NCBI GenBank assembly: GCA_049694415.1 | Contig: JBAVQV010000021.1 | Span: 1-54,166, forward strand | Direction of reading: 5' to 3' | DNA from: Dehalococcoidia bacterium | GTDB taxonomy: Bacteria > Chloroflexota > Dehalococcoidia > GIF9 > UBA5629 | DNA length: 54,166 bases | Shown here: positions 1 through 54,166 of the stretch, piece by piece | How the letters are laid out: every line of letters begins with the position of its first letter | Numbering within the stretch: position 1 is the stretch's first letter | The notes under the pieces: generated by a model | Database searches by the model: none | The model's input: the letters and a program-made list of their open reading frames with translations, nothing else | What the model was told of the DNA's origin: nothing | Translations under genes and position numbers: made by a program

Positions 1-117
1 ATCTGTATCTCCAGAAGATTTAGAGAATGATACCACCACCTTTAAATCAGGTCAACAATTTACGTTTTTACCATATTTTGACTAAAAAAAGAGTATCGAG
101 GAGGGATACAGTAACAC

Positions 118-1653
118 CTACCCGATAGGGGCGGCTGCTTGAGTGCCCTTCTGAAGGCGTAATGGAAGGAAAAAAGCCGGTATTACGCCAATTGAAATGA
201 TTATCGCCGATATAATATATTCCGTCTGAAAGGCAAAAACCGCGGCTCTTGCACTAGCCAATAGATAGAGCAGGTAGACCGCTGTCTGCCTGGCTACCTC
301 CAACGTCTGCCCCGCTTGCATAAGTATGACTTGTACCATTGAAATAAAATGCATGGTCTCGGAAGAACTGGGAGTAAGTGTCTGAGAGATGACGGCGAGG
401 TTTGTTTTCTGGAAATTGGAAAGCATAGTAGCAAAGATGGCAATGCCGAGCGAAGCAAAAACAGTCCGGCTTACGTTCATGATTGACGAGGCTTGTGCCG
501 TCATTTTCTGCTCTACTGAGGCTAAGGCATAGGTCATTACAGGCATCATGGCCAGCCCAATTCCCATACTCCTGATGAAGAGCATCAACCTTAGCACATT
601 GTCGGGGGTGGTTACATCTACTAAACGCATCCAATAAGTTGCGGCACCCACAACAATTAGGCCGGCGACAACCGGTATCTTGGGCCCTATCCTATCATAA
701 AGGCGTCCAGCTAGCGGCATAGTGACAATCGAGCCGAAAACGGCGGGGAGCATCAGTATGCCAGTCTCCAATGCTGTCAGGCCCCGAACGTTCTGTAGAA
801 AGAGTGGCAGTAGAAAAACAATAGAAAAGAGGCCTATGGTAGTTACGAAATTCAGTCCTGTAGCCATAGAGAAGCCACGGTTTTTAAAAATACGAAGGTC
901 AAGCATTGGCTGCGCTGATCGCAGTTCCATAACAATCCAAGTTATAAGGCTGATTCCACCCAGAACCAACAGCCCCGTGATACGCACATCACTCCATCCC
1001 CAGGTAGGAGCATAAGAAAGAGCATAAAGTACTGAACTGAATCCCATAGCCGCCAGTGCGAATCCCTTTAAATCGAAGCCTGCCGGCATCGCTGGCGTCT
1101 CCTGAATCCAGGCCAAGCCTAGTAAAATTGCCACAAGCACTACAGGCACGTTCACATAAAAACACATACGCCATGACCAATCGGTTACCAGATAGCCGCC
1201 GAGGGTTGGACCTATGGCGGGCCCAAGCATCATAGGGATACCGAAGATAGCCATAGCTGTACCGCGCTGTTCGGATGGCACATTGAGAAAAAGCAGAGTC
1301 ATGGCTATAGGACTGAGAAGCCCACCGGCCAGACCCTGTAATATGCGGAATATTATCAGCGAGTCTGCGTTCCAGGAGAGACCGCATAAAATCGATCCAA
1401 ATAGGAAACTTGCCTGGCTAAATATGTAGACCCTTTTGGTGCCGAAACGGTTACACAGGAAAGCTGCTGCCGGCGTGGTAATCGCAGTCGCCATTAAATA
1501 CGCGGAAATAACAAGCTGGGCATGGTCTGTAGGAACATTGAAGACCGCCATAATGTGCGGCAGGGCAATGTTCATGATTGTCTGGTCGAGTATGACCATG
1601 AAGGTGCCGGCTACGGCAACCAGTAAGATTTTCCACTGAGTAGTCTCTGGCAT
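118..1653 (-). CDS. MFS drug/H+ antiporter, DHA2 (EmrB/QacA-like) family
   Basis: The 511-aa ORF is almost entirely hydrophobic helices. The N-terminal LDQTIMNIALPHI signature is typical of EmrB/QacA-type MFS. It is the last gene of a minus-strand marR-adaptor-adaptor-MFS operon. Confidence 0.85.
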   Translation of the reverse strand: MPETTQWKILLVAVAGTFMVILDQTIMNIALPHIMAVFNVPTDHAQLVISAYLMATAITTPAAAFLCNRFGTKRVYIFSQASFLFGSILCGLSWNADSLIIFRILQGLAGGLLSPIAMTLLFLNVPSEQRGTAMAIFGIPMMLGPAIGPTLGGYLVTDWSWRMCFYVNVPVVLVAILLGLAWIQETPAMPAGFDLKGFALAAMGFSSVLYALSYAPTWGWSDVRITGLLVLGGISLITWIVMELRSAQPMLDLRIFKNRGFSMATGLNFVTTIGLFSIVFLLPLFLQNVRGLTALETGILMLPAVFGSIVTMPLAGRLYDRIGPKIPVVAGLIVVGAATYWMRLVDVTTPDNVLRLMLFIRSMGIGLAMMPVMTYALASVEQKMTAQASSIMNVSRTVFASLGIAIFATMLSNFQKTNLAVISQTLTPSSSETMHFISMVQVILMQAGQTLEVARQTAVYLLYLLASARAAVFAFQTEYIISAIIISIGVIPAFFLPLRLQKGTQAAAPIG

Positions 1654-1671
1654 TGGCGCTTTCTGATTGGG

Positions 1672-2394
1672 CTACTTTATAGTTATCTTTACCTCAACGG
1701 AGGTACCAGGGATAAGAATGTAACTTCCAGGGTTCTCAATAGTAATTTTTACGGGTACCACCTGTGCCACCTTGATGAAGTTCGCCGTGGTGTTGTTCTG
1801 GGGTATAATTGAGAACGTTCCAGCGGTAGCCGCAGCGATGCCTTCCACGTGCCCCTTCAAAACGGCACCGCCGAGGCTGTCAACGGTAATCTGTACTTCT
1901 TGCCCCGGCCTGAGACGGTAAATATCTCCCTCAGCTACATTGGCCAATACCCATGTCTCCGAGATATCGTAGACCGTTACTATCGGTTGACCCGGACTAA
2001 CTACGGCGCCGGGATAAGTCCAGACCGCAGCCACATAACCGTTAACCGGTGATTCAATATTGCTACGACCTATGGGTGTATCTTTTAATCCTTGCATATT
2101 CATTGGATTGTCGGAGCGAGGCGTACCGACGATGGCGATTCTCTGTCCCTTTTCCACATAGCTGCCATAATCGACCTCAAGGCTGATTATCTGACACGGT
2201 GCCAGCGCGCCAACAGATACTAATGGTGCTGATATATTTGCGTTATTGGTACTTACGTATTTATAGTTCTGATACCAAAGATAAGCGCCAAGAGTTGCAC
2301 CTCCAATAACAAAGACGCAGGCTACAAAGAAAATAATCTTGCCTGTTCTTGTCGAGAGCATCGATTTCATTCTGTCACCCAATTTATTTGCCAT
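1672..2394 (-). CDS. HlyD/EmrA-type membrane fusion (adaptor) protein
   Basis: 240 aa with an N-terminal TM helix (IIFFVACVFVIGGATLGAYLW) followed by a beta-rich barrel/lipoyl-like region. It ends 18 nt upstream of the MFS gene. Confidence 0.7.
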   Translation of the reverse strand: MANKLGDRMKSMLSTRTGKIIFFVACVFVIGGATLGAYLWYQNYKYVSTNNANISAPLVSVGALAPCQIISLEVDYGSYVEKGQRIAIVGTPRSDNPMNMQGLKDTPIGRSNIESPVNGYVAAVWTYPGAVVSPGQPIVTVYDISETWVLANVAEGDIYRLRPGQEVQITVDSLGGAVLKGHVEGIAAATAGTFSIIPQNNTTANFIKVAQVVPVKITIENPGSYILIPGTSVEVKITIK

Positions 2395-2431
2395 AACACA
2401 TGCCTCCGAAGTAGTTATAATTGTCCAGTTA

Positions 2432-4111
2432 CTAGTCAGCGCTGTTTAGTGACCTGGCGGGCGTATTGCCTGTTCCCAGTAATACTTTTTCGCCTTCACT
2501 CAAGCCAGATAAAATCTCAGCCTGCGTCCGGCTTTGCAACCCCACTTGCACCTGACGTTGCTCTATCTGACCTGGCTTGTCTTCTTTAAGCACGTATACC
2601 CAACTCTCAGTTCCCTGCACATGTAAAGCACTGTTGGGTATAAGCAGAACATCCTTATGCTCATCGACAAGAATTTCGGCCGTAGCGGTCAGCCCTCCTG
2701 TAAGATATGGAGCCGCCTCGGGACCGAGTGTAATTTCAACTTTATAAGTACCGGTGCCTGTCTGTAATGTCCCATAAGGTGAAATGAATTGTACCTGGCC
2801 GTCAAGTGTCTTGCCGGGAAACGCGTCAATCAGAACGGTTGCTTTCTGGCCCTTTGATACTTTAGCCACATCGATTTCATCTACTACGCCTGTCATGGTG
2901 ACGGCGCGTGTGTCGGCTAGCTTCAGCACATATACATCGATAGGTAATCCGGTTACCGAGTACCTTTGAGTAATCATGTCTCCTTCGTGTAGATTTACAT
3001 CTACAACCTGTCCATCAAATGGTGCCAGTAATTCAGTTTTGAGCAGCGCTTGTTTGGCTCGGTCGAGGTTGATGAGGGCCGTCTGGATGTTGATATTGTA
3101 ATCGCGCTGGGCTTTCAGGTTAAGTCCCTGCATATAGGTGGAAACATTTTCTTGAAGCACCTTATCTCCAAGTTCAAGGTCATGCATAACGATTTGCAGT
3201 GTTTCGTTCAGCTTTAAGGCGTCGACATCTTTTGAGCTGGCCATTTGTTTTGCTTCTCCAAGTTCAGTGAGCGCTTCATTTATGATGGTGAAACTGGTGC
3301 AGGTATCCGGGCAGGAATATGCTCCTGGGGAATGAGTAATTCGCTTAACTATGGACTGTGTTTCAGTCATATCCGTTAATAACGATTCCAGCATCTTGCT
3401 TGCCTGGCTATAATTACCTTCGCCAATTTGTTCCTGGATTGCCGAGATATTATCAACCTCGTTAGTCAGCTTCACGATAGCAGTATCTACATCGTAACTT
3501 GACATTACTTGCTCCGTTAACTCATTGAGCTCGGTTCTCAGGTTGCGATATTCAGGGTTAATATACACATTTTTGGCGGCATCGATATCATATTTTGCCA
3601 TTGCTATTTGGGAAGCTGCCGGCTCAAATTCGCCTTCAGCCAGTAAGGACTTTGCTTTCTGGATTTCGCTAGTGGCGAAATCAAAGCGGAATAAAGCGAC
3701 GGCATCGCTGTAGAAAGACGGAACGCGCGTGCAACCACAGCAGACCGTCTGCACCACGTTGTTTATTGCCAGTTCCAGCGCATACTGTGCGGATTCTGTT
3801 GACATCTTCTGAGTGGCATCGTCTAATTTGGCAAGCAAAGCGCCGGCTTTAACCAAATCGCCTTTCTTAACATATATCTTTTCAATTCTGGCGCTATAAG
3901 GAGGAGTGAACATAGTGGCGTCGAAATAGAGATTGACCGCATCCGGCATTTCAATATATCCGTTAGCCTCTACCTTTACTTCAAGGTCACCCCTTTTGAC
4001 GGCAGCTATGGTCTGCATCTCAGTGATGGGTTGTCTGGTGGCGCAGCCGGTAAGCGAGATTGATAACACCAGCAGGGCAGCTAGTATGATGGTATACGTT
4101 TTTTTATTCAT
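2432..4111 (-). CDS. Lipoprotein periplasmic adaptor (HlyD/RND-MFP-like) with a long helical insert
   Basis: 559 aa with signal peptide and lipobox LTGC. The C-terminal LLAPFDGQVVDVNLHEGDMI and beta-barrel region are typical of efflux adaptors. A central region of about 250 aa is helical. Confidence 0.6.
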   Translation of the reverse strand: MNKKTYTIILAALLVLSISLTGCATRQPITEMQTIAAVKRGDLEVKVEANGYIEMPDAVNLYFDATMFTPPYSARIEKIYVKKGDLVKAGALLAKLDDATQKMSTESAQYALELAINNVVQTVCCGCTRVPSFYSDAVALFRFDFATSEIQKAKSLLAEGEFEPAASQIAMAKYDIDAAKNVYINPEYRNLRTELNELTEQVMSSYDVDTAIVKLTNEVDNISAIQEQIGEGNYSQASKMLESLLTDMTETQSIVKRITHSPGAYSCPDTCTSFTIINEALTELGEAKQMASSKDVDALKLNETLQIVMHDLELGDKVLQENVSTYMQGLNLKAQRDYNINIQTALINLDRAKQALLKTELLAPFDGQVVDVNLHEGDMITQRYSVTGLPIDVYVLKLADTRAVTMTGVVDEIDVAKVSKGQKATVLIDAFPGKTLDGQVQFISPYGTLQTGTGTYKVEITLGPEAAPYLTGGLTATAEILVDEHKDVLLIPNSALHVQGTESWVYVLKEDKPGQIEQRQVQVGLQSRTQAEILSGLSEGEKVLLGTGNTPARSLNSAD

Positions 4112-4247
4112 ATCTGTTAACTCCTGAAATATAATGCAATATATTTCCCTTTTTGCACTCTAAGGAAGTACTATTGAGTCTGAAATGGCTCATGCGCTCT
4201 ACCCCATAAGAATATTTCAATTTTACGTTTAAAATTGGGCGACATAT

Positions 4248-4703
4248 TCATTTGAGTTCTTCCTCTCGTTTGAGCTCAACAGCTCTGACTAGAGAGCCTA
4301 GACCTTGCACTATAATATTGAGTTCTTCCGTACTAAGGTGAGTCAGGATGCGGTACAACTGGCTGGTCTTATTCTCTCTCAACTTGGCCAGCAGAGACCT
4401 TCCCTTCGTTGTCGCCTGTAAAAGATGCATGCGACGGTCTTCAGGATTCTCCCGACGACTCACCAGTCCCTGTTCAACCAGGCGGTCTACTATCCTGGTT
4501 ACGTCCGGCGGAGTCACACCGAGAGCAATTGCCAGCTTTCTGAAATTCGTGCCACCTTCAGAATCAATGAAGAATAAGCTTTTCAACTGGCCGATGGTCA
4601 AGTTCAGGCCCATCCAGGCCTCGGGAGCATATTGCCCCATAGCATGGCTCATTTGCTGCAATCGGATGATTTCTTTGGTCAGCTCTGCTCTACTTGCTGT
4701 CAA
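4248..4703 (-). CDS. MarR-family transcriptional regulator
   Basis: 151 aa with a winged-HTH pattern (LTIGQLKSLFFI...LAIALGVTPPDVTRIVDRLVEQGLVSRRENPEDRR). It is the first gene of the efflux operon. Confidence 0.85.
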   Translation of the reverse strand: MTASRAELTKEIIRLQQMSHAMGQYAPEAWMGLNLTIGQLKSLFFIDSEGGTNFRKLAIALGVTPPDVTRIVDRLVEQGLVSRRENPEDRRMHLLQATTKGRSLLAKLRENKTSQLYRILTHLSTEELNIIVQGLGSLVRAVELKREEELK

Positions 4704-5033
4704 GTGCGTCTGCTCCGAATGTTTTAACTAAAAACGTTCACATCTAATTAATAGTTTAGAATATGTTATCGACAATATCAAACTTGAACTTGTGAATATG
4801 TGAATAGCAGAATGGAGTACAGCCTTGCTAAAAACCTGAAGCTTGTATATACTTTGGCTAGCTTGCCTGAGGGAGGGAAATAGCGTGACTTCACGTTATG
4901 GTGACCTCCGAAGATAGCAATGGGGGTAAGGCTGAAGCCGTTCTAACTCTCAGCGGAGTGTCTAGATCGCAAAAGAGTTGTTGCGGTCGGCGATAGGAAC
5001 ACAATTTGCCGGCTTTGGTAACCGGGCTAGTAC

Positions 5034-5405
5034 ATGAAACAGCGAATCATAGCCATCACATTAGTTCTGTCTTTACTCATTGCTTCTTTTGGCTGTGCCA
5101 ATCAAGGTGAGCTTTCAGGGGAGTTGAAAATACTGAGCCAAAGCATGAATGTGCACGAGTTCAGCGGAGCCGGACCCCAAAGTGCCGCTGTAGTTAGCGG
5201 CAGAGCGCAAAATATTAGCCATGTTACCATGAATTATGCCACTATAGCGGTTAATTTCTATGATAAGAACAAGAATCTCATAGCCAATGGTTCAGCCGTT
5301 AAGCAGAATTTACAGCCGGGTGCGGTATGGGACTTCAGCGTTCAGACGGTTGGTCCTGACGCCTGGAAAATAGTAAGTTATGATATTGCGGCCAGTGCGA
5401 AGTAA
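5034..5405 (+). CDS. Small lipoprotein, FxLYD-domain-like
   Basis: 123 aa with lipobox SFGC. The motif VNFYDKNKNLIANG resembles the FxLYD domain signature. Confidence 0.45.
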   Translation: MKQRIIAITLVLSLLIASFGCANQGELSGELKILSQSMNVHEFSGAGPQSAAVVSGRAQNISHVTMNYATIAVNFYDKNKNLIANGSAVKQNLQPGAVWDFSVQTVGPDAWKIVSYDIAASAK

Positions 5406-5490
5406 CGGCTATGGTTGGATAATAGAGTTGCGCGCTAGCTTGTCGGAAGTACCGGCTTTTGATATTCTTTTATGAAGGAGGTTAGCTAAG

Positions 5491-6642
5491 ATGAGACGTT
5501 CTAGAAGTGCTTTTGGTATAGTCCTGGTCATGTTGGCTGTTGTGGCAATGCTCGGCGCTGCTTGTGGGCGACAGGCAACACCGCCGCCAACTCCGCCAAC
5601 CCCTACGGGTAATCAGCCACCAGTAATCTCGAGCCTGGTTGCACAAAACCAGCAGCTTTATCCTTCGGGTAATACGGAAATTCAGTGTATTGCCCAGGAT
5701 GCAGATGGTGACCAGTTGAACTTCACGTGGGCAGCTACAGGTGGTGATTTCAGCGGCGCTGGGCCAATCATCATCTGGAAAGCTCCGCCGAATTACGGCA
5801 CTTATACTATAACGGTCACTGTGGACGACCGTAAAGGCGGCTCAGTTCAGACTAGTTTACCTATAACGGTTAGTGCTAATCAGTCGCCAATTATTTCCAG
5901 CTTATCCCCCAGTCCATCATCAATACTGTACGGAGGCAGCGCTGTGCTTACCTGCATTGCCAGTGACCCGGATGGCGACGTGGTTAGATACAGCTGGTCT
6001 GCCAGTGAAGGGAGCATCACCGGAGTGGGTAATAAGGTAACCTGGATAGCACCTAACAAGGGGGGGAATTACAACATTACCGTAATTATTAGCGACGGCA
6101 AGGGTGGCGAAACCAGGGGCAGCGTCATGGTTACTGTGGCTACAACAACTAATACGGTGACCATCTCGCCAGTGGCTCAGGAGACTGGCACCGTAGATTC
6201 TGGCGGTGATAAAGATACTTCCCGGACGCGGGCTGGAGACGACGATAAAGACATTGGCTATTGTACTTTCTGGAGTTATGATGTTTTCAGTTTGGCGGGA
6301 AAAAATATACAAAACGCTACACTGAGGCTTTCTACGAGGAGTATAGTTGGCAACCCATTCTCGAGTGTTACCGGTCTTGCTGGGCTGCGATTATGGAAGG
6401 TCACCTATGGAGACAAGCTACCGAGTTTTGCTTATACCGGCAGTAATCTGATAAAGGTGCCTGTTCAGACTAGTGCACCAGCTTCCATAGATGTGACGCA
6501 AGAGGTAGCCAATGTCGCTGCCGCAGCTTCTACCCGCTTTCAGGTGGAAGCACTGTTTTTGAAGACCACTAACGGCAATCATGTCGCCGAATTTATTGAG
6601 TGGTCAGATGCTGTTCTGGAGGTTACCTATTCAGAGAGATAG
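5491..6642 (+). CDS. Secreted lipoprotein with two tandem PKD/Ig-like repeats
   Basis: 383 aa with lipobox GAAC and a Pro/Thr linker. Two repeats of about 90 aa each start (P/S)P(V/I)ISSL and contain D(A/P)DGD...W.A..G...G......W.AP...G.Y.ITV...D.KGG. Confidence 0.6.
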   Translation: MRRSRSAFGIVLVMLAVVAMLGAACGRQATPPPTPPTPTGNQPPVISSLVAQNQQLYPSGNTEIQCIAQDADGDQLNFTWAATGGDFSGAGPIIIWKAPPNYGTYTITVTVDDRKGGSVQTSLPITVSANQSPIISSLSPSPSSILYGGSAVLTCIASDPDGDVVRYSWSASEGSITGVGNKVTWIAPNKGGNYNITVIISDGKGGETRGSVMVTVATTTNTVTISPVAQETGTVDSGGDKDTSRTRAGDDDKDIGYCTFWSYDVFSLAGKNIQNATLRLSTRSIVGNPFSSVTGLAGLRLWKVTYGDKLPSFAYTGSNLIKVPVQTSAPASIDVTQEVANVAAAASTRFQVEALFLKTTNGNHVAEFIEWSDAVLEVTYSER

Positions 6643-6670
6643 CACTAGGTTCTTTGATGACTGATTCTAT

Positions 6671-6706
6671 AAGGCGGTCGCAAGGCCGCCTTATTTGTTT
6701 TCTATT
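6671..6706 (+). terminator. Rho-independent terminator after the PKD-repeat lipoprotein gene
   Basis: AAGGCGG-tcgcaagg-CCGCCTT stem-loop followed by a T-rich tract (atttgttttctatttt). Confidence 0.5.
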
Positions 6707-6735
6707 TTGACATATTGTTAATATAGTGGTAAATT
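6707..6735 (+). promoter_or_regulatory. Sigma70-like promoter of the hrcA operon
   Basis: TTGACA, a 17-nt spacer, then TAAATT, lying immediately upstream of the CIRCE element. Confidence 0.4.
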
Positions 6736-6742
6736 ATAGTAG

Positions 6743-6769
6743 TTAGCAGTCTTGGAGGGAGAGTGCTAA
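6743..6769 (+). promoter_or_regulatory. CIRCE operator (HrcA binding site)
   Basis: The sequence is TTAGCAGTC-N9-GAGTGCTAA, against the consensus TTAGCACTC-N9-GAGTGCTAA (one mismatch). It overlaps the RBS GGAGGGAG of hrcA. Confidence 0.85.
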
Positions 6770-6771
6770 AA

Positions 6772-7803
6772 ATGTTGAAAGGTTTAACTGCAAGAAGAGA
6801 AGCTGTTCTGAAAATAATAGTCAGCGAATATGTCGATACGGCAGTACCGGTAGCTTCGGAAACTATTTTTCGTAATTACAAACTGGGTGTAAGTTCGGCA
6901 ACTATTCGTAATGATATGGCCTATCTTGAGGAGGCAGGCTATATTGCTCGCCCCCACACCTCAGCTGGCAGCGTGCCTTTGGATAAAGGTTATCGCCATT
7001 ACGTTGAGTCGTTGACTAAAAAGACTGAACTTAACGTGCAGGAACAAGATCGAATTCGAAAACTTTTCAGCGAGGTGGAAAAGGAATTTGAGAAATGGTT
7101 GAAGCTGGCAGCGGCTATCGCGGCAAGCCTGGTTAAAAATGCGGCTTTGGTTACGTTGCCCAAGCCGAGACAGTGCCGGTTTAAACACTTAGAATTGGTA
7201 GCCTTGCAAGAGTTCATGTCCCTAATGGTCTTGATACTTGGCGAGGCGATACTCAAGCGGCAGCTTTTATCCTTCGAGGAACCGGTAACGCAAGAACGGC
7301 TAGCAATTATGTCTAATAAGTTGAACGCCGTTTTTTCAGGATTAACGGGCTCCGAGATTTTGGCTAAGAAGTTGGAGCTTCCTTCGGAAGAGGCACAAGT
7401 GACTGAAGCCGTGATTGATATGATGTCTGCCGAGGACGAGTTGGAATACGAGCAACCTTATCTTGAAGGGTTGCGCTTAATGCTGGGACAGCCCGAGTTT
7501 GCTGAAAAGGACAGGATGTTGAGCATTATGGAACTGATGGAGACGAAGGATTGGCTTAGCTCAGCTTTCGGGCGGCGGTCGGACGATTTTGGAGTGCAGG
7601 TGGTGATTGGTGAAGAAAATCGAAATGAGACATTGCGTGATTTGAGCTTGGTTTTCAGCCGATATGGTATCCCTGACCAGATTGGCGGTACCATTGGTAT
7701 AATCGGCCCTACCCGTATGAATTATCGCAGAGCTATTTCTACAGTGGACTACATATCGGGGATATTGAGCGATTTAGTGACTGGAGTTAGCCGTAGCGAT
7801 TGA
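6772..7803 (+). CDS. hrcA: Heat-inducible transcription repressor HrcA
   Basis: The N-terminal winged helix (REAVLKIIVSEYVDTAVPVASETI...SSATIRNDMAYLEEAGYIARPHTSAGSVP) is diagnostic. The gene precedes grpE-dnaK. The ORF track begins at GTG 6763 inside CIRCE; ATG 6772 has better RBS spacing. Confidence 0.9.
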   Translation: MLKGLTARREAVLKIIVSEYVDTAVPVASETIFRNYKLGVSSATIRNDMAYLEEAGYIARPHTSAGSVPLDKGYRHYVESLTKKTELNVQEQDRIRKLFSEVEKEFEKWLKLAAAIAASLVKNAALVTLPKPRQCRFKHLELVALQEFMSLMVLILGEAILKRQLLSFEEPVTQERLAIMSNKLNAVFSGLTGSEILAKKLELPSEEAQVTEAVIDMMSAEDELEYEQPYLEGLRLMLGQPEFAEKDRMLSIMELMETKDWLSSAFGRRSDDFGVQVVIGEENRNETLRDLSLVFSRYGIPDQIGGTIGIIGPTRMNYRRAISTVDYISGILSDLVTGVSRSD

Positions 7804-7825
7804 AATTTCTATGTAGGAGGCTTTA

Positions 7826-8413
7826 TTGGCTGAAGAAAGGGAGACGTTTGATGATAAAGTATCTAATATGGCCGAGGTGCATGATAGCGAGTCTTTAGCA
7901 CAACTCTTGGCTCAGGAGAAGGAGAAAGCCGAAAGATATTTGGCCAACTGGCAGAGGGCTGAGGCAGATTTTAGAAACTACAAAACACGTGAAGAACAAG
8001 GAAAAAAAGATTTAGTAAACTGGGCTAACTCCACACTGGTCTGCGATATATTGCCAGTGCTTGATTCTTTTGACCGTGCATTTGAAGGGGTTACCCCTGC
8101 GGGTAAAGGCCTGAGTTGGATTACCGGCTTTAAACAAATTCAAAAAATGTTGTTAGATGTTTTAGGCAAACATGGGCTGACAGAAATGAAGTGCGTTGGC
8201 GAGACATTCGACCCGAGCCTTCATGAAGCAGTAGTTCAGCGCGATGGTGCGGAAGGTTTGATACTGGATGAGGTTCGAAAAGGATACATGATGAAAGACA
8301 GGTTGATTCGTGCGCCGCAAGTCGTGGTAGGGGCGGGTGGCGAATCACCGAACGCTGAAGCGGCTAAAGCGATTGAGGAAAATTCAATAAAGGAAACTGG
8401 GGCAGAAAAATAG
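7826..8413 (+). CDS. grpE: Nucleotide exchange factor GrpE
   Basis: 195 aa with the pattern YLANWQRAEADFRNYKTR...DILPVLDSFDRA...FDPSLHEAV. It has a TTG start 5 nt after GTAGGAGGC. Confidence 0.9.
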   Translation: MAEERETFDDKVSNMAEVHDSESLAQLLAQEKEKAERYLANWQRAEADFRNYKTREEQGKKDLVNWANSTLVCDILPVLDSFDRAFEGVTPAGKGLSWITGFKQIQKMLLDVLGKHGLTEMKCVGETFDPSLHEAVVQRDGAEGLILDEVRKGYMMKDRLIRAPQVVVGAGGESPNAEAAKAIEENSIKETGAEK

Positions 8414-8452
8414 GAACAATCATGAAAAATCTAGTGTGTGAAGGAGGATATA

Positions 8453-10375
8453 ATGGCTAAGGCAGTTGGTATTGATTTAGGGACTACTTTTAGTTTGGTA
8501 GCTGTTGTCGAGGGCGGTGAGCCAAAAATAATCCCCAATGCTGAAGGGGAAAGGCTAACACCTTCAGTAGTTGCCATTGATAAGAAGGGTGAACGGCTGG
8601 TGGGATTGTTAGCCAAGAGGCAAGCAATCACTAACCCCGAGAACACAATTTTTAGCATAAAGCGGCTGATGGGGCGCAAATTCAAAGACTCTGAAGTCCA
8701 GTATGACATAAAGCGGTTGCCTTACAAAATAGTCGAAGCCAGTAATGGTGATGCTTGGGTGGTGATGGGGGGCAAGAAGTATAGCCCGGCGGAAATCTCA
8801 GCCATGATTCTGCAGAAGCTGAAGATTGACGCTGAGGCTTACCTCGGCGAGAAGGTCATCGATGCGGTGGTTACGGTGCCGGCCTATTTTAATGACAGTC
8901 AGCGCCAGGCAACTAAGGATGCTGGCACGATTGCCGGGTTAAATGTGATACGTATAGTAAATGAGCCAACCGCTTCAGCTTTAGCTTACGGGCTCGATAA
9001 AAAGGGAGAGGAAACTATCGCAGTCTATGACCTCGGCGGTGGCACGTTCGACATTTCCATACTTGAACTTGGTGAAGGACAATTCCAAGTTAAGTCAACG
9101 AATGGTGATACTCATCTCGGCGGCGATGATATTGACCAAAGAATTATGGACTGGCTGTGTGATGAGTTTAAAAAGGAATCGGGCGTGGACTTGAAACAGG
9201 ACAGAATGGCGTTGCAGCGGCTAAAGGATGCCGCCGAGAAAGCCAAGCGTGAGCTATCAACAGTCGGTCAGACGGAGATAAATTTGCCTTTCATCACGGC
9301 TGATGCCTCTGGGCCCAAGCACATGAATATAACTCTGACACGAGCCAAGCTGGAGCAGTTATCCATGGAATTGCTGGAAAGAAGCATTGAGCCGTGCCGC
9401 AAAGCCTTAACTGACGCGAAACTCACTACGGCTCAGGTAACCGATGTGATTCTGGTCGGTGGGCAGACGAGGATGCCCAAGGTTCAGGATATGGTACGCC
9501 AGTTTTTTAGCAAAGAGCCGGTTAAAGGCGTTAATCCTGATGAGGTGGTGGCACTGGGTGCAGCTATCCAGGCTGGTGTGCTCAAGGGAGATGTGAGAGA
9601 TATTCTCCTGCTTGATGTCACACCTCTTACTTTGGGTATTGAGACGCTAGGTGGAGTAGCCACACCGCTTATTCCGCGGAATACTACTATACCTACCTCG
9701 AAGAGCCAGGTATTCAGCACAGCGGCCGATAATCAGGCTAGCGTGGAAATACATGTGCTGCAAGGCGAACGCCCAATGGCCCCCGACAATCGGACTTTAG
9801 GCCGTTTCATGCTAGACGGCATATTACCGGCCCCGAGAGGGGTTCCCCAGGTTGAGGTTACCTTTGACATTGATGCCAATGGCATCTTAAATGTTCGGGC
9901 CCAGGATAAAGGCACGGGCAAGGAGCAGAAGATAACCATTACTGCTTCCAGTGGTCTGAGCAAAGACGAAGTGGAGAAAATGAGGAGAGACGCAGAATCC
10001 CATGCTGCTGATGATGCTAGAAAGAAAGACGAGGTGGAAACCCGAAATACGGCTGATACACTCGTCTATACTGCTGAACGAACGCTAAGGGAGCAGGGTG
10101 ACAAGATTCCAGCAGACTTGAAACAGGAGTTGGAGGGCAAGATAGCTGCGGTACGCTCAGCTCTTCAAGGTACTGACACAAATTACATGCGCAGCGCCAC
10201 AGAAGATTTATCCAACGTCATGCAAAAAATCGGCTCCGCTGTGTACGGGCAAGCTGGTGCACCACCTCCACCGGGCGGAGAATCCGGCGGCGAAGCCCCT
10301 GGTGAAGCCGAGGGCGGACCTCCTCCTGGTGGCAGTGAAGAAGGTACTGTAGAGGGCGAGTTCAGAGAAGTATAA
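8453..10375 (+). CDS. dnaK: Chaperone DnaK (Hsp70)
   Basis: [12 protein letters not shown]..., DLGGGTFD and [11 protein letters not shown] are Hsp70 signatures. ATG 8453 is preferred over the upstream GTG 8438 because the GAAGGAGGA RBS lies just before it. Confidence 0.97.
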
Positions 10376-10405
10376 GGCTGCTGCGCACTTAAACTTAGCT
10401 ATCAA

Positions 10406-10454
10406 AGCGGTGGATTGGTTACCTAAAGTATGCCATTCCGCCGCTGGTTTTTTT
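10406..10454 (+). terminator. Putative terminator after dnaK
   Basis: AGCGGTGGA pairs with TCCGCCGCT (9 bp, one mismatch), followed by GGTTTTTTT. The loop is large (22 nt), so confidence is moderate. Confidence 0.45.
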
Positions 10455-10576
10455 GTACGCCGTAGTTATTCATAGGCAAGATATCTCCGTTGATTTTGCA
10501 TGCTTGTTGATATTGACAGCATATCCAAAAATCAATAATATGAGAAGTGAAAGCAAATCGAAGGAGGAAAAATATT

Positions 10577-10729
10577 ATGGCGAAGAAAAGTATAACCATA
10601 AGTGGTGTGGCCATGGGAGTTTTAGCCATTGTTGCCGGCGTCTTGGTTCTGATATGGCCTGATTTTGTCCGATGGATTCTCGGCATTTTTCTCATTGTGT
10701 GGGGTGTGTTGGCTGTCATAAACAAGTAA
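10577..10729 (+). CDS. Tiny two-helix membrane protein (DUF3096-like), type A
   Basis: 50 aa: MAKKSITISGVAMGVLAIVAGVLVLIWPDFVRWILGIFLIVWGVLAVINK. The RBS AAGGAGGA lies 8 nt upstream. A paralog sits at 52298-52444. Confidence 0.6.
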   Translation: MAKKSITISGVAMGVLAIVAGVLVLIWPDFVRWILGIFLIVWGVLAVINK

Positions 10730-10799
10730 CAGTTTTTCTGTTTGCTTTAACTGACGTTTGACATGGCCTGAGGACATTAGTTGTCTTGGGAAGGGGGTA

Positions 10800-10970
10800 A
10801 TGTATCATGTCGGCATCACGATACAGCCCGTAAGCGGTTTAGTAATTGGGATATTGACCCTTATCTTTGGCATAATCGTAATGATTTTTCCCAGAATACT
10901 GAACTATCTGATCGGGATTTATCTGATTATAGTCGGGATATGGGCTATAATTCAGGCTGTTGCTTCGTAA
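10800..10970 (+). CDS. Tiny two-helix membrane protein (DUF3096-like), type B
   Basis: 56 aa from ATG 10800, preceded by the purine-rich GGGAAGGGGG. The core GILTLIFGIIVMIFPRILNYLIGIYLIIVGIWAII is nearly identical to the ORF at 52065-52214. Confidence 0.6.
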   Translation: MYHVGITIQPVSGLVIGILTLIFGIIVMIFPRILNYLIGIYLIIVGIWAIIQAVAS

Positions 10971-11048
10971 GAAATCGAACGTTTATTTGCATCCGCTTCA
11001 TTCAACTGAGCAGCTTTGTTATCATTTAATGCTCTACTAGGCTAGGGT

Positions 11049-11816
11049 ATGCTTTATTTAGGCACGTCCGGCTTTAGCTACAATGATTGGGTAGGTAATT
11101 TCTACCCCCGCGGTATGTCCCGTAGAGACTGGCTTGGTTACTATGCCCGGGAATTCAATGCCCTGGAGCTAAATTCTACATATTATGCTTTACCTAAGCT
11201 TTCTGTTTTAGAAGCCATGATTCATAAAACGGGAGAAGGTTTTTTGTTTTCGGTCAAGGCGAATCAGGAGATGACGCATCAGCGTCAGCAAGATAATAGG
11301 ATTTTTATGGCTTTTGTTCACATGCTTCAACCTTTTATCGATGCCGGTAAGCTGGGTTGCGTGCTGGCTCAATTTCCTTTTAGTTTCGGCTTCAGTCGCC
11401 AGAATTTTTCCTATCTGGCACTTTTTCGTGAATGGCTGAGAGATTTGCCATTGGTGGTAGAATTTCGCAATGCTCAGTGGCTGAAGCCGGAGGTCTTTGA
11501 TTGGCTGCGAAAGCATGACCTTGGTTTTTGCTGCGTCGATGAGCCACAGTTACCCAAGCTGTTACCTCCTTTGGCTGAGGTTACCAGCCACATTGGCTAC
11601 GTGCGTTTTCATGGACGTAATGCCGCTAAGTGGTGGCAGCATCAGTACGCTTATGAAAGATATGACTACACGTATTCGGCCGAGGAGCTTAAGGAATGGC
11701 TGCCACGGATAAGCAAATTAAATAGTCTGGCGGAAAAGACTTTCGTCTTCGCTAATAATCACTGGCGTGGTCAGGCAGTAAGCACTATACGCCAGCTGCG
11801 TATGATGCTTGACTAG
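11049..11816 (+). CDS. DUF72 (UPF0759) family protein
   Basis: The N-terminus MLYLGTSGFSYNDWVGNFYP and the later RFHGRN...W motif are typical of DUF72. Confidence 0.8.
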   Translation: MLYLGTSGFSYNDWVGNFYPRGMSRRDWLGYYAREFNALELNSTYYALPKLSVLEAMIHKTGEGFLFSVKANQEMTHQRQQDNRIFMAFVHMLQPFIDAGKLGCVLAQFPFSFGFSRQNFSYLALFREWLRDLPLVVEFRNAQWLKPEVFDWLRKHDLGFCCVDEPQLPKLLPPLAEVTSHIGYVRFHGRNAAKWWQHQYAYERYDYTYSAEELKEWLPRISKLNSLAEKTFVFANNHWRGQAVSTIRQLRMMLD

Positions 11817-11879
11817 TTTGATTTCGTAGCTAGCGTAGGCTAGAATAGTTCGTACAGCAATCAATATTGGTTTTGCGAT

Positions 11880-12254
11880 ATGGCTAATCATGCCGAGCTT
11901 TATGAGCGTTTGAAAAATGAGCAGATACGTCTGAAATCTGAGCTTCAGAGGTTGAAGGCTGAGGAGAAATCTGCCGATGAGCAGCGCGAAGGCAGTCCTT
12001 TCGGAAAGAGGGAGGAAGGGGCTACTGAAGCCTTTGAGTTGGAGAAGAGGCTGGCTCTGGAGAGACGGTTAACTGACGCTCTAGCTGGGGTGGAACACGC
12101 TATTAAAAAATATGAAGCTGGCATCTATAATATATGTGACATATGTGGTCAGCCTATAGAGCTAGCCAGGCTCGAGGCATTACCTCAAGCGAGCTTGTGT
12201 TTTAAATGTAAAGCCAGCCAGGCGAAGGATGCCAGAGGTAGAACGACAAGGTAG
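11880..12254 (+). CDS. TraR/DksA-family C4 zinc-finger protein
   Basis: 124 aa with a coiled-coil N-terminus and C-terminal CDICGQPIELARLEALPQASLCFKC. Confidence 0.7.
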   Translation: MANHAELYERLKNEQIRLKSELQRLKAEEKSADEQREGSPFGKREEGATEAFELEKRLALERRLTDALAGVEHAIKKYEAGIYNICDICGQPIELARLEALPQASLCFKCKASQAKDARGRTTR

Positions 12255-12747
12255 CGGGTGGCGGGGAGGATTATTCCTCATCATTGCCGCTTGTGTAGTG
12301 GCCTTAGACCAGATAAGCAAGCTGTGGGTCAGGTCAAACATTACTCCTTATGAATCGGTGCCTATTTTTGGTTGCGTGAGCCTGACCAATGTACGAAATA
12401 CTGGTTCGGCATTCGGCCTTTTCGTAAACCAGGCTTTTCTGCTAACTCTAATCGCTATAGTCGGCGTGGTGGCTATCCTGCTATTCTATCGCTATTTTTC
12501 AAAGTCCAGTATGCTGGGTGTTTCGGCTTTGAGCTTGGTTTTTGGTGGCGCCATCGGCAATCTGATAGACCGTCTTCGTTTCGGCTATGTTACCGACTTC
12601 ATTGATGTTCGCCTGTGGCATTATTTTCACTGGCCGTCATTTAATGTCGCTGACTCCGCTATAACCGTTGGCAGTATAGCGCTGGTTGTGTTTATATTTT
12701 TGACATTTAGAAAGGCAGATGGTAGTTCCTCCAAAGACAGAAGTTAA
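12229..12747 (+). CDS. lspA: Lipoprotein signal peptidase II
   Basis: Contains the motifs NTGSAFG, GGAIGNLIDR, YVTDFID and FNVADSAI. It overlaps both neighbouring ORFs. Confidence 0.85.
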   Translation: MPEVERQGSGWRGGLFLIIAACVVALDQISKLWVRSNITPYESVPIFGCVSLTNVRNTGSAFGLFVNQAFLLTLIAIVGVVAILLFYRYFSKSSMLGVSALSLVFGGAIGNLIDRLRFGYVTDFIDVRLWHYFHWPSFNVADSAITVGSIALVVFIFLTFRKADGSSSKDRS

Positions 12748-13633
12748 AATATTGCAGGTCACCGAGTCAGGGGTTCGCCTGGATAAATATCTAGCCAGAG
12801 AATACCCTGAATTATCTCGCTCTGTTCTTCAGAAATTAATCAAACAGGGCTGTATTTTAGTCAATGACTTTGCAGCCAAACCAAGTCAGAAATTGAGCGT
12901 TGGAGATAGGATTTATGTTGCGTTGCCGCCTCCCGAAAAAGTTTCCCTTGCTGCTGAACCTATTCCGGTAGATGTGATTTATGAAGATGACGACCTGCTG
13001 GTGATATGCAAGCCGGCTGGACTGGTCGTTCATCCTTCTCCGGGACATACTACTCATACCCTGGTCAATGCCCTTTTAGCCCGTTGCCCCGATTTGGCTG
13101 GCTTTGTGGATGCCATGCGTCCGGGTATAGTTCATCGTTTGGATAGAGATACCTCGGGGTTGATGATTATTGCCAGGAATAGTCACGCCCAGCAGTACCT
13201 GATTAATCAGTTCAGAGCCCGGTCAGTGTTCAAAGGTTACCTTGTCTTGGTTAAAGGGAAGCTGACACCTGATCAGGGTATTATCGATGCTCCTCTCGGC
13301 CGTGACCCATCTAACCGCAAACGCATGGCGGTCGTAGCTAGTGGCAGACAAGCCAAGACCGGATATAAGGTTAAGGAATATCTGGATAGGTACACTTTGC
13401 TTGATGTCACTACTGAGACCGGCCGTACCCATCAGATAAGAGTTCATTTATCAGCTATCGGCTATCCGGTCATCGGTGATGCGGTATATGGTGTCAGGTC
13501 ACCGTATGTTAAGCGACAGTTCGTCCATGCTTATCGGCTGGGCTTCCGTTTGCCGTCCAGTGGAGAATATCGAGAATTCATTTGCGAGTTACCTCCGGAC
13601 TTAAAACAGGCTATGGCATTGATAATCGGATAA
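12719..13633 (+). CDS. rluD: 23S rRNA pseudouridine synthase, RluA/RluD family
   Basis: S4-like N-terminus (RLDKYLA), the catalytic HRLDRDTSGLM motif, and GRTHQIRVHL. Confidence 0.85.
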   Translation: MVVPPKTEVKILQVTESGVRLDKYLAREYPELSRSVLQKLIKQGCILVNDFAAKPSQKLSVGDRIYVALPPPEKVSLAAEPIPVDVIYEDDDLLVICKPAGLVVHPSPGHTTHTLVNALLARCPDLAGFVDAMRPGIVHRLDRDTSGLMIIARNSHAQQYLINQFRARSVFKGYLVLVKGKLTPDQGIIDAPLGRDPSNRKRMAVVASGRQAKTGYKVKEYLDRYTLLDVTTETGRTHQIRVHLSAIGYPVIGDAVYGVRSPYVKRQFVHAYRLGFRLPSSGEYREFICELPPDLKQAMALIIG

Positions 13634-13710
13634 AAGACTGAGTTTTTGCAGCTACTATTGCTTAATGCATAGATAATGTGTTAAATTGTATCTGAAGAGA
13701 GGTACTCAAG

Positions 13711-13989
13711 ATGAAGGGCGCTGACAGACCTTTTGAAAAGATTAAGAAGGACCAGATGGGGCGTGAAGGCGAATTATATTCGCAGTTAATGGATAAGGCG
13801 ACCGAATACGGCAATCTGGAGACCTTTGAGGCTGACTCTGCGGTTCGGCGTAATGAGTTGCTGTTTAAAATCCAAACCGATATGGAAGATGTCAAGAATG
13901 CCGTGAAACAGGCTGAGCAGCTAACTGAGAGGCTCAGGCGAAGATTGAGCGACCTCGAAGGTATGTACCGTATCCTGACCAAAAAATAG
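13711..13989 (+). CDS. Hypothetical small coiled-coil protein
   Basis: 92-aa charged helical ORF with the RBS-like AGAGAGG upstream. No recognisable family. Confidence 0.35.
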   Translation: MKGADRPFEKIKKDQMGREGELYSQLMDKATEYGNLETFEADSAVRRNELLFKIQTDMEDVKNAVKQAEQLTERLRRRLSDLEGMYRILTKK

Positions 13990-14131
13990 GGATTTCGTAA
14001 TAATCTGTTAGTCATTCGCCGCATCTTTCCGTAATATTCTTCTAACTATTTTAAATCTTGTGAAATTACTTGTTACCCTAGGTAAATCCAGCGATATGCC
14101 GGCGAGCTAGCGTTTTCGGAAGGAATTAGGG

Positions 14132-14590
14132 TTGGAGAAGAAGCCAAGAGAGTTAGCTTTGGAGTACGCTGGTTTCTGGATTAGACTGGGGGCAAGTGTT
14201 ATTGACCTCTTAATTTTAGGTTCTGTTTCTGGAATTATAGCCTACTTTTTTCCCGCTCCCGCGATATGGTTGACAACCGGTATAGTCGTATCAATTGTTT
14301 ACTGGCTGGGTTTTTGGGTATGGCGGGGTCAGACGCCGGGTAAGATGGCTGTGGGGATAAAGGTCATTAGAACCGACAGTTCTCCAGTTAAGTGGCAATG
14401 TGCGGTACGTCGTTGTTTAGGATACGTCGTCTCGGCGATAACGCTGTTCATCGGCTTTATCTGGGTAGCGTTTGACGGTCGCAAGCAGGGAATACAGGAT
14501 AAGATTGCTGATACTTACGTGGTTAAGCTGCCGGTAAGACAGTTGGTTTTAACCGGGCCTTATGCTCGAGGCCAGGCTAGTTATGGTTGA
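14132..14590 (+). CDS. RDD-family membrane protein
   Basis: YAGFWIRLGASVIDLLIL, three TM helices, and a C-terminal GRKQGIQDKIADTYVV typical of RDD proteins. Confidence 0.7.
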   Translation: MEKKPRELALEYAGFWIRLGASVIDLLILGSVSGIIAYFFPAPAIWLTTGIVVSIVYWLGFWVWRGQTPGKMAVGIKVIRTDSSPVKWQCAVRRCLGYVVSAITLFIGFIWVAFDGRKQGIQDKIADTYVVKLPVRQLVLTGPYARGQASYG

Positions 14591-16028
14591 AAAAAATGTT
14601 AGGGTCCGATTCGCTCCCAGCCCAACCGGCTACCCCCATCTAGGCAATATCAGGACCGCCCTATTTAACTGGGTCTTTGCCCGGCATAATCACGGCGTTT
14701 TTGTTTTGCGGATTGAGGATACCGATGTCGCTCGTTTGGTCGAAGGTGCCACAGATGTTATTCTGGAGAGCCTGCGCTGGTTGGGGCTTGATTGGGATGA
14801 AGGTCCCTACTTCCAGTCACAACGGCTGGAGCTTTACCGTGAAGCGGCTGATAGATTACTTAAGCACGGGCTTGCTTACCGTTGCTATTGCTCTACGCAG
14901 CGGTTGGAGTCAATGCGCCAGGAACAGATGAAGCGAAAGCAGCCGCCGGGCTATGACCGCTATTGCCGCAATCTTACACCGGAAGCATGTGCTGAGAAGG
15001 AGGCCAGCGGGATTACCCCTGTGGTGCGTTTCAAGTCACCTCTTGAGGGCCAGACCTCTTTCAATGATTTGCTGCGTGGTCAGATAGTATTTGAAAACAG
15101 CACACTTGACGATTTCGTCCTCCTTAAATCCGACGGTTATCCTACTTATCATCTGGCAAACATAGTGGATGACCACCTGATGGAGATTTCACATATTCTC
15201 AGGGCTGATGAATGGCTATCGAGCACACCGCGCCACGTCCTGCTTTATCAGGCACTGGGTTGGCAGCCACCGCAGTTTGCCCATCTGCCCATGATTCTGG
15301 GACCGGATAGGTCGAAGTTAAGCAAGCGGCACGGAGCTACGTCTGTCACCGAATACCAGGAGCAGGGCTACCTGCCTGAAGCGATGTTCAACTTTTTAGC
15401 TTTGCTTGGCTGGTCATTAGATGACAAGACGGAGCTTTTAACGCGGGACGAGATAGTAAAGAATTTCTCTCTGGAGCGTATAAGTAGGACTGCTGCTGTG
15501 TTCAACAAGGATAAGTTCGATTGGATGAATGGCGTTTATCTCCGGGGCTTGAGTTTGGAAGAGTTTATCCGGAGAGCCATGCCCTTCTTGGAGAAAGGCT
15601 TGCCGGTTGAAGTCAAGCGTCCATTAGACATTAGCTATATCTTGCGGTTTGCGCCTCTTATTCAAGAGCGAGCCAGGACTTTGGCAGAAGTGTCACCGCT
15701 CAGCGATTTTTTCTTCGTCGATGAACTGGAATATGATGTCAGGCTACTTTTGGGGAAAATAGATAAGGCTGAAGCAACTAAAATCCTTCAGGTTTCGCTT
15801 GCCAAGATGGATAGTTTAAAGGATTGGGACGCGGCTTCGCTGGAGGCGGTTTTTCGCCCGTTGGCTGAAGAGCTTAAATTGAAGACCAGCGTCTTTTTTG
15901 GGTTGCTTCGTGTGGCAATTACAGGTAGAACAGCAGCTCCGCCTTTATTTCAGACCATGGAGGTATTGGGCAAAGAGCGGTGCCTTAAGAGACTGAAAAT
16001 GGCTTTGGATAAACTTTCAGCTTGTTGA
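14583..16028 (+). CDS. gltX: Glutamyl-tRNA synthetase
   Basis: RFAPSPTGYPHLGN (HIGH-type motif) and KLSKR (KMSKS motif), with a class I GluRS layout. ATG 14583 is preferred over the in-frame 14562. Confidence 0.93.
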   Translation: MVEKNVRVRFAPSPTGYPHLGNIRTALFNWVFARHNHGVFVLRIEDTDVARLVEGATDVILESLRWLGLDWDEGPYFQSQRLELYREAADRLLKHGLAYRCYCSTQRLESMRQEQMKRKQPPGYDRYCRNLTPEACAEKEASGITPVVRFKSPLEGQTSFNDLLRGQIVFENSTLDDFVLLKSDGYPTYHLANIVDDHLMEISHILRADEWLSSTPRHVLLYQALGWQPPQFAHLPMILGPDRSKLSKRHGATSVTEYQEQGYLPEAMFNFLALLGWSLDDKTELLTRDEIVKNFSLERISRTAAVFNKDKFDWMNGVYLRGLSLEEFIRRAMPFLEKGLPVEVKRPLDISYILRFAPLIQERARTLAEVSPLSDFFFVDELEYDVRLLLGKIDKAEATKILQVSLAKMDSLKDWDAASLEAVFRPLAEELKLKTSVFFGLLRVAITGRTAAPPLFQTMEVLGKERCLKRLKMALDKLSAC

Positions 16029-16316
16029 AATTAGGTCAGAGCTGGGGAGTCATAGAAACCACCCAGTTCTCATTGGCTTTATTTGAGTGTTGGTGTACGG
16101 TAATTGGTGTTTTAAGGCTAAACCCACGAAACTCGCATTATGAGTGTTACAGAAAAGGGGGCATCTCCCACCCACCAACTTCTCCTAACCCTTTCTGCCC
16201 AATCATGGGGGTGCAGTCAAACAATTGAAAAGGCCAAGGATGGCTTGATAGAATAATAAACCAAGGTAGCCAAAGAAGACATGACTCAGGCTCAGATGTG
16301 GAGGTCAAAGCGATAA

Positions 16317-16880
16317 ATGAAATGCCCAAGCTGCGGCAAGGAAAGAGCCAGAGGGGACAAGTTTTGTGATGGACCTGATGGGTGTGGCTTCCCCTTGGCA
16401 ACTGCCCAGCCATTACATAGGGCAACCACTGCTAATCCGGTGACTGGCGAGGTCAAATGTCCGCGGCAGAATTGCGGCCGGATAAACCCGGCAGCTAATG
16501 CCTTCTGCTACTACTGCGGCGCAGTCCTAGGCGAATGGCTGAAGATAGGAACTGAACCACGCACTTCACCTCCTGCGCCACCAGTTGGGGCAAGGCTGAA
16601 ATTCCCGGACAATGGCGAAATATCATTGGGTAAACGGGCAAAATGGCTAGGACGGGATGTCTTAGACGGGCTCGTGCCAGAAGATAGCCTGGAATATATT
16701 TCCAGGCGGCACCTTATCATAAAGTTTGAAAACGGTCAATACTATGTTGAGGATCAGAACAGCACCAACGGCACAAGGTTGAACGGAACGGAAATCAAAG
16801 GCAAGGGGAAATACAGACTCGATAACGGCGACCAGATTGCAGTCGCTGATGTGATAACTCTTACCTTCAAAGTCGCTTGA
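16317..16880 (+). CDS. Double zinc-ribbon / FHA-domain protein
   Basis: Two CxxC...CxxC ribbons (CPSCG...FCDGPDGC and CPRQNCG...CYYCG). The C-terminal FHA signature is LGR...SRRH...TNGT...GDQI. Confidence 0.8.
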   Translation: MKCPSCGKERARGDKFCDGPDGCGFPLATAQPLHRATTANPVTGEVKCPRQNCGRINPAANAFCYYCGAVLGEWLKIGTEPRTSPPAPPVGARLKFPDNGEISLGKRAKWLGRDVLDGLVPEDSLEYISRRHLIIKFENGQYYVEDQNSTNGTRLNGTEIKGKGKYRLDNGDQIAVADVITLTFKVA

Positions 16881-17016
16881 GCCTTTTGCTGGATCATATA
16901 CTTGTGATAACAGCAGGCCGGAAAAGAAGCAGCGTGTGAGGAGATAAACGAGCCGATAGGGTGATTCATCATGAAAAGAGATGCTGGTGGTGTCTCTCGG
17001 CTAGTCAAAACCGGAA

Positions 17017-17374
17017 TTGCTTTCATGCTGGCTTGTTATGTACTTTTTTGTTTCACTTATCACCTTAATTTTCGGCTCGCCTGACATAGGGACTCGGCTT
17101 ATACTATTAGCCTTAATCAGCTTCTTGGGTGATTCATCATCCCTGACATTGGTGCAAGTTGTTCCGAGCAGCAAAGGCACAACCCAAACGCCATCCATCA
17201 CAGCCACAATCAGGAATACGAGCCCCCTAGCAACCGTCTACACAGCGCTCAGTAGCCACTGAGGTTGTACTGCTTAACAGCCGCTACCAGACAGAAAAAC
17301 AGCTCAAAAGAGGCAGTATGACAATCATTTTCCAGAGTGCTGCAATCATGCGCCGCGCCCTGTCAGGAGTCTAG
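17017..17374 (+). pseudogene. Remnant of a membrane Ser/Thr kinase paralog (frameshift plus internal deletion of the kinase domain)
   Basis: Translation of 17270-17374 gives LLNSRYQTEKQLKRGSMTIIFQSAAIMRRALSGV*. This joins the start of the kinase domain (LLNGRYQIEKQLRKGGMSII) directly to the kinase C-terminus (FQSAAAMRRALCGDGA*) of the neighbouring 345-aa gene. The upstream ORF 17017-17262 resembles its TM region in another frame. Confidence 0.6.
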
Positions 17375-17650
17375 ATGCAGATTAGCTACAAGTGTGATAT
17401 AGTGACACTGCCGATAGAACAGTATTGTCGGCACCGGAGCCTGAAGGTGAGAGCCCCCAAGAGAGAGTTGTTTTTATATGTGCGCTGAAGAGGCCCTCTA
17501 TAAATGCAGAAGATGTGGGGATTAATCGCTTCTTTTCAGCGCCTCAAGCCGAATGCATGCAAGCACCTCTCCTGTGACTACGAGTGCACTCGAGATGAGG
17601 ATTACTGTCCATGTGATCTTATGCAAAGCCGAAGGTAAGGTCAGTAGTTA

Positions 17651-18688
17651 GTGATGGCGAATCAAGGTTCGAAGACGGCGGGACTTGTTCTTATTTTCGT
17701 TGTCTCAATGGCATTCTTTATCTTGAGTTTAGTGAATTCTGACTTTATTGCACTTGCGATTATCAGTCTGATCGTAGGTTTAGTGCTGCTTTTACGCGGT
17801 GCGGAAAATGCACAAAGAGAAACAAGGAAGGTGACCACATGGCGTACTGTGTCACCGCCACGAAATAGACGATACCATCGAACAGCCTCAAATACAAAGA
17901 GCACTTTCCGCTATGAGCCGTCAGATATCCTGCTAAACGGCCGCTATCAGATAGAAAAACAGCTCAGAAAAGGCGGTATGTCAATCATTACCTTGGCCAG
18001 AGACATTGAAACTGGTTCATACTGTGTCATCAAGACGCCAAGGTATGATACCCTGCATGACACCACGATTAATATCGAAAAGCTCACTCTGGAAGCCACC
18101 GTTCTCAGGCAGCTCAATCACCCCAACATTGTGAAATACTTGGACATGTTCACGCATGACAACATACTACACCTTGTCGTGGAATATATAGAGGGAGACA
18201 ACCTGTTTGACGTATTCAGCGGGAAGCCGGCTGACGAAAGCCGGGTTATCAAGTGGGGAGAGCAGATTCTGGATGCCCTTGACCATATTCACCGCTTTGG
18301 GCTTATTCACAGGGATGTCAACCCGGGGAACATCATGTTAAAACGGGATGATAAGGTGGTCATCATAGACTTCGGGGCAGCCAAACCAGTTGTCAGTGAG
18401 GGATCGACGGTAGTGAAGACGCCCGGCTTTGAAGTGCCTGAGCAGGTGGCAACGGCCTATGCTGATGAGAGAAGCGACCTGTTCGGGGTAGGGGGCACTC
18501 TGTTCTACTTGCTTACCAGCACGCCACCTGGCTTCATAGGAAACCGAAATGTAGCTAAACTCCTTCTAAGTAAAGGGGTATCGAACCGCACAGCCAGGTG
18601 CATTGCTCAAGCACTCCAGATGGACGCCAATTTAAGATTTCAAAGCGCCGCTGCCATGCGCCGAGCCTTATGTGGTGATGGGGCTTAG
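17651..18688 (+). CDS. Membrane-anchored Hanks-type Ser/Thr protein kinase (atypical catalytic loop)
   Basis: Two N-terminal TM helices precede a kinase domain. Its motifs are VIKTP (beta3 Lys), HRDVNPGN, IDFGAAK (DFG) and GFEVPEQ (APE-like). Confidence 0.85.
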   Translation: MMANQGSKTAGLVLIFVVSMAFFILSLVNSDFIALAIISLIVGLVLLLRGAENAQRETRKVTTWRTVSPPRNRRYHRTASNTKSTFRYEPSDILLNGRYQIEKQLRKGGMSIITLARDIETGSYCVIKTPRYDTLHDTTINIEKLTLEATVLRQLNHPNIVKYLDMFTHDNILHLVVEYIEGDNLFDVFSGKPADESRVIKWGEQILDALDHIHRFGLIHRDVNPGNIMLKRDDKVVIIDFGAAKPVVSEGSTVVKTPGFEVPEQVATAYADERSDLFGVGGTLFYLLTSTPPGFIGNRNVAKLLLSKGVSNRTARCIAQALQMDANLRFQSAAAMRRALCGDGA

Positions 18689-18892
18689 ATGATCGAAGGG
18701 AATGCCTTGTGATTTTCACGTTCACAACTTAAAAACCCTATTAGAAGCTGAAAAACCTGTCATTTCTTGAAATGAGGTGCATTAATGCCATAGAATATTA
18801 ACTGGCTGGTAAGGTGCTTATCTGGTATGATGACCAGCATAGCAGTCAAAACCTAACGGTTCACTCAATATAATAAAACAAGGAGGAATAGC

Positions 18893-19567
18893 ATGAAAGG
18901 CAACAAGCTTAGAGGATTTCTCAAACTGGCAAGCGGAGTGCTGCTGGCGATAGCCTTGATTGTCACCTGCTCCTCACAAGTAAATGCCAACTCAGTTCCG
19001 GGGCTGACGATAGAGAGAGCAGTACCGCTGCTTTTACCAAATACTCCTACTCCCATTACATCCTGGGGTATTTATCTACTCGCAGGCTTACTGGTGGTCG
19101 CGGTAGCTGTTATAGTTATAGGCTTACTATTGATGAAGAGACGGACTACCGCACGCAAAACGCCGGCACGATTGGGAATGCCACCAACTATGCCTCCACC
19201 AACCAGACCGGCAACCACAACTCCCCCTGTCGACACCACACCTCAACCGTCCCAACCCGTTGCTGCAGCCACATTTAGCAAGCTGCTAATGCCGGATAAC
19301 ACTGAAGTCCCTCTCTCTGGAGGCATAAGGTTCATGGGCAGGACTGACTTCGAGCGTATTGTGCCGCCAGATAGGGCAAGCTACATTTCCCGCGATCACT
19401 TCGTCATAGGCTTTGCAAGTGGCAGCTATTACATCGAAGATGCTGGCAGCGGTAATGGCACAAAACTGAATGGGAGGAAGATAGAAGGCATTGGAAGTCA
19501 GTGGCTCAGGGACGGTGACCAGATCGATGTTGCCGGGGTGGTAACACTCGTCTTCAAAACTTCCTGA
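18893..19567 (+). CDS. Membrane protein with Pro/Thr-rich linker and C-terminal FHA domain
   Basis: Signal or TM segment, a second TM, then the linker PPTMPPPTRPATTTPPVDTTPQPSQP. The FHA signature is MGR...SRDH...GNGT...GDQI. It is paralogous to the FHA domain of 16317-16880. Confidence 0.8.
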   Translation: MKGNKLRGFLKLASGVLLAIALIVTCSSQVNANSVPGLTIERAVPLLLPNTPTPITSWGIYLLAGLLVVAVAVIVIGLLLMKRRTTARKTPARLGMPPTMPPPTRPATTTPPVDTTPQPSQPVAAATFSKLLMPDNTEVPLSGGIRFMGRTDFERIVPPDRASYISRDHFVIGFASGSYYIEDAGSGNGTKLNGRKIEGIGSQWLRDGDQIDVAGVVTLVFKTS

Positions 19568-19702
19568 GCATGCAAGCGCAGTGACAATGCTGGTACCGCG
19601 CCAAACACATGGCAATATGTCGTTATTTGGATAATACGAAGCGGGCTGTAGAAAAGAAACTGTGTTTTGTGTGTGAAAACCAGATAGCCTGCAAAGGTTT
19701 CT

Positions 19703-19895
19703 GATTTCGCTTGTTTGCGATTGGGGCTTTCAAAGCTTCCGCGGCAAAATTGAGTAAACTCGAAGATTGCGGTGCAGCTTCTGTAGAGGCTGTTACCTTG
19801 TACACTGGCAAGGGCTTAGATTGAAGACCAACGTGTTCTTTGAGCTATTGGCCGTGGCAGTTATGGGGAGGACGGTGGCGCCCCTATTTTCAGGC
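19703..19895 (+). pseudogene. Decayed duplicate of the gltX 3' end
   Basis: Two frames read FKASAAKLSKLEDCGAASVEAV and then GLRLKTNVFFELLAVAVMGRTVAPLFSG. The GltX C-terminus reads LQVSLAKMDSLKDWDAASLEAV...ELKLKTSVFFGLLRVAITGRTAAPPLFQT. The fragment is frameshifted and has no start codon. Confidence 0.6.
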
Positions 19896-19923
19896 CATAC
19901 CATAAGTCAATATTGGGATGAGC

Positions 19924-20643
19924 CTAATAGTTTCCAGATATCAGTTTTATCAGATTAACGCGAACTTTGATGTCCTCATTTTTGGTTACTTGCTGAGGTT
20001 CCTGCTCAGTATATGGTACGGATACAGTTTTAGTGACCTTGACCGTAGCTTTCCCGGTCTTAGTCAACCCAACACCATCTTTGGCTATATCCCTATACAC
20101 GACCTGTGTCCCGTCATGGGCTGTCAGGGTGACAACCCAGGTGTCGTTCGGCCCCGCCGATTGTTGCATTTCTACAATTTCAGCGACCGCGTCAATAGGT
20201 GTCTCATTTCCCTTCACCGTTTCGTAATAAGTATAGGGGACATAATAGGGGTCGCCCCAGTAGTCATACTCAATTGTGTAGCCCGAGCGCGCTACCTGTG
20301 TCGATTTTTCCGCTAAATAGCCTTGGTAGACTTTAATGGTTTCATCTTGTGTCACCTGTTCTTGTCTCTCTTTTTGCACCGGGACCATTACCGTCTCAGT
20401 TTTTTGTACTGTTTTTGTTGCTGAAAACAGCGGCAGAAAGAGCAGAAGCAGCACTCCAATAACGCCGACTATTACTATCCAAGGACTTGCCCCAAACCAT
20501 TTTGCCCCTTCAGGTTTTTCCCTCACTACGACCGTTCTCCTGATTACCCTGGTTGGCGGCTGTGCTCTTAGTCGTGTCTTGGGTTGTCTCACCCCGGTTG
20601 GCTGGTTTCTTACTTGAGTTTTGGGTAGTTTCGCTTTGGCCAT
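19924..20643 (-). CDS. Single-pass membrane protein, paralog 1 of 3 (basic N-tail, conserved C-terminal domain)
   Basis: 239 aa with an R/K/P/T-rich tail, one TM helix, and a domain with IKVYQGY...TPIDAV...W(V/I)(V/I)TLT...YRDI. It is the most divergent copy and carries a Tyr-rich insertion. Confidence 0.6.
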   Translation of the reverse strand: MAKAKLPKTQVRNQPTGVRQPKTRLRAQPPTRVIRRTVVVREKPEGAKWFGASPWIVIVGVIGVLLLLFLPLFSATKTVQKTETVMVPVQKERQEQVTQDETIKVYQGYLAEKSTQVARSGYTIEYDYWGDPYYVPYTYYETVKGNETPIDAVAEIVEMQQSAGPNDTWVVTLTAHDGTQVVYRDIAKDGVGLTKTGKATVKVTKTVSVPYTEQEPQQVTKNEDIKVRVNLIKLISGNY

Positions 20644-20719
20644 AGCCCATATCTCCTTTTCCTGATAATTAGCAATGCTGAATTAAATATAAACCGAATT
20701 CATTACACTTGTCAAGACC

Positions 20720-21391
20720 TTACCTTTCTACACGATAGGCTTGGCAACCGAATTCCAATAGATACTGCATGAAATTGACGCGAGATTTAACCTCTTTCTG
20801 TGTGGTCACCTCCTTAGGAACCAGTTCGGAAGTTGGAGTGTATACTTGGGCTCCTGTGTTATCCACCCTAATCGTTCCCGTGGGTGTCAAATCTTCGGTA
20901 ACTATATCCCTGTATATAGTCACCGTGTTGTCAATGTCGGTCAAGGTGATAACCCAGGTTTTTGTTCCCCACTGCGGTGGCCCAATCGCTTTGCTCTTGG
21001 TCACTATTCCATTGACTGCGTCAACAGGTGTCGTAGTGCCATTTATATCGAGCATGTATCCTTGGTAGACCTTAATAGTTTTCTGTCCAGGTGCTGCCGG
21101 TGGCAGCTCCTTTGTTGGCCCCGGCACCATTATGGTTTGAGTTTCTGCTACCGTTTCTGTTACTGTGCACAGCGGCGCAAAGAGCAAAAAGGCTAGAAGT
21201 GCACCGCCACCTATTACCTGCCAAGCCTTGAGGCCAAACAACATCATCCCCCTGGCTTCTTCCGCATCAGCTTCTTTCAAATCAAGCTCATCCCAATCAG
21301 GCTCTACTCTTCTCCGCACTACTTTTGTTGGATTATACATCCTGGTTTTAGCTGAGCTTCTACTCGTTGGGCGTGGGCGTCTCCTCGCCAT
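20720..21391 (-). CDS. Single-pass membrane protein, paralog 2 of 3
   Basis: 223 aa with the same architecture. Long stretches are near-identical in DNA to paralog 3, for example GTCAATGTCGGTCAAGGTGATAACCCAGGTTTTTGTTCCCC. Confidence 0.6.
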   Translation of the reverse strand: MARRRPRPTSRSSAKTRMYNPTKVVRRRVEPDWDELDLKEADAEEARGMMLFGLKAWQVIGGGALLAFLLFAPLCTVTETVAETQTIMVPGPTKELPPAAPGQKTIKVYQGYMLDINGTTTPVDAVNGIVTKSKAIGPPQWGTKTWVITLTDIDNTVTIYRDIVTEDLTPTGTIRVDNTGAQVYTPTSELVPKEVTTQKEVKSRVNFMQYLLEFGCQAYRVER

Positions 21392-21593
21392 AACTTATGC
21401 CTCCTTTCCCAGATAATTATCAGTAGTGCATTCAATATAACCAGCTTTATTAAGTTTGTCAATACTTTGAGCTAGAGATTCTGTGGTCATTTTGGAGAAT
21501 TCCTATTTTTTACACGTCTGCAGCCAGACGGTCAATATGACTCTGGTTCAGTAAGTAAAGTTAATAGGGTGTGGGCACGGACTCGCAACCGGA

Positions 21594-22205
21594 TTAGAAT
21601 ATCCACTGTATAAAATTGACGCGATATTTAAGCTCTTTCTCTTTGGTCACCTCCCTAGGAACCATTTTGGTACTTGGAGTCAATAATTTGGTTCCTGCGT
21701 CATCGGTTAGGACCCTAAGCGTTCCCGTGGGTGTCAAATCTTCTCTGACTATATCCCTGTACATAGTCTGTATGTTGTCAATGTCGGTCAAGGTGATAAC
21801 CCAGGTTTTTGTTCCCCCCCACGCCGGTGGCCCAATCGCTTTACTCTTGTTCACTATTCCACTGACTGCATCAATAGGTGTCTGAGTGCCATTTATATCG
21901 ATCATGTATCCTTGGTAGACCTTAATAGTTTTCTCTCCAGCTACTGGCGGTGGCATCTCCGTTGCCACTGGCTCATATACCGTTTCTTTTTGTTCTACCG
22001 TTTCTGTTTCTGTGAACAGCGGCGCAAAGAGCAAAACGGCTAGAAGACCACCACCAACTAGTACCTTCCAAGGTTTGTGGCCAAACCACAGTTTCTCCTG
22101 GGCTTCTGGTGGTAACATAAAGCTTGCTCCATGCCTCTCTAACTCGTTCCTACTATACTCTTTCCTAGGTTTCCGTAATATTCTAGTTGGGCGTCGCTTC
22201 TCCAT
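21594..22205 (-). CDS. Single-pass membrane protein, paralog 3 of 3
   Basis: 203 aa. KTIKVYQGYMIDINGTQTPIDAVSGIVNKSKAIGPPAWGGTKTWVITLTDIDN matches paralog 2 almost residue for residue. Confidence 0.6.
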   Translation of the reverse strand: MEKRRPTRILRKPRKEYSRNELERHGASFMLPPEAQEKLWFGHKPWKVLVGGGLLAVLLFAPLFTETETVEQKETVYEPVATEMPPPVAGEKTIKVYQGYMIDINGTQTPIDAVSGIVNKSKAIGPPAWGGTKTWVITLTDIDNIQTMYRDIVREDLTPTGTLRVLTDDAGTKLLTPSTKMVPREVTKEKELKYRVNFIQWIF

Positions 22206-22286
22206 AACCTATGCCTCCTTTCTCCTGAAGAACGTTTTGATTTGCCCGGTTATCGATGACAAGTTTTGCATTATACCATATATTGT

Positions 22287-23096
22287 CTATGGTTTCTGGC
22301 AGCTGGGGCAGAAGTAGCTGCCGCGGTTTCTGATGGCCAGGCGCTGGATGGGAGTGCCGCACACAGGGCATGGCTTGCCGCCGCGGTGAGCCATGTGAAA
22401 GTTATCATGTGCCGTGCCCAATCGTCCATCAGGCCGTTTGTAAGTATCAACGCTGGCACCTTTGCTGTCAATGGCTGACCGCAGGACATCGATAATTGTT
22501 TGGTGCAGGTTCCTGATTTCTTGAGCTGACAGGCTGTTTGCTTGTCTTAACGGATGGATTCTGGCGGCGAATAGGGCTTCATCGGCATACATATTGCCTA
22601 TGCCGGCGAGGAAAGCCTGGTCGAGAAGAACAGCTTTTATCGGTGCCTGCCGTTTGTGCAGCCGTTCAGCCAGAGTTTCGGCGGTAAAACTCGGGGCTAG
22701 CGGTTCCGGTCCCAGCTTGCCGATAACGGACTGTTCATTTTCCAGTAGCCACAGCGCTCCCAGCCGCCTGCGGTCGATAAAGACAAGCTGGCTGCCGTTG
22801 TCAAGATGAAAGATAACTCTAGCGTAGCCGTCAAGTTGCTTTGGATTCAGCAGTAGAGCCCCGGTCATTTTGAGGTGGATAACCAGCACGTTATCGCCGG
22901 AAAGGCGGAAAATGAGATATTTACCGCGGCGCTCGAGGTCGTTTATGCTTTGCCCTATCAGTCCGCTGCGAAATTCCTCGACTGAAGGTTGTTTCACCGG
23001 CTTGGCATCGCAGACGATGATATCGGTGAATCGCCGGCCGATTATATGAGCAGAAAGCTCGTTCTTTATGGTCTCCACTTCAGGTAACTCAGGCAA
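22287..23096 (-). CDS. mutM: Formamidopyrimidine-DNA glycosylase (Fpg/MutM)
   Basis: PELPEVE N-terminus, H2TH region, and C-terminal zinc finger CPVCGTPIQRLAIRNRGSYFCPSCQ. A TTG start at 23096 gives M-PELPEVE and 269 aa. The ORF-track ATG at 23138 would bury the catalytic Pro. Confidence 0.9.
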   Translation of the reverse strand: MPELPEVETIKNELSAHIIGRRFTDIIVCDAKPVKQPSVEEFRSGLIGQSINDLERRGKYLIFRLSGDNVLVIHLKMTGALLLNPKQLDGYARVIFHLDNGSQLVFIDRRRLGALWLLENEQSVIGKLGPEPLAPSFTAETLAERLHKRQAPIKAVLLDQAFLAGIGNMYADEALFAARIHPLRQANSLSAQEIRNLHQTIIDVLRSAIDSKGASVDTYKRPDGRLGTAHDNFHMAHRGGKPCPVCGTPIQRLAIRNRGSYFCPSCQKP

Positions 23097-23233
23097 TGTT
23101 TGATAACCACCTTTAAACGAATTGCGGTTGGCATGCACTCGTATTTTAGCTTAAAGTGCTTGTGTGTTAAACATTTGCTGGGTATAATCTTGGATTAAAA
23201 TTAACCGCATATTCTAATTTAGCGGAAAGCAAG

Positions 23234-23968
23234 ATGAAAAACAGAGGACTACTTATGCTGGCTACTTGCATGGTGCTGGCTACTACGCTGGTAATAACGG
23301 GCTGCGCCAGTCCGGCTCAAGAACATGTCAACAAAGGTAATGCATATTTTAAGCAGGGGCAGTACGATGAAGCCGCTATGGAATACAGTAAGGCGGTCGA
23401 GCTTGACCCACAGCTTGCTGGCGGCTATAACGGCCGTGGGCTTGTCTATCAGACGAAAGGTCAGTTCGATGAAGCCATAGCCGACTTTGACACAGCGATT
23501 GAGCTGGAACCAACAAATGCCGAGTTACATTACAATCGTGGTAACGTATACCTTGAGAGAGGGCAATTTCAAACAGCTGTAGCTGATTATGACAAGGCTA
23601 TTGTGCTTAACCCAAAGTTTGCCATGGTTTACAACAACAGGGGGCAGGCTTATGCCGGTCAGATGCAATTTGACGGAGCCATAGCTGATTATAGTAAAGC
23701 TATCGAATTAGACCCGAAGCTGGCAGTGGCTTATGATAACCGTGGCCTCATGTATCGTGATAAAGGAGAGTTCGACCAGGCTATATCTGACTTCACCAAG
23801 GCTATTGAATTAGACCCAAAGCTAGCCAAGGCATATTTTAATAGGGGTTACGCCTATAACAAGAAGGGCGATAAGACCCAGGCAAAAGCTGATTTGGATA
23901 AGTGTATTGAAATATCCACCGACCCTGCGCTCACCAAAGCAGCCAAAGAGCTGCGAGAGAGATTGTAA
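23234..23968 (+). CDS. TPR-repeat lipoprotein
   Basis: Lipobox ITGC followed by six consecutive 34-aa TPR units (A..Y..AIELDP....AY.NRG..Y...G). Confidence 0.85.
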   Translation: MKNRGLLMLATCMVLATTLVITGCASPAQEHVNKGNAYFKQGQYDEAAMEYSKAVELDPQLAGGYNGRGLVYQTKGQFDEAIADFDTAIELEPTNAELHYNRGNVYLERGQFQTAVADYDKAIVLNPKFAMVYNNRGQAYAGQMQFDGAIADYSKAIELDPKLAVAYDNRGLMYRDKGEFDQAISDFTKAIELDPKLAKAYFNRGYAYNKKGDKTQAKADLDKCIEISTDPALTKAAKELRERL

Positions 23969-24131
23969 GAAGAAATTCGTGATTTTGACTTCGGGAAGTT
24001 CAGGCATGGTTTTCACCCGCCGATAATGCTTGCGCTGCCAATACTAACAAGCGATAACGGTTCTACCAGTAAAAGAGCTTTGCGAAGCGGAATTTGGGCG
24101 AGTGCCGAAGGCACGAACTTCTTATGCTGTG

Positions 24132-25433
24132 TTATATGAGCTGGTGAATATTTGAGGCCTTCCATGATTCTTTATTCTTTTTTTTATCAAAAGATGGAAT
24201 TGCATCAAAAGTAACTTCATCTTCATCTATTATATCAGGTGGCAAATCTGACTTATAACAGAAAAATGATTGCTCATCTTTCGCAATAATAAAACAGAAT
24301 GGATGGTCGCTCCGACCTAAACTTACTTTACCAACAAGTCCCTTTCTTACTTTGCGTTTCTTATATGACAAGTTCTTTAAGTCGTTCTCTTCACCCACTA
24401 GTTTGCTCCACTCAGTTCGGCAAATACTCAGTGCTTCTTTCAGAGAGGATGGCTCCTTATTACCAATGATTTTATTTAAATCATTAACAGTATTTATTAT
24501 AGACTCAGGTACAGTCCATCCTTTTTCATCTCTAACGTATTTGCATAGGACAAGGTGGGCTCTTGCTTCCTTGTATTTCCCCAGTTCCTTACAGAGCATT
24601 CCGATATCTACAAATAGTGATACCATAGATTCAAGTTTCAAATGACCACTAGCAGCTTGGTACATTAGTTTTAAAGCGTCTTCTCTGCGGCCTATATCTC
24701 TAACTACTTTTGCATACTCATAAAGCATCCACCAGTCAGGCTTATAACCACTACATAGATTTTGATAAATCTTTTCTGATTCAGGAAGGTTGCCAAGAAG
24801 ATGGTTTGCTAAGGCCTTAAGTCGCAGGAAGAACTTTTGTTGTTTGGGAAATCGTACTAAAATTTCATCGACTGTATTTATTGCTTCTTTTGCATCTCCT
24901 TTTTCAATAAGTCCATTTATACGGTAGTTATACCAGAGGGATTGGTCACTCCATCCTTCCCTACCCGAATCATCTGTCATAGATTTCGTACTAAGAGAAC
25001 CCGGATCAATTTTAACCACCCATTCATTAACAGTCTCCCAATGATTAGAAGACTTGGCTGATTTTAACACCTTAAAAACTATCATCTTTGCAGCTAAACC
25101 GTCAGGGTTCAAACTCATTATTCTTTTGGCTATCTCTACTACCTTTTCAAGAGGTTCTTCTTCATTGAATTTATCAAGTATCCCTTGGATGTAAGTCCAT
25201 ATAACTTCATTTCGACACCAATCGAAGCCAGGATATTTGACAATCAGTTCATCAGCAAGAACAATTGCCTCATCAAATAATTCTAGCTTCCTGAGACAAT
25301 GAAGAAGGCCCGCACCGTCAAACTTGTCCCCTGGTTCTTCCCATAAATTTCTATAGATTAGAAGAGCTTCTTTGTGATTCCCTGCTTTCCTGAATTCATT
25401 AGCCTTTTGTTTCTGTTCTGTTAAATCAATCAT
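24132..25433 (-). CDS. TPR-like helical-repeat protein with C-terminal degenerate cold-shock/OB-like domain
   Basis: 433 aa. About 350 aa are helical-hairpin repeats (A..Y..L repeat pattern). The last ~70 aa (GLVGKVSLGRSDHPFCFIIAKDEQSFFCYKSDL...DEDEVTFDAIPSFDKKKNKESWKASNI) follow the CSD beta-strand pattern but lack the RNP1/RNP2 aromatics. Confidence 0.55.
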   Translation of the reverse strand: MIDLTEQKQKANEFRKAGNHKEALLIYRNLWEEPGDKFDGAGLLHCLRKLELFDEAIVLADELIVKYPGFDWCRNEVIWTYIQGILDKFNEEEPLEKVVEIAKRIMSLNPDGLAAKMIVFKVLKSAKSSNHWETVNEWVVKIDPGSLSTKSMTDDSGREGWSDQSLWYNYRINGLIEKGDAKEAINTVDEILVRFPKQQKFFLRLKALANHLLGNLPESEKIYQNLCSGYKPDWWMLYEYAKVVRDIGRREDALKLMYQAASGHLKLESMVSLFVDIGMLCKELGKYKEARAHLVLCKYVRDEKGWTVPESIINTVNDLNKIIGNKEPSSLKEALSICRTEWSKLVGEENDLKNLSYKKRKVRKGLVGKVSLGRSDHPFCFIIAKDEQSFFCYKSDLPPDIIDEDEVTFDAIPSFDKKKNKESWKASNIHQLI

Positions 25434-25447
25434 ATTCTATAACTTAA

Positions 25448-26389
25448 CTATTTTTTGAAAACCTCACTTGTTGTCTTAAAATGCAGTTTTGCTACCTTTC
25501 TAAGTGACTCTTTCCCGTACATATCAACAAATTTCTTTGCATTTTCTATAACTGTCCGCGATGAACCTTTAGGCAAGCCAATTTTATATTCATCCGATAG
25601 TCTTGAGAGTTTTTCTAAGAATCTTGCTCGCGATAGAATCGATGCCGCTGCCACAGCTATATGCTGTTCCGCTTTATGCACTTGTATTAGTCTAATCCTT
25701 TTACCTTTTTCCTGAAGTTTCCCAAGGATAAAACTCTCATCTGCAAATTGGTCAGCGATTGCAACTTTACAATCTACCTTAGAAAGAATCTCTTCTATTG
25801 CTTTTGCATGCCCCCAGGCGAGTAATGTATTTAAATTTTTCTTTTCCTTTTTAAATTGTTCGTATAAGTCATTATATTTCTCTGGAGATATTTCGATAAT
25901 CGCAAAACGCCCTTTACATATTTTGGCTACCTCTTGAGCAAGTTCTAAGTTCTTACTATCACTAAGTTCTTTGCTATCCTTGACGCCACATGCGATCAGA
26001 GCTTTCGCAGATTGCTCATCTACATAGACACCAGCACTAACCAAGGGACCGAAATAATCGCCCTTACCAGATTCATCTGTACCAATTATGGGAAATCCTA
26101 ATTCAACACCCTTCTTATTTGAATCAAATGATATTCCTTTTCCCTCTATCAAGGTTTGGATTTTTATAGCATTTGCTCCACCTTTAAGTTGTGAATAATC
26201 AATTTTCAAGGCACCTTTTTTGTTCTGATAGATTCTAATTACTCCTGACCAGTCAAGAATAGATACGGTAAACTGCAAACCATAATCGATCAATTGATAA
26301 TCTGAAATATTGATATTATCGACTGCCAGAATCGATTTTATATGTTCATATATTTCTAGAAGTCTGTCGCCCTGCTTCATGTCATTCAT
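25448..26389 (-). CDS. RNase HIII-type ribonuclease H (N-terminal TBP-like domain plus RNase HII/HIII catalytic domain)
   Basis: 313 aa. IIGTDESGKGDYFGPLVSAGVYV is the RNase HIII active-site motif (D105, E106). IADQFAD and HKAEQHIAVAAASILSR supply the remaining acidic residues. An N-terminal domain of about 95 aa precedes the catalytic core, as in RNase HIII. Confidence 0.8.
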   Translation of the reverse strand: MNDMKQGDRLLEIYEHIKSILAVDNINISDYQLIDYGLQFTVSILDWSGVIRIYQNKKGALKIDYSQLKGGANAIKIQTLIEGKGISFDSNKKGVELGFPIIGTDESGKGDYFGPLVSAGVYVDEQSAKALIACGVKDSKELSDSKNLELAQEVAKICKGRFAIIEISPEKYNDLYEQFKKEKKNLNTLLAWGHAKAIEEILSKVDCKVAIADQFADESFILGKLQEKGKRIRLIQVHKAEQHIAVAAASILSRARFLEKLSRLSDEYKIGLPKGSSRTVIENAKKFVDMYGKESLRKVAKLHFKTTSEVFKK

Positions 26390-26392
26390 TCC

Positions 26393-27499
26393 TTACTTTG
26401 GGAGTAAATTGAAAAGGTCGTTGAAATAGTCAAATATTTCTTTTGTATCTTTAAATATGGTGTTGACCTTTTCCTCTGCCTCTTCTGGGGAATCAACTTT
26501 GGTAATTTTGCTTTCGTCGCTGTGCATCATAAAGTTTCTGTTCGTCTTGACACATACACCAATTTTTTCGAGCATTGTGTCTGCATGCTTTTCTTCATCA
26601 CAAATAGACTTTCTTTTTGAATTTTTTTTATCATACAGAGCGGAAAAATTGGCATCTTTGGTCTTGGGATAATCTGCTTTGAAAAGACCTATATTAACAA
26701 GAAGTTTTTTTGCAAATCCTTCAAAAGCTTTAGAAGCAGGCATTACTAGAGGGGAAAACTCAGGTAGAGGAATTTTAGTTAAGCAAAGGCATTCTGAAGC
26801 TACAAACCATTTCTGGTCGTAAGATTCAAGATAGGCATAGACATCTCCTATTTTGGTTTTTACACTATTCTCAGCCAACTCTATGAGTTGAGGAGTATAT
26901 TTAGCTGCAAAAAGCTTCAAATTCTTTTCATCGCTTGATATAAATCTGGCTATTACTTCTTTATCTGACGGGCTGGCAATCTTTTCGATCAGGTCACAGT
27001 TATCATTAAAAAGTTTATCCATTTTACCTTGAAGTAATAAAGTACCATTATCGTACTGTGTCAAGGTTAAAGAGGAATTATTTCTGGTGATTTTAGCTCT
27101 ATATTCGATAGCAGAGCTTGGACTTTCAGTAATTTCCACTGTTGTCTCAAGCGTATTTAAAGATTCTTTTATTTTCGTTCTGAGTTCAGGTAGCATAATG
27201 TCATATCTTGTTGCACATGCTTTAATTTCCGGTATCTTATGTTCAAGAAAAGACTGCGGGTTAGTCTCAATTTCTCGTTCCAGATTTTTAAACTCCTCTT
27301 TCAAGCTGTTATGTGGGCCTCCCAGTACGATGCTGCCAGTATGATATATAGTCACTATAGTCCTTTCCCGAATGTTAGATATTTCTAAACGCCAATCATT
27401 GTTGTTATCTTCGGAAGGTTTGACCTGGTACTTTTTCTCTTTGCAATACTCGATAAACACTTGAGATAGCTTTGTGGCATTTGAAATAGATTTAGACAT
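26393..27499 (-). CDS. RnlA/LsoA-like toxin: two TBP-like N-terminal repeats plus C-terminal HEPN RNase domain
   Basis: 368 aa. Two repeats end in (V/L)T(I/Q)Y..G(S/T)(I/L)(V/L)(L)(G/Q)G (TIVTIYHTGSIVLGG and LTLTQYDNGTLLLQGK). The C-terminal helical domain carries the Rx4H motif RNFMMH (R321-H326, nt 26522-26539), close to where I recall the Rx4H motif lying in E. coli RnlA. Confidence 0.6.
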   Translation of the reverse strand: MSKSISNATKLSQVFIEYCKEKKYQVKPSEDNNNDWRLEISNIRERTIVTIYHTGSIVLGGPHNSLKEEFKNLEREIETNPQSFLEHKIPEIKACATRYDIMLPELRTKIKESLNTLETTVEITESPSSAIEYRAKITRNNSSLTLTQYDNGTLLLQGKMDKLFNDNCDLIEKIASPSDKEVIARFISSDEKNLKLFAAKYTPQLIELAENSVKTKIGDVYAYLESYDQKWFVASECLCLTKIPLPEFSPLVMPASKAFEGFAKKLLVNIGLFKADYPKTKDANFSALYDKKNSKRKSICDEEKHADTMLEKIGVCVKTNRNFMMHSDESKITKVDSPEEAEEKVNTIFKDTKEIFDYFNDLFNLLPK

Positions 27500-27539
27500 C
27501 TCTTAAACCCCCTAAAGTATTTCTATGATATAACCTCTG

Positions 27540-27568
27540 ATATAACTTCTTTCATTACTTACTTCCAA
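27540..27568 (-). promoter_or_regulatory. Putative promoter of the AT-rich operon
   Basis: On the minus strand: TTGGAA, a 17-nt spacer, then TTATAT, about 40 nt upstream of the first gene. The RBS AGGGGG lies 8 nt before the ATG. Confidence 0.35.
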
Positions 27569-27691
27569 AGGCATTGCACCTAACAGCAGCATATACAAAC
27601 CTTGAGTTCGCCTAATCAGTTCTACTTTCTTGAATCCTAGCACTGGCGCTATTGGCTATAAAGCCCTCCATCTCCTTTTTGCGGTGGAATG

Positions 27692-30406
27692 CTATTCCAT
27701 CTCGGCCCAGTTTTTGCCCAGCTTGATGTCTATCTTTAGCGGCACGCTGAGCTTCAAGGCTTGAGGCATTATTCTGGACACCAGCTCTTTCATCTGGTCT
27801 ATTTCCTCAGGAGGCACTTCGAAGACAAGCTCGTCGTGAACTTGAAGAGTCATTTTGCTCCGCAGGTTCAACTTTTCCATCTCGCGATGTAGGTTGACCA
27901 TAGCGATTTTGATGATATCGGCTGATGTGCCATGCACCGGCATGTTTATTGCCATTCGCTCAGCAGCTTCTCTGACCTGCCGGTTTGGTGAGTTAATTTC
28001 AGGTATGTAGCGCCGTCTGCCTAACACCGTCTGCACATACCCTCGCTCTCTGGCCTGGCTCTTGGTGGCTTCGATATAGTCTTTGACCCCGGGGTATTTC
28101 TCGAAATAGGCAGTTATGAATTGGGAAGCTTCCTCCCGGCTGAAACTGGTAGCCTGCTCCAGGCCGTAGTCGCTCATGCCGTAAATAATGCCGAAGTTGA
28201 CCGTTTTAGCTACTCGGCGCATCTCTGAAGTCACCTTGTCTGGAGAGACGTTGAAGATGCGGGAAGCAGTGGCGGCATGAACATCCTCGTCTCTGAGGAA
28301 GGTGGCTATAAGCTCCGGGTCCTGTGAGATGTGGGCTAACGCCCTGAGGTCGATTTGAGAGTAATCGACGGATAGAAGTTGCCACCCCGGCTCGGCGATG
28401 ATAGCTTGTCTTATTTTGCCACCCAGCTCGCTTCTTATCGGGATGTTCTGCATGTTCGGCTCGCTGGAGGAAAGCCGGCCGGTAGTTGTGCCTGTCTGGT
28501 TGAAGCTGGTATGCAGCCTGCCCGTTTTGGGGTTGACCAGCGCGCAGAAGGCATCGGTGTAGGTCGACTTCAACTTGGCTAGCTGGCGGTATTGCAGGAC
28601 AAGTTCAATTATGGGGTGAGTGCCCTTTAGTTCCTCGAGCGCCGAGGCTTCGGTGGAATAGCCACTTTTTGTTTTGCGCGGCTTGGGAAGCTTCAGCTCT
28701 TCATAGAGGATTCTGGACAACTGCTGTGACGAGTTTATGTTGAATCTATAGCCGAGACTGTTGTAAACCTCTGCTTCCAGTCTGAGCATCTCCTTCCCCA
28801 GGCTGTGAGACATATCTCGGAGCAGTTCTACATCTACGGCCACACCATTTCTTTCCATGGCTACCAGCACCGGGACTAAAGGCATCTCCACTTCGCTGAA
28901 AAGTTGCCATAATCCCTCTTCTCGTAGTTCGCTGTCGAGCACGCTCTTAAGCCTTAGAGTAATATCGGCATCAGCGCAGGCATAGTCGGCAACCTGTTCT
29001 GTTGTTACCATGGCCATAGAGAGCTGCTTGGCTCCTTTGCCGATTAAGTCGGTGATGGGCGTCATCTCGACTCCGAGTTTATTGAAAGCCAGCGCTTTGA
29101 GCCCGATGGATTTTTCGCCCAGCAGATAGGCGGCGAGCATGGTATCGAAGTTTAAATTCTGAAGCTTTATGCCGTATTCAGCGAGTACCGTCATATCGAA
29201 TTTGCCATTCTGAGCTATTTTGGGGATTTTGGCGTCTTCAAGCACCGGCTTAAGCCTGGCAATGACTTGAGACAATGGCAGCTGGGATATCTGGCTCAGC
29301 CCACGATGTCCCAACGGTATGTAGTAGGCTTCACCAGGCGTTGATGATAGTGAGATGCCGACTAGCTCACAAGCCATAACTTCTTTAGCCGAAGTCTCCA
29401 GGTCAACAGCGAATTCTTTGGCGGCTTGCAACTGGATAATAAGCTTATCCAAATCACGGTCGGTGCTAATTATGTGGTAGTCCTTGCTATAGGTTGGTTT
29501 ACCGGAGACCTCAGTTGGTGCCTTCTCAATTTCCTCGGGCAGTCTGGATAGCAATTGGACGAATCCCAGTTCGCGGAAGAGTTCGACCACTTGATTTCTG
29601 TCGTAAGTGGTGACCTGGCAAGCATCCAGATTCAAGGTTATGGGCACATCGGTAACAAGTGTTGCCAGCTCCTTGTTTCGAAGAACTCGGTCTTTATAGT
29701 CGCGCAGCGAAGTCTGTAACTTCTCAGGTGTTATTTCGTCAATATGGTCGTAGATGCCCTCGAGGCTGCCGAATTGGCGCAGTAACTTGGCGGCTGTCTT
29801 GTCGCCGATGCCGGGGATACCGGGGATGTTATCAGAAGGGTCGCCGGTGAGAGCTTTGAAGTCGGTGAGTTGGCTGGGAGATATGCCGTATTTCTGCTCG
29901 ACACCTGACTCATCGTAGATTACCGTATCGCTGAAGCTTCGCCTGGGCGACATTACTTTGGTGCTGGGTGAGACAAGCTGGAGCATATCATTGTCGCCGG
30001 TAACGATCAGGGTGTCTACGTTTCGCTGGGTAGCCTGTCGGCTCAGAGTACCTAGAACGTCATCAGCCTCGTAGCCGTCGATTTCGAAGGTGGGAATATG
30101 GAAGGCATCTACAAGTTGATGAACTCGCTGTATCTGGCTGATAAGCTCTTCGGGGGCTTTGGGGCGCTGAGCCTTGTAATCCTCGAATTTTTCGTGTCTG
30201 AAGGTCGGTCCGGGACGGTCGAAGGCAATAGCCCAGTGGGTTGGCTTGATTTCATTCAGCACCTTGAGCAAGGTGCTGGCGAAGCCCTGGACGGCATTGA
30301 CCATCTCCCCGGTCTTGGATATTGTTAGCGGAGGGATAGCATGGAAAGCCCGATGAACCAGAGCATTTCCATCGAAGAGCAAGAGCAATGGTTTTTCTTT
30401 AACCAT
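27692..30406 (-). CDS. polA: DNA polymerase I
   Basis: 904 aa with a 5' nuclease domain (LLLFDGNALVHRAFHA), a 3'-5' exonuclease motif (AVDLETS) and the polymerase motifs DYSQIDLR and QVHDELVFE. Confidence 0.97.
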   Translation of the reverse strand: MVKEKPLLLLFDGNALVHRAFHAIPPLTISKTGEMVNAVQGFASTLLKVLNEIKPTHWAIAFDRPGPTFRHEKFEDYKAQRPKAPEELISQIQRVHQLVDAFHIPTFEIDGYEADDVLGTLSRQATQRNVDTLIVTGDNDMLQLVSPSTKVMSPRRSFSDTVIYDESGVEQKYGISPSQLTDFKALTGDPSDNIPGIPGIGDKTAAKLLRQFGSLEGIYDHIDEITPEKLQTSLRDYKDRVLRNKELATLVTDVPITLNLDACQVTTYDRNQVVELFRELGFVQLLSRLPEEIEKAPTEVSGKPTYSKDYHIISTDRDLDKLIIQLQAAKEFAVDLETSAKEVMACELVGISLSSTPGEAYYIPLGHRGLSQISQLPLSQVIARLKPVLEDAKIPKIAQNGKFDMTVLAEYGIKLQNLNFDTMLAAYLLGEKSIGLKALAFNKLGVEMTPITDLIGKGAKQLSMAMVTTEQVADYACADADITLRLKSVLDSELREEGLWQLFSEVEMPLVPVLVAMERNGVAVDVELLRDMSHSLGKEMLRLEAEVYNSLGYRFNINSSQQLSRILYEELKLPKPRKTKSGYSTEASALEELKGTHPIIELVLQYRQLAKLKSTYTDAFCALVNPKTGRLHTSFNQTGTTTGRLSSSEPNMQNIPIRSELGGKIRQAIIAEPGWQLLSVDYSQIDLRALAHISQDPELIATFLRDEDVHAATASRIFNVSPDKVTSEMRRVAKTVNFGIIYGMSDYGLEQATSFSREEASQFITAYFEKYPGVKDYIEATKSQARERGYVQTVLGRRRYIPEINSPNRQVREAAERMAINMPVHGTSADIIKIAMVNLHREMEKLNLRSKMTLQVHDELVFEVPPEEIDQMKELVSRIMPQALKLSVPLKIDIKLGKNWAEME

Positions 30407-30482
30407 TTTCTGAACCGGAATATCTAGTCATCTTTACCGACAACTCCGTGTTTGTAATCTGGCACAGGTTATGTACCAACCA

Positions 30483-30538
30483 ATGTAGCCACGACCACTT
30501 AGGGTCGTGACCACGAGGCTAAAGCCTCGTGGCTACAT
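30483..30538. repeat. Compound palindrome with mutually exclusive pairings in the polA/argF divergent intergenic region
   Basis: The outer 12-nt arms ATGTAGCCACGA (30483-30494) and TCGTGGCTACAT (30527-30538) can pair. Hairpin 1 is CACGACC/GGTCGTG (30490-30509). Hairpin 2 is CCACGAGGC/GCCTCGTGG (30511-30532). The outer stem shares bases with both hairpins. Confidence 0.6.
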
Positions 30539-30657
30539 GCGTTTGGGGCGGTTCTCTCCTCCAAAGAAAAGCCCGATTAGATAACACTCTATCTCATTAT
30601 ATAATAGGTTGACAGCCGTGGTATACTATTTGCTCACCTTGGAAAGGTAGCTTAAAA

Positions 30658-31587
30658 GTGAAGAAAAAAGACCTGCTTTCCGTAGCCGATTTGAGCGCTG
30701 GCGAGGTCGAGAAAGTAATCGCTCAAGCCTTGAAAATCAAACGCGGACCAACGCCGCAGTCGTTGTCCGGCAAGATACTGGTTCTTTTGTTCGAGAAATC
30801 ATCTTTGCGGACTCGAGTTAGTTTTGAAGTGGCAATACATCAGTTGGGCGGCTATTGTTTTTACTTATCGCCCGAAGAGGTGGGCCTGGGCAAGCGAGAG
30901 CCAGCCTCTGATGTAGCCCGGGTGCTTAGCCGCTACGTACATGGCATCATAGCTCGTACCTTTGCTCACCAGACTCTGCAGGCGCTGGCGAGCCACTCGA
31001 CTGTGCCCGTGATTAACGCTCTTTCAGATTTGGAACATCCTTGCCAGGCTTTAGCTGATATAGTGACTATTCAGGAGAAAAAGGGGAAGCTTAAGGGCTT
31101 AACACTGGCTTTTGTTGGCGATGGTAATAACGTAGCTAACAGTTTGCTTCTGGCGGCTGCACAGGTTGGAATTAACTTCCGCATTGCTTCTCCGCCCGGT
31201 TATGCGGTCAAGGACGAGATATGGCAGACGGCCAAAGGCCTAGCCGCTCACAGCGGCAGCCAGATTTTATTAACTGATAAGCCCGATCAGGCGGTTAAGG
31301 ATGCTGATGTTGTTTATACAGATGTGTGGACAAGCATGGGGCAAGAAGTTGAGGCTGCCATACGCCGCAAAGCCTTTGCTCGTTATCAGGTTGATGCCCG
31401 ATTATTGTCTTTAGCCAGGACGGATGCTATATTCATGCATCCTCTGCCAGCTCATCACGGGGAGGAGGTTGCTGCTGGGATTCTGGATAGTCCGCGCTCA
31501 GTAGTCTTTGACCAGGCAGAAAACAGGCTCCACCTACAAAAAGCATTGCTAGTTGAGATGTTTGGCACAGTTGGACGCACCCGCTAG
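30658..31587 (+). CDS. argF: Ornithine carbamoyltransferase
   Basis: SLRTRVSFE, HPCQALAD, DVWTSMG and MHPLPAHHGEEV match the OTCase carbamoyl-phosphate and ornithine binding motifs. GTG start. Confidence 0.88.
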   Translation: MKKKDLLSVADLSAGEVEKVIAQALKIKRGPTPQSLSGKILVLLFEKSSLRTRVSFEVAIHQLGGYCFYLSPEEVGLGKREPASDVARVLSRYVHGIIARTFAHQTLQALASHSTVPVINALSDLEHPCQALADIVTIQEKKGKLKGLTLAFVGDGNNVANSLLLAAAQVGINFRIASPPGYAVKDEIWQTAKGLAAHSGSQILLTDKPDQAVKDADVVYTDVWTSMGQEVEAAIRRKAFARYQVDARLLSLARTDAIFMHPLPAHHGEEVAAGILDSPRSVVFDQAENRLHLQKALLVEMFGTVGRTR

Positions 31588-31633
31588 CAAGTGGTATCCT
31601 TTATTATAACCGTTAGTCCAAGAGTGAAACCAT

Positions 31634-32962
31634 ATGAAACCTTTTGTAGCCATAGTTGGTCGAGCCAATGTCGGAAAGTCGACGCTGTTTAATCGTCTGG
31701 CAGGCGAGTCGGTAGCTGTCGTCGAAGACCTGCCGGGGACGACGCGTGACCGCGTCTTTGCCGATGTTTCCCGGCAGGGGCATGAGGTGACTTTGATTGA
31801 TACCGGCGGGTTAGAGTTGAGGCCGGGCTCTTCGCTGGCTCAGAAAGTAAAAGAACAAGCCGAGGCAGCCATAGCCGAAGCTGATGTTATTATTTTTATG
31901 GTTGACGTTCGCGATGGAGTGATTGCCGCCGACTGCGAGATAGCTGACCTGCTTAGAATCTGCCATAAGCCGGTCGTTTTAGTGGCTAATAAGGCGGATA
32001 ACGTCAGGTTGGAGAGCCAGATAAGTGATTTTTATCAATTAGGTGTTGGTACTCCACTAGCTATTAGTGCTCAGCACAATCGGGGTATAAACGAGCTCTG
32101 GCAATTGATAACTCCTCTTCTTCCCGAGGTCTCTGAGAGCCTTGTTGATTCGGACAAACCCAAATTGGCTATTGTCGGCCGGCCCAATGTAGGTAAATCG
32201 ATGTTGTTAAATGCTATTGTTGGCGAGGCGAGAGCCATCGTGGATCAAATACCGGGCACAACCCGGGATGCTGTAGATACTGTTTTCAATTTCCGAGGGC
32301 AAGAACTGCTGTTGATAGATACTGCCGGCATAAGGCGGCGTGGACGCGTATGTACTGGGGTAGAATATTACAGCTTGATTCGGGCTTTACGTGCCATTAA
32401 CCGTTGCGATGTCGCCCTGTTAGTTACAGATGCCACCGAATTCATTACGGCACAGGACGTGCATATTGCCGGCTATATCAAGCAGTCGGGCAAAGGTATG
32501 GTACTGGTGATTAATAAGTGGGACCTTGCTTCTGAGCAGCCTAAAGAATTATACGTTGGACAAATTCAGCAACGGCTGAAGTTTATGTCTCACGCACCCG
32601 TTCTTTACGTTTCGGCTAAATTTAAGCGTGGGGTAGATGAGGTAATACCCAAGGCTCTGGAGGTGTGGCGAGAAGGGCAAAAGCAATTGTCTGACCCGGT
32701 AGTAGATAAGTTTATTAAGCAGGCGGTTATGGCCCATACGCGGCCCCGAAAAGGCTTGAAGCAACTCGAAGTCATCCGTGCCTACCAGGCCGGAACCAGG
32801 CCGCCCAGTTTTACTCTTCTGGTTAATGACCCGGAGCTGGTGCACTTTTCCTATCAGCGATATCTAGAGAACAAACTCCGGCAAACCTTTGGATTTTCCG
32901 GCACCTCGGTGCGGCTCCTTTTCAGGAGGGCACCATCGAGAAGGCTTCAAAAAGTGGGGTGA
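31634..32962 (+). CDS. der: Ribosome-associated GTPase Der (EngA)
   Basis: Two tandem GTPase domains (GRANVGKSTLFNRL and GRPNVGKSMLLNAI, each with DTGG/DTAG and NK.D) plus a KH-like C-terminus. Confidence 0.93.
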   Translation: MKPFVAIVGRANVGKSTLFNRLAGESVAVVEDLPGTTRDRVFADVSRQGHEVTLIDTGGLELRPGSSLAQKVKEQAEAAIAEADVIIFMVDVRDGVIAADCEIADLLRICHKPVVLVANKADNVRLESQISDFYQLGVGTPLAISAQHNRGINELWQLITPLLPEVSESLVDSDKPKLAIVGRPNVGKSMLLNAIVGEARAIVDQIPGTTRDAVDTVFNFRGQELLLIDTAGIRRRGRVCTGVEYYSLIRALRAINRCDVALLVTDATEFITAQDVHIAGYIKQSGKGMVLVINKWDLASEQPKELYVGQIQQRLKFMSHAPVLYVSAKFKRGVDEVIPKALEVWREGQKQLSDPVVDKFIKQAVMAHTRPRKGLKQLEVIRAYQAGTRPPSFTLLVNDPELVHFSYQRYLENKLRQTFGFSGTSVRLLFRRAPSRRLQKVG

Positions 32963-32968
32963 GAATGC

Positions 32969-33631
32969 ATGATAGTGGCTAAATTCATTCTTGTGGCGCT
33001 GATTGGTTATTTTATTGGTGCCATACCGGTTGCCTTGATAATTGGTAAACGCATGGCAGGAATTGATATTTCCAAACGCGGCAGCGGCAATATTGGCGGT
33101 ACCAACGTGCTGCGTGTCATAGGATTCAAGGCGGGAGCTATTACCATGGCTCTCGACCTGGCCAAGGCAATTGTGCCGGTGATATTGGCCAGGTTTATCA
33201 TAGGTGACAGCATATTGCAGATAGCCGGCTTTACTCTTGATTGGCGATGGGGGCAGGTCATTACCGCGTTGATGGTGATGGTGGGACATAACTGGTCAGT
33301 ATATATCAAGTTCCGTGGTGGTAAAGGTGCAGCTGTTTATTATGGCAGCTGGTTCGCTATTTGGCCGGTGGTCGGTCTCTTCGGCGGCCTGATTTTGATA
33401 ATTACGGTTTTACTGAGTAAATACATGTCCCTGGGTTCCATACTCGGCTCATTGAGTATACTATGCCTGTTTATCATAATGACGATAACTAATGCATCTC
33501 CCCCCGTCTATTTAATCTACAGCGTATTGGCTGCCGCCTTGATTGTCTATCAACATCGGAGCAATATAAGCAAATTGCAGACTGGAACCGAGAGTCGGAT
33601 GGACCAGGGCCCTAATAAGATAGTCCTGTGA
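32969..33631 (+). CDS. plsY: Glycerol-3-phosphate acyltransferase PlsY
   Basis: GSGNIGGTNVLR and HNWSVYIKFRGGKG motifs in a multi-TM protein, lying between der and gpsA. Confidence 0.9.
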   Translation: MIVAKFILVALIGYFIGAIPVALIIGKRMAGIDISKRGSGNIGGTNVLRVIGFKAGAITMALDLAKAIVPVILARFIIGDSILQIAGFTLDWRWGQVITALMVMVGHNWSVYIKFRGGKGAAVYYGSWFAIWPVVGLFGGLILIITVLLSKYMSLGSILGSLSILCLFIIMTITNASPPVYLIYSVLAAALIVYQHRSNISKLQTGTESRMDQGPNKIVL

Positions 33632-33687
33632 TTTACTGCTTCGAATCCGCGTGAAACATCCCTTTGCCTTTTTAAGGAGTAATTACT

Positions 33688-34677
33688 ATGTCCAAAGTCG
33701 CTGTTATCGGTGCTACTACCTGGGGCAAGACGCTGGCGAGTTTGTTGGCAGTTAAAGGGGCGATGGTCAGCGTTTGGGCACGGACTGAGTCCAGAGCCAA
33801 CGAGCTGAGAAAAGAGGGCTTATTGGAAGGGGATTCCAGCCGTCGCCTTTCCTTTACCGGCAATATTGAAGAAGCATTGGGAGCTGCTGAGTTTGTTATC
33901 TGTGCTGTGCCGGCTCAACGCATGAGGCAGAATTTGAGGCTAAGCAATCCTCATTTAAATGCCTCTGTAATATTAGTGAGCGCAGCTAAGGGGCTGGAAG
34001 CAGAAACCGGTAAAAGGATGACAGAGGTGATAGCAGATGAGGTTAGCTCTGTTTCTCCAGACAGGATATGTGCTCTATCCGGACCGAATCTTTCTACCGA
34101 GATTAAGCAGGGCTTACCGGCCACGTCAATAATAGCCGGCCGAGATGTAGAGGTTGCCAGAAAGGTGCAGGGACTGCTGGATTCACCGGATTTTACCGTT
34201 TTTATCAGCGATGATATTATCGGCGTCGAGCTATGCGGTGCCCTGAAGAACGTGATCGCCCTGGGGGCTGGAATTATGGATGGTTTAGACCTGGGCAACA
34301 ACGCTAAAGCTGCATTTATAACTTTAGGCTGGAAAGATGTTGTTTCACTGGGAATAGCCTTGGGAGCTAAACCAGACACTTTTTACGGACTGGCTGGTCT
34401 GGGGGACCTTATAGCTACCGGTAACAGCCCATTGAGTCGTAATCACTATGTAGGCTATGAATTGGGCAAGGGACGGTCTTTAAGTGACATAATTAGCTCT
34501 ATGTCACAGGTTGCTGAGGGCGTTGATACTGCTATAGCGGCTCACCGATTGGCGAGCAGAGTGAACCTAGAAGCGCCGATTGTGAATCTGGTGTATAGCG
34601 TATTATTCGAGTCTCTGCCGCCGGCTGAGATATCGACGCGTTTCAAGAACGGGCTGAAGCCTGAATCAATTGCCTGA
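33688..34677 (+). CDS. gpsA: NAD(P)H-dependent glycerol-3-phosphate dehydrogenase
   Basis: N-terminal Rossmann fold, GALKNVIALGAG, and the C-terminal GpsA pattern (EGVDTA). Conserved der-plsY-gpsA order. Confidence 0.9.
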   Translation: MSKVAVIGATTWGKTLASLLAVKGAMVSVWARTESRANELRKEGLLEGDSSRRLSFTGNIEEALGAAEFVICAVPAQRMRQNLRLSNPHLNASVILVSAAKGLEAETGKRMTEVIADEVSSVSPDRICALSGPNLSTEIKQGLPATSIIAGRDVEVARKVQGLLDSPDFTVFISDDIIGVELCGALKNVIALGAGIMDGLDLGNNAKAAFITLGWKDVVSLGIALGAKPDTFYGLAGLGDLIATGNSPLSRNHYVGYELGKGRSLSDIISSMSQVAEGVDTAIAAHRLASRVNLEAPIVNLVYSVLFESLPPAEISTRFKNGLKPESIA

Positions 34678-34699
34678 GTCTAACAGGTGTATTTCCCAC

Positions 34700-35794
34700 C
34701 TATTGGACGATTTCCTGGTCTTCACCTTCAGGTGTTTTAGCTGTTGGTAAGGTTTTGGCCAATTCTTCAAGAAGGCGGCGCTGCTTGGCGTCTATAGATT
34801 GTGGCGTTATTATCCGGACCACGACCAGCTGGTCTCCCTTACCTCTGCCACGAAGGCGGGGTACGCCTTTGCCTTTGACGCGGAACGTCTTTCTATTCTG
34901 AGTTCCCGGCGGTATCTTAACAGCCACCTTGCCGTCCAGGGTCGGCACTTCTATGTTATCTCCCAGGGCAGCTTGAGCGAAATTGATGGGCAACTCATAG
35001 AAGATGTCAAAGTCTTTGCGGACAAAGAATTTATGAGGCTTCACAGAGAAGTTGATGTAGATATCGCCTGGAGAGCCACCATATTTACCGGCATCGCCTT
35101 CATTGCTGAGGCGCATCTGATAGCTTTCGTCTATCCCCGGTGGAACGGTTGCCGTGAGCTTTCGTTTTACCCTTTCCTTGCCGCTACCTTTGCACTGGCG
35201 GCAAGGGTTGTTAATAAGCGTGCCTTCTCCTTTACAATGTGGGCAGGTGGCAGCATGAACAAAACGCCCGAAAAGGCTTTGTTGAATTCGGCGAACTTCG
35301 CCATTGCCGTTGCAACTCGGGCATTTTTGCGGATTTGTTCCGGGCTGGCTGCCGACACCGTGACATGTAGAACAGTTTTCGATACGTAAGACTTCGAATT
35401 CTCTATCTGCTCCGAACACAGCTTCTTCGAAAGAAAGAGTTAAATTAGCTCGCAGGTCAGCCCCTTTTTGAGGGGAACGGCGTTGGGCTCTGGTGGTAGT
35501 AGAACCGAAGAAAGCATCGAATATGTCACCCAAGCCACCAAAACCAATATCTTCGAAACCGAGCGAATCTGCGGTCGCTACGCGGCCATAGCGGTCATAG
35601 GAGGCACGCTTTTCGGCATTGGAGAGGACTTCATAGGCCTCGTTTATCTCTTTGAATTTTTCTTCGGCATCCGGCTGGCTGTTGTGGTCGGGATGATATT
35701 TGAAGGCTAACTTACGGAAAGCCTTTTTGATTTCCTCATCACTGGCGTTTCTCGGAACTCCAAGTATCTTGTAATAGTCTCGATTGTTGGGCAT
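34700..35794 (-). CDS. dnaJ: Chaperone DnaJ (type I, four CxxCxGxG motifs)
   Basis: J domain (DYYKILGV...HPD), a G/F region, and [32 protein letters not shown]. Confidence 0.93.
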
Positions 35795-35923
35795 AACAAA
35801 ACCAACCTCAACATTTCAGTATAACTGACGGCTCGGCATTTTAGCAAATTTTAAATATGATGCCATGAGGTTCTGCGGTTTGTGTTGTAAATGAGGGTGA
35901 TGTATGATTTTTGTTGAATCAGA

Positions 35924-36493
35924 ATGAAAGAGAAGCTCAGACAGGCTTTGGCTACCCGGCATAGAATTGGATTAAGCAGCGGCGGGCTGACTGAAGCCGC
36001 AGTCCTTATTCCAATTTTCTCTAAAGACGGAGAATATCATATCCTTTTTACCCATCGGAGCGACCAGGTGCCGCATCATAAAGGTCAGATATCGTTTCCC
36101 GGAGGAGCGCGAAGCAAGACTGATACTACGCTTCTGGATACAGCTATGAGGGAGAGCTGGGAAGAGATTGGGCTGGAAGCTAAGGATGCGGAAATTGTGG
36201 GAGAGCTAGACGATACTCCGACGACGACATCCGGTTTTAATATCTCACCGTTCGTAGCTTTTATTCCTTATCCTTATAAATTCACCTTGAGTCCTTACGA
36301 GATCGAAGAAATTTTCAGTATATCTGTCTCAACATTGTTGCATAAGGCTAGCAGAAAAGAAGAACGCTATACTTTTGGCAATCAGACTTTTGTTAACTAC
36401 TCCTATGAATACGAGGGGAGAGTGATATGGGGGGCTACAGCTCGTATAGTTGAACAGCTACTTGAAATTTGGCAATCAGTGGGCAGAACTTAA
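35924..36493 (+). CDS. NUDIX hydrolase, CoA pyrophosphatase-like
   Basis: ILFTHRSDQVPHHKGQISFPGG followed by the Nudix box ...AMRESWEEIGL. Confidence 0.75.
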   Translation: MKEKLRQALATRHRIGLSSGGLTEAAVLIPIFSKDGEYHILFTHRSDQVPHHKGQISFPGGARSKTDTTLLDTAMRESWEEIGLEAKDAEIVGELDDTPTTTSGFNISPFVAFIPYPYKFTLSPYEIEEIFSISVSTLLHKASRKEERYTFGNQTFVNYSYEYEGRVIWGATARIVEQLLEIWQSVGRT

Positions 36494-36675
36494 AAATACA
36501 ACTTCAGCTTTTAGTTACTGAAGAGTGATATCTCATCTCTCAAGCTCACCACCTATATCAGCGGCTCTCATCTTACAATGTTCACAGCCTATAACCCTTT
36601 TGTAATTCGTGCTCCACTCTCATTATATTTAAGATATACTTAACAAAATATTATTAAGAAATATATAACAATTAC

Positions 36676-36704
36676 TTGATAAAACTTATAAATGTTATTA
36701 TAAT
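36676..36704 (+). promoter_or_regulatory. Sigma70-like promoter of the J-protein/hspR/clpB operon
   Basis: TTGATA, a 17-nt spacer, then TATAAT, about 27 nt upstream of the ATG at 36731, in a very AT-rich leader. Confidence 0.5.
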
Positions 36705-36730
36705 ATAGCGAAAAGTCGAAGGTGAAGGTT

Positions 36731-37714
36731 ATGGCGACTAAAGATTACTATGCGATTTTAGGCGTGAGCCGTAGTGCCACTGAAAAGGAGATAAAGCAGG
36801 CTTATCGTCGGCTTGCCCGGAAATACCATCCTGATGTTAATCCCGGGGACAAATCGGCCGAAACAAGGTTTAAAGAGATAAACGAAGCGCATGAAGTACT
36901 TTCTGACCCGGAAAAGCGAAAGAAGTATGACCGATTTGGCGACCAATGGCAATATGCTGAGCAGTTTGCCAAAGCTGGCCAGGGGGCTCAATCGGATTTC
37001 GGCAAAGGTGGGGCCTACACAACCTTTGATTTTGGTGACTTAGGTGATTTAGGGGACATATTCAGTGGTGCTTTTCAGGGCTTTGGCACCGGGTCAGGTC
37101 CAGCTCGCCGAGCCGCAAGGCCTAGAAGCATAGAGCATCCTGTAGACGTAACTCTGGAAGAAGCTTATCAGGGTACAAAGCGTGTTATTCAGCTTCAGGC
37201 TGAGGAACCTTGCACGACCTGTGGAGGTACCGGTAGGGTGGGGAGGGCACGCTGTTCCACCTGCGGAGGTTCCGGCAGATTGTTGAAACCCAAGCGGCTT
37301 GAAGTCAAAATTCCAGCCGGGGTCGGAGATGGCTCTAAGGTGCGGATTGCCGGTCAAGGAAGCCAGGGCTACGGCGGGTCTAAGGGTGACCTCTATCTGG
37401 TAGTTAGGGTGCTGCCACATCAATTCTTTGAGCGCAAAGGTGACGACCTCCATACCGAGGTGGCGATACCTCTAGTAACCGCCATGCTTGGCGGCGAGGT
37501 GGCAGTCCCGACATTGAAGGGAAAGGTGGCTTTAAAGGTGCCGACGGAAACCCAAAATGGGAAGGTGTTTCGGCTGGCGGGACAGGGTATGCCGCACCTG
37601 AACGATTCATCCCGAGGTGATTTATTTGCTAAAGTAAAGGTGCTGCTGCCGACAAGATTGACGCCACAGGAGAGGCAGCTTTTCGAGCAATTAAGAAACT
37701 ATCGTCCCAATTAG
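36731..37714 (+). CDS. DnaJ-class co-chaperone with half zinc-finger (CbpA-like position in an hspR operon)
   Basis: J domain (DYYAILGV...HPD), a G/F region, and only two CxxCxGxG motifs ([16 protein letters not shown]). ATG 36731 is preferred over GTG 36722. Confidence 0.85.
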
Positions 37715-37749
37715 GTATTGTCACGGTATTGTTGAGGTGATAAGATAGA

Positions 37750-38103
37750 ATGAATTCGACGGATGTAGAACCTAGATATGTGATAAGTGTGGCGGCTCGA
37801 ATAGTCGGCATTGAGACGTACACTTTACGATATTATGAAAGCATTGGTCTGGTACAACCCTATCGTTCCAAAGGTAACATTCGCTACTACTCGGAATCCG
37901 ATATTGAACGCCTGCGACACATTAAAAACTTGATGGGCGACCTGGGGATTAATCTGGCCGGAGTGGAAGTGGTAATACGCATGGCCGAGAAAATGGCAGA
38001 GATGCAACACCGGATCAGGGAAATGGAATCTGAGATTGAGCAGTTGAAACAAGTGGAAACGGGAGAAAAAGAGAGGGAAAAGAAGGGAAATAATAATGCC
38101 TAG
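37750..38103 (+). CDS. hspR: MerR-family heat-shock regulator, HspR-like
   Basis: YVISVAARIVGIETYTLRYYESIGLVQPYRSKGNIRYYSESDIERLRHI is a MerR-type HTH. The position after a J-protein and before clpB matches HspR operons. Confidence 0.75.
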   Translation: MNSTDVEPRYVISVAARIVGIETYTLRYYESIGLVQPYRSKGNIRYYSESDIERLRHIKNLMGDLGINLAGVEVVIRMAEKMAEMQHRIREMESEIEQLKQVETGEKEREKKGNNNA

Positions 38104-38377
38104 GGCCAAGACAAAATTGCAACCTGCCAAATGGCAGATTACGGCGACCACTATTCACTGTGATTTGGTAGACGACTTCGTCACTATCATGGTGTACAAA
38201 GATTGGTCAACAAAATGTGTATGGTATAGTCGGTATAAGCAGAAAGCCGTCGAGGACAAAAACTACAAAGTCGATAGGAAGATAAGGCTCAAGATAGAGA
38301 AATGTCAGGGGCCTGAATGCTCCTATGTTACCAGCTATAGAGATAAGCTGGCTAAGGAAGAATTTGGGGAGAAGTAG
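38096..38377 (+). CDS. Hypothetical 93-aa protein with four Cys, translationally coupled to hspR
   Basis: Its ATG overlaps the hspR stop (AATAATGCCTAG). Cys residues lie at positions 22, 41, 70 and 75. No recognisable family. Confidence 0.45.
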   Translation: MPRAKTKLQPAKWQITATTIHCDLVDDFVTIMVYKDWSTKCVWYSRYKQKAVEDKNYKVDRKIRLKIEKCQGPECSYVTSYRDKLAKEEFGEK

Positions 38378-38385
38378 TAGATAAT

Positions 38386-40818
38386 ATGAGACCTGAAAGA
38401 TTTACTGAACAGGCCAGGGAGGTACTGGCCGCTTCGCAGGGTATTGCTAGCCGTTATCACCATGTCCAGTGGGATGTGGAGCATATCTTACTAGCCTTGC
38501 TGGAGCAGAAGGATGGTTTGACCTCGCAGATATTGGATAAGCTGGGTGCCAATGTAGAGGCTATCAAGGCGCGAGTCGAAGATAGCCTGGCGCGTGCTCC
38601 TAAGGCGACCTATGAGTCGGCTCAAATTTATGCTACCCCTAGAATCGCCAGGCTTATGGATAATGTGGCGCATGAGGCCGACCGCCTTAAGGATGATTTC
38701 ATCAGCACCGAGCACCTACTGATTGCTATTGCCGGGGACGACAGAGGGGAGTCAGCCGCAATTTTGAAGGAGTTCGGCATAGACCGTGAGAAAATTTACA
38801 AAGCGCTTCAAGATATCAGAGGTGGTCATCGCGTGGACAGTCCAACCGCTGAGAGCAAGTATCGCTCTCTGGAGAAATATGGACGTGACCTTACCGAGTT
38901 AGCCCGTGAGGGCAAACTTGATCCGGTGATTGGTCGTGATGAGGAAATAAAGCGGGTAATGCAGATATTAACTCGGCGCACTAAGAACAACCCGGTCATT
39001 ATCGGTGAGGCTGGCGTCGGTAAAACGGCCATTGCTGAAGGGCTAGCCCAGAAGATTGCCGCTGGTGACGTACCTGATTCCCTTAAAAATAAAAGGGTCA
39101 TAGGTCTTGATATGGGAGCGCTGGTTGCCGGCAGTAAGTTCCGCGGGGAATTTGAGGAAAGGCTGAAGGCGGTTATGGATGAGGTGCGCCAGGCCAGCGG
39201 TGAGATTATTTTGTTTATAGACGAACTGCATACTGTGGTTGGTGCTGGAGCTGCCGAAGGGGCTATCGATGCCAGCAATATGTTAAAGCCGGCTTTGGCT
39301 CGCGGTGAACTCCGATGCATTGGTGCCACTACTCTCGACGAGTATCGGGAGCATATTGAGAAGGATAAGGCGCTGGAACGCAGGCTGCAGCCACTGTTTA
39401 TTAACGAGCCTAGTGTCGAGGCGACCGTCGAAATGCTGCGCGGGCTGCGCCCCAGATATGAAGCTCATCATAAGATAAAGATTGATGATTCTGCCCTGAC
39501 GGCTGCCGCCAAACTCAGCCAACGTTATATCTCAGACAGATTTTTACCGGATAAGGCGATTGACCTTATCGATGAGGCAGCAAGTAAGCTGCGAATAGAC
39601 ATGGAAAGCAAACCACCGGATATCAAAGAGCTAGACAAGAAGATAAAAAATCTACTGGATGAGGAAGAGTCAGCCTCTCAGCGAGGCGATTACCAAAAAT
39701 CAGCCGAGCTAAAGTCAGAAAGGATGCAGCTCGAGCCGGAGCGTGATGGGAAAGAAGCCGAGTGGCGGCAGGAGAAAAAAATTGATAGCGTTGTTGATGA
39801 GGAGACCATAGCCGAACTGGTTTCTAAATGGACGGGTATACCTGTCTCTCGTATGCTGGAAGGTGACGCTGAGAAGTTAGTTCACATGGAGGAGAGGCTG
39901 CACGAGAGGATTATAAACCAGGAGGAGGCAGTTTCAGCCATATCCGAGGCTATACGGCGGGGACGGGCCGGGCTTAAGGACCCTAAGAGACCGATAGGTA
40001 GCTTTATATTCTTAGGCCCTACCGGTGTTGGCAAGACAGAGCTGGCCAAGGCTCTGACTCAATTCCTTTTTGATGACGAAGATGCCATGATACGGATAGA
40101 CATGTCGGAGTTTATGGAGAAACATACCGTATCACGGTTAATGGGTGCACCGCCGGGATATGTGGGCTATGAGGAGGCAGGGCAACTGACTGAAGCCGTG
40201 CGGAGGCGCCCGTTTCGAGTGATTCTTTTTGATGAGGTTGAGAAGGCGCATCCTGACGTTCTTAAAATTCTGCTCCAGATATTGGAGGATGGTAGGCTGA
40301 CCGATGGTCATGGCAGGACGGTTGACTTTAAAAATACCGTGGTCATAATGACCAGCAACCTGGGCACTGAGATGTTCAAGCGCCAGGCTATCGGCTTCTC
40401 TCGCCAGGAGGAAGATGAGCAGCGGAAGCTTAAAAGTGATATAGAAAAGGAGCTCAAGCAAGCCTTTCGGCCTGAGTTCTTGAACAGGATAGACAATACC
40501 ATAATTTTCCAGCCGCTTACTGAAGAGCACCTGAAGAAGATTGTTGACCTGTTGATTTCAGAGGTGCAGACGCGGCTAGATGACAGGAATATTACATTGG
40601 ATCTGGATGATAAGGCGAGAGCCTGGCTGTTAAAAGAAGGCTATGAGCCGGCGTACGGAGCGCGTCCGCTGAGGCGGGCAATTCAACGCTATGTTGAGAA
40701 TCCTCTATCGAGCCGGATATTGCAGGGCGAAATAAAAGACGGGGAAACGGTGGTTGTTGGCGTCAGTGGTGATGTGTTAAGCTTTAGCACCAAGAAAAAG
40801 GTCAAAGCGGCTAAATAG
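38386..40818 (+). CDS. clpB: AAA+ disaggregase ClpB
   Basis: Clp N domain, two Walker A motifs (GEAGVGKT and GPTGVGKT), a coiled-coil middle domain, and GARPLRR. Confidence 0.95.
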
Positions 40819-40836
40819 ACGGAAAATTTCTGACTG

Positions 40837-41478
40837 ATGGATGCTATAACCACAAAAAAGGAAACCAAGCCTCGGTTATCCATAAAAGACATAACATTTG
40901 GTGGCCTGTCTTTATTGTTCACCGTTATTCTTTGTCTTGTTGCCATCTACTACAAAGATTACCTATTGGGCATGGCGGCCTTAGCCACCTATGGCCTTTT
41001 AGGCATGCTCATAATTGCTTTCCTCGGCGGGAGTTTATTGAGCATGCTAGCCGTACCTGTTCCCTATTGGCTGTTAGTCTTCACATTGCCATCTATCATG
41101 GCACCTAAATTCCAGATAGGAGCACCTATATTGGTAGGTTTAATCTCAGGGTTGGGTGCCAGTATGGGGCAGCTACTCACTTTCATGGTTGGTTGTGGCA
41201 GCAGGGACCTATCTCAGAAACTAGCTTACAGGGTTAATAGGAGCTTTTATGATAGAGCCATGAACCTGGCACAGAAGCACGGTTCGCTGGCTGTCTTTCT
41301 TATGTCAGCCATAATAAATCCTTTTCACCTGCCGATGACTTTTGCCATGGCGTCGCTCCGTTTCCCAAGGTGGAAGTTTTTCCTTTACTCTTTACTGGGC
41401 AATATAGTTAAGAGCTCATTTATAGCATTTTGTGGCTATTTTGGATTGACTTCGTTATTCAGATTTCTGGGAATCTAG
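40837..41478 (+). CDS. VTT/DedA-superfamily (YqaA-like) membrane protein
   Basis: 213 aa, multi-TM. It is paralogous to 42931-43515 (shared GLGASMGQ/GLGEAVGS and AVFLMSAI(I/L)NP... motifs). Confidence 0.55.
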   Translation: MDAITTKKETKPRLSIKDITFGGLSLLFTVILCLVAIYYKDYLLGMAALATYGLLGMLIIAFLGGSLLSMLAVPVPYWLLVFTLPSIMAPKFQIGAPILVGLISGLGASMGQLLTFMVGCGSRDLSQKLAYRVNRSFYDRAMNLAQKHGSLAVFLMSAIINPFHLPMTFAMASLRFPRWKFFLYSLLGNIVKSSFIAFCGYFGLTSLFRFLGI

Positions 41479-41497
41479 AAGGGAATGTAATTACCAA

Positions 41498-42076
41498 GTG
41501 TATATCTTTTTTTTCTGCATGGCTGGAATATCGCTCGGTGTGGTGAGCTGGCAAATAGCCATCTGGTCTGGTGAGACTTGGCAAAAGCACAAAAGATATG
41601 ATGCTGCTGCGGCATGTGCCCGGAAATTCGGCAAACCACTACTGATAGCTGGTGGGCCGTGGAGTAACAGGGGAATTCGCCGGCGACTGAATATACCGGC
41701 GCACGGTGGTGGCGATGTTTGTCTCGACATCGAGCGCCGGGCTTTCGACGGTCACCCTTGTGGGGTGATTGCCGATGTCACTCAAATTCCGTTCTCCAAC
41801 AAAGCATTTGGAGCCGTTTTTGCCAGCCACTTACTGGAACACCTGCCGTCAATTTATTCTGCAAATAAAGCTCTGGATGAGCTTAATAGAGTGGCAGAGG
41901 CAGTCTTTCTCGTTTATCCCTCAAGGCAATCTGTCGGGGCATGGCTTCATAGCGGGCATTATCTCTGGGTTTGGCAGGAGGGTAACGCCATCTATATCAA
42001 GCAGAGGAACAATTCAAGAGGTGAGAAGAGTGCCAAGTATATCATTGCGGATGTGGGCAGTGGAGTGCTTCATTGA
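41498..42076 (+). CDS. Methyltransferase-fold-like protein with N-terminal TM helix
   Basis: VIADVTQIPFSNKAFGAVFASHLLEHLP...ALDELNRVAEAVFLVYP resembles the motif II-IV region of class I SAM methyltransferases. No clear GxGxG motif I is present. Confidence 0.4.
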   Translation: MYIFFFCMAGISLGVVSWQIAIWSGETWQKHKRYDAAAACARKFGKPLLIAGGPWSNRGIRRRLNIPAHGGGDVCLDIERRAFDGHPCGVIADVTQIPFSNKAFGAVFASHLLEHLPSIYSANKALDELNRVAEAVFLVYPSRQSVGAWLHSGHYLWVWQEGNAIYIKQRNNSRGEKSAKYIIADVGSGVLH

Positions 42077-42894
42077 TTAAGCTTCCCTTAAAGGCTGAAA
42101 GTACCAGTGGAGTACCAGACATCACTGTTGCAGACCTGACTTTATGGGAAGATGCCTATCGTTTGGCTGGGGAAATTTTTAAGAGTGAAGAGGAGGCTGG
42201 TGAGTTCGCTAGGCGAGTTTTAGATGTTTGTACTAAAGCCGAAGGCAAGGACTTTCTTATTATTCATAACCCCGGTGGTTGGGGGCACGCCCGACTAGAC
42301 CAATGCTTGGAGTGGGAAAGGGGTATAGTGGTCGGGGTCAAAGCCGTTATAGAAGAAATGGGATATAGTTTCTGGCTGACACAGTATTTCCGTAGTGGCG
42401 TAGGATGGCGGGAAGAGATGCGGGACTTAAGAGAGCAGTTCCGTCTTTTTTCTTCTAAAGCGAATGTAATGGCAGCCTGGCTGCGATTCATCATGACACA
42501 TGTCAAGGGTATCAAGGTCATCTTAATAGGGATAAGTCAAGGGGCTGCCTTTGGCAGCGCAGTTGTGCAGCGACTGGGTGTGCATTACCCCGTATATAGC
42601 ATTGAATTAGGCTTTCCTTTCCAGTATAAATCCTGGCGAGTAATTACCGAAAGGACACTAGCGGTAGAAGGTAATGGGGTCAGGCCTGATGTACTCGTAC
42701 AAGGGAATATGTGGGTTGGGGCTAGAATCCTTATGGCAGCTCCTTTCAAATGGATGTGGTATCGTCTTAGAGGCAAACCGGTGGCGTTCGCGCATTGTGT
42801 CAGTGCCCCCGGTCATGTATATGATTGGGGTAATCCTGAGATTGAGGGGCGAATTCGCATTTTCCTCGAGACTAATTTTGGACGCCAGAGATAG
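42073..42894 (+). CDS. Hypothetical protein with GxSxG elbow (possible alpha/beta hydrolase)
   Basis: 273 aa. LIGISQGAAFG fits a nucleophile-elbow pattern. Its start overlaps the stop of the previous gene by 4 nt. Confidence 0.35.
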   Translation: MIKLPLKAESTSGVPDITVADLTLWEDAYRLAGEIFKSEEEAGEFARRVLDVCTKAEGKDFLIIHNPGGWGHARLDQCLEWERGIVVGVKAVIEEMGYSFWLTQYFRSGVGWREEMRDLREQFRLFSSKANVMAAWLRFIMTHVKGIKVILIGISQGAAFGSAVVQRLGVHYPVYSIELGFPFQYKSWRVITERTLAVEGNGVRPDVLVQGNMWVGARILMAAPFKWMWYRLRGKPVAFAHCVSAPGHVYDWGNPEIEGRIRIFLETNFGRQR

Positions 42895-42930
42895 GTGACG
42901 TAACTAGCCTAAACAGGAAAGTTTTCGAGG

Positions 42931-43515
42931 GTGACGATTTCAGAAAAGACAAAATCAAGAAAAAGAGAATACATTATAGGCGGTTTGGCGTTAGCACTAA
43001 CCGTTGCCACTTGCGTTGTTGTCGTTTTGTTCTGGGATTATGTCGGTCAGGCTCAACACTATGGTTACCTCGGTGCCTTTGTCATTAGCGTTCTGGCTGG
43101 TGCTACAGTTTTTGTACCTATACCGGGTATTTTAGTTGTATTTACCTTGGGCAGCGTGCTAAACCCGGCTCTGGTTGGGATTGTGTCCGGCCTGGGGGAA
43201 GCGGTTGGCAGTATTGGCATTTACTTGAGCGGTTGGGGTGGGCAGAAGGCGGTACAAAACCTTAATCACAAATTAGTTAGCAGGTTTGTTGACTGGATAC
43301 GTCGTCGTGGCGAGATTGCCGTCTTTTTAATGTCAGCTATCCTTAACCCATTATTCTATCCGTTCACAGCCATTGCCGGCATGCTTCGGTTTGGGCTGGT
43401 TAAATTCTTTTTTCTATGCTGGGTAGGCAAGTCGGTAAAAAACACAGCAATTGCTTATCTGGGTTATTTCGGGTTGCGCTCAATATTACGCTGGGTAGGA
43501 GTACTAGGAGGTTAG
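42931..43515 (+). CDS. VTT/DedA-superfamily (YqaA-like) membrane protein, paralog
   Basis: 194 aa with a GTG start. It shares its architecture and motifs with 40837-41478. Confidence 0.55.
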   Translation: MTISEKTKSRKREYIIGGLALALTVATCVVVVLFWDYVGQAQHYGYLGAFVISVLAGATVFVPIPGILVVFTLGSVLNPALVGIVSGLGEAVGSIGIYLSGWGGQKAVQNLNHKLVSRFVDWIRRRGEIAVFLMSAILNPLFYPFTAIAGMLRFGLVKFFFLCWVGKSVKNTAIAYLGYFGLRSILRWVGVLGG

Positions 43516-43522
43516 TTAGTTC

Positions 43523-43774
43523 ATGCCTAAATCTAAAGCTAGACCCAAGCCAACAAAAGCTAAGCTTAAGCCCGAGCCAAGAAGCTGGCGGGTAGCACTT
43601 CTTTTATCTCTTTTCCTTGGCCCATTTGGGGCTGACCGTTTTTATATCGGCCGAACTCGCTCGGCGATTGTTAAACTTGTTACCTTGAGTTGCTTTGGCG
43701 TCTGGTGGCTTACTGACCTTATACTTATCGCCGGTGATTGGCGCCGGGATGCCTGGGGTCGGCCACTTAAATAG
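43523..43774 (+). CDS. TM2-domain protein
   Basis: A basic N-tail followed by LLLSLFLGPFGADRFYIGR...WWLTDLILIA, the TM2 domain pattern. Confidence 0.75.
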   Translation: MPKSKARPKPTKAKLKPEPRSWRVALLLSLFLGPFGADRFYIGRTRSAIVKLVTLSCFGVWWLTDLILIAGDWRRDAWGRPLK

Positions 43775-43820
43775 TAACGTGTTTGAGTTTCGGCGAGCTT
43801 TTTGCTAGACTTTTTGGCGT

Positions 43821-43896
43821 GGGGCTGTAGCTCAATCGGGAGAGCGTTTGACTGGCAGTCAAAAGGTAGTGGGTTCGAATCCCATCAGCTCCACCA
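43821..43896 (+). tRNA. tRNA-Ala (anticodon GGC)
   Basis: 76 nt. The acceptor GGGGCTG/CAGCTCC includes the G3:U70 alanine identity pair. The D arm is GCTC/GAGC, the anticodon stem TTTGA/TCAAA with loop CTGGCAG, and the T loop is GGTTCGAATCC. CCA is encoded. Confidence 0.9.
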
Positions 43897-44094
43897 TTAA
43901 CCCTTCTAAAGCTGATATCAATTCAAATCACCTTTCGACTAGCCATAATTCTTACACGCAGTTAGCTATCCCATTGCACCGTTTGATTAACATGTTTTCA
44001 GATACGGATGCTCGAAGTGGTTACCCCCGTTCGAAGAAAATTACTCCCCATCTCCTATAATTAGGAGAGGGGGCAGGGGGGTGAGGTCATTTTC

Positions 44095-44271
44095 TCAACT
44101 CATAGCTTTGCTATAAGCTTTCTTAGAAACGGAGCTAATCCCTTTGAGTTGCAGATAGCGTTAGGACATACGACATTGGAAATGACCAGGAGATACACAC
44201 AAGCATTAGGATTTGATGATGTGTTTAAGAGGCATGTGGTGGCTAGTCCGGTGGATAGGTTGGTAAGGTAG
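44095..44271 (+). pseudogene. C-terminal fragment of a tyrosine recombinase/integrase
   Basis: Translation is (T)HSFAISFLRNGANPFELQIALGHTTLEMTRRYTQALGFDDVFKRHVVASPVDRLVR*. This covers box II with the catalytic His and Tyr region. There is no N-terminal part and no start codon. Confidence 0.75.
44245..44258 (+). repeat. Integrase-tail core repeat, copy 1 (inside the integrase fragment)
   Basis: Exact 14-mer AGTCCGGTGGATAG. Confidence 0.8.
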
Positions 44272-44458
44272 ATGCCCCATCAATTTGTGCACCAAATGCA
44301 AGAATCTGCGGTTTATGGTAAGGGTATGCCCAATGGGATGAAGAGGGAAAAGTGTGGTGAAATTGTCCTTTGGATATAAGGAGATTTTGAGGATAAGGTG
44401 ACACCGCTCGGAAAGCCCTGCATAATTAAGTCTTAGAAACCATGTGCATATACAATGA

Positions 44459-46420
44459 TTACCTATTTTTTCGATAGTACGTGTCGAAGGTCTTCAAAGC
44501 TTTCCCTACATCTGGTAAATATTGCAGAGCACCTTGTGCTTTTGATAAAGCCAATGAGATTAGCTTCGCATCTGCTGTATCTTGGATTCCTTGCAAATTG
44601 ACGATTATACGTTCCCTCAGAGCGGTATTACCTTTTGCGATTGCACATGCGCCAAATATACATAGTAGGATTGCTGCCTCCTGGACGATATTGCTTGTCC
44701 CTTTCCCGGCAGCGTCCATACCTATCTTCATTATTTGATCAGCAGCATTTATTGGAACATCAAATATACCATTCTCAATACATTTGAGGTTAACCTCAGC
44801 TAACTTCGCCGCAATCTTTGATGCCATGTCATCGTTACCAAGCTCCACAGCTTTGATTTCAATATTGACTAAATGTTTGAACACATCATACATGACCGGT
44901 TTCTGGATATTTTCAGCAGCCTTGATTCCGATATCTCTTATTGCCAGTGGAGCCATTGTTATAGAGTCTTCAAGTCCCTTATCAAAAGAGATTAAAGCAA
45001 AGTTGCTCAGGAAATCCACCATTTGCCTTGTTGGATAGTCAATCTTGTTATCTACACATTTCTCGGCAATGGTACACATATAGTATATAGCCTTAGACAT
45101 GGTACCATCCAAACGTTTAGAAGCCGATGCTCTGCTACGGGCAAGGGGCAATTTAAAGAGTTTGGCATATTCTCTTATTGTACTCTCTACACCCCTCTCA
45201 TTGGCTATCATCACCATTTTATGTATAAGTTCTGCCGATTCTCCAGCGGTATAGCCATTTCCCTCTCCAGCGAAATGTACTCCGAGATTAGCCATATCCA
45301 TGATTGCACTGTCTAATGTACCAGTTAACAAACTTCGCTCTGCGGTCTTGATGCCAATATTACCAATTGAATTCACAACAGACCAGCCTAGGCCCGAGCG
45401 TTTGGTGGCAATCACATGACCAATCATGGCCAAGGCACGTACAGCTTTGCGTTCAACTACAAGGATTCTACCTTCACCTTCTCCTGCCATTTTCCCTATA
45501 TCACATAAGCAGTCTATGACTTTATCTACGTGCTCTAGCTCTTTATTTGCCGCCTTTCTGCCAATTTCCTCCAAATATTCAACTACCAATTCTGATATGT
45601 GGACTAGCTGTTTAGAGGTGGCCTCTTTGCCTATATCCCCCAGGTATGTAACCACATGAAACGGTGCTCTTGGGTCTTCTATGGTGGCTACACCTATATC
45701 ACTTAGTCTTTGGAGTATAGTACAGCCAACATCCTTATCTTCTAACCTTGCTTGCCTATTATTTAAAAAATGGGATTGCATTTCACCATCAATGACATCA
45801 TAATTCTTCGTATTAATAACTTCATGATTTATTTCACGAAATACCCGTATGCCCCTATTAAAAGTATCATAGTCTTTAAGAGCAAATGCGCTCATAATCA
45901 TATTATCTATGGTAGCAATTGTCTCAGGCTCTTCTTTTATGTTGGTATTAAGCTGTTTGACCGCACTTTTCTTTAAAGCAACAAGTATTTGCTCAGGATT
46001 AAGCTTCCTTCCGAAATGGATGAAATAAGGAACCAAAAGAAATAGGCATACTGCAGCAAGGGTAAGAGAAGCCTTAGCGCCATAAATGGTAGGTTGGGCA
46101 AGAACCCAAAAAGGTAGGAAAACAGCTATTATAAAAAGAGAGATGTATGATATTGTAATTCTATCTGAGAAACCGGAGGATATCCGGTAAGAGTAGCGCG
46201 AGAACATCTGTATTATTATTAGTGAAATAGTAAAGACAAGAGCCAGAATGGCAGATAGGGACTGAGCAATGGTCGAGAGTAGGTAGAACATTTGGGTTCT
46301 TTCCTGCACGATGCCATTGGGCGCTATGTTCACGACAGGTGGAATATTCAGTACGGGGCACATCCAGATGCCTACAACTACAACTGCAAGTGGTATGAGT
46401 ACGAACAAGCCCTTGTTCAT
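44459..46420 (-). CDS. Membrane-anchored helical-repeat protein (HEAT/ARM-like), unknown function
   Basis: 653 aa. About 5 N-terminal TM helices precede some 9 degenerate repeats carrying L..IG..A (LSDIGVATIE, LGDIGKEATS, LEEIGRKAAN, LCDIGKMAGE, LAMIGHVIAT, IGNIGIKTAE, IRDIGIKAAE, IMKIGMDAAG). Confidence 0.5.
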   Translation of the reverse strand: MNKGLFVLIPLAVVVVGIWMCPVLNIPPVVNIAPNGIVQERTQMFYLLSTIAQSLSAILALVFTISLIIIQMFSRYSYRISSGFSDRITISYISLFIIAVFLPFWVLAQPTIYGAKASLTLAAVCLFLLVPYFIHFGRKLNPEQILVALKKSAVKQLNTNIKEEPETIATIDNMIMSAFALKDYDTFNRGIRVFREINHEVINTKNYDVIDGEMQSHFLNNRQARLEDKDVGCTILQRLSDIGVATIEDPRAPFHVVTYLGDIGKEATSKQLVHISELVVEYLEEIGRKAANKELEHVDKVIDCLCDIGKMAGEGEGRILVVERKAVRALAMIGHVIATKRSGLGWSVVNSIGNIGIKTAERSLLTGTLDSAIMDMANLGVHFAGEGNGYTAGESAELIHKMVMIANERGVESTIREYAKLFKLPLARSRASASKRLDGTMSKAIYYMCTIAEKCVDNKIDYPTRQMVDFLSNFALISFDKGLEDSITMAPLAIRDIGIKAAENIQKPVMYDVFKHLVNIEIKAVELGNDDMASKIAAKLAEVNLKCIENGIFDVPINAADQIMKIGMDAAGKGTSNIVQEAAILLCIFGACAIAKGNTALRERIIVNLQGIQDTADAKLISLALSKAQGALQYLPDVGKALKTFDTYYRKNR

Positions 46421-46611
46421 CGCCTTGTACTAGAGTGGCTAAAGTACAAATCCAAAGTTTGTCTTTTTTTGCTTTCAGTAAATGCCCCAAGTTATTCTAC
46501 CACTATTTATGCTGGTGTTGATATATATAAGCCTTTCTGACCTTTTGCACTCTCTGACATGGTTACCCAAGTTTAATCCCATATAATCGTGGAGAGTCAT
46601 GAGAAATACGG

Positions 46612-46621
46612 CCGGTGGATA
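46612..46621 (+). repeat. Integrase-tail core repeat, degenerate copy
   Basis: CCGGTGGATA lies within ACGGCCGGTGGATAACATTAG, which resembles the ...AGTCCGGTGGATAGATTGATGCATTAG units. Confidence 0.5.
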
Positions 46622-46717
46622 ACATTAGGATATAGCTTCTTTGTATTTGGACTGATTTTCAGTGGGCAGGTCAGCCGATGTATATGACAATGCCAATTAG
46701 GTACTTTGTAGTATCCT

Positions 46718-47068
46718 CTATGATGTTTTGCTACTCCTTCTCTTCATTATCGTGCCAATCTTTATTCCAACATCATAACTAATGAATGCATACGCTACAA
46801 GAATGGCAATAATTCCAAATATAGGATACCTTGGTAATAGCACGACTGCTAACGCAACAAATCCTAGAAATAGCGCAACATTATCGAAACTGAAGTCGGC
46901 TAAAAATACAGCAATTCTAGAATGCCGAAATAGCATAATTATCAAAAATGATACTAACAGAAAGACTGCTAAGATAATGTCTATTATTTGCCATACTCCA
47001 CTCATTAAAAAGGCAAAAGCAAAAAGAGCTAATGCTATGCCGAGTTGTGTTTTCGCAGACTGAATCAT
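46718..47068 (-). CDS. Hypothetical 4-TM membrane protein
   Basis: 116-aa hydrophobic ORF with the RBS GGAGG upstream of the ATG. Confidence 0.45.
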   Translation of the reverse strand: MIQSAKTQLGIALALFAFAFLMSGVWQIIDIILAVFLLVSFLIIMLFRHSRIAVFLADFSFDNVALFLGFVALAVVLLPRYPIFGIIAILVAYAFISYDVGIKIGTIMKRRSSKTS

Positions 47069-47162
47069 CGCCGACCTCCTAGTATGTATTTATTTATGAA
47101 TATAGTGACCTGCCCCAAGTCATTATAGCACTCAAGACTAACTATACGCCCACATATTTCGT

Positions 47163-47183
47163 AATGGAATACCACTAACGTAT
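47163..47183 (+). repeat. Decayed integrase box-II remnant (pairs with 51667-51687)
   Basis: AATGGAATACCACTAACGTAT against AATGGAATGCCACTAACGTAT (20 of 21). It reads RNGIPLTY, compared with FLRNGANPFEL in the integrase fragment. Confidence 0.55.
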
Positions 47184-47236
47184 CAGGAAAGAGTGTGCTA
47201 GAATATGTTTCAAGCGGCAGTATTTAATTCTGGAGG

Positions 47237-47467
47237 TTGATGATGAATAAAGAAATCATCAAGAAGCTATTGCAGGAGCAGAAGGAAGAGAGACAGCATC
47301 AGCTTAAGTTCATAAGAAACACAAAAGTCTTCTATCAGAAGCTAAAGGATGTGGGGTTTCAGCCATTGGGTTCTCTGTTAAGTTTAATCGCTACTTGGGA
47401 GAAGAACCTATCCATGGTTGAAAAAGAGATTAATGAGCTCGAGCAGGCGCTAAAGGATTATGAGTAA
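47237..47467 (+). CDS. Hypothetical 76-aa coiled-coil protein
   Basis: Charged helical ORF preceded by GGAGG. Confidence 0.35.
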   Translation: MMMNKEIIKKLLQEQKEERQHQLKFIRNTKVFYQKLKDVGFQPLGSLLSLIATWEKNLSMVEKEINELEQALKDYE

Positions 47468-47499
47468 GGAATCCCTGGTCCCTTGTTCTATTTACACAA

Positions 47500-47964
47500 T
47501 TATGGATTATGCTCATAAGCATGAGTATACCTTGACCAAACGCTTACAGTTTTTTTAACAATTGTTTTCTGGGGTATGAGTTTGTTTGGTGGAATCACGT
47601 GTGTGTCCACATTAACCTGACCTCTAAGAGGTACATGTGCGGTAACCACCTCTTCTTCATTTGGAGCTAGCTGTATGCTTTCAATTGTTGATTCCTTTTC
47701 AATACCATTGTCAAAAACAAAATTTAGGCTGAATGTACCAGTGAGATTATCAGTGTTTTGGATGCTTTGTTGTGCTTCCCTCCAAGGAATTAGATACAGT
47801 ATGGGCTTGTTCACAACTGTTACTGGTGAAGTCTCAAAGGAATAAGGTTCAGATGTGAAGTGAATCTCGGTCACATCTACAGGCACGATTTCCCACCGCC
47901 AAATAAGAAGTGCTAATACAATTAATACTACAATGCCGATAATGGTGTCTTTCATAGTCTCCAA
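47500..47964 (-). CDS. Hypothetical single-pass membrane protein with beta-rich ectodomain
   Basis: 154 aa with an N-terminal TM helix (IIGIVVLIVLALLIW). Confidence 0.4.
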   Translation of the reverse strand: METMKDTIIGIVVLIVLALLIWRWEIVPVDVTEIHFTSEPYSFETSPVTVVNKPILYLIPWREAQQSIQNTDNLTGTFSLNFVFDNGIEKESTIESIQLAPNEEEVVTAHVPLRGQVNVDTHVIPPNKLIPQKTIVKKTVSVWSRYTHAYEHNP

Positions 47965-48020
47965 ATATTTTCCAATCCTAATTATTCAAGCTGCTGGCGT
48001 ACAAGCCAGGAAATGTTCAA

Positions 48021-48194
48021 CTATTGTATTCGCCTATGTCTCACCTTATTGATATCGCTAAGCCTTATATAAATTTTACCACTCGGATTCGGACGATATG
48101 CGACAATCACCCCATTTGCAATCCAATTACGTAACGTTTGAGGATGTATCCTCAACCTTCTTGCAGCCTCTCTCAGTGTAAGAAACTCCGCCAT
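48021..48194 (-). CDS. Excisionase-type (MerR-like) helix-turn-helix DNA-binding protein
   Basis: 57-aa ORF below the ORF-track cutoff: MAEFLTLREAARRLRIHPQTLRNWIANGVIVAYRPNPSGKIYIRLSDINKVRHRRIQ. This is the classic Xis-family HTH pattern. Confidence 0.65.
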   Translation of the reverse strand: MAEFLTLREAARRLRIHPQTLRNWIANGVIVAYRPNPSGKIYIRLSDINKVRHRRIQ

Positions 48195-48359
48195 TTTGAT
48201 ATATTTTATATAGTTTTATAACGTTTGTCAAAGATTTGATAACTACCAAGGCAAATTACGTTCAAAAGATTGTTAACCAAGTGTTTTTAATAGCGCTATG
48301 TTGTGGTAGGTGTCGTATTCAAATGGTTTGGCTAAGAATCAAAAGGTAAGATTGCAGCC

Positions 48360-48373
48360 AGTCCGGTGGATAG
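48360..48373 (+). repeat. Integrase-tail core repeat, copy 2
   Basis: Exact AGTCCGGTGGATAG. The wider unit AATCAAAAGGTAAGATTGCAGCCAGTCCGGTGGATAGATTGATGCATTAG closely matches copy 4. Confidence 0.8.
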
Positions 48374-48527
48374 ATTGATGCATTAGGGTACGAGGCGGTG
48401 GAGAGTAATAGGAAGTGTGGGCTGGTGGATATACTAAAATGAATTTTGTTTAATGTCTAAAGATGGCTTTCGCTGGGGGACCTTGAACCTCATATTAACA
48501 GACTATGCGGCAATCGATGCCCTGGAA

Positions 48528-48683
48528 TTAAGTTACCTCGCCTGAAAGTGCCCTGCGCAATGTCTTATTTCCACATTTTGGACAAGGGGCTTCTTTCACT
48601 AGTTTCCCCTTAGGAACAGCAACTTTGCCTTTAAAATCACAGTTCCCGCAAACGACTGCTTCTTGATAAGTTTCATCGCTCAT
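48528..48683 (-). CDS. Small zinc-ribbon protein
   Basis: 51-aa ORF below the track cutoff: MSDETYQEAVVCGNCDFKGKVAVPKGKLVKEAPCPKCGNKTLRRALSGEVT (CxxC...CxxC). The RBS AAGGAGA lies upstream. Confidence 0.45.
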   Translation of the reverse strand: MSDETYQEAVVCGNCDFKGKVAVPKGKLVKEAPCPKCGNKTLRRALSGEVT

Positions 48684-48965
48684 TTCTCTATCTCCTTGCC
48701 TTGGTCATAAATATTATATCATACTGATAATATCATTCTAGTGTCGATCGCTTTGTTAGCCCGAATGTATTACTCTAGATGAGTGCCAATTCAAAATCGA
48801 AATTCTTCCCACACGCGTTGCTCCGGTCTCGCTGGTCAGATCTGCATAAGTTTTTAGGCATCCCGGCTTGTGATGTGGACGCTATTTCTATCGTTTGACT
48901 ATGAATCAAACGGTATAAATAAACGTGGTTGCTCTTGGTCACTGTAACTTTAGGATGTGGTAGCT

Positions 48966-48979
48966 AGTCCGGTGGATAG
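48966..48979 (+). repeat. Integrase-tail core repeat, copy 3
   Basis: Exact AGTCCGGTGGATAG. The unit begins TGACTATGAATCAAACGGTATAAATAAACG, which is similar to copy 6. Confidence 0.8.
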
Positions 48980-49103
48980 ACTGGTTAGATAGGGACGATT
49001 GTATGTCCAGCAACAGCCTGATTCAATTGCTGGCGGTTTCCGTTTTGGCATATTGTAACTCTTACTTAAAAATTAGTATACTTCTCGGATAAGTTAGTGA
49101 AGG

Positions 49104-49730
49104 ATGGCTGATATGAAGAGGCATCTTATGGTATGCATGTATGGTCTACTCTGTTTGTCGATGATCGCTGTGTTGGTTGGTTGCACTCCAGCTTCTCCAC
49201 CCTCTGCCCCAGTTACCCCAGTACAACCTACGCCAATACCACCTGTTACTCCGTCTCAAGCCGCATTAGAAGATTTAAAGTTGCCGGCGCATGGTGATAC
49301 AACTCTGCTCACGAATGTTATATCGCCTCCTGATGAAGGACGTGATCATATATGGCCAGACCATCCGGTCGAGTACAAAACAATGCCGCCAACGTCAGGG
49401 CCGCATTTTCCAGATCCTACGGCTCCAGGGTTCTATACTACACGACCTGCATTCGGGTACCTGGTTCATAGCCTTGAGCATGGCTCAGTTGTTGTCTATT
49501 ATGATCCATCTCAACTTACTCCTGAAATCGAAAGGAGCTTAAAGGCATTTATAAAGGCAAACAGTGATCCCGAAGTGGGGATTGTCGCAGTTCCAGACGC
49601 AGATTTTAAATATCCTTTTATACTTACTGCCTGGGATAAGATGCTTCAGCTTAATAAGTATGACCCCCAAGTCGTAAGAGCTTTTTTAGCGGAGTTTCTA
49701 GGGCGTGGGCCTGAGTCGCCAAGCCGTTGA
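49104..49730 (+). CDS. DUF3105-like lipoprotein
   Basis: Lipobox LVGC and a Pro-rich linker, followed by PPTSGPH and HSLEHGSVVVYY motifs typical of DUF3105. Confidence 0.65.
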   Translation: MADMKRHLMVCMYGLLCLSMIAVLVGCTPASPPSAPVTPVQPTPIPPVTPSQAALEDLKLPAHGDTTLLTNVISPPDEGRDHIWPDHPVEYKTMPPTSGPHFPDPTAPGFYTTRPAFGYLVHSLEHGSVVVYYDPSQLTPEIERSLKAFIKANSDPEVGIVAVPDADFKYPFILTAWDKMLQLNKYDPQVVRAFLAEFLGRGPESPSR

Positions 49731-50062
49731 GGACCCTACTAACTTATGGCTTGATTTTACGCGGTGTCATACACCACTTTGCCTCGAATATATACTCGTC
49801 AGGGCAGTATGATATTCAAAGATTTCGCGGTTCTGTTTCTGATTTTGATAGATTGGGCGTAGTAGTTATCCGAGGCCCTACATTCTGCAAATCCTCAACA
49901 ATTTAGCTCACAAGAGCGAAATCGTCGCAATAACTCGTGCATCAGCGTGCAGAAGCAGCGGCTCAAACTCGCTCTGCACTCAAAGCGATGCAGGGAACCA
50001 TTCAGCCTAGCAAATTACTGTTCAAACCTTATGATTCACAATCAAACGGTTAGATTGCAGCT

Positions 50063-50076
50063 AGTCCGGTGGATAG
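50063..50076 (+). repeat. Integrase-tail core repeat, copy 4
   Basis: Exact AGTCCGGTGGATAG within AATCAAACGGTTAGATTGCAGCTAGTCCGGTGGATAGGTTGATACGTTAG. Confidence 0.8.
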
Positions 50077-50121
50077 GTTGATACGTTAGACTATGATGCG
50101 GTGGAGGCACATAAGAGATTT

Positions 50122-50131
50122 AGTCCGGTGG
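50122..50131 (+). repeat. Integrase-tail core repeat, partial copy 5
   Basis: AGTCCGGTGG is followed by the divergent CTGGGTTGAGGTAA, 46 nt after copy 4. Confidence 0.5.
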
Positions 50132-50243
50132 CTGGGTTGAGGTAACAGCGGGATGGAGTAGGTTAAACATACCTATTGACTTTTTATAATCAGTCTAGTA
50201 AAATGCTGAACGCAAAAAACTAATAATTAAGAGGAGGTTATTT

Positions 50244-50609
50244 ATGGTCAAAACCTGGGGATGGATCAGTTTCATACTATTTTGCCTTGGCGTCATACTA
50301 GCTGTTGTCGGAGGTTTAGTATTTCCAGAGAGCATAGTCATTGCATTAATACTTGTCATTTTCGGCCTTATAATCGGTATTATACATGTCAGTATTGACA
50401 AAGAAGGAAAAGGACTGGTTATCCTGCTCCTGGCCACGATAGCAATATTGGCAATGACGGCAGCCTTTTCTCCGGTTACATTTTTGGGCTTCGGTAAAAT
50501 GGCGGCCAGCATATTAGTAAATTTTGCCGCGCTAATGGCACCTGTGGCCCTCGTCGCTGCAATAAAGGCGCTGCTGCAACTATTTCTCGGACCACAAGTT
50601 AAAATCTAG
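50244..50609 (+). CDS. Hypothetical 4-TM membrane protein
   Basis: 121-aa hydrophobic ORF with the RBS AGAGGAGG 7 nt upstream. Confidence 0.45.
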   Translation: MVKTWGWISFILFCLGVILAVVGGLVFPESIVIALILVIFGLIIGIIHVSIDKEGKGLVILLLATIAILAMTAAFSPVTFLGFGKMAASILVNFAALMAPVALVAAIKALLQLFLGPQVKI

Positions 50610-50610
50610 C

Positions 50611-50700
50611 TAGTCTTAAATCAACAAGACTAAATTGTCATTCATCTGAGACAGGTCGCTTTTACTTAAGTGTGAAAGATGGCCTGTCTCATTATTATTG
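50611..50700 (+). terminator. Two hairpins downstream of the 121-aa membrane protein gene
   Basis: TAGTCTT-aaatcaac-AAGACTA (50611-50632), then TGAGACAGG pairing with CCTGTCTCA (50647-50691), followed by TTATTATT. Confidence 0.35.
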
Positions 50701-50844
50701 ACCACGTACGCGAGGTTTTCAAATAAGCGAGAACAGGCAGGTGTTGTATTTAGACGGTTTGACTCTCAATCAAACCCTATAAATAAACGCAGTTGCTTTT
50801 GGGCACTATGGTATGAGGATACTTGCATGGGACAGGTTAAAGCC

Positions 50845-50858
50845 AGTCCGGTGGATAG
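50845..50858 (+). repeat. Integrase-tail core repeat, copy 6
   Basis: Exact AGTCCGGTGGATAG. The unit begins TGACTCTCAATCAAACCCTATAAATAAACG. Confidence 0.8.
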
Positions 50859-50924
50859 ACTGATACATCAAAGCATATATGGGCAGGCAGTCTTGGATTC
50901 ATTTATTTAGCTTCGACTACAACA

Positions 50925-51617
50925 TTACCAGACAGGCGGGATTAGCCGGTATTTCACTTGCTTGGCGTACTCTCTATAACCTGACATTTCATTTTGCAGT
51001 GTGCGGTCTTCCAGCGCCGTGCGGATTACTATTATTATTGTCAATATGCCGCTCAGCACAAAGCCCCACCATGAACCTAAAATCAATGGATAGGCTAATA
51101 TTGAAATGATTAAACCGGCATATCCCGGATGTCTCATTATCTTGTATGGGCCAGATGTACAAACATATTGTTGTCTGTTATCCTGGATGCGCACCGTCCA
51201 TTCAAAGAATTTATTGACGGCCATTGCCCATGTGCCGATCACAAAGGCAGGTATTATTATTACTATGCCCAAAATAGCCAGCCAGAAAGGCATAAACGAC
51301 CATTGAAATCTAACTGCATCGAACCCCATGACGACCAGGTTGCCAAAGGTTAGTACGGGATAAATGGCTACCCATACCTTATCAAAGCCTTTTGTACCTT
51401 CCTTGACAACGCTGCCGCGTTCATTCAACATCTCCGGATTCACTCTTGCCAGCACTACTGTACTTATCACCCAATAAATTGAAACCAGGCCAACGTATAC
51501 CCACGCGTTTATCCAGGCAAGTGTACCCGCTGATATGAATAGGATTGCAAATCCGATGATTATAAGAATTGATTGTACAATGATCCCTCTAATGCCGAAG
51601 TGATTTAGACTGCTCAC
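50925..51617 (-). CDS. Isoprenylcysteine carboxyl methyltransferase (ICMT)/phospholipid methyltransferase-family membrane protein
   Basis: 230 aa, multi-TM. GPYKIMRHPGYAGL...ALEDRTLQNEMSGYREYAKQVKYRLIPPVW is the family signature. Confidence 0.75.
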   Translation of the reverse strand: MSSLNHFGIRGIIVQSILIIIGFAILFISAGTLAWINAWVYVGLVSIYWVISTVVLARVNPEMLNERGSVVKEGTKGFDKVWVAIYPVLTFGNLVVMGFDAVRFQWSFMPFWLAILGIVIIIPAFVIGTWAMAVNKFFEWTVRIQDNRQQYVCTSGPYKIMRHPGYAGLIISILAYPLILGSWWGFVLSGILTIIIVIRTALEDRTLQNEMSGYREYAKQVKYRLIPPVW

Positions 51618-51666
51618 CTCTCACCTCCGATACGTTTCAGAAGTATTATATATCTGCATACTTCCG

Positions 51667-51687
51667 AATGGAATGCCACTAACGTAT
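51667..51687 (+). repeat. Decayed integrase box-II remnant (pairs with 47163-47183)
   Basis: AATGGAATGCCACTAACGTAT is followed by GACTATGGATCAAATGG, which resembles the start of repeat units 3 and 6. Confidence 0.55.
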
Positions 51688-51742
51688 GACTATGGATCAA
51701 ATGGATACCGGATAAAGTCCCAATGCCAACAAGGAGTTTGAA

Positions 51743-52003
51743 TCAGATAAGTCGATCCCCATCAGCTCCACCACGCTGTACGGAACAAAGAACTCCCACT
51801 CTCTCTTGAGATATTCCTTGTGGAGGGAGGGGTATAGTATAGGTCAACAGCACTTCGTCACCTGTTACCTGCATTTCCTTAACAAAGCTCCTAATAAAAG
51901 CCTTCCTTTCTGTTAAGGAACTCTCATTAAGCAAGTTGCGTAGGTCAGCCACATACTGTGTCACCGTTTCCAGATTGGCTAACTCAACTCGCCTATTTGA
52001 CAA
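51743..52003 (-). pseudogene. C-terminal remnant of a large serine recombinase, 3' end reading through the att repeat
   Basis: 86 codons bounded by an upstream in-frame TAG, with only a TTG start. LRNLLNESSLTERKAFIRSFVKEMQVTGDEVLLTYTIPLPP resembles the C-terminal coiled-coil tail of large serine recombinases. This rests on recognition only, not an alignment. Confidence 0.5.
51758..51773 (+). repeat. Direct repeat of the tRNA-Ala 3' end (att-type island boundary)
   Basis: CCCATCAGCTCCACCA is identical to tRNA positions 43881-43896. It extends to 22 nt with 2 mismatches (TCGATCCCC against TCGAATCCC). Confidence 0.75.
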
Positions 52004-52064
52004 AAGAGCAAGATAGTTCCACTAAGAGCCACCTCCCGAGCCAGTATCATCAACTACTACAGGC

Positions 52065-52214
52065 TTAAAAATGCAGGTTGGCTACGATTGCCCATATTCC
52101 GACGATGATAAGATAAATACCGACTATGTAATTAAGTATCCTGGGAAAAATCATTACGATGATGCCAAAAACAAGCGTGATAATTCCCCATAGCAGACCT
52201 GTTGGTTGCCACAT
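52065..52214 (-). CDS. Tiny two-helix membrane protein (DUF3096-like), type B, second copy
   Basis: 49-aa ORF below the track cutoff: MWQPTGLLWGIITLVFGIIVMIFPRILNYIVGIYLIIVGIWAIVANLHF. RBS AAGGAGG. Confidence 0.6.
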   Translation of the reverse strand: MWQPTGLLWGIITLVFGIIVMIFPRILNYIVGIYLIIVGIWAIVANLHF

Positions 52215-52297
52215 AATTACCTCCTTCTTAATTAAACTTAATAAAAAGCAACTCGTTCACAAACTTAAACTAATGTTGCTTATACTGACTGTTACTT

Positions 52298-52444
52298 TTA
52301 CCTAGCAACAGCCACAATAGCCAGAATACCGATCACAATTAGGTAAATGCCAACGATCCACGGCAACAAGCTGGGTATCCAGATGATCAAGATACCCGCT
52401 ATTATGGATAGTATCCCCATTACTAAACCACTTACTTTAGGCAT
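52298..52444 (-). CDS. Tiny two-helix membrane protein (DUF3096-like), type A, second copy
   Basis: 48-aa ORF below the track cutoff: MPKVSGLVMGILSIIAGILIIWIPSLLPWIVGIYLIVIGILAIVAVAR. RBS AAGGAGGAG. Confidence 0.6.
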   Translation of the reverse strand: MPKVSGLVMGILSIIAGILIIWIPSLLPWIVGIYLIVIGILAIVAVAR

Positions 52445-52615
52445 AATAAAACTCCTCCTTTCTTATAATTTAGCTACATATTAATTAGTTGATAATGTAA
52501 TAGTCATATAATTTAAGAGCAAAATATTAAAAAGTTATGACAATTTTGGATTGTTTCTAGCCGTGATAGAGGATATTATTGAAGACTTGGTGGACAGGGA
52601 TTTTCTTGAAAATAG

Positions 52616-53335
52616 TCAGGGCTGGGATTTTTTTAAAATATAGCCCATTTTAGTGACGGTAAGAATGATTTGGGGATCATCAGGTTTCTCCTCGATTTTA
52701 CTTCTCAGACGGCTAATCCATGTCCTGAGGAATTGAACGTCATCACGGTATTCAGCCCCCCAGACGCGGACTAAAAGCTCCTCATAGGTCATGAGACGGT
52801 CAGCATTTAATGCTAATTCGCTGAGCAAGAGCCATTCGATCCGGGTTAAGTATATTATGTTGCCTCTAACCATTACCTTATGTGCCTTGAAATCGATGGT
52901 TATATCGCCCAAAGAAAGCTCATCTGGAATTTTAGGTTCGTTGGGTCTAAACCGGCGCATCACTGCTTCAATTCTGGATACCAGTTCATCAGGACTAAAA
53001 GGCTTTGCTATATAGTCATCGGCCCCCATGTCAAGCCCTGTTATTTTGTCACGTTCATCTCCCTTGGCGCTGAGAAATATGACAGGCACCGTTGAAAAAC
53101 CACGTATCTCTTTAAGCACATCAAACCCATTCATTTCAGGCATGAGTATGTCAAGCAAGATCAGGTCGGGATGGCTGGCATGAAACTGCTCTAAAGCCTC
53201 AAGACCGTTGCTCGCAGTTACCACTTCATATCCCAGTGCTCTCAGGTTTGACTTGAGAAATTTTAGGATCCGTATCTCGTCGTCAACCACCAGTAACCGG
53301 TACTTTTTCACACTCTGTTGTCGACTAGCCATCAT
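52616..53335 (-). CDS. OmpR-family response regulator
   Basis: Receiver domain (LLVVDDE...DLILLDILMP...LSAKG) plus a winged-helix output domain (LTRIEWLLLSEL...VWG...LRTWISRLRSKIE). ATG 53335 is preferred over the TTG at 53356. Confidence 0.9.
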   Translation of the reverse strand: MMASRQQSVKKYRLLVVDDEIRILKFLKSNLRALGYEVVTASNGLEALEQFHASHPDLILLDILMPEMNGFDVLKEIRGFSTVPVIFLSAKGDERDKITGLDMGADDYIAKPFSPDELVSRIEAVMRRFRPNEPKIPDELSLGDITIDFKAHKVMVRGNIIYLTRIEWLLLSELALNADRLMTYEELLVRVWGAEYRDDVQFLRTWISRLRSKIEEKPDDPQIILTVTKMGYILKKSQP

Positions 53336-53383
53336 GCCTGCTATAATAATATTCAAATTGACCAGATGTCAAGATACGTGCTG

Positions 53384-53412
53384 TTGACAAATATTGAGCT
53401 GTATCATATAAA
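53384..53412 (+). promoter_or_regulatory. Putative promoter of the PAS sensor gene
   Basis: TTGACA, a 17-nt spacer, then TATAAA, in the divergent intergenic region. Confidence 0.4.
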
Positions 53413-53480
53413 TTAGTTATGCGCGGAAATGCCAGGCAGGTTCGAGCCATCACAACTGGCATTATGGTGGGAGTCATGAT

Positions 53481-54166
53481 ATGAAAGAAAGCCGAAAAAC
53501 AAAAGCTCAACTTATTGACGAACTGGACTTATTGCGTCAGAGGATTAAAAAAAAGGACATAGCAAAAACCAGGGGTGATAGTGCAAAGCAACGTTTGAAG
53601 GATTCTGAAATTCGCTATAGACGCCTTTTTGAAACAGCACAGGATGGGATATTGATTCTCGATGCAGGAACTGGTCAAATAACAGATGTCAATCCGTTTT
53701 TGATGGACATGCTGGGATATCCCCATAAGGAATTTATAGGAAAGAGGCTTTGGGAGATAGGACCATTCAAAGACGTTGAGGCAAGTAAAACCGCCTATCG
53801 AGAATTGCAGGACAAAGATTACGTACGTTATGAGAATTTACCACTTGAAACCAGGGACAAACGTCAAATCCAGGTTGAATTTGTATCCAATATATATAAA
53901 GTCAATCATTCCCGCGTTATCCAGTGCAATATCCGCGATATAACAGAACGCAAACAGATTGAAAGGCAGCTGAGATTTCATGCAGAGGTGCTCGACCAGA
54001 TTAGTGATGCGGTAGTTGTCATTGATAATAAGCGCATAGTAAATTACTGGAATAAAGGTGCAGAACGACTGTATGGCTTAAGTGAGGAGGAGGCGTCTGG
54101 ACAACCTCTAGGGGAACTTTATCAACATCTCTGGTTGAAACCCGAAGATGAGCAGGCTTCAGTACA
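53481..54166 (+). CDS. PAS-domain sensor protein (probable histidine kinase), 5' partial in window
   Basis: The open frame runs from ATG 53481 (RBS GGTGGGAG) off the window end. A coiled-coil leader precedes the PAS signature YRRLFETAQDGILILDAGTGQITDVNPFLMDMLGY...FIGKRLWEIG, and a second PAS domain starts at EVLDQISDAVVVID. Confidence 0.75.
   Translation, partial: MKESRKTKAQLIDELDLLRQRIKKKDIAKTRGDSAKQRLKDSEIRYRRLFETAQDGILILDAGTGQITDVNPFLMDMLGYPHKEFIGKRLWEIGPFKDVEASKTAYRELQDKDYVRYENLPLETRDKRQIQVEFVSNIYKVNHSRVIQCNIRDITERKQIERQLRFHAEVLDQISDAVVVIDNKRIVNYWNKGAERLYGLSEEEASGQPLGELYQHLWLKPEDEQASV

Follow-up and report, generated by a model that had tools for sequence, protein, structure and literature searches.

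Several described conflict systems resemble the locus analyzed here. According to the available part of PMC12458937, TOTE conflict systems combine TPR, OB (CSD), TBP and effector components (Aravind, Iyer and Burroughs 2022, cited therein), and RNase H domains are frequent in them. A 2013 survey of HEPN proteins had described RNase LS HEPN domains that are fused to TBP-like and to RNase H domains (PMC3710099). The RnlA toxin of E. coli depends on RNase HI, bound at its second TBP-like domain (PMC5308261), a documented dependence that the preliminary description of this DNA had pointed out. The active form of HEPN is the canonical dimer (PMC8266594). With regard to integrons, CALINs occur in Archaea, Spirochaetota, Chloroflexota and Bacteroidota, where these integrase-less arrays are the commonest integron form, and cross-domain cassettes are ~92% identical (PMC9668308). 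Isolated cassettes insert at GWT sites (10.1101/2022.09.11.507474), and defence systems are known in integron cassettes.

The window, i.e. the whole 54,166-nt stretch of DNA analyzed, from a Dehalococcoidia bacterium, carries a trio of genes that is likely, as far as TOTE is defined in the available part of PMC12458937, a TOTE-class three-protein conflict system acting on RNA and RNA-DNA hybrids and acquired horizontally as a discrete 3.5-kb cassette. New here are the empty site in close relatives and the GTTA-bounded DNA unit with an attC-like end, both of which the preliminary description had overlooked.

Organization of the locus

The three genes (Table 1) are packed as previously stated, with gaps of 3 nt between genes 1 and 2 and of 14 nt between genes 2 and 3, and leave no space for an RnlB-like ORF, in agreement with the reported absence of an RnlB/LsoB antitoxin gene. 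Their G+C content is 36.3% versus 46.8% in the remaining window (by 400-nt windows, 0.345-0.39 in the trio and 0.44-0.56 in the flanks); the trio is AT-richer than its surroundings, as claimed, but the contrast is smaller than the earlier counts of single lines implied. The promoter of its own attributed to the trio was not recovered, a sigma-70 scan of the 192-nt spacer upstream of gene 1 giving 0 sites. The conserved leader, which includes an AT-rich box (TTATATCATAGAAATA) and a Shine-Dalgarno sequence, is kept across phyla, and a 12-nt tandem duplication (~27526-27549) can be read from the sequence of the window copy.

Table 1. Features of the three-gene locus and its surroundings in the window
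Feature	Coordinates	Strand	Remarks
Segment missing from close relatives (insertion vs empty site)	23962..27692	.	3,731 nt
Conserved mobile unit (cassette)	24054..27584	-	3.53 kb; 5' core GTTAGGT (27584-27578) to 3' core GTTAT (24058-24054)
Conserved cassette leader	27500..27584	-	85 nt; alignment of 9 loci
Gene 1, RnlA/LsoA-like RNase	26393..27499	-	368 aa
Gene 2, RNase HIII-type enzyme	25448..26389	-	313 aa
Gene 3, TPR + cold-shock/S1-like OB protein	24132..25433	-	433 aa
Degenerate attC-like site	24049..24140	-	R''(ATAAC)-L''...L'-R'(GTTAT); overlaps gene 3 stop codon

Domain architecture of the three proteins

The protein encoded by gene 1 has the RnlA/LsoA layout recognized earlier, with two TBP-like repeats (residues ~1-85 and ~94-175) followed by a HEPN domain (~190-363) containing the Rx4H motif (R321-H326). 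It matches the Pfam model RnlA-toxin_DBD with 33 bits (cut-off 27; E 8.6e-8), as do 49/49 of its relatives, 26 of which match HEPN_RnaseLS. When its AlphaFold model (pLDDT 80.6) was compared to the PDB with Foldseek, RnlA and LsoA structures took all of the 10 best places (E 1e-9 to 1e-4), and TBPs came next. The predicted catalytic residues are K257, E260, R321 and H326, the last three being invariant, with R255/E258/R318/H323 as their RnlA counterparts (PMC8266594).

Gene 2 scores 201 bits against NCBIfam rnhC (cut-off 161), and its catalytic domain (residues 99-309) contains a DEDE tetrad (D105, E106, D213, E241) invariant across 9 orthologues, which bears out its identification as a complete RNase HIII with an acidic active site. 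It also matches PDB entries 4py5 (6e-31) and 2d0a (4e-25), with D97/E98/D202 aligned. Judged from the sequences, the catalytic residues of both nucleases are intact. The N-terminal domain of gene 2 (~95 aa) probably adopts a TBP-like fold; the Pfam model TBP-TOTE matches gene 2 weakly (E 0.034 for the window protein; 3/9 members, best E 0.0068).

Gene 3 codes for a TPR solenoid (residues 4-358) and a five-stranded, C-terminal cold-shock/S1-like OB barrel (363-431) that keeps the RNP-like aromatics F379, F381 and F391 (AlphaFold pLDDT 89.4). This composition had been proposed before, and it agrees with the full-length match of the PADLOC model PDLC01170 (“TPR ... fused to cold shock-like domain”, E 1.4e-23) and with a profile of the barrel, for which cold-shock proteins made up nine of the ten best matches in the PDB (best E 0.0056). 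Its relatives match DUF7017 (50/50) and S1CSD-TOTE-2 (30/50), the latter being a Pfam model like TBP-TOTE, whereas the window proteins remain below the gathering scores of these models (TBP-TOTE 14 vs 27 bits, S1CSD-TOTE-2 18 vs 27, DUF7017 24 vs 27.5).

Distribution and genomic neighborhood

Recurrence of the trio as a neighborhood in other genomes, on which the proposal of a system depended, was found in 12 independent contexts from Dehalococcoidia, WS2, Spirochaetia, Bacteroidota, Sumerlaeota and archaea, where the genes are colinear and the proteins share 65-90% amino acid identity (loci L004/L005 of Methanogaster, L006, L007, L008, L013/L019, L014, L020 and L021; L014 is divergent, with only 40-52%). 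Gene 3 is lost or frameshifted in two lineages (Petrotoga and Bacteroidota), in which genes 1 and 2 persist. The proposed coupling of the HEPN RNase to an RNase H-class enzyme of its own is supported by fusions, 9/10 relatives of 600-770 aa being RnlA-like + RNase_HII proteins. In unrelated genomes the trio lies beside restriction-modification, toxin-antitoxin and nuclease genes; for example, adjoining cassettes encode a FitA-like RHH + PIN pair, a Ymh-HEPN + NucS-like nuclease pair and Mrr, and MNT-HepT is found among the neighboring cassettes. The G+C content of the cassette stays near 36% (0.32-0.40) regardless of that of the host (29% to 51%), and the cassette appears to move between distant bacteria and archaea.

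An empty site at polA

The trio is polymorphic for presence and absence at its site next to polA. The flanks of the window are 83-88% identical to L015/L016, where 46 nt replace the 3,731 nt of the window, and those of L021, which carries the insert, are 95-97% identical to those of L015, which does not; in the empty sites, polA is separated from its neighbor by 42-46 nt. The trio was acquired horizontally by its Dehalococcoidia host, and the foreign origin ascribed to it was correct. The insert is ~204 nt longer than the cassette, an excess left unexplained by a clean attC x GWT event, and it carries a foreign Fpg-like remnant. Moreover, the 3' junction is common to the window and L021, whereas L015, which is closer to L021, is without the insert, a pattern that fits homologous replacement.

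Cassette boundaries and attC-like site

In junction alignments, the 83-89% nucleotide identity to loci of other phyla begins at 27584-27599 and stops at 24054-24114, and in at least five hosts the two edges of the homologous segment coincide exactly with G|TTA. At the 3' end lies an attC-like palindrome, to which a covariance model assigns 35.6 bits (E ~1e-5) in the window. Over 7 attC-like sites, 97% of cells are paired (29-47% in slid controls), a statistic that is partly circular because the sites were first selected by a scanner demanding pairing; 9/11 L-box pairs change on both sides. Fold z scores lie between -4.7 and -5.3 for the orthologous sites of L007, L008 and L013 and are -0.4 and -0.8 for the window copy, which is isolated and whose attC-like site is decayed. 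The covariance model has 14 matches in 250 kb, all co-oriented with the trio and directly 3' of ORFs, including some outside the training set (L008 14157-14344; L020 9627-9700 and 8185-8320); L015, which lacks the cassette, and the remainder of the window gave none. Sites unrelated in sequence, with the same R/L-box layout and AAC...GTT triplets, follow neighboring unrelated ORF blocks in the same orientation, and in other hosts such isostructural sites separate co-oriented toxin-antitoxin and nuclease cassettes. The spacer of the attC-like sites is unusually asymmetric, no recognizable attC was present at the L014 and L004 trios, and no integron integrase was found in the gene tables within 8-10 kb in any context. 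The GTTA-bounded conserved unit, the attC-like palindrome and the isostructural sites elsewhere thus give the trio the appearance of an integron cassette of three genes with a candidate attC.

Alternative explanations

A mobile defence operon of another kind, spread by homologous or illegitimate recombination or by other mobile elements and with a 3' palindrome serving as terminator or other structured element, is a rather unlikely reading of the trio. The missing IntI, the non-canonical spacer geometry, the sites absent from L014 and L004, the oversized insert with its remnant, the junction pattern that fits homologous replacement and an IS200/IS605 transposase near the trio in L019 would agree with such an origin. 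However, it leaves unexplained the exact G|TTA limits and the repetition of one box layout behind unrelated, co-oriented ORF blocks; a terminator needs no conserved flanking TAAC/GTTA boxes, and the prevalence of integrase-less CALINs in these phyla (PMC9668308) takes weight from the lack of IntI. A host housekeeping RNase HIII operon that is foreign only in look is barely conceivable: annotation pipelines do call gene 2 “ribonuclease HIII” and polA adjoins, but the empty site contradicts this reading, as relatives with 95-97% identity have no trio, and so do the 65-90% identity between bacteria and archaea, the nearly constant G+C content and the constant linkage to a HEPN toxin homologue.

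As to function, we consider it unlikely that the trio serves chiefly for addiction, as a toxin-antitoxin-like module stabilizing cassette arrays or the chromosome, in which gene 1 would be the toxin, neutralized by gene 3 and/or gene 2, with no dedicated antiviral sensing. RnlA and LsoA belong to the type II toxins, toxin-antitoxin is the commonest annotated cassette function in bacterial and archaeal integrons, where it stabilizes arrays (PMC9668308), RHH-PIN and MNT-HepT pairs lie in neighboring cassettes, and genes 1 and 2 outlast gene 3 in two lineages. That persistence also counts against gene 3 as sole antitoxin, since the Petrotoga and Bacteroidota lineages should then not survive without it; in addition, a TPR-CSD protein of 433 aa plus an RNase HIII with an intact active site greatly exceeds a simple antitoxin in complexity, and the nucleic-acid-binding modules (two to three TBP, CSD) point to sensing. 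RnlAB itself acts against phage, so the addiction and defence readings are not exclusive. Finally, the original proposal of an undescribed defence or abortive-infection system now seems very doubtful. Genes 1 and 2 have no PADLOC model, no named multi-gene system was called by PADLOC at the locus, and a literature search found no experimental study of TOTE or of such a trio; but TPR-CSD, TBP and effector are what defines the published TOTE class in the available part of PMC12458937, Pfam TOTE models match genes 2 and 3, PDLC01170 describes gene 3, and a 2013 publication had covered RNase LS in its TBP-HEPN and RNase H-HEPN forms (PMC3710099).

Proposed mechanism

For a TOTE-class system of this composition, the roles first put forward are plausible by analogy, with the putative sensor or antitoxin in the TPR/CSD protein and the putative co-activator in RNase HIII. 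As with E. coli RnlA and RNase HI, the dedicated RNase HIII would dock on the RnlA-like HEPN RNase and license it, while the TBP-like modules may bind RNA-DNA hybrids of invaders (replication primers, R-loops or reverse-transcription products, for instance). The TPR-CSD protein would fill the regulatory place of RnlB, its solenoid keeping the nucleases at rest and its cold-shock domain reading single-stranded nucleic acid. Upon detection, the HEPN domains would pair into the canonical, active dimer and cleave mRNA, leading to arrest of the infected cell or loss of invader transcripts. The cassette may be mobilized by integron integrases acting in trans, and in the Dehalococcoidia genome it would stand alone, SALIN-like, with a decayed attC.

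Comparison with known systems

TOTE systems share with the trio a TPR protein fused to an S1/CSD OB fold beside TBP-domain proteins with nuclease effectors, and a location among conflict genes, and Pfam TOTE models match genes 2 and 3 weakly, i.e. below the gathering scores; integron-cassette packaging and cross-domain spread are absent from the TOTE description in the available part of PMC12458937. E. coli RnlA-RnlB and LsoA-LsoB (RNase LS; type II toxin-antitoxin, anti-T4) resemble gene 1 in the TBP1-TBP2-HEPN order, Rx4H and a conserved Glu, but gene 1 is only ~15% identical to RnlA. Unlike them, the trio has no RnlB/LsoB gene, includes a large TPR-CSD third component and co-encodes a dedicated RNase HIII (type 2 fold), whereas RnlA uses host RNase HI. 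TALON, found in the same phylum as the window host, also has TPR-CSD and TBP proteins, but nothing in the trio corresponds to its core, made up of a NERD nuclease and a YprA-like helicase whose RNase H domain is inactivated. PADLOC PDC-M16 (component B) matches gene 3 in part through its PDC-M16B models, whose partners differ from genes 1 and 2. In its packaging, the trio resembles defence-system cassettes of integrons (BRiCs; “biobanks” of sedentary chromosomal integrons) and elements of the CALIN/SALIN type in being a discrete G|TT-bounded unit with a 3' attC-like imperfect palindrome, in the co-oriented arrays with toxin-antitoxin and nuclease cassettes, in the absence of a nearby integrase and in the isolated chromosomal copy. 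It differs by its size, a 3.5-kb cassette with three genes being far bigger than typical integron cassettes, by the asymmetric spacers of the candidate attC sites, and by its hosts, Dehalococcoidia, Spirochaetia, WS2 and archaea as opposed to Vibrio or clinical integrons.

Insertion site and base composition

The three genes, encoding an RnlA/LsoA-like RNase (gene 1), an RNase HIII (gene 2) and a TPR-CSD protein (gene 3), are separated by gaps of 3 nt and 14 nt and are flanked by housekeeping genes (polA, argF, der, fpg and a TPR lipoprotein gene). Cluster membership of Der and PolA assigns the host to the Dehalococcoidia. The trio has a G+C content of 36.3% against 46.8% for the rest of the window; per 400-nt window, values are 0.345-0.39 within it and 0.44-0.56 beyond it. 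Two Dehalococcoidia relatives (L015 and L016) are syntenic with the window at 83-88% identity and in both the TPR-lipoprotein gene is separated from polA by 46 nt, against 3,731 nt (23962-27692) in the window. In a third relative (L021) the trio occupies the same site, and the flanks on both sides are 95-97% identical to those of the cassette-less L015. The trio is an insertion, and the foreign origin proposed in the preliminary description is confirmed. The empty site rules out the alternative of a housekeeping, vertically inherited rnhC operon: close relatives lack gene 2, which lies on the cassette and shows 77-90% identity between phyla.

A promoter of its own had also been proposed for the trio. 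This was not borne out, as a sigma-70 scan of the 192-nt spacer upstream of gene 1 gave no promoter-like site and the regional site count equalled the shuffled expectation. Searches for direct and inverted repeats around the island yielded neither flanking repeats nor terminal inverted repeats, no tRNA lies at the insertion site, and no Rfam family was matched in the region.

The insert exceeds the cassette by about 204 nt, an excess for which the cassette reading does not account. A stretch of 97 nt running from the 3' core site of the cassette to the stop codon of the TPR-lipoprotein gene is missing at the empty site and 99% identical in L021. It encodes 'MPELPEVKI', the hallmark N-terminus of Fpg/Nei glycosylases, is not a copy of the host fpg, and may represent donor flanking DNA. 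The 5' end of the unit is mosaic in L021, the leader and the beginning of gene 1 having been replaced; identity to the window is 79% in gene 1 and 88-89% in genes 2 and 3, which suggests recombination between cassette variants.

Two other features of the region were recorded. Three tandem paralogous ORFs, each with one predicted membrane helix and sharing a C-terminal core, correspond to only one 231-aa copy in L015 and L021, and so represent a local gene amplification in the window. The divergent polA/argF intergenic region contains a near-perfect nested palindrome (CCAACCAATGTAGCCACGACC...GGCTACATGCGTTTG).

Coordinates of the trio, of its cassette and of related features in the window and in the comparison loci
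Feature	Sequence	Coordinates	Strand	Length
Gene 1	window	27499..26393	-	368 aa
Gene 2	window	26389..25448	-	313 aa
Gene 3	window	25433..24132	-	433 aa
Cassette, GTTA to GTTA core site	window	24054-27584	-	3.5 kb
Leader	window	27500..27584	-
Tandem duplication in leader	window	27526-27549	-	12-nt repeat
Fpg-like remnant	window	23962-24058	-	97 nt
Tandem paralogous ORFs	window	19924-22205	-	239/223/203 aa
Nested palindrome; attC scanner match, rejected	window	30476-30545		70 nt
attC scanner match, rejected	window	1720-1821
Replaced segment (mosaic)	L021; window	7231-7624; 27513-27692
Frameshift-split gene 3	L002/L003/L011	10068-11382
Missing gene 3	L001	10058-10780
Cassette-organised defence island	L008	6111-17087
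Proposed attC-like sites	L008	7855-7936; 11390-11484; 13276-13402
Proposed attC-like site, outside training set	L008	14157-14344
attC-like matches, outside training set	L020	9627-9700; 8185-8320
attC-like site	L010	2098-2201
Single-gene cassette	L010	2235-2996	+
Hairpin, rejected as attC	L013; L019	239-329; ~340-430

The three proteins

The domain assignments previously made for all three proteins proved correct. Gene 1 passes the cut-off of the Pfam model RnlA-toxin_DBD (33 bits, cut-off 27) and matches RnlA_toxin and RnlA_toxin_N weakly. Among 49 aligned relatives, RnlA-toxin_DBD was found in 49, RnlA_toxin in 48, DUF3378 in 27 and HEPN_RnaseLS in 26. Its AlphaFold model (pLDDT 80.6) consists of two alpha/beta repeats and a helical C-terminal domain; the best ten PDB matches given by Foldseek are all RnlA/LsoA chains (E 1e-9 to 1e-4, full length), followed by eukaryotic and archaeal TBPs. 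The two TBP-like repeats are the equivalents of TBP1 and TBP2 of RnlA, and gene 1 has the TBP1-TBP2-HEPN architecture of the RnlA/LsoA (RNase LS) toxin family. The Rx4H motif RNFMMH spans residues 321-326 (family criterion Rx4-6H), and E260, R321 and H326 are invariant across the family. Residues K257, E260, R321 and H326 are the equivalents of RnlA R255, E258, R318 and H323, which matter for catalysis and substrate binding (PMC8266594).

Gene 2 exceeds the cut-off of the NCBIfam rnhC equivalog TIGR00716 (201 bits, cut-off 161). Alignment to solved RNase HIII structures places D105/E106/D213 on D97/E98/D202, and the type 2 RNase H DEDE tetrad (D105, E106, D213 and E241) is invariant in nine orthologues, in agreement with the acidic active site described earlier. 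[quoted passage not shown] A PDB profile search with this domain (shallow alignment) and a profile-profile comparison with the second TBP-like repeat of gene 1 (both alignments shallow) were negative. From its position, the analogy with RNase HIII and a shared 'hxhYxxGxhxhxG' motif read by eye, it is a putative TBP-like domain.

Gene 3 is confidently modeled by AlphaFold (pLDDT 89.4) as a TPR solenoid (residues 4-358) and a five-stranded barrel (363-431). It matches end to end the PADLOC family 'TPR repeats containing protein fused to cold shock-like domain (OB-fold)' at 1.4e-23, and among 50 relatives DUF7017 was present in all and S1CSD-TOTE-2 in 30. Nine of the ten best PDB matches of the barrel profile are cold-shock proteins, with which its RNP1/RNP2-like motifs FCFI and FFCYKS align.

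Conservation of the trio in Bacteria and Archaea

Homologues of all three proteins, 65-91% identical, come from widely different organisms, among them Dehalococcoidia, candidate division WS2, Petrotoga, Syntrophaceae, Spirochaetes, Methanophagales, Methanogaster and Aenigmarchaeota. The order gene 1-gene 2-gene 3 is kept in each fetched locus with enough contig, namely in Methanogaster (L004/L005), Dehalococcoidia (L006, L021), WS2 (L007, QLTW01000127.1), Spirochaetia (L008), in L013/L019 and L020, and in a divergent Cytophagaceae locus with only 40-52% identity (L014), with two exceptions. An uncultured Bacteroidetes chromosome carries gene 3 in two pieces owing to a frameshift, and Petrotoga lacks it; genes 1 and 2 are intact in both, so that at least some hosts can survive without the TPR-CSD protein. 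The G+C content of the trio remains 0.32-0.40 whatever that of the host (0.29 to 0.51). The family is rare, since a profile search of 1.8 billion cluster representatives retrieved only 237 related clusters, and no relative of gene 3 was found in the viral contigs searched, hence no sign of phage carriage.

The trio is surrounded by genes with typical conflict functions: type III restriction-modification and UvrD in L001 (Petrotoga), RhuM and toxin-antitoxin genes in L004, RmuC, HicB, a FokI-type restriction-modification system, MNT-HepT and YhcG in L019, DUF3800, Ymh-HEPN, a NucS-like nuclease, RHH-PIN and a reverse transcriptase in L008, and Mrr in L020. The three families thus recur as neighbors in unrelated genomes, beside such genes. 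Of ten relatives 600-770 aa long, nine join an RnlA-like protein to an RNase_HII-family domain; these fusions independently indicate that the products of genes 1 and 2 work as a single machine, and support the suggested functional coupling of the HEPN RNase to its own RNase H-class enzyme.

Proposed organization as an integron-type cassette

The 83-89% nucleotide identity to loci from other phyla starts at window positions 27584-27599 and stops at 24054-24114. In at least five hosts, the limits of homology are GTTAGGT/GTTATGT at the start (27584) and GTTAT at the end (24058-24054). Integron core sites are cut at G|TT, and the position of these limits at GTTA sites fits such a core site. The last 90 nt of the unit, overlapping the gene 3 stop codon, read ATAAC-A-CAGCATAAAAG...CTTTTATGCTG-GGAAC-GTTAT and have the R''-L''...L'-R' layout of an attC site. 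The sites are clear, with asymmetric spacers, in L007, L008 and L013/L019 and in neighboring cassettes; fold z-scores are -4.7 to -5.3 in L007, L008 and L013, and the element folds poorly in L006 and in the window (z -0.4 and -0.8). Sites of the same layout and with unrelated stem sequences follow neighboring ORF blocks in L007, L008 and L010.

In seven such sites 97% of cells are paired and 9 of 11 L-box pairs are changed on both sides, against 29-47% paired in slid controls, a statistic that is partly circular because the sites were first picked for pairing. A covariance model built from these seven sites, which is not the standard IntegronFinder model, gave 14 matches in 250 kb, all co-oriented with the trio. 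Three of them, one in L008 and two in L020 (Ga0315279_10001029), lie outside the training set, each 18-53 nt after an ORF. No match was obtained in L015, L001, L002, L004 or L014, nor elsewhere in the window, where the site of the trio is degenerate (35.6 bits with this model) and has no stable fold. Two window matches of an attC scanner, one of them the polA/argF palindrome, were rejected, having no covariance-model support. Also rejected was a strong 16-bp hairpin between TTAAC...GTTAA in L013 and L019, which adjoins the gene for a Y1 transposase (IS200/IS605-type), has spacers that are asymmetric in the opposite sense, and is probably the end of an IS200/IS605 element.

In L008 (DCUV01000054.1), four co-oriented proposed sites separate DUF3800 and Bflower, the trio, Ymh-HEPN and the NucS-like nuclease, and RHH and PIN; in L020 the array comprises Mrr, an unknown gene and then the trio. 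The Spirochaetia region as a whole, with co-oriented genes for DUF3800, a beta-flower protein, the trio, Ymh-HEPN with a NucS-like PD-(D/E)xK nuclease, FitA-like RHH with PIN, an Lcl_C protein and a reverse transcriptase, forms a defence island organised in cassettes, in which no integrase was seen. In L010 (CAYPTZ010000298.1), from a MAG labelled as an archaeon, a single-gene cassette lies between an attC-like site and the trio; its product has no Pfam match and, by eye, would combine a TBP-like N-terminal domain with a helical domain containing RNTVGH (Rx4H), making it a candidate TBP-HEPN protein. The window copy alone carries, in an otherwise conserved leader, a tandem duplication of GA(A/G)GTTATATCA that alters the spacing between the AT-rich box and the upstream sequence.

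According to the gene tables, no tyrosine recombinase or IntI lies within 8-10 kb in any context, pointing to CALIN/SALIN-type arrangements (cassettes with no integrase nearby, or an isolated cassette), the only integron-type elements with which such a context is compatible. CALINs prevail in Archaea and are also known from Spirochaetota, Chloroflexota and Bacteroidota, and some cassettes reportedly share about 92% identity between Bacteria and Archaea (PMC9668308). Outside integrons, isolated cassettes integrate at GWT sites (10.1101/2022.09.11.507474), and defence systems are known from published work to be carried by integron cassettes. Judged from its sequence, the unit looks like an integron cassette, in agreement with this published picture of CALINs and isolated cassettes.

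Interpretation

The trio is probably a TOTE-class RNase module in which an RnlA-like HEPN protein is the effector, a dedicated RNase HIII accompanies it and a TPR-CSD protein serves as regulator or sensor; it would have arrived as an integron-type cassette of three genes and persists as an isolated copy with a decayed attC. The mechanism is inferred, gene 2 being predicted to contact the second TBP-like repeat of gene 1 and the TPR groove to occlude the HEPN dimer interface. A bolder proposal, which we hold to be rather unlikely in its entirety, is that few known integron-type cassettes are larger than this one (three genes, 3.5 kb, own leader), which would carry an entire TOTE immune module to and fro among bacterial phyla and archaea by attC recombination in trans; that the RnlA-like/RNase HIII pair would be ancestral, the dependence of E. 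coli RnlA on host RNase HI being its relic; and that the TPR-CSD protein would be a nucleic-acid sensor replacing the antitoxin. If the attC assignment is true, a multi-gene immune module moves across phyla and both prokaryotic domains as an integron cassette, and the idea of integrons as defence biobanks reaches well beyond Vibrio and clinical integrons.

To our knowledge, TOTE systems are known from comparative genomics only, their sensing and killing never having been shown; our literature search found no experimental study of them. Being compact and highly conserved, with natural fusions, well-defined catalytic residues and an empty site as a clean control, the trio offers a convenient entry point for first experiments on TOTE.

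Comparison with known systems

TOTE systems (Aravind, Iyer and Burroughs 2022) combine a TPR-CSD protein with TBP-domain proteins and nuclease effectors, as quoted in PMC12458937, and RNase H domains are common in them (PMC12458937). The trio resembles them in having a TPR-repeat protein fused to an S1/cold-shock-like OB-fold (gene 3), TBP-like domains in the same operon (the two repeats of gene 1), and nuclease effectors joined to TBP modules (HEPN E260/R321/H326; RNase HIII DEDE). As this combination is the TOTE definition quoted there, the initial view of an undescribed, unnamed system was probably mistaken. The window proteins score below the cut-offs of the TOTE Pfam models (TBP-TOTE 14.2 bits, cut-off 27; S1CSD-TOTE-2 18.4, cut-off 27; DUF7017 24.2, cut-off 27.5), and relatives of the trio reach E 5e-10 for DUF7017 and 3e-5 for S1CSD-TOTE-2. 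No mention of the PADLOC candidate 'PDC-M16', models of which gene 3 matches in part, was found in the papers searched. What is added here is the proposed cassette/attC architecture, the distribution over both domains, the evidence from fusions and the empty site.

In contrast to RnlA/LsoA systems, the cassette holds three genes only, with no adjacent small RnlB/LsoB antitoxin gene; the short intergenic gaps and the lack of any RnlB family match in the three proteins bear out the earlier remark to this effect, and the trio is therefore not an RnlAB module. A 2013 survey of HEPN domains reported fusions of the RNase LS HEPN domain with TBP-like and RNase H domains, for which RNA-DNA hybrids were inferred as targets (PMC3710099). 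In E. coli, RnlA requires RNase HI for its activation; the enzyme binds its second TBP-like domain and stimulates its cleavage activity (PMC5308261), and the trio could give a mechanistic reason for this need of E. coli RnlA for RNase H.

Follow-up and report, generated by a model that had tools for sequence, protein, structure and literature searches.

Positions 24058-27584 of the window, the 54,166-nucleotide stretch of a Dehalococcoidia genome, hold on the reverse strand three genes, here called A, B and C, that together with a leader and a trailer make up what we take, at a probability of roughly 60%, to be a self-contained and horizontally mobile conflict cassette of the TOTE type, probably acting against phages. 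The cassette is a three-component system around an RnlA-like effector and is different from RnlAB. Its defence role, its trigger and the order of events proposed below are inferred; its features are collected in Table 1.

Table 1. Features of the three-gene cassette (positions are those of the window)
Feature	Position	Strand	Basis
Gene A, 368-aa RnlA/LsoA-family protein, predicted HEPN endoribonuclease effector	26393-27499	-	Pfam, phmmer, AF2, Foldseek
Gene A, TBP-like domain 1 (aa 7-84), end Y52..G55....G60G61	27248-27481	-	AF2: alpha-beta4-alpha
Gene A, TBP-like domain 2 (aa 95-174; NRD equivalent), end Y149..G152....Q157G158	26978-27217	-	AF2: beta-alpha-beta4-alpha
Gene A, helical HEPN domain (aa 180-363; the RnlA 'DBD')	26411-26962	-	PF19034, Foldseek, alignment
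Gene A, Rx4H HEPN motif R321-N-F-M-M-H326	26522-26539	-	Invariance among homologues
Gene B, 313-aa RNase HIII	25448-26389	-	NCBIfam rnhC, Pfam RNase_HII, PDB
Gene B, catalytic domain (aa 100-309) with D105, E106, D213, E241	25463-26092	-	Profile and PDB matches
Gene B, N-terminal ~95 aa, divergent, probably TBP-like	26105-26389	-	
Gene C, 433-aa predicted sensor/scaffold	24132-25433	-	PADLOC, Pfam, AF2, Foldseek
Gene C, TPR superhelix (aa 1-358)	24360-25433	-	Pfam, Foldseek
Gene C, C-terminal five-stranded cold-shock/S1-like OB barrel (aa 363-431)	24141-24347	-	AF2
Conserved cassette leader	27500-27584	-	Conservation among cassettes
Putative promoter in leader: TTGGAA, 17-nt spacer, TTATAT	27563-27568 and 27540-27545	-	
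RBS in leader, AGGGGG	27508-27513	-	
Conserved 3' trailer, two small hairpins then a T-rich tract	24058-24131	-	Cross-host conservation

Results

Gene A is a full-length RnlA/LsoA-type protein

An earlier note, written from the letters of the sequence, had read gene A as an RnlA/LsoA-type toxin, and this identity was borne out. The product is indeed close in length to E. coli RnlA (368 vs 357 aa), a phmmer search with it against the PDB returned RnlA, and it passes the Pfam model RnlA-toxin_DBD (PF19034) at 8.6e-8 (33.0 bits, cut-off 27, aa 208-311). The remaining two RnlA models stay below their gathering cut-offs, PF19417 scoring 13.1 bits against 24 on the N-terminal TBP-like domain and PF15935 scoring 18.3 bits against 27 on the NRD TBP-like domain; the PF15935 cut-off is passed by fused relatives of gene A. 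The AF2 model (pLDDT 79) superposes over its full length on E. coli RnlA and LsoA, and the top 10 matches of a Foldseek search against the PDB were all RnlA or LsoA (E 3e-9 to 1e-4; TMt 0.56 to both 7aex, NRD-HEPN, and 5hy3, LsoA), these being the sole strong matches of the structure search. Gene A thus has the three-domain order of RnlA and LsoA, two TBP-like domains followed by a HEPN domain, and it differs from RnlA in its sequence, with an identity of ~16% in the structural alignment and one of the three RnlA Pfam domains above cut-off.

The two N-terminal repeats of the form Y..G....(G/Q)G to which the earlier note drew attention are present as IYHTGSIVLGG (Y52-G61) and QYDNGTLLLQG (Y149-G158), and in the AF2 model both are the ends of two alpha/beta units of TBP-like fold. 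The first unit has a weak Pfam RnlA_toxin_N match (aa 9-72) and is paired with the N-terminal domain of RnlA by hhalign and Foldseek. The second has weak RnlA_toxin and DUF3378 matches (aa 125-172); its repeat falls on 'HITTGKLQIQG' of RnlA in the hhalign alignment, and T147, Q148, G152, T153, Q157, G158 and K159 are invariant within it.

In the model the C-terminal domain takes the fold of the RnlA HEPN domain, and the RNFMMH motif, for which a role as the Rx4H pair had been suggested, does correspond to R318-x4-H323 of E. coli RnlA. The putative catalytic residues K257, E260, R321 and H326 are all four invariant; R321, H326 and E260 (E258 in RnlA) are identical to their RnlA counterparts, whereas K257 stands where RnlA has R255, a conservative replacement. 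These counterparts are essential in RnlA (PMC8266594). Around the motif R321, F323, M324, M325, H326, S327 and D328 are invariant in 38 homologues, and a separate profile search placed R-x4-H (mostly R[NHC]xxxH) around position 320 in nearly all representatives of full length. Homologues of gene A number 388, the best 120 of the 388 being 65-91% identical to it.

Gene B is an RNase HIII and gene C a TPR-CSD protein

The open reading frame 3 nt downstream of gene A had also been named correctly, as a 313-aa RNase HIII: gene B reaches 201 bits on the NCBIfam rnhC model TIGR00716 (2.2e-59; equivalog cut-off 161) and 1.6e-31 on Pfam RNase_HII, and its PDB matches include 4py5, 2d0a and 3asm. Its DEDE residues do not vary among 23 cassette homologues, and judged by these residues the enzyme is predicted to be catalytically intact. 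The N-terminal domain may be TBP-like. The Pfam TBP-TOTE model gives weak matches to 5 of the 23 family members (best 6.9e-4); an hhalign comparison of the gene B and gene A profiles gave no signal linking this domain to the TBP-like units in A, and gene B is covered by its PDB profile match from residue 76 on. With the housekeeping RNase HIII (rnhC) of Geobacillus stearothermophilus (2D0A) and Thermovibrio (4PY5) gene B shares the catalytic domain, the DEDE tetrad and the overall length. Unlike these enzymes, it has an N-terminal stretch of ~75 aa that does not align to the canonical N-domains, it travels only with A and C, it is present in archaea, and in relatives it is fused to the RnlA-like protein.

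Gene C was missed by the earlier note, whose reading of the locus is to that extent incomplete. It matches over its full length the PADLOC model PDLC01170, 'TPR ... fused to cold shock-like domain (OB-fold)', at 1.4e-23; Pfam TPR_14 is found at 1.5e-9 and Foldseek returns TPR superhelix proteins. The AF2 model (pLDDT 90) ends in five strands that form the OB barrel (pLDDT about 88-93). Among 42 homologues of gene C, Pfam DUF7017 is found in all 42 and S1CSD-TOTE-2 in 24 (best 3.2e-5), the window protein itself scoring 18.4 bits on the latter, below the cut-off of 27. The residues F379, C380, F381, I382, F391 and C392 are conserved, at positions that may be RNP1/RNP2-like.

The three genes are inherited as one unit

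Gene B comes directly after gene A in every locus long enough to test, and nearly all loci of sufficient length have the full order A-B-C, with intergenic gaps of -5 to +26 nt. The hosts are Chloroflexota, WS2, Spirochaetia, Bacteroidota, Planctomycetota, Nitrospirota, WOR-3 and Deltaproteobacteria among the bacteria, and methanogenic/ANME organisms among the archaea. Across these loci the identities of the A, B and C proteins drop in step, from 83/86/85% down to 26/40/29%, and omega values of 0.10-0.26 for each of the three genes (about 0.2 for A) indicate purifying selection. In ~21 representative proteins of 580-775 aa the gene A profile matches the N-terminal part, and an RNase HII/HIII domain lies at the C-terminus in 9 of the 10 such proteins that were scanned with Pfam; a homologue of gene C comes after the A-B fusion gene in both contigs examined (n=2). 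A, B and C form one co-inherited unit. A and B are retained without an intact C in Petrotoga (L001), in Methanospirillum (L032) and in a further locus (L019), so that C is not strictly indispensable.

One could also read the locus as a non-canonical type II toxin-antitoxin module, in which a constitutively active RnlA-like toxin has, in place of RnlB, either the RNase HIII or the TPR-CSD protein as its antitoxin. The toxin gene comes first with its partner directly downstream, like rnlAB, homologues of gene A carry the NCBI label 'type II toxin-antitoxin system RnlA family toxin', and TA pairs lie close by in other loci. We nevertheless consider this reading unlikely. Strong purifying selection maintains gene B as an enzyme, with an invariant tetrad, and the fusion of A to B, seen in many relatives, is hard to square with a labile antitoxin that has to be degraded separately. 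Moreover, gene A is intact, Rx4H motif included, in the three loci that have lost or truncated gene C, and free E. coli RnlA is itself inactive at rest, as a non-canonical dimer (PMC8266594).

The cassette is mobile and occupies a variable site

The cassette, 3.5 kb in size, has been transferred recently between phyla and between domains. Values of dS between cassettes are 0.23-0.86 across bacterial phyla and about 1 to archaea, and the GC content of the cassette is 0.30-0.40 in all but four loci, while that of the flanks ranges from 0.28 to 0.58; the low GC is kept in most hosts, bacterial and archaeal. The hosts of the cassette include at least one isolate that is in culture, Reichenbachiella agariperforans DSM 26134.

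In the window it lies in the intergenic site between polA and a lipoprotein gene. In six relatives whose PolA is 84-89% identical, a spacer of 37-49 nt separates polA from the lipoprotein gene and there is no cassette; at the same site one locus (L057) carries HEPN+MNT plus two unassigned genes and another (L056) a helicase-PLD gene. The polA/lipoprotein site is a variable hotspot. Both in the window and in L037 the cassette is flanked by polA and fpg, housekeeping neighbours that could hint at a role in replication or repair. Neighbours in other loci are type III R-M, HicAB, SIR2, an integrase fragment, DUF3800, PIN and a DGR-type RT. Gene A was absent from the sequenced plasmids, phages and IMG/VR contigs that were searched, a PHROGs search returned nothing meaningful, and a search of the cassette flanks for direct or inverted repeats and for a target-site duplication gave nothing convincing.

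In Bacillota, RNase HIII serves replication and repair, and together with the position next to polA and fpg this would suit a housekeeping nucleic-acid module with no role in conflict, removing RNA:DNA hybrids or primers or serving RNA quality control. Such a module appears quite improbable to us, given that the same neighbourhood in close relatives is either empty or filled with defence or TA cargo, that the cassette has an anomalous GC content and a patchy distribution over two domains with dS below 1, and that its neighbours elsewhere are R-M, TA, integrase and DGR genes. Among 1.84 billion proteins the gene A profile matches no more than 235 representative clusters, and HEPN Rx4H RNases are typical of conflict systems (PMC3710099).

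Leader, trailer and the missing antitoxin

Of the 192-nt leader upstream of gene A, the ~85 nt 5' of the ATG are kept among cassettes of different phyla and the sequences beyond are unrelated. The promoter assigned within this leader is putative, and a consensus promoter scanner did not flag the leader; a 12-nt duplication at 27528-27545 is specific to the window copy. At the other end the trailer is kept in cassettes of WS2, Spirochaetia, Dehalococcoidia and other hosts, and its first hairpin comes in either of two versions, GTGCC/GGCAC and GCCT/AGGC, each of them self-complementary. The trailer is probably a terminator. A terminator scan flagged none, the trailer included, folding of the window trailer copy alone was no better than that of shuffles, and Rfam found no known RNA family in 23000-28500.

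Several small open reading frames were weighed as genes and rejected. A 43-aa frame in the leader (27512-27643) clustered with frames in 7 other loci, yet only the last 16 codons are common to them. This shared mini-ORF, 'MPLEVSNERGYIIEIL', is out of frame in both L008 and L015, in L008 also lacks its start codon, and has changed mostly by non-synonymous substitution, so that we read it as promoter/RBS DNA rather than as a gene. A 50-aa frame overlapping the end of gene C (24013-24165) varies in length from 32 to 60 aa across loci, and its similarity among them is due to the conserved hairpin-containing trailer. Embedded or antisense frames are shared by 11 of 18 loci within A and by 14 of 18 within C, with no dip in synonymous diversity at these places.

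A tblastn search with E. coli RnlB against the window and 33 loci gave nothing better than E = 2.2, and neither an RnlB-like gene nor a conserved small open reading frame was found in about 35 homologous loci. The gene A system is one without an RnlB/LsoB-type antitoxin, as the earlier note had claimed on the strength of the window, where it had found no convincing small frame in the leader or between the genes. What did not stand is the implied place of the RNase HIII as a chance occupant of the antitoxin slot, which the conserved linkage of A to B and their fusions contradict. Reading gene A as an orphan toxin is incomplete, because the RNase HIII always follows it and the TPR-CSD gene is nearly always next, all three genes co-vary under purifying selection, A and B are fused in distant relatives, and the unit keeps its own low GC in most hosts. 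That gene A is an orphan or decaying RnlA toxin with an RNase HIII beside it by coincidence is hardly credible: the lack of an RnlB-like gene in the window and the loci would fit, whereas the close adjacency in every testable locus, the fusions and the omega value of A all speak against it.

Discussion

We propose that the cassette fits the computationally predicted TOTE class of microbial defence systems and adds a new member to it, an assignment that rests on the description of the class in a citing preprint, where TOTE stands for TPR, OB, TBP and Effector and RNase H domains are often included (bioRxiv 10.1101/2025.09.15.676423, citing Aravind et al. 2022), and on the names of Pfam models. 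The features of the class as described there have their counterparts in the fusion of TPR and OB/CSD in gene C, in the TBP-like domains of gene A and probably of gene B, and in the linked nuclease effectors, HEPN Rx4H in A and RNase H-fold DEDE in B. The window proteins do not reach the gathering cut-offs of the TOTE-specific models (TBP-TOTE and S1CSD-TOTE-2), no PADLOC model matches gene A or gene B, and our literature search found no experimental work on the class. In view of the co-inherited A-B-C unit, the A-B fusions and the match to TOTE as the preprint describes it, the locus is neither an orphan toxin nor a degenerate TA module.

The same preprint describes TALON, reported mostly from Chloroflexota and made of a YprA helicase, a NERD nuclease, TPR-CSD and TBP (bioRxiv 10.1101/2025.09.15.676423). 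The cassette shares with it the TPR-CSD fusion, TBP-domain proteins and an RNase H-fold domain, and differs from it in having neither the YprA helicase nor the NERD nuclease and in that its RNase H domain is intact, whereas that of TALON is described as inactivated. From RnlAB and LsoAB (type II TA/anti-T4 defence; RNase LS) it is set apart by the missing ~120-aa antitoxin gene, by an RNase H partner that is encoded in cis or fused and is of type HIII rather than HI, by the third component, and by proteins that are very strongly conserved and not fast-evolving.

E. coli RnlA depends in its function on an RNase H enzyme: RNase HI binds its NRD, the second TBP-like domain, and is required for its activation (PMC5308261), and RnlA needs RNase HI both for activation and for inhibition by RnlB (PMC5308261, PMC8266594), a dependence for which neither paper gives an explanation at the mechanistic level. 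For the cassette we envisage gene C as sensor and scaffold, its CSD binding single-stranded nucleic acid and its TPR array either holding the partners or recognising a protein of the invader. Binding of an RNA:DNA hybrid or duplex that arises from replication or transcription of the invader would fall to the TBP-like domains of A and, probably, also to the N-terminal domain of B. Gene B, predicted to be active, would cut the RNA strand of RNA:DNA hybrids and, by analogy with RNase HI on the RnlA NRD, would switch the HEPN domain of A to an active canonical dimer. Gene A might then degrade mRNA and so stop the infection or the cell. Control would thus lie in a conformation gated by partner and ligand, with no labile antitoxin of the RnlB type. 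In its most specific form, which we put forward tentatively and hold to be possible rather than probable, the proposal is of an RnlA system with no antitoxin, whose HEPN RNase strictly requires a dedicated RNase HIII, physically docked on it, for activation and is triggered by RNA:DNA hybrid or single-stranded nucleic acid that the TBP-like domains and the TPR-CSD protein perceive.

If this holds, the need of E. coli RnlA for RNase HI would have a natural, hard-wired counterpart in the cassette. An RnlA-type toxin that always accompanies, or is fused to, an RNase H and has no antitoxin offers a cleaner system for the study of RNase H-HEPN gating. Being compact, highly conserved, equipped with its own leader and probable terminator and present in a cultured isolate, the cassette is also a practical entry point to TOTE. 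The polA/lipoprotein site is a small hotspot with turnover of its cargo. The very low synonymous divergence across phyla and domains makes the cassette a clear example of the recent inter-domain spread of a candidate defence module, one that would lately have passed from one bacterial phylum to another and also entered methanogenic and ANME archaea.

The three-gene unit and its locus

Between polA and a TPR lipoprotein gene lie three closely packed minus-strand ORFs (table), encoding an RnlA-like RNase (gene A), an RNase HIII (gene B) and a protein with TPR repeats and a cold-shock-like domain of OB fold (gene C). We propose, at a probability of about 0.85, that they form a co-functional three-gene cassette of the type called TOTE, short for "TPR, OB, TBP, Effector". 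GC content is 0.36-0.40 across the cassette kilobases vs 0.45-0.53 in the neighbouring kilobases of the window. A second low-GC stretch (0.39-0.42; 44400-48900), beside tRNA-Ala(ggc) (43821-43896), may be another acquired island; it holds a 653-aa ORF (44459-46420, -) and two small ORFs with no Pfam match.

Features of the cassette and its borders
Feature	Position	Strand	Remarks
TPR lipoprotein gene	23234-23968	+	borders one side of the unit; fpg next
Cassette 3' trailer	24058-24131	-	conserved; two hairpins and a T-rich tract
Gene C	24132-25433	-	433 aa; 14 nt past B
Gene B	25448-26389	-	313 aa; 3 nt past A
Gene A	26393-27499	-	368 aa
polA	27692-30406		borders the other side of the unit

Gene A encodes an RnlA/LsoA-type protein

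The gene A product is a genuine RnlA/LsoA-type protein, as the earlier note had recognized from its architecture. It matches Pfam RnlA-toxin_DBD above the cut-off and the two N-terminal RnlA models weakly, and RnlA is its sole phmmer match in the PDB. In an AF2 model built from 38 homologues (pLDDT 79), two alpha/beta units of TBP-like fold are seen, with a C-terminal domain that is helical; the model's best Foldseek match in the PDB is E. coli RnlA (~370 aligned columns, E 3e-9), followed by the NRD-HEPN fragment 7aex and LsoA 5hy3, with nothing significant beyond these. The two Y..G....(G/Q)G repeats are present, and the RNFMMH motif indeed spans R321-H326 (nt 26522-26539), the counterpart in E. 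coli RnlA being R318-x4-H323 (MG1655 sequence). K257, E260, R321 and H326 occupy positions aligned with RnlA and are invariant across the family alignment. Of 1.84 billion representatives searched independently with a profile, only 235 matched, and almost all full-length ones carry R-x4-H near residue 320. Conservation among the homologues of A is remarkably high, the best 120 from a separate homologue search being 65-91% identical. Seven relatives (P0297, P0298, P0312, P0321, P0323, P0330, P0355) measure 450-510 aa, between the lengths of A and of the A-B fusions, and may include alternative effector or partner fusions; a Pfam scan of P0297, the one scanned, detected no domain in its extra C-terminal part.

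A, B and C belong together

Homologues of A occur in bacteria (Dehalococcoidia, WS2, Petrotoga, Spirochaetia, Sumerlaeota, Bacteroidota, Planctomycetales, Nitrospirota, WOR-3) and archaea (Methanophagales, ANME-2, Methanothrix, Methanospirillum, Aenigmarchaeota). B follows A in every locus with enough sequence and C is third in nearly all, order and strand unchanged; the intergenic gaps range from -5 to +26 nt, with a single exception, a locus where A and B are 77 nt apart. The protein identities of A, B and C drop in parallel across loci, and omega is 0.10-0.26 for each. About 21 profile-search representatives are 580-775 aa long, and nine of the ten scanned join the RnlA-like region to a C-terminal RNase HII/HIII domain; in both contigs examined a C homologue (58% and 29% identity) comes next. 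These fusions argue strongly that the A and B proteins work in physical association and that C is their constant partner.

The gene B product scores as RNase HIII above the NCBI equivalog cut-off and aligns with solved RNase HIII structures, D105, E106, D213 and E241 being invariant. Its residues 1-75 showed no alignment to the N-domains of canonical RNase HIII and gave only weak TBP-TOTE matches. The AF2 model of the gene C product (pLDDT 90) is a TPR superhelix with a five-stranded C-terminal barrel; in PADLOC the protein hits, at 1.4e-23, the model named 'TPR repeats containing protein fused to cold shock-like domain (OB-fold)', and its relatives carry Pfam DUF7017 (42/42) and S1CSD-TOTE-2 (24/42).

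C is absent from Petrotoga (L001) and Methanospirillum (L032), and in L019 it is cut short and runs into unrelated sequence; the Rx4H motif of A is retained in all three. On a Bacteroidetes MAG chromosome (L004/L005/L013, ~8068-9367) a frame disruption splits C into ORFs of 120 and 286 aa beside intact A and B; either C is a pseudogene here or the assembly is at fault. Because A has survived intact where C was lost, constitutive toxicity of A is unlikely, as is a classical antitoxin role for C.

No RnlB-type antitoxin and no conserved small gene

The earlier note took the locus for an RnlA/LsoA-type toxin without its RnlB/LsoB-type antitoxin gene. The RnlA type and the lack of RnlB hold, E. 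coli RnlB as query having no match in the window and 33 related loci (best E = 2.2), but A does not stand alone. An RnlAB module is defined by the antitoxin missing here, and PADLOC has no model matching A; we therefore reject that assignment.

Across homologous loci no conserved small ORF behaves as coding sequence. The flanking small ORFs gave one upstream family, which includes a 43-aa ORF of the window (27512-27643) and shares its last 16 codons only; this ORF loses start codon and frame in L008 and frame in L015, and its substitutions are largely non-synonymous. What the leaders (192 nt in the window) have in common looks like a putative promoter (TTGGAA, 17 nt, TTATAT) and RBS, judging by sequence; a consensus promoter scanner did not call it. 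In the window's leader 12 nt are tandemly duplicated (GTTATATCAGAG / GTTATATCATAG; 27528-27545, -), which repeats the putative -10 element; every other cassette copy examined lacks this duplication. The similarity of a 50-aa ORF overlapping the C end is due to the ~75-nt conserved trailer. Many loci share antisense ORFs within A and C, but synonymous diversity is undiminished there.

The trailer is probably a terminator. It can be folded as a long outer stem around two small hairpins, one of which comes in two different self-complementary forms (GTGCC/GGCAC and GCCT/AGGC); as the copies are too alike for covariation testing, it could do more than terminate. An Rfam search found no RNA family.

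Horizontal spread and a small hotspot

Cassette GC is 0.30-0.40 in all but four loci regardless of flank GC (0.28-0.58), and dS is 0.23-0.86 between cassettes of different phyla (~1 between bacterial and archaeal copies), which shows recent horizontal spread. No copies were found in plasmid, phage and IMG/VR collections. When metagenomes were scanned with the Fpg encoded nearby, six relatives (PolA 84-89% identical) came up in which 37-49 nt only separate polA from the lipoprotein gene, an empty site. Among related genomes, the same site holds the cassette in L037, HEPN+MNT with two unassigned genes, one of 621 aa with a GNPPW motif, in L057 (4802-8187), and a 993-aa SF1 helicase-PLD-Zn-ribbon protein in L056 (623-3604). 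L037 also retains (7190-7640), upstream of its cassette, the remnant of an MNT gene's 3' end. The differing cargo and this remnant point to turnover at a small hotspot. Between trailer and lipoprotein stop (23987-24007, -), and also in L037, lies a relic resembling the fpg 5' end (MPELPEVKIT; 23/36 nt match the real fpg start ~900 nt off), absent in the empty-site relatives, suggesting that recombination brought the cassette in from a genome in which fpg was its immediate neighbour.

Elsewhere the cassette neighbours type III R-M genes, or HicAB pairs and SIR2, or an integrase fragment together with DUF3800, PIN and a DGR-type RT. Defence genes are usually marked by a variable hotspot whose cargo belongs to defence or TA systems, and by context hotspot and neighbours fit such a gene.

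Relation to known systems and a possible mechanism

TOTE conflict systems are known to us through a citing preprint on YprA helicases, which describes a shared TPR-CSD fusion and TBP proteins, often with RNase H domains (bioRxiv 10.1101/2025.09.15.676423, citing Aravind, Iyer & Burroughs 2022). All four name-giving parts are present in the cassette, which we therefore file as TOTE-type; on that description it is a real member of this predicted class, and Pfam models named after TOTE match it weakly. Fusions of RNase LS-family HEPN domains with RNase H or with TBP-like domains were reported previously, with targeting of RNA within RNA:DNA duplexes inferred (Anantharaman et al. 2013, PMC3710099).

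The second TBP-like domain of E. coli RnlA, the NRD, is bound by RNase HI, which is required both for RnlA to be activated and for RnlB to inhibit it (PMC5308261); free RnlA is an inactive non-canonical dimer that has to rearrange to the canonical HEPN dimer before it can cut RNA (PMC8266594). In the cassette an RNase H enzyme is tied to the RnlA-like protein, by operon or fusion, without antitoxin. Given this dependence and linkage, we infer the steps past domain identity and linkage. By analogy, B might dock on A and gate its HEPN domain, a tentative and rather doubtful step. The TBP-like domains and the CSD of C would recognise invader-derived hybrid or single-stranded nucleic acid, and RNA would be cut by both nucleases. 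That the cassette is a defence system working broadly along these lines seems to us somewhat probable. Reichenbachiella agariperforans DSM 26134 carries a complete A-B-C cassette (L029, NZ_FRAA01000001.1:21894-34943; 46/51/39% identity), and this cultured, publicly deposited isolate is a practical experimental source of it.

Follow-up and report, generated by a model that had tools for sequence, protein, structure and literature searches.

In integrons, a single gene for a tyrosine recombinase stands at the head of a series of small cassettes, most of which hold one gene and each of which carries one copy of a repeated and folded site (attC); the cassettes are reordered across genomes, and arrays lacking a recombinase (CALINs) occur. 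Xer/dif-type modules, such as the pdif modules of Acinetobacter plasmids and the IMEX elements, also place small gene modules between short repeated sites; pdif sites occur in alternating orientation and rely on XerC/XerD of the host. Accretion of tRNA-targeting islands occurs in the CIME/ICE elements of streptococci. The tRNA-Ala and ssrA islands of Dehalococcoides are tRNA-targeting and grow by accretion as well (PMC2764846; PMC3146451), and tycheposons are tRNA-linked islands with fragmented integrases and partial tRNAs (preprint 10.1101/2020.12.28.424599). The 'suicidal' SSV-type integrases, which a review describes as exclusive to Archaea, have their target within their own gene and thereby form a compact integrase-plus-site module (PMC8371274).

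We analyzed a 54,166-nucleotide stretch of a Dehalococcoidia bacterium contig (the window, at its full length), where a low-GC island of 7.9 kb adjoins a tRNA-Ala gene and is split by integrase-tail repeats into small, mostly one-gene cassettes. The tail, here called site T, seems to serve as a site of cassette exchange, and we found no description of a site of this kind in the literature. Our preferred reading, to which we assign a probability of roughly 55%, is that a Xer-like tyrosine integrase runs the island as a cassette platform linked to tRNA-Ala, with exchange at T.

Such a platform shares with integrons the recombinase gene heading the row, the single site copy per cassette, the reordering across genomes and the existence of recombinase-less arrays (locus L001 among the relatives). 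It differs in that T is a linear 44-nt motif without hairpin, in contrast to the folded attC; in that the primary site, contained in the 3' end of the recombinase gene, is directed downstream, whereas in integrons it is upstream and divergent; and in that the cargo stands in either orientation and the platform inside a tRNA-bounded island. The integrase is a plain Xer-like tyrosine enzyme in which no extra domain was detected, and its identity as an IntI was rejected (63.8 bits with the integron-integrase model, cutoff 265). Of an earlier sequence-only reading that proposed an integron-like recombination site embedded in the integrase 3' end, exchange at the tail is favoured by the evidence over neutral decay, but the analogy with attC fails.

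With accretion islands the locus has in common an integrase adjoining the tRNA gene, closure of the island by a direct repeat of the tRNA 3' end, tandem stacking (locus L027), integrase-less derivatives that retain attachment sites and fragmented integrases scattered through the island. Here, however, the repeated unit is the integrase tail and not a partial tRNA, the interior units are one-gene segments of 0.4-2 kb with breakpoints at the tail, and the fragments in the interior are invariably C-terminal, in one shared orientation. Unlike the SSV-type enzymes (family PF16795), whose gene is broken into two inactive parts upon integration, this Xer-like integrase of a bacterial host has its site in the last ~8 codons, where an incoming arm would restore the frame. 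Xer/dif modules resemble it in their Xer-family recombinase, their small modules between short sites and the dif-like layout of arm, central region and arm seen in a second kind of site, S; in contrast to pdif, the sites here are without exception direct, T lacks a dyad, and the recombinase is encoded on the island and linked to the tRNA.

Architecture of the island

The island is bounded by tRNA-Ala(GGC) on one side and by a copy of the final 22 nt of that gene (repeat family D19, chance expectation none) on the other (Table 1). Its GC content (39-46%) is below that of the left flank (47-51%), which points to a foreign origin. The tRNA-Ala gene, its 3' copy, the anticodon-arm-like S sites and the N-terminal integrase remnant had all gone unnoticed in the sequence-only reading. 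The first tail copy is genuinely the 3' terminus of an integrase gene, as that reading held, here a broken one of the Xer-like tyrosine type, since it covers positions 134-168 of 172 of Pfam Phage_integrase and is 95% identical to the corresponding residues of the full-length integrase P0068. No intact integrase is present within the window and the local one is dead; because residues ~50-287 have been replaced, movement in the window now needs an integrase in trans. The genes between tail copies lie in either orientation as described earlier, their number per interval being one to five instead of one to three.

Table 1. Features of the tRNA-Ala island, in order of position in the window.
Feature	Position	Strand	Remarks
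tRNA-Ala(GGC)	43821..43896	+	ARAGORN; Rfam tRNA 69.5 bits; left attachment site of the island
Anticodon arm of tRNA-Ala	43846-43864		Model for S sites
Integrase leader and first ~15 codons	43897..43998	+	tblastn to P0068 residues 1-50; 15 leaders aligned; CGTTTGA half-site 43980-43986 at the probable TTG start
Filler in place of integrase residues ~50-287	43999..44100	+	blastn; itself a conserved left arm, also in L024 9910-10179, L025 9902-10171, L027 9762-10146
Integrase C-terminal fragment, residues 288-343	44101..44271	+	Ends ASPVDRLVR and stop; T core 44245-44258
First-tail right arm and core-less left-arm-like unit	44272..44393	+	blastn; both recur in other arrays: L014 18969-19105, L027 5645-5754 and 11097-11208, L029 6344-6455, L018 12823-12898
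653-aa membrane-anchored protein	44459..46420	-	Function unassigned; weak DUF2254 match below cutoff
Degenerate tail unit	46524..46673	+	Box CGGCCGGTGGATAA at 46609-46622 (3 mismatches); 'GGGCAGGTCA' right arm; blastn matches L009 8377-8442, L029 3224-3285
116-aa membrane protein	46718..47068	-	ORF; no match in family searches
Conserved arm unit	47121..47183	+	Ends in half S site; L009 6975-7037 at 82.5%
76-aa ORF	47237-47467	+	No assigned function
154-aa ORF	47500-47964	-	No assigned function
57-aa excisionase-family HTH protein	48021..48194	-	Pfam HTH_17 9.7e-12; phrog_66; NCBIfam TIGR01764 32.2 bits (cutoff 28.8)
Unit 2	48318..48432	+	S 48327-48343 (TTTGG-CTAAGAA-TCAAA), 14-nt linker, core 48360-48373; second box 48419-48432 in right arm
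51-aa zinc-ribbon protein	48528..48683	-	Within cassette 48357-48821
Unit 3	48883..48992	+	S 48894-48910 (TTTGA-CTATGAA-TCAAA), 55-nt linker, core 48966-48979, stop codon
208-aa DUF3105 lipoprotein-like protein	49104..49730	+	Pfam 6.5e-26
Unit 4	49921..50135	+	Arm 49921-50029, S 50030-50046 (TATGA-TTCACAA-TCAAA), linker, core 50063-50076; second box 50122-50135
121-aa membrane protein	50244..50609	+	ORF; within cassette 50060-50762
Unit 6	50747..50871	+	S 50758-50774 (TTTGA-CTCTCAA-TCAAA), 70-nt linker, core 50845-50858, no stop
230-aa PEMT/ICMT-family membrane methyltransferase	50925..51617	-	Pfam 4.9e-13
Unit 7	51636..51701	+	Conserved arm and S 51685-51701 (TATGA-CTATGGA-TCAAA), without tail core
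Copy of tRNA-Ala last 22 nt	51752..51773	+	Right end of the island; 2 mismatches

Sites T and S

The 14-mer AGTCCGGTGGATAG occurs exactly five times (44245, 48360, 48966, 50063 and 50845), every copy on the plus strand, as first reported; at up to three mismatches there are 8 matches against 3.1 ± 1.5 expected, a number reached by 0 of 100 shuffles. The resemblance noted between units 2 and 4 (74% identity, 111 nt) and between units 3 and 6 (76%, 74 nt) was reproduced, while the statement that each unit ends in a stop codon does not hold for unit 6, which lacks one at the usual place. The supposed partial copy near 46612 contains a real tail box (46609), although a degenerate one, whose right arm recurs in L029 at 82%; that at 50122 turned out to be a second 5'-truncated tail box, as is 48419 in unit 2, both belonging to one right-arm family. 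The sequences at 47163 and 51667 had been taken for remnants of the RNG box II region of the integrase. A full-integrase tblastn does not align them and this assignment was rejected: the pair (47153-47183 and 51657-51687, 87% identity) represents conserved arms beside anticodon-arm-like stem-loops, recurring in L009 and L027.

T spans ~44 nt around the core GCN-AGTCCGGTGGATAG. Identity over five diverged units lacking an integrase is 97% in the core, as opposed to 78% in S, 76% in the linker and 69% at positions +14 to +26. Among 23 tails without integrase homology beyond -17, positions -3 to +13 are conserved at 82-100%, with the exception of the codon-third position -1 (47%), whereas the flanks are at ~40%. 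The right arms preserve an in-frame Leu-x-x-stop, the TA of the stop being present in 86% of short tails. Copies differ mostly synonymously (AGT vs TCN for Ser, AGA/AGG, CTG/TTG), which indicates that they descend from different once-functional integrase genes. Since the tails were located by a core search, in which units truncated past T are invisible, their apparent constant retention of T is in part ascertainment. A test of the tail units for an inverted repeat or stem-loop had been proposed; RNAalifold finds no pairs in T, there is no conserved hairpin and dyad symmetry is absent (best 4/9 complementary). Decay without a structured core had been named as the neutral outcome, and what we observe is a core conserved above its flanks with structure lacking. 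T is therefore unlike the normal two-arm core of tyrosine recombinases, which S does resemble.

The island contains five stem-loops that resemble a tRNA anticodon arm. The general layout of S is TTTGA, 7-nt loop, TCAAA, mimicking the anticodon arm of tRNA-Ala, and a dyad plus 7 nt is what tyrosine-recombinase cores usually show. In the window's lineage, S lies at the right-hand end of many cassettes, with shared segments ending at 48912, 50050, 50762 and 51704. At the S of unit 6, L018 and the window are identical through GTTTGA and differ from within the 7-nt loop onward, where L018 continues as a tRNA 3' part and the window with another cassette. This junction identifies S as a crossover site. 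It cannot be the general boundary, because no S-like site or other hairpin was found upstream of the tails in the 11-tail array of L001.

Recurrence and cassette sharing in Dehalococcoidia

The same design, with tRNA-Ala, a full-length integrase and up to 11 co-oriented tails, was found in about 30 Dehalococcoidia loci. A full-length integrase follows tRNA-Ala in L013-L018 and L020, and in L014, L018 and L020 it is trailed by co-oriented tails (3-5 by nhmmer, 2-6 by tblastn); L001 carries its 11 tails in 10 kb, mostly with one gene per cassette. All of the ~80 tails at E<1 (nhmmer) are on the integrase strand, and their spacing (40 intervals) has a median of 1110 nt, with 75% below 2 kb and usually one gene each. 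Array fragments start anywhere between residues 204 and 333 and reach the integrase C-terminus (most 339-343), a continuum that fits random deletion too. N-terminal pieces are seen only beside the tRNA or a tRNA copy, and the interior tails have no adjoining tRNA 3' copy, leader or N-terminal piece. The arrays are not an assembly artefact, given that the independent assembly L060 is 100% identical to L018 over 9.5 kb and that several of the loci lie on long contigs (0.25-2 Mb).

Sharing with clean limits at T is seen for three or four cassettes, all from a single clade (the window, L018/L060, L027 and L030). Window 48357-48821 matches L018 10220-10684 at 97.6%, directly behind the intact integrase of L018, and window 50060-50762 matches L018 13780-14482 at 98.7%, there behind an unrelated left arm; both similarities start 3 nt ahead of the tail core, and both exceed the 86-89% identity of the flanking core genes. 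The S-linker-T left arm in the window belongs to an old, diverged family (76-78% identity), so that a recent deletion cannot explain its junction to a 97.6% identical cassette. A further junction is seen between L018:12034 and L027:10127, which are ~87% identical left of +17 and then 100% for more than 180 nt rightward, the switch falling at the very end of the integrase homology, where 11 nt are identical. The methyltransferase cassette (50867-51704) is 90% identical to L030 12068-12904, and the DUF3105 cargo has an 88% copy in L027 (11450-11939) at a different array position. In L018 the zinc-ribbon cassette precedes cassette X, whereas L027 has the order X, DUF3105, zinc-ribbon and holds the zinc-ribbon cassette twice. 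Cassette order differs between genomes, and the search in related genomes that had been proposed at the outset yields the same right arm and cargo behind unrelated left arms. Some inter-genome breakpoints coincide with neither kind of site (window 48821 and 49934). Neither a circular cassette nor an empty-site polymorphism was seen in the loci compared.

Proposed exchange at the tail and its alternatives

The intact order, shown in relatives, starts with tRNA-Ala and a conserved leader of ~90 nt; the integrase gene and the row of small cassettes come next, and each cassette ends with its own copy of the last integrase codons, T. Cassettes would be excised and inserted through recombination at the T core or immediately 3' of it, a crossover position that is inferred. 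Whatever lies to the right of the crossover (the last three integrase codons with the stop, the right arm and the cargo) would travel with the cassette, so that an incoming cassette would re-complete the integrase frame and the prior tail would be displaced downstream as a 5'-truncated, untranslated copy. S would be the point where whole islands and integrase-less mini-elements are joined to the tRNA or to each other. The exchange at T is probably site-specific and not short-homology recombination, and the adjacent integrase is its likely catalyst. Against this reading count the missing dyad in T, the plain Xer-like build of the enzyme, the small number of cleanly shared cassettes, the breakpoints away from T and S, and the lack of an intact integrase in the window.

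Accretion followed by decay, in which T is not a crossover, is possible but doubtful. Here stacking would take place only at the tRNA anticodon loop or at S; the stacked units would be complete elements (S, tRNA 3' part, leader, integrase, cargo) together with integrase-deleted derivatives, and older integrase genes would be whittled from the 5' side. T would be kept for another cis need or refreshed by homologous recombination with live tails, and the T junctions would be deletions plus RecA-type exchange in the short shared core. The recombinase-core shape of S, the breakpoint inside its loop and the shared right ends at S agree with this, as do the continuous truncation points and the second truncated tail, 59 nt past the first in one right-arm family, which looks like deletion debris. 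The tandem integration followed by deletion that was proposed earlier also holds insofar as whole islands are stacked at the tRNA in L027 (9705-10146: tRNA 3' copy, leader, integrase remnant) and many tails are 5'-truncated integrase genes, and fragmented integrases with partial tRNAs are known from tRNA-linked islands (10.1101/2020.12.28.424599; PMC2764846). Yet the L001 array has no S, interior tails lack the pieces that complete elements would leave, and the core of untranslated units stays far above its homologous flanks (69-78%). Moreover, the two near-identical cassettes would need independent deletions, both at -3, onto the same old linker family, and the 11 identical nt at the 87% to 100% switch are a poor RecA substrate.

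It is unlikely that T is a binding or regulatory site, recognized by the integrase, the excisionase-family protein or a host factor, that assembles a recombination complex at a nearby S or controls cargo expression. The T consensus contains an 8-of-9 direct repeat 12 nt apart, with tandem GGTGG(C/A)TAG boxes, the r1 right arms add two GGTGGA-like boxes 32 and 59 nt downstream, an excisionase-family gene lies within the array, and in compact units T is just 14 nt past S. Full elements, however, have T 1.2 kb from S, L001 carries T without S, and breakpoints at T would still require exchange there; no arm-binding domain was detected in the integrase, and to our knowledge none is known in Xer-like integrases. 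Finally, the notion that the tails are mere neutral pseudogene ends with an incidental cassette look, in keeping with their mostly synonymous differences, the dead integrase of the window and the SPVD motif being a protein feature across the wider integrase family, is very improbable in view of the conserved untranslated cores, the single strand of the ~80 tails, cassettes more similar than the core genes with edges at the core, and the 90% identity of the tRNA-adjoining remnant in genomes that share ~78% in their core genes.

Layout of the tRNA-Ala island

With a tRNA-Ala(GGC) gene at one end, missed in the sequence-only reading, and a 22-nt repeat of the 3' end of that gene at the other, the region is a 7.9-kb island of the classic tRNA-bounded kind. 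The integrase lies beside the tRNA and the direct repeat closes the island, so that it belongs to the wide class of tRNA-integrating islands; in Dehalococcoides, tRNA-Ala has been recognised as a hotspot (PMC2764846). G+C content is 39-46% within the island and 47-51% in the DNA on its left.

The window holds a single integrase gene in which residues ~50-287 have been replaced, so that only residues ~1-50 and 288-343 are left. The 3' piece corresponds to the final part of Pfam Phage_integrase, and it matches residues 288-343 of P0068, a full-length relative, at 95% identity. Judged from its sequence this copy, which is not catalytically complete, cannot be active; in relatives the gene is complete, and its RHR and Tyr motifs are present. 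The leader between the tRNA and the integrase start is non-coding and strongly conserved over 15 loci (CCTTTCGACTAG, ACACGCA-TTAGCTAT, CCGTTTGATTGAAGG). Exactly at the probable TTG start it contains a half-site, CGTTTGA, that matches the anticodon arm's left half exactly; it might serve in autoregulation or as an arm site.

The 14-nt core of the repeated integrase tail (T), AGTCCGGTGGATAG, occurs exactly five times, always on the + strand, and two weaker copies were located. Allowing up to 3 mismatches, 8 matches are found where 3.1 are expected, and 0 shuffles reach 8. Translated in frame the core reads SPVDR, followed by Leu-x-x-stop in four of the five copies; the first copy closes the genuine integrase fragment. 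The same-strand copies encoding SPVDR thus stand as originally described, and unit comparison bore out the likeness of unit 2 to 4 and of unit 3 to 6. The two remnants formerly assigned to an RNG box-II region do not align with the full-length integrase; that identity was rejected, and they are now read as conserved arms abutting the second site type (S), which mimics the tRNA-Ala anticodon arm (TTTGA, 7-nt loop, TCAAA). The gene for a 116-aa membrane protein lies between TGGGCAGGTCAG and the complement of this sequence, which together form an inverted repeat. The GGGCAGGTCA motif also terminates one family of tail right arms, the sequence 3' of the core (L016, L018:11437, L020:11627, L023:11130, L029:3221; L numbers denote loci from other genomes and metagenomes).

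Features of the island and its flanks, with counterparts in other loci
Feature	Window position (nt)	Counterpart (identity)	Remark
VTT/DedA-type membrane proteins, paralogous	40837-41478, 42931-43515 (+)		Upstream of tRNA
TM2-domain gene	43523-43774		
tRNA-Ala(GGC)	43821-43896		
Leader and first codons of the same integrase	43897-43998		The ~100 nt directly after tRNA; leader conserved
Integrase 3' fragment	44101-44271		
Exact 14-nt cores	44245, 48360, 48966, 50063, 50845 (+)		
Weaker core copies	46609, 50122		
Inverted repeat	46663-46674, 47106-47117		
S stem-loops	43847, 48327, 48894, 50030, 50758, 51685 (+)		First is the tRNA anticodon arm
Right ends of segments shared between genomes	48912, 50050, 50762, 51704		Coincide with S
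Zinc-ribbon cassette	48357-48821	L018 10220-10684 (97.6%)	Immediately behind intact integrase of L018
121-aa membrane-protein cassette	50060-50762	L018 13780-14482 (98.7%)	Behind unrelated left arm in L018
tRNA-Ala 3' copy, last 22 nt	51752-51773		2 mismatches; 0 expected by chance
86-aa ORF	51743-52003 (-)		Final codons cross the tRNA-Ala 3' copy
Right flank (DUF3096 genes, start of response regulator)	51774-53234	L027 18700-20150 (98.7%)	
Tandem DUF3096 membrane proteins, 48-49 aa	52065-52214, 52298-52444 (-)		
259 nt around second DUF3096 gene	52258-52516	L002-L007 8738-8996 (84%)	Next to integrase tails of those loci

Full-length integrases and tail arrays in relatives

Proteins were first searched with the 57-aa tail, and the 66 matches returned were all 36-100 aa long. 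The idea that no full-length integrase exists was overturned by a later profile search, which found full-length proteins such as P0068; the fragments-only outcome was a limit of the first search. P0068 is an ordinary tyrosine recombinase of the Xer-like kind. It has the Arg, Lys, His-x-x-Arg, His and Tyr motifs expected of such enzymes and comes closest to the NCBIfam XerA, XerD and XerC models, all under cutoff.

When each species was represented by one genome, the survey yielded 26 loci, almost all of them from Dehalococcoidales or Dehalococcoidia MAGs; the feature is real and recurs across a bacterial class. These loci share a plan of tRNA-Ala (GGC or TGC), a leader of ~90 nt, a same-strand integrase of full length and then co-oriented tails, the full-length integrase adjoining the tRNA in L011-L018 and L020. 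Beyond the integrase's own tail, tblastn and nhmmer respectively count six and five tails in L014, four and four in L020, and two and three in L018, while L001 has eleven tails in 10 kb, mostly around single-gene cassettes, with the integrase absent from the stretch examined. Across the collected loci a 39-nt tail model (nhmmer) recovers ~80 copies, all on the integrase strand, at a median tail-to-tail distance of 1110 nt and with 75% of intervals below 2 kb. Integrase pieces within the arrays start anywhere in residues 204-333 and reach the C-terminus (most to 339-343); N-terminal pieces occur only next to the tRNA or a copy of its 3' end. The island repeat of L018 measures 51 nt, from the anticodon stem onward.

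At related integrases of tRNA-Met, tRNA-Ile and tRNA-Pro (34-38% identity) tail arrays are absent, save for one extra fragment in L032. Scanning metagenomes with the tail pattern of r1, one right-arm family, yielded three contigs only, one of them identical to L018. A viral origin was set aside, the IMG/VR relatives reaching at most 50% identity, as was spread to Archaea: the peat metagenome loci L002-L007 (JGI) have an archaellin-type Pfam hit, yet share Dehalococcoidia DNA, in stretches of 906 and 1806 nt that are 93-96% identical to the Dehalococcoidia MAG L021. One NCBI tail homologue carries a Hodarchaeales label, which may be a binning error.

Proposed exchange at the tail core and at S sites

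In the reading that we favour, to which we give a probability of about 0.55, the tRNA-linked integrase would exchange cassettes at the tail core or immediately 3' of it, and S would serve island-level and mini-element joining. An incoming cassette would re-supply the last codons of the integrase. L018 comes from a peat MAG, and its core genes share 86-89% identity with those of the window. Two window cassettes are present there, and in both the similarity begins 3 nt 5' of the core. The L018 integrase ends in ...SPVDRLMH-stop, its last three codons being supplied by the arm seen at window unit 2; right arms restore Leu-x-x-stop, so the integrase gene remains whole. Left of both cores the window has an old family in which an S site leads through a 14-nt linker to the core. 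The members of this family are just 76-78% identical, and therefore recent deletion would not account for these junctions and tail exchange would be needed. Between L018:12034 and L027:10127, identity is ~87% through the integrase fragment to position +16 from the core, and then 100% for more than 180 nt.

The same units were also sought beside different cargo in relatives, and cassettes were found in other orders and contexts: the zinc-ribbon cassette precedes cassette X in L018, the order in L027 is X, DUF3105, zinc-ribbon, and L027 holds two copies of the zinc-ribbon cassette. Assembly chimeras at the ~20-nt repeat were considered; L060, an independent assembly, is 100% identical to L018 and several loci sit on contigs of 0.25-2 Mb, which makes misassembly unlikely. 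Exchange at the tail is proposed from comparative breakpoints.

Two mechanisms had been offered for the array, stacking of tandem integrations and a recombination site in the integrase 3' end. L027 contains two islands in tandem. At the start of the second stand a copy of the tRNA 3' part, the leader and a window-type broken integrase (9705-10146), and we therefore conclude that both mechanisms probably operate, at different scales, cassette exchange at the tail standing as the favoured reading.

The S sites have inverted arms of 5-6 bp around a 7-nt centre, with loops of the form CTNNNAA in the window. This layout is compatible with that of the 28-31-bp Xer/dif site (partly palindromic arms, 6-8-bp centre); that of T is not. 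L018 matches the window exactly as far as GTTTGA, and the two split within an S loop, beyond which L018 continues into the 3' part of tRNA-Ala, its island end, and the window into the linker, a tail and the methyltransferase cassette. By its sequence, such a split is the signature of a tyrosine-recombinase crossover with a 7-nt overlap. S is present in the clade of the window (L009, L020, L027, L058) and missing from the L001 array; T is therefore the more general of the two repeats, and S a feature of the lineage. In this clade the S stems are conserved, and the 7-nt loops vary yet recur between genomes (CTATGAA, CTATGGA, TTCACAA, CTCTCAA, CTAACAA and others). By analogy with heterospecific lox sites, matching overlaps might decide which sites pair.

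These properties of S are what the first alternative draws on: recombination would take place at S or the tRNA only, the tail junctions arising from deletion and short-homology exchange. We consider this less likely in view of the old left arms at those junctions. T is unlike a standard two-arm recombinase core, which counts most against the favoured reading. T has instead a 12-nt direct repeat, GGTGGCTAG / GGTGGATAG, and one right-arm family adds two further boxes of this type, the second a truncated tail reading KRF-SPV.... If this alternative were right, the locus would still be a clear case of tRNA islands stacking and shedding integrases.

The analogy with a folded attC, also part of the sequence-only reading, had to be given up: T is not an attC, because RNAalifold found 0 pairs over 22 tail units, the best dyad in the T consensus was 4/9, and the Rfam search matched the tRNA alone and nothing at the tail. 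A CAGTC/GACTG hairpin around the core was likewise rejected, its variation being that of synonymous Arg and Leu codons and the pairing breaking where the Ser codon is TCN.

In 23 tails without integrase homology beyond -17, positions -3 to +13 are 82-100% conserved, except for the codon-third position -1 (47%), against a background of ~40% 20 nt further out, in a set collected via the core and so biased. The cleaner test of constraint is given by five diverged units recognisable by their arms, where the core is 97% identical, S 78%, the linker 76% and +14 to +26 69%. Between the window and L008/L009 the core genes reach ~78% identity, and the remnant next to the tRNA 90%. That T is a binding or regulatory site only we hold to be improbable beside the cassette breakpoints found there. 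Neutral debris, with the core at 97%, is very improbable.

Known systems, cargo and flanks

To our knowledge, integrons are the only well-understood builder of single-gene cassette arrays, and they are regarded as a one-off invention needing a folded attC and a special integrase. The present system would work alike, but of the four features tested that define integrons it differs in three. The NCBIfam integron-integrase models give 63.8 bits where the cutoff is 265 and 35.7 bits where it is 435, the tail site is without attC hairpins, and in place of an attI upstream of intI, with Pc driving co-oriented promoterless cassettes, the site lies in the integrase 3' end and cargo occurs on both strands. 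Shared with integrons is the strain-variable array of small cassettes with one site each (median 1110 nt; order and context vary). Archaeal suicidal integrases resemble the proposed system in the idea of a target inside the integrase gene, described in a 2021 review as exclusive to Archaea (PMC8371274), although here the gene is unsplit. Integration of SSV-type elements splits the gene into Int(N) and Int(C); here the breakpoints fall within the last codons, but the gene stays whole, and the 5' ends of interior fragments vary with no single split point. The integrase is not of the Phage_integr_3 family (PF16795): its precomputed Pfam domains are Phage_int_SAM_4/5 and Phage_integrase, and its best NCBIfam match is Xer-like. 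No description of integrase-tail arrays was found in the literature searched, which is not proof of absence.

On these comparisons the feature is best read as a putative new variant of cassette platform, whose catalytic step we infer. More tentatively, it may be a second, independently evolved integron-like system in Dehalococcoidia, in which the last codons of a plain Xer-like, tRNA-Ala-linked integrase would be the docking site for one-gene cassettes, each with a tail copy repairing the frame on entry. Dehalococcoidia matter in sediments, peat and dehalogenation. If true, an ordinary Xer-like integrase and an unstructured site in its own gene would mean that cassette-platform logic evolved more than once and without need for a folded attC; it would be the first bacterial recombination target inside an integrase gene, extending the idea from Archaea to Bacteria. 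It would also offer a mechanism for the high-plasticity regions starting at tRNA-Ala in Dehalococcoidia, with co-oriented ...ASPVDRLxx-stop tails as an annotation marker for such arrays.

The window cargo comprises small membrane proteins and a membrane-anchored protein of 653 aa, together with a zinc ribbon of 51 aa, a methyltransferase of the PEMT/ICMT type, a DUF3105 protein and an HTH protein of the excisionase family; Pfam, PHROGs and NCBIfam matches suggest no defence or resistance function.

At the right end of the island, the 86-aa ORF has 122 database relatives, all of 48-151 aa, several named 'site-specific DNA recombinase' and two with PF07508, a large serine recombinase domain. From these matches it looks like a second family of recombinase-tail remnants whose 3' end overlaps the attachment site, probably left by an older element that sat at this tRNA. 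In the left flank the identity to L027 is only 88.9%, well below that of the right flank, which may itself be mobile or recently imported. Upstream of the tRNA, the VTT/DedA-type pair encloses a methyltransferase-like gene and a 273-aa gene, and DNA similarity over the VTT/DedA-TM2 stretch is common to L008, L018 and L027.
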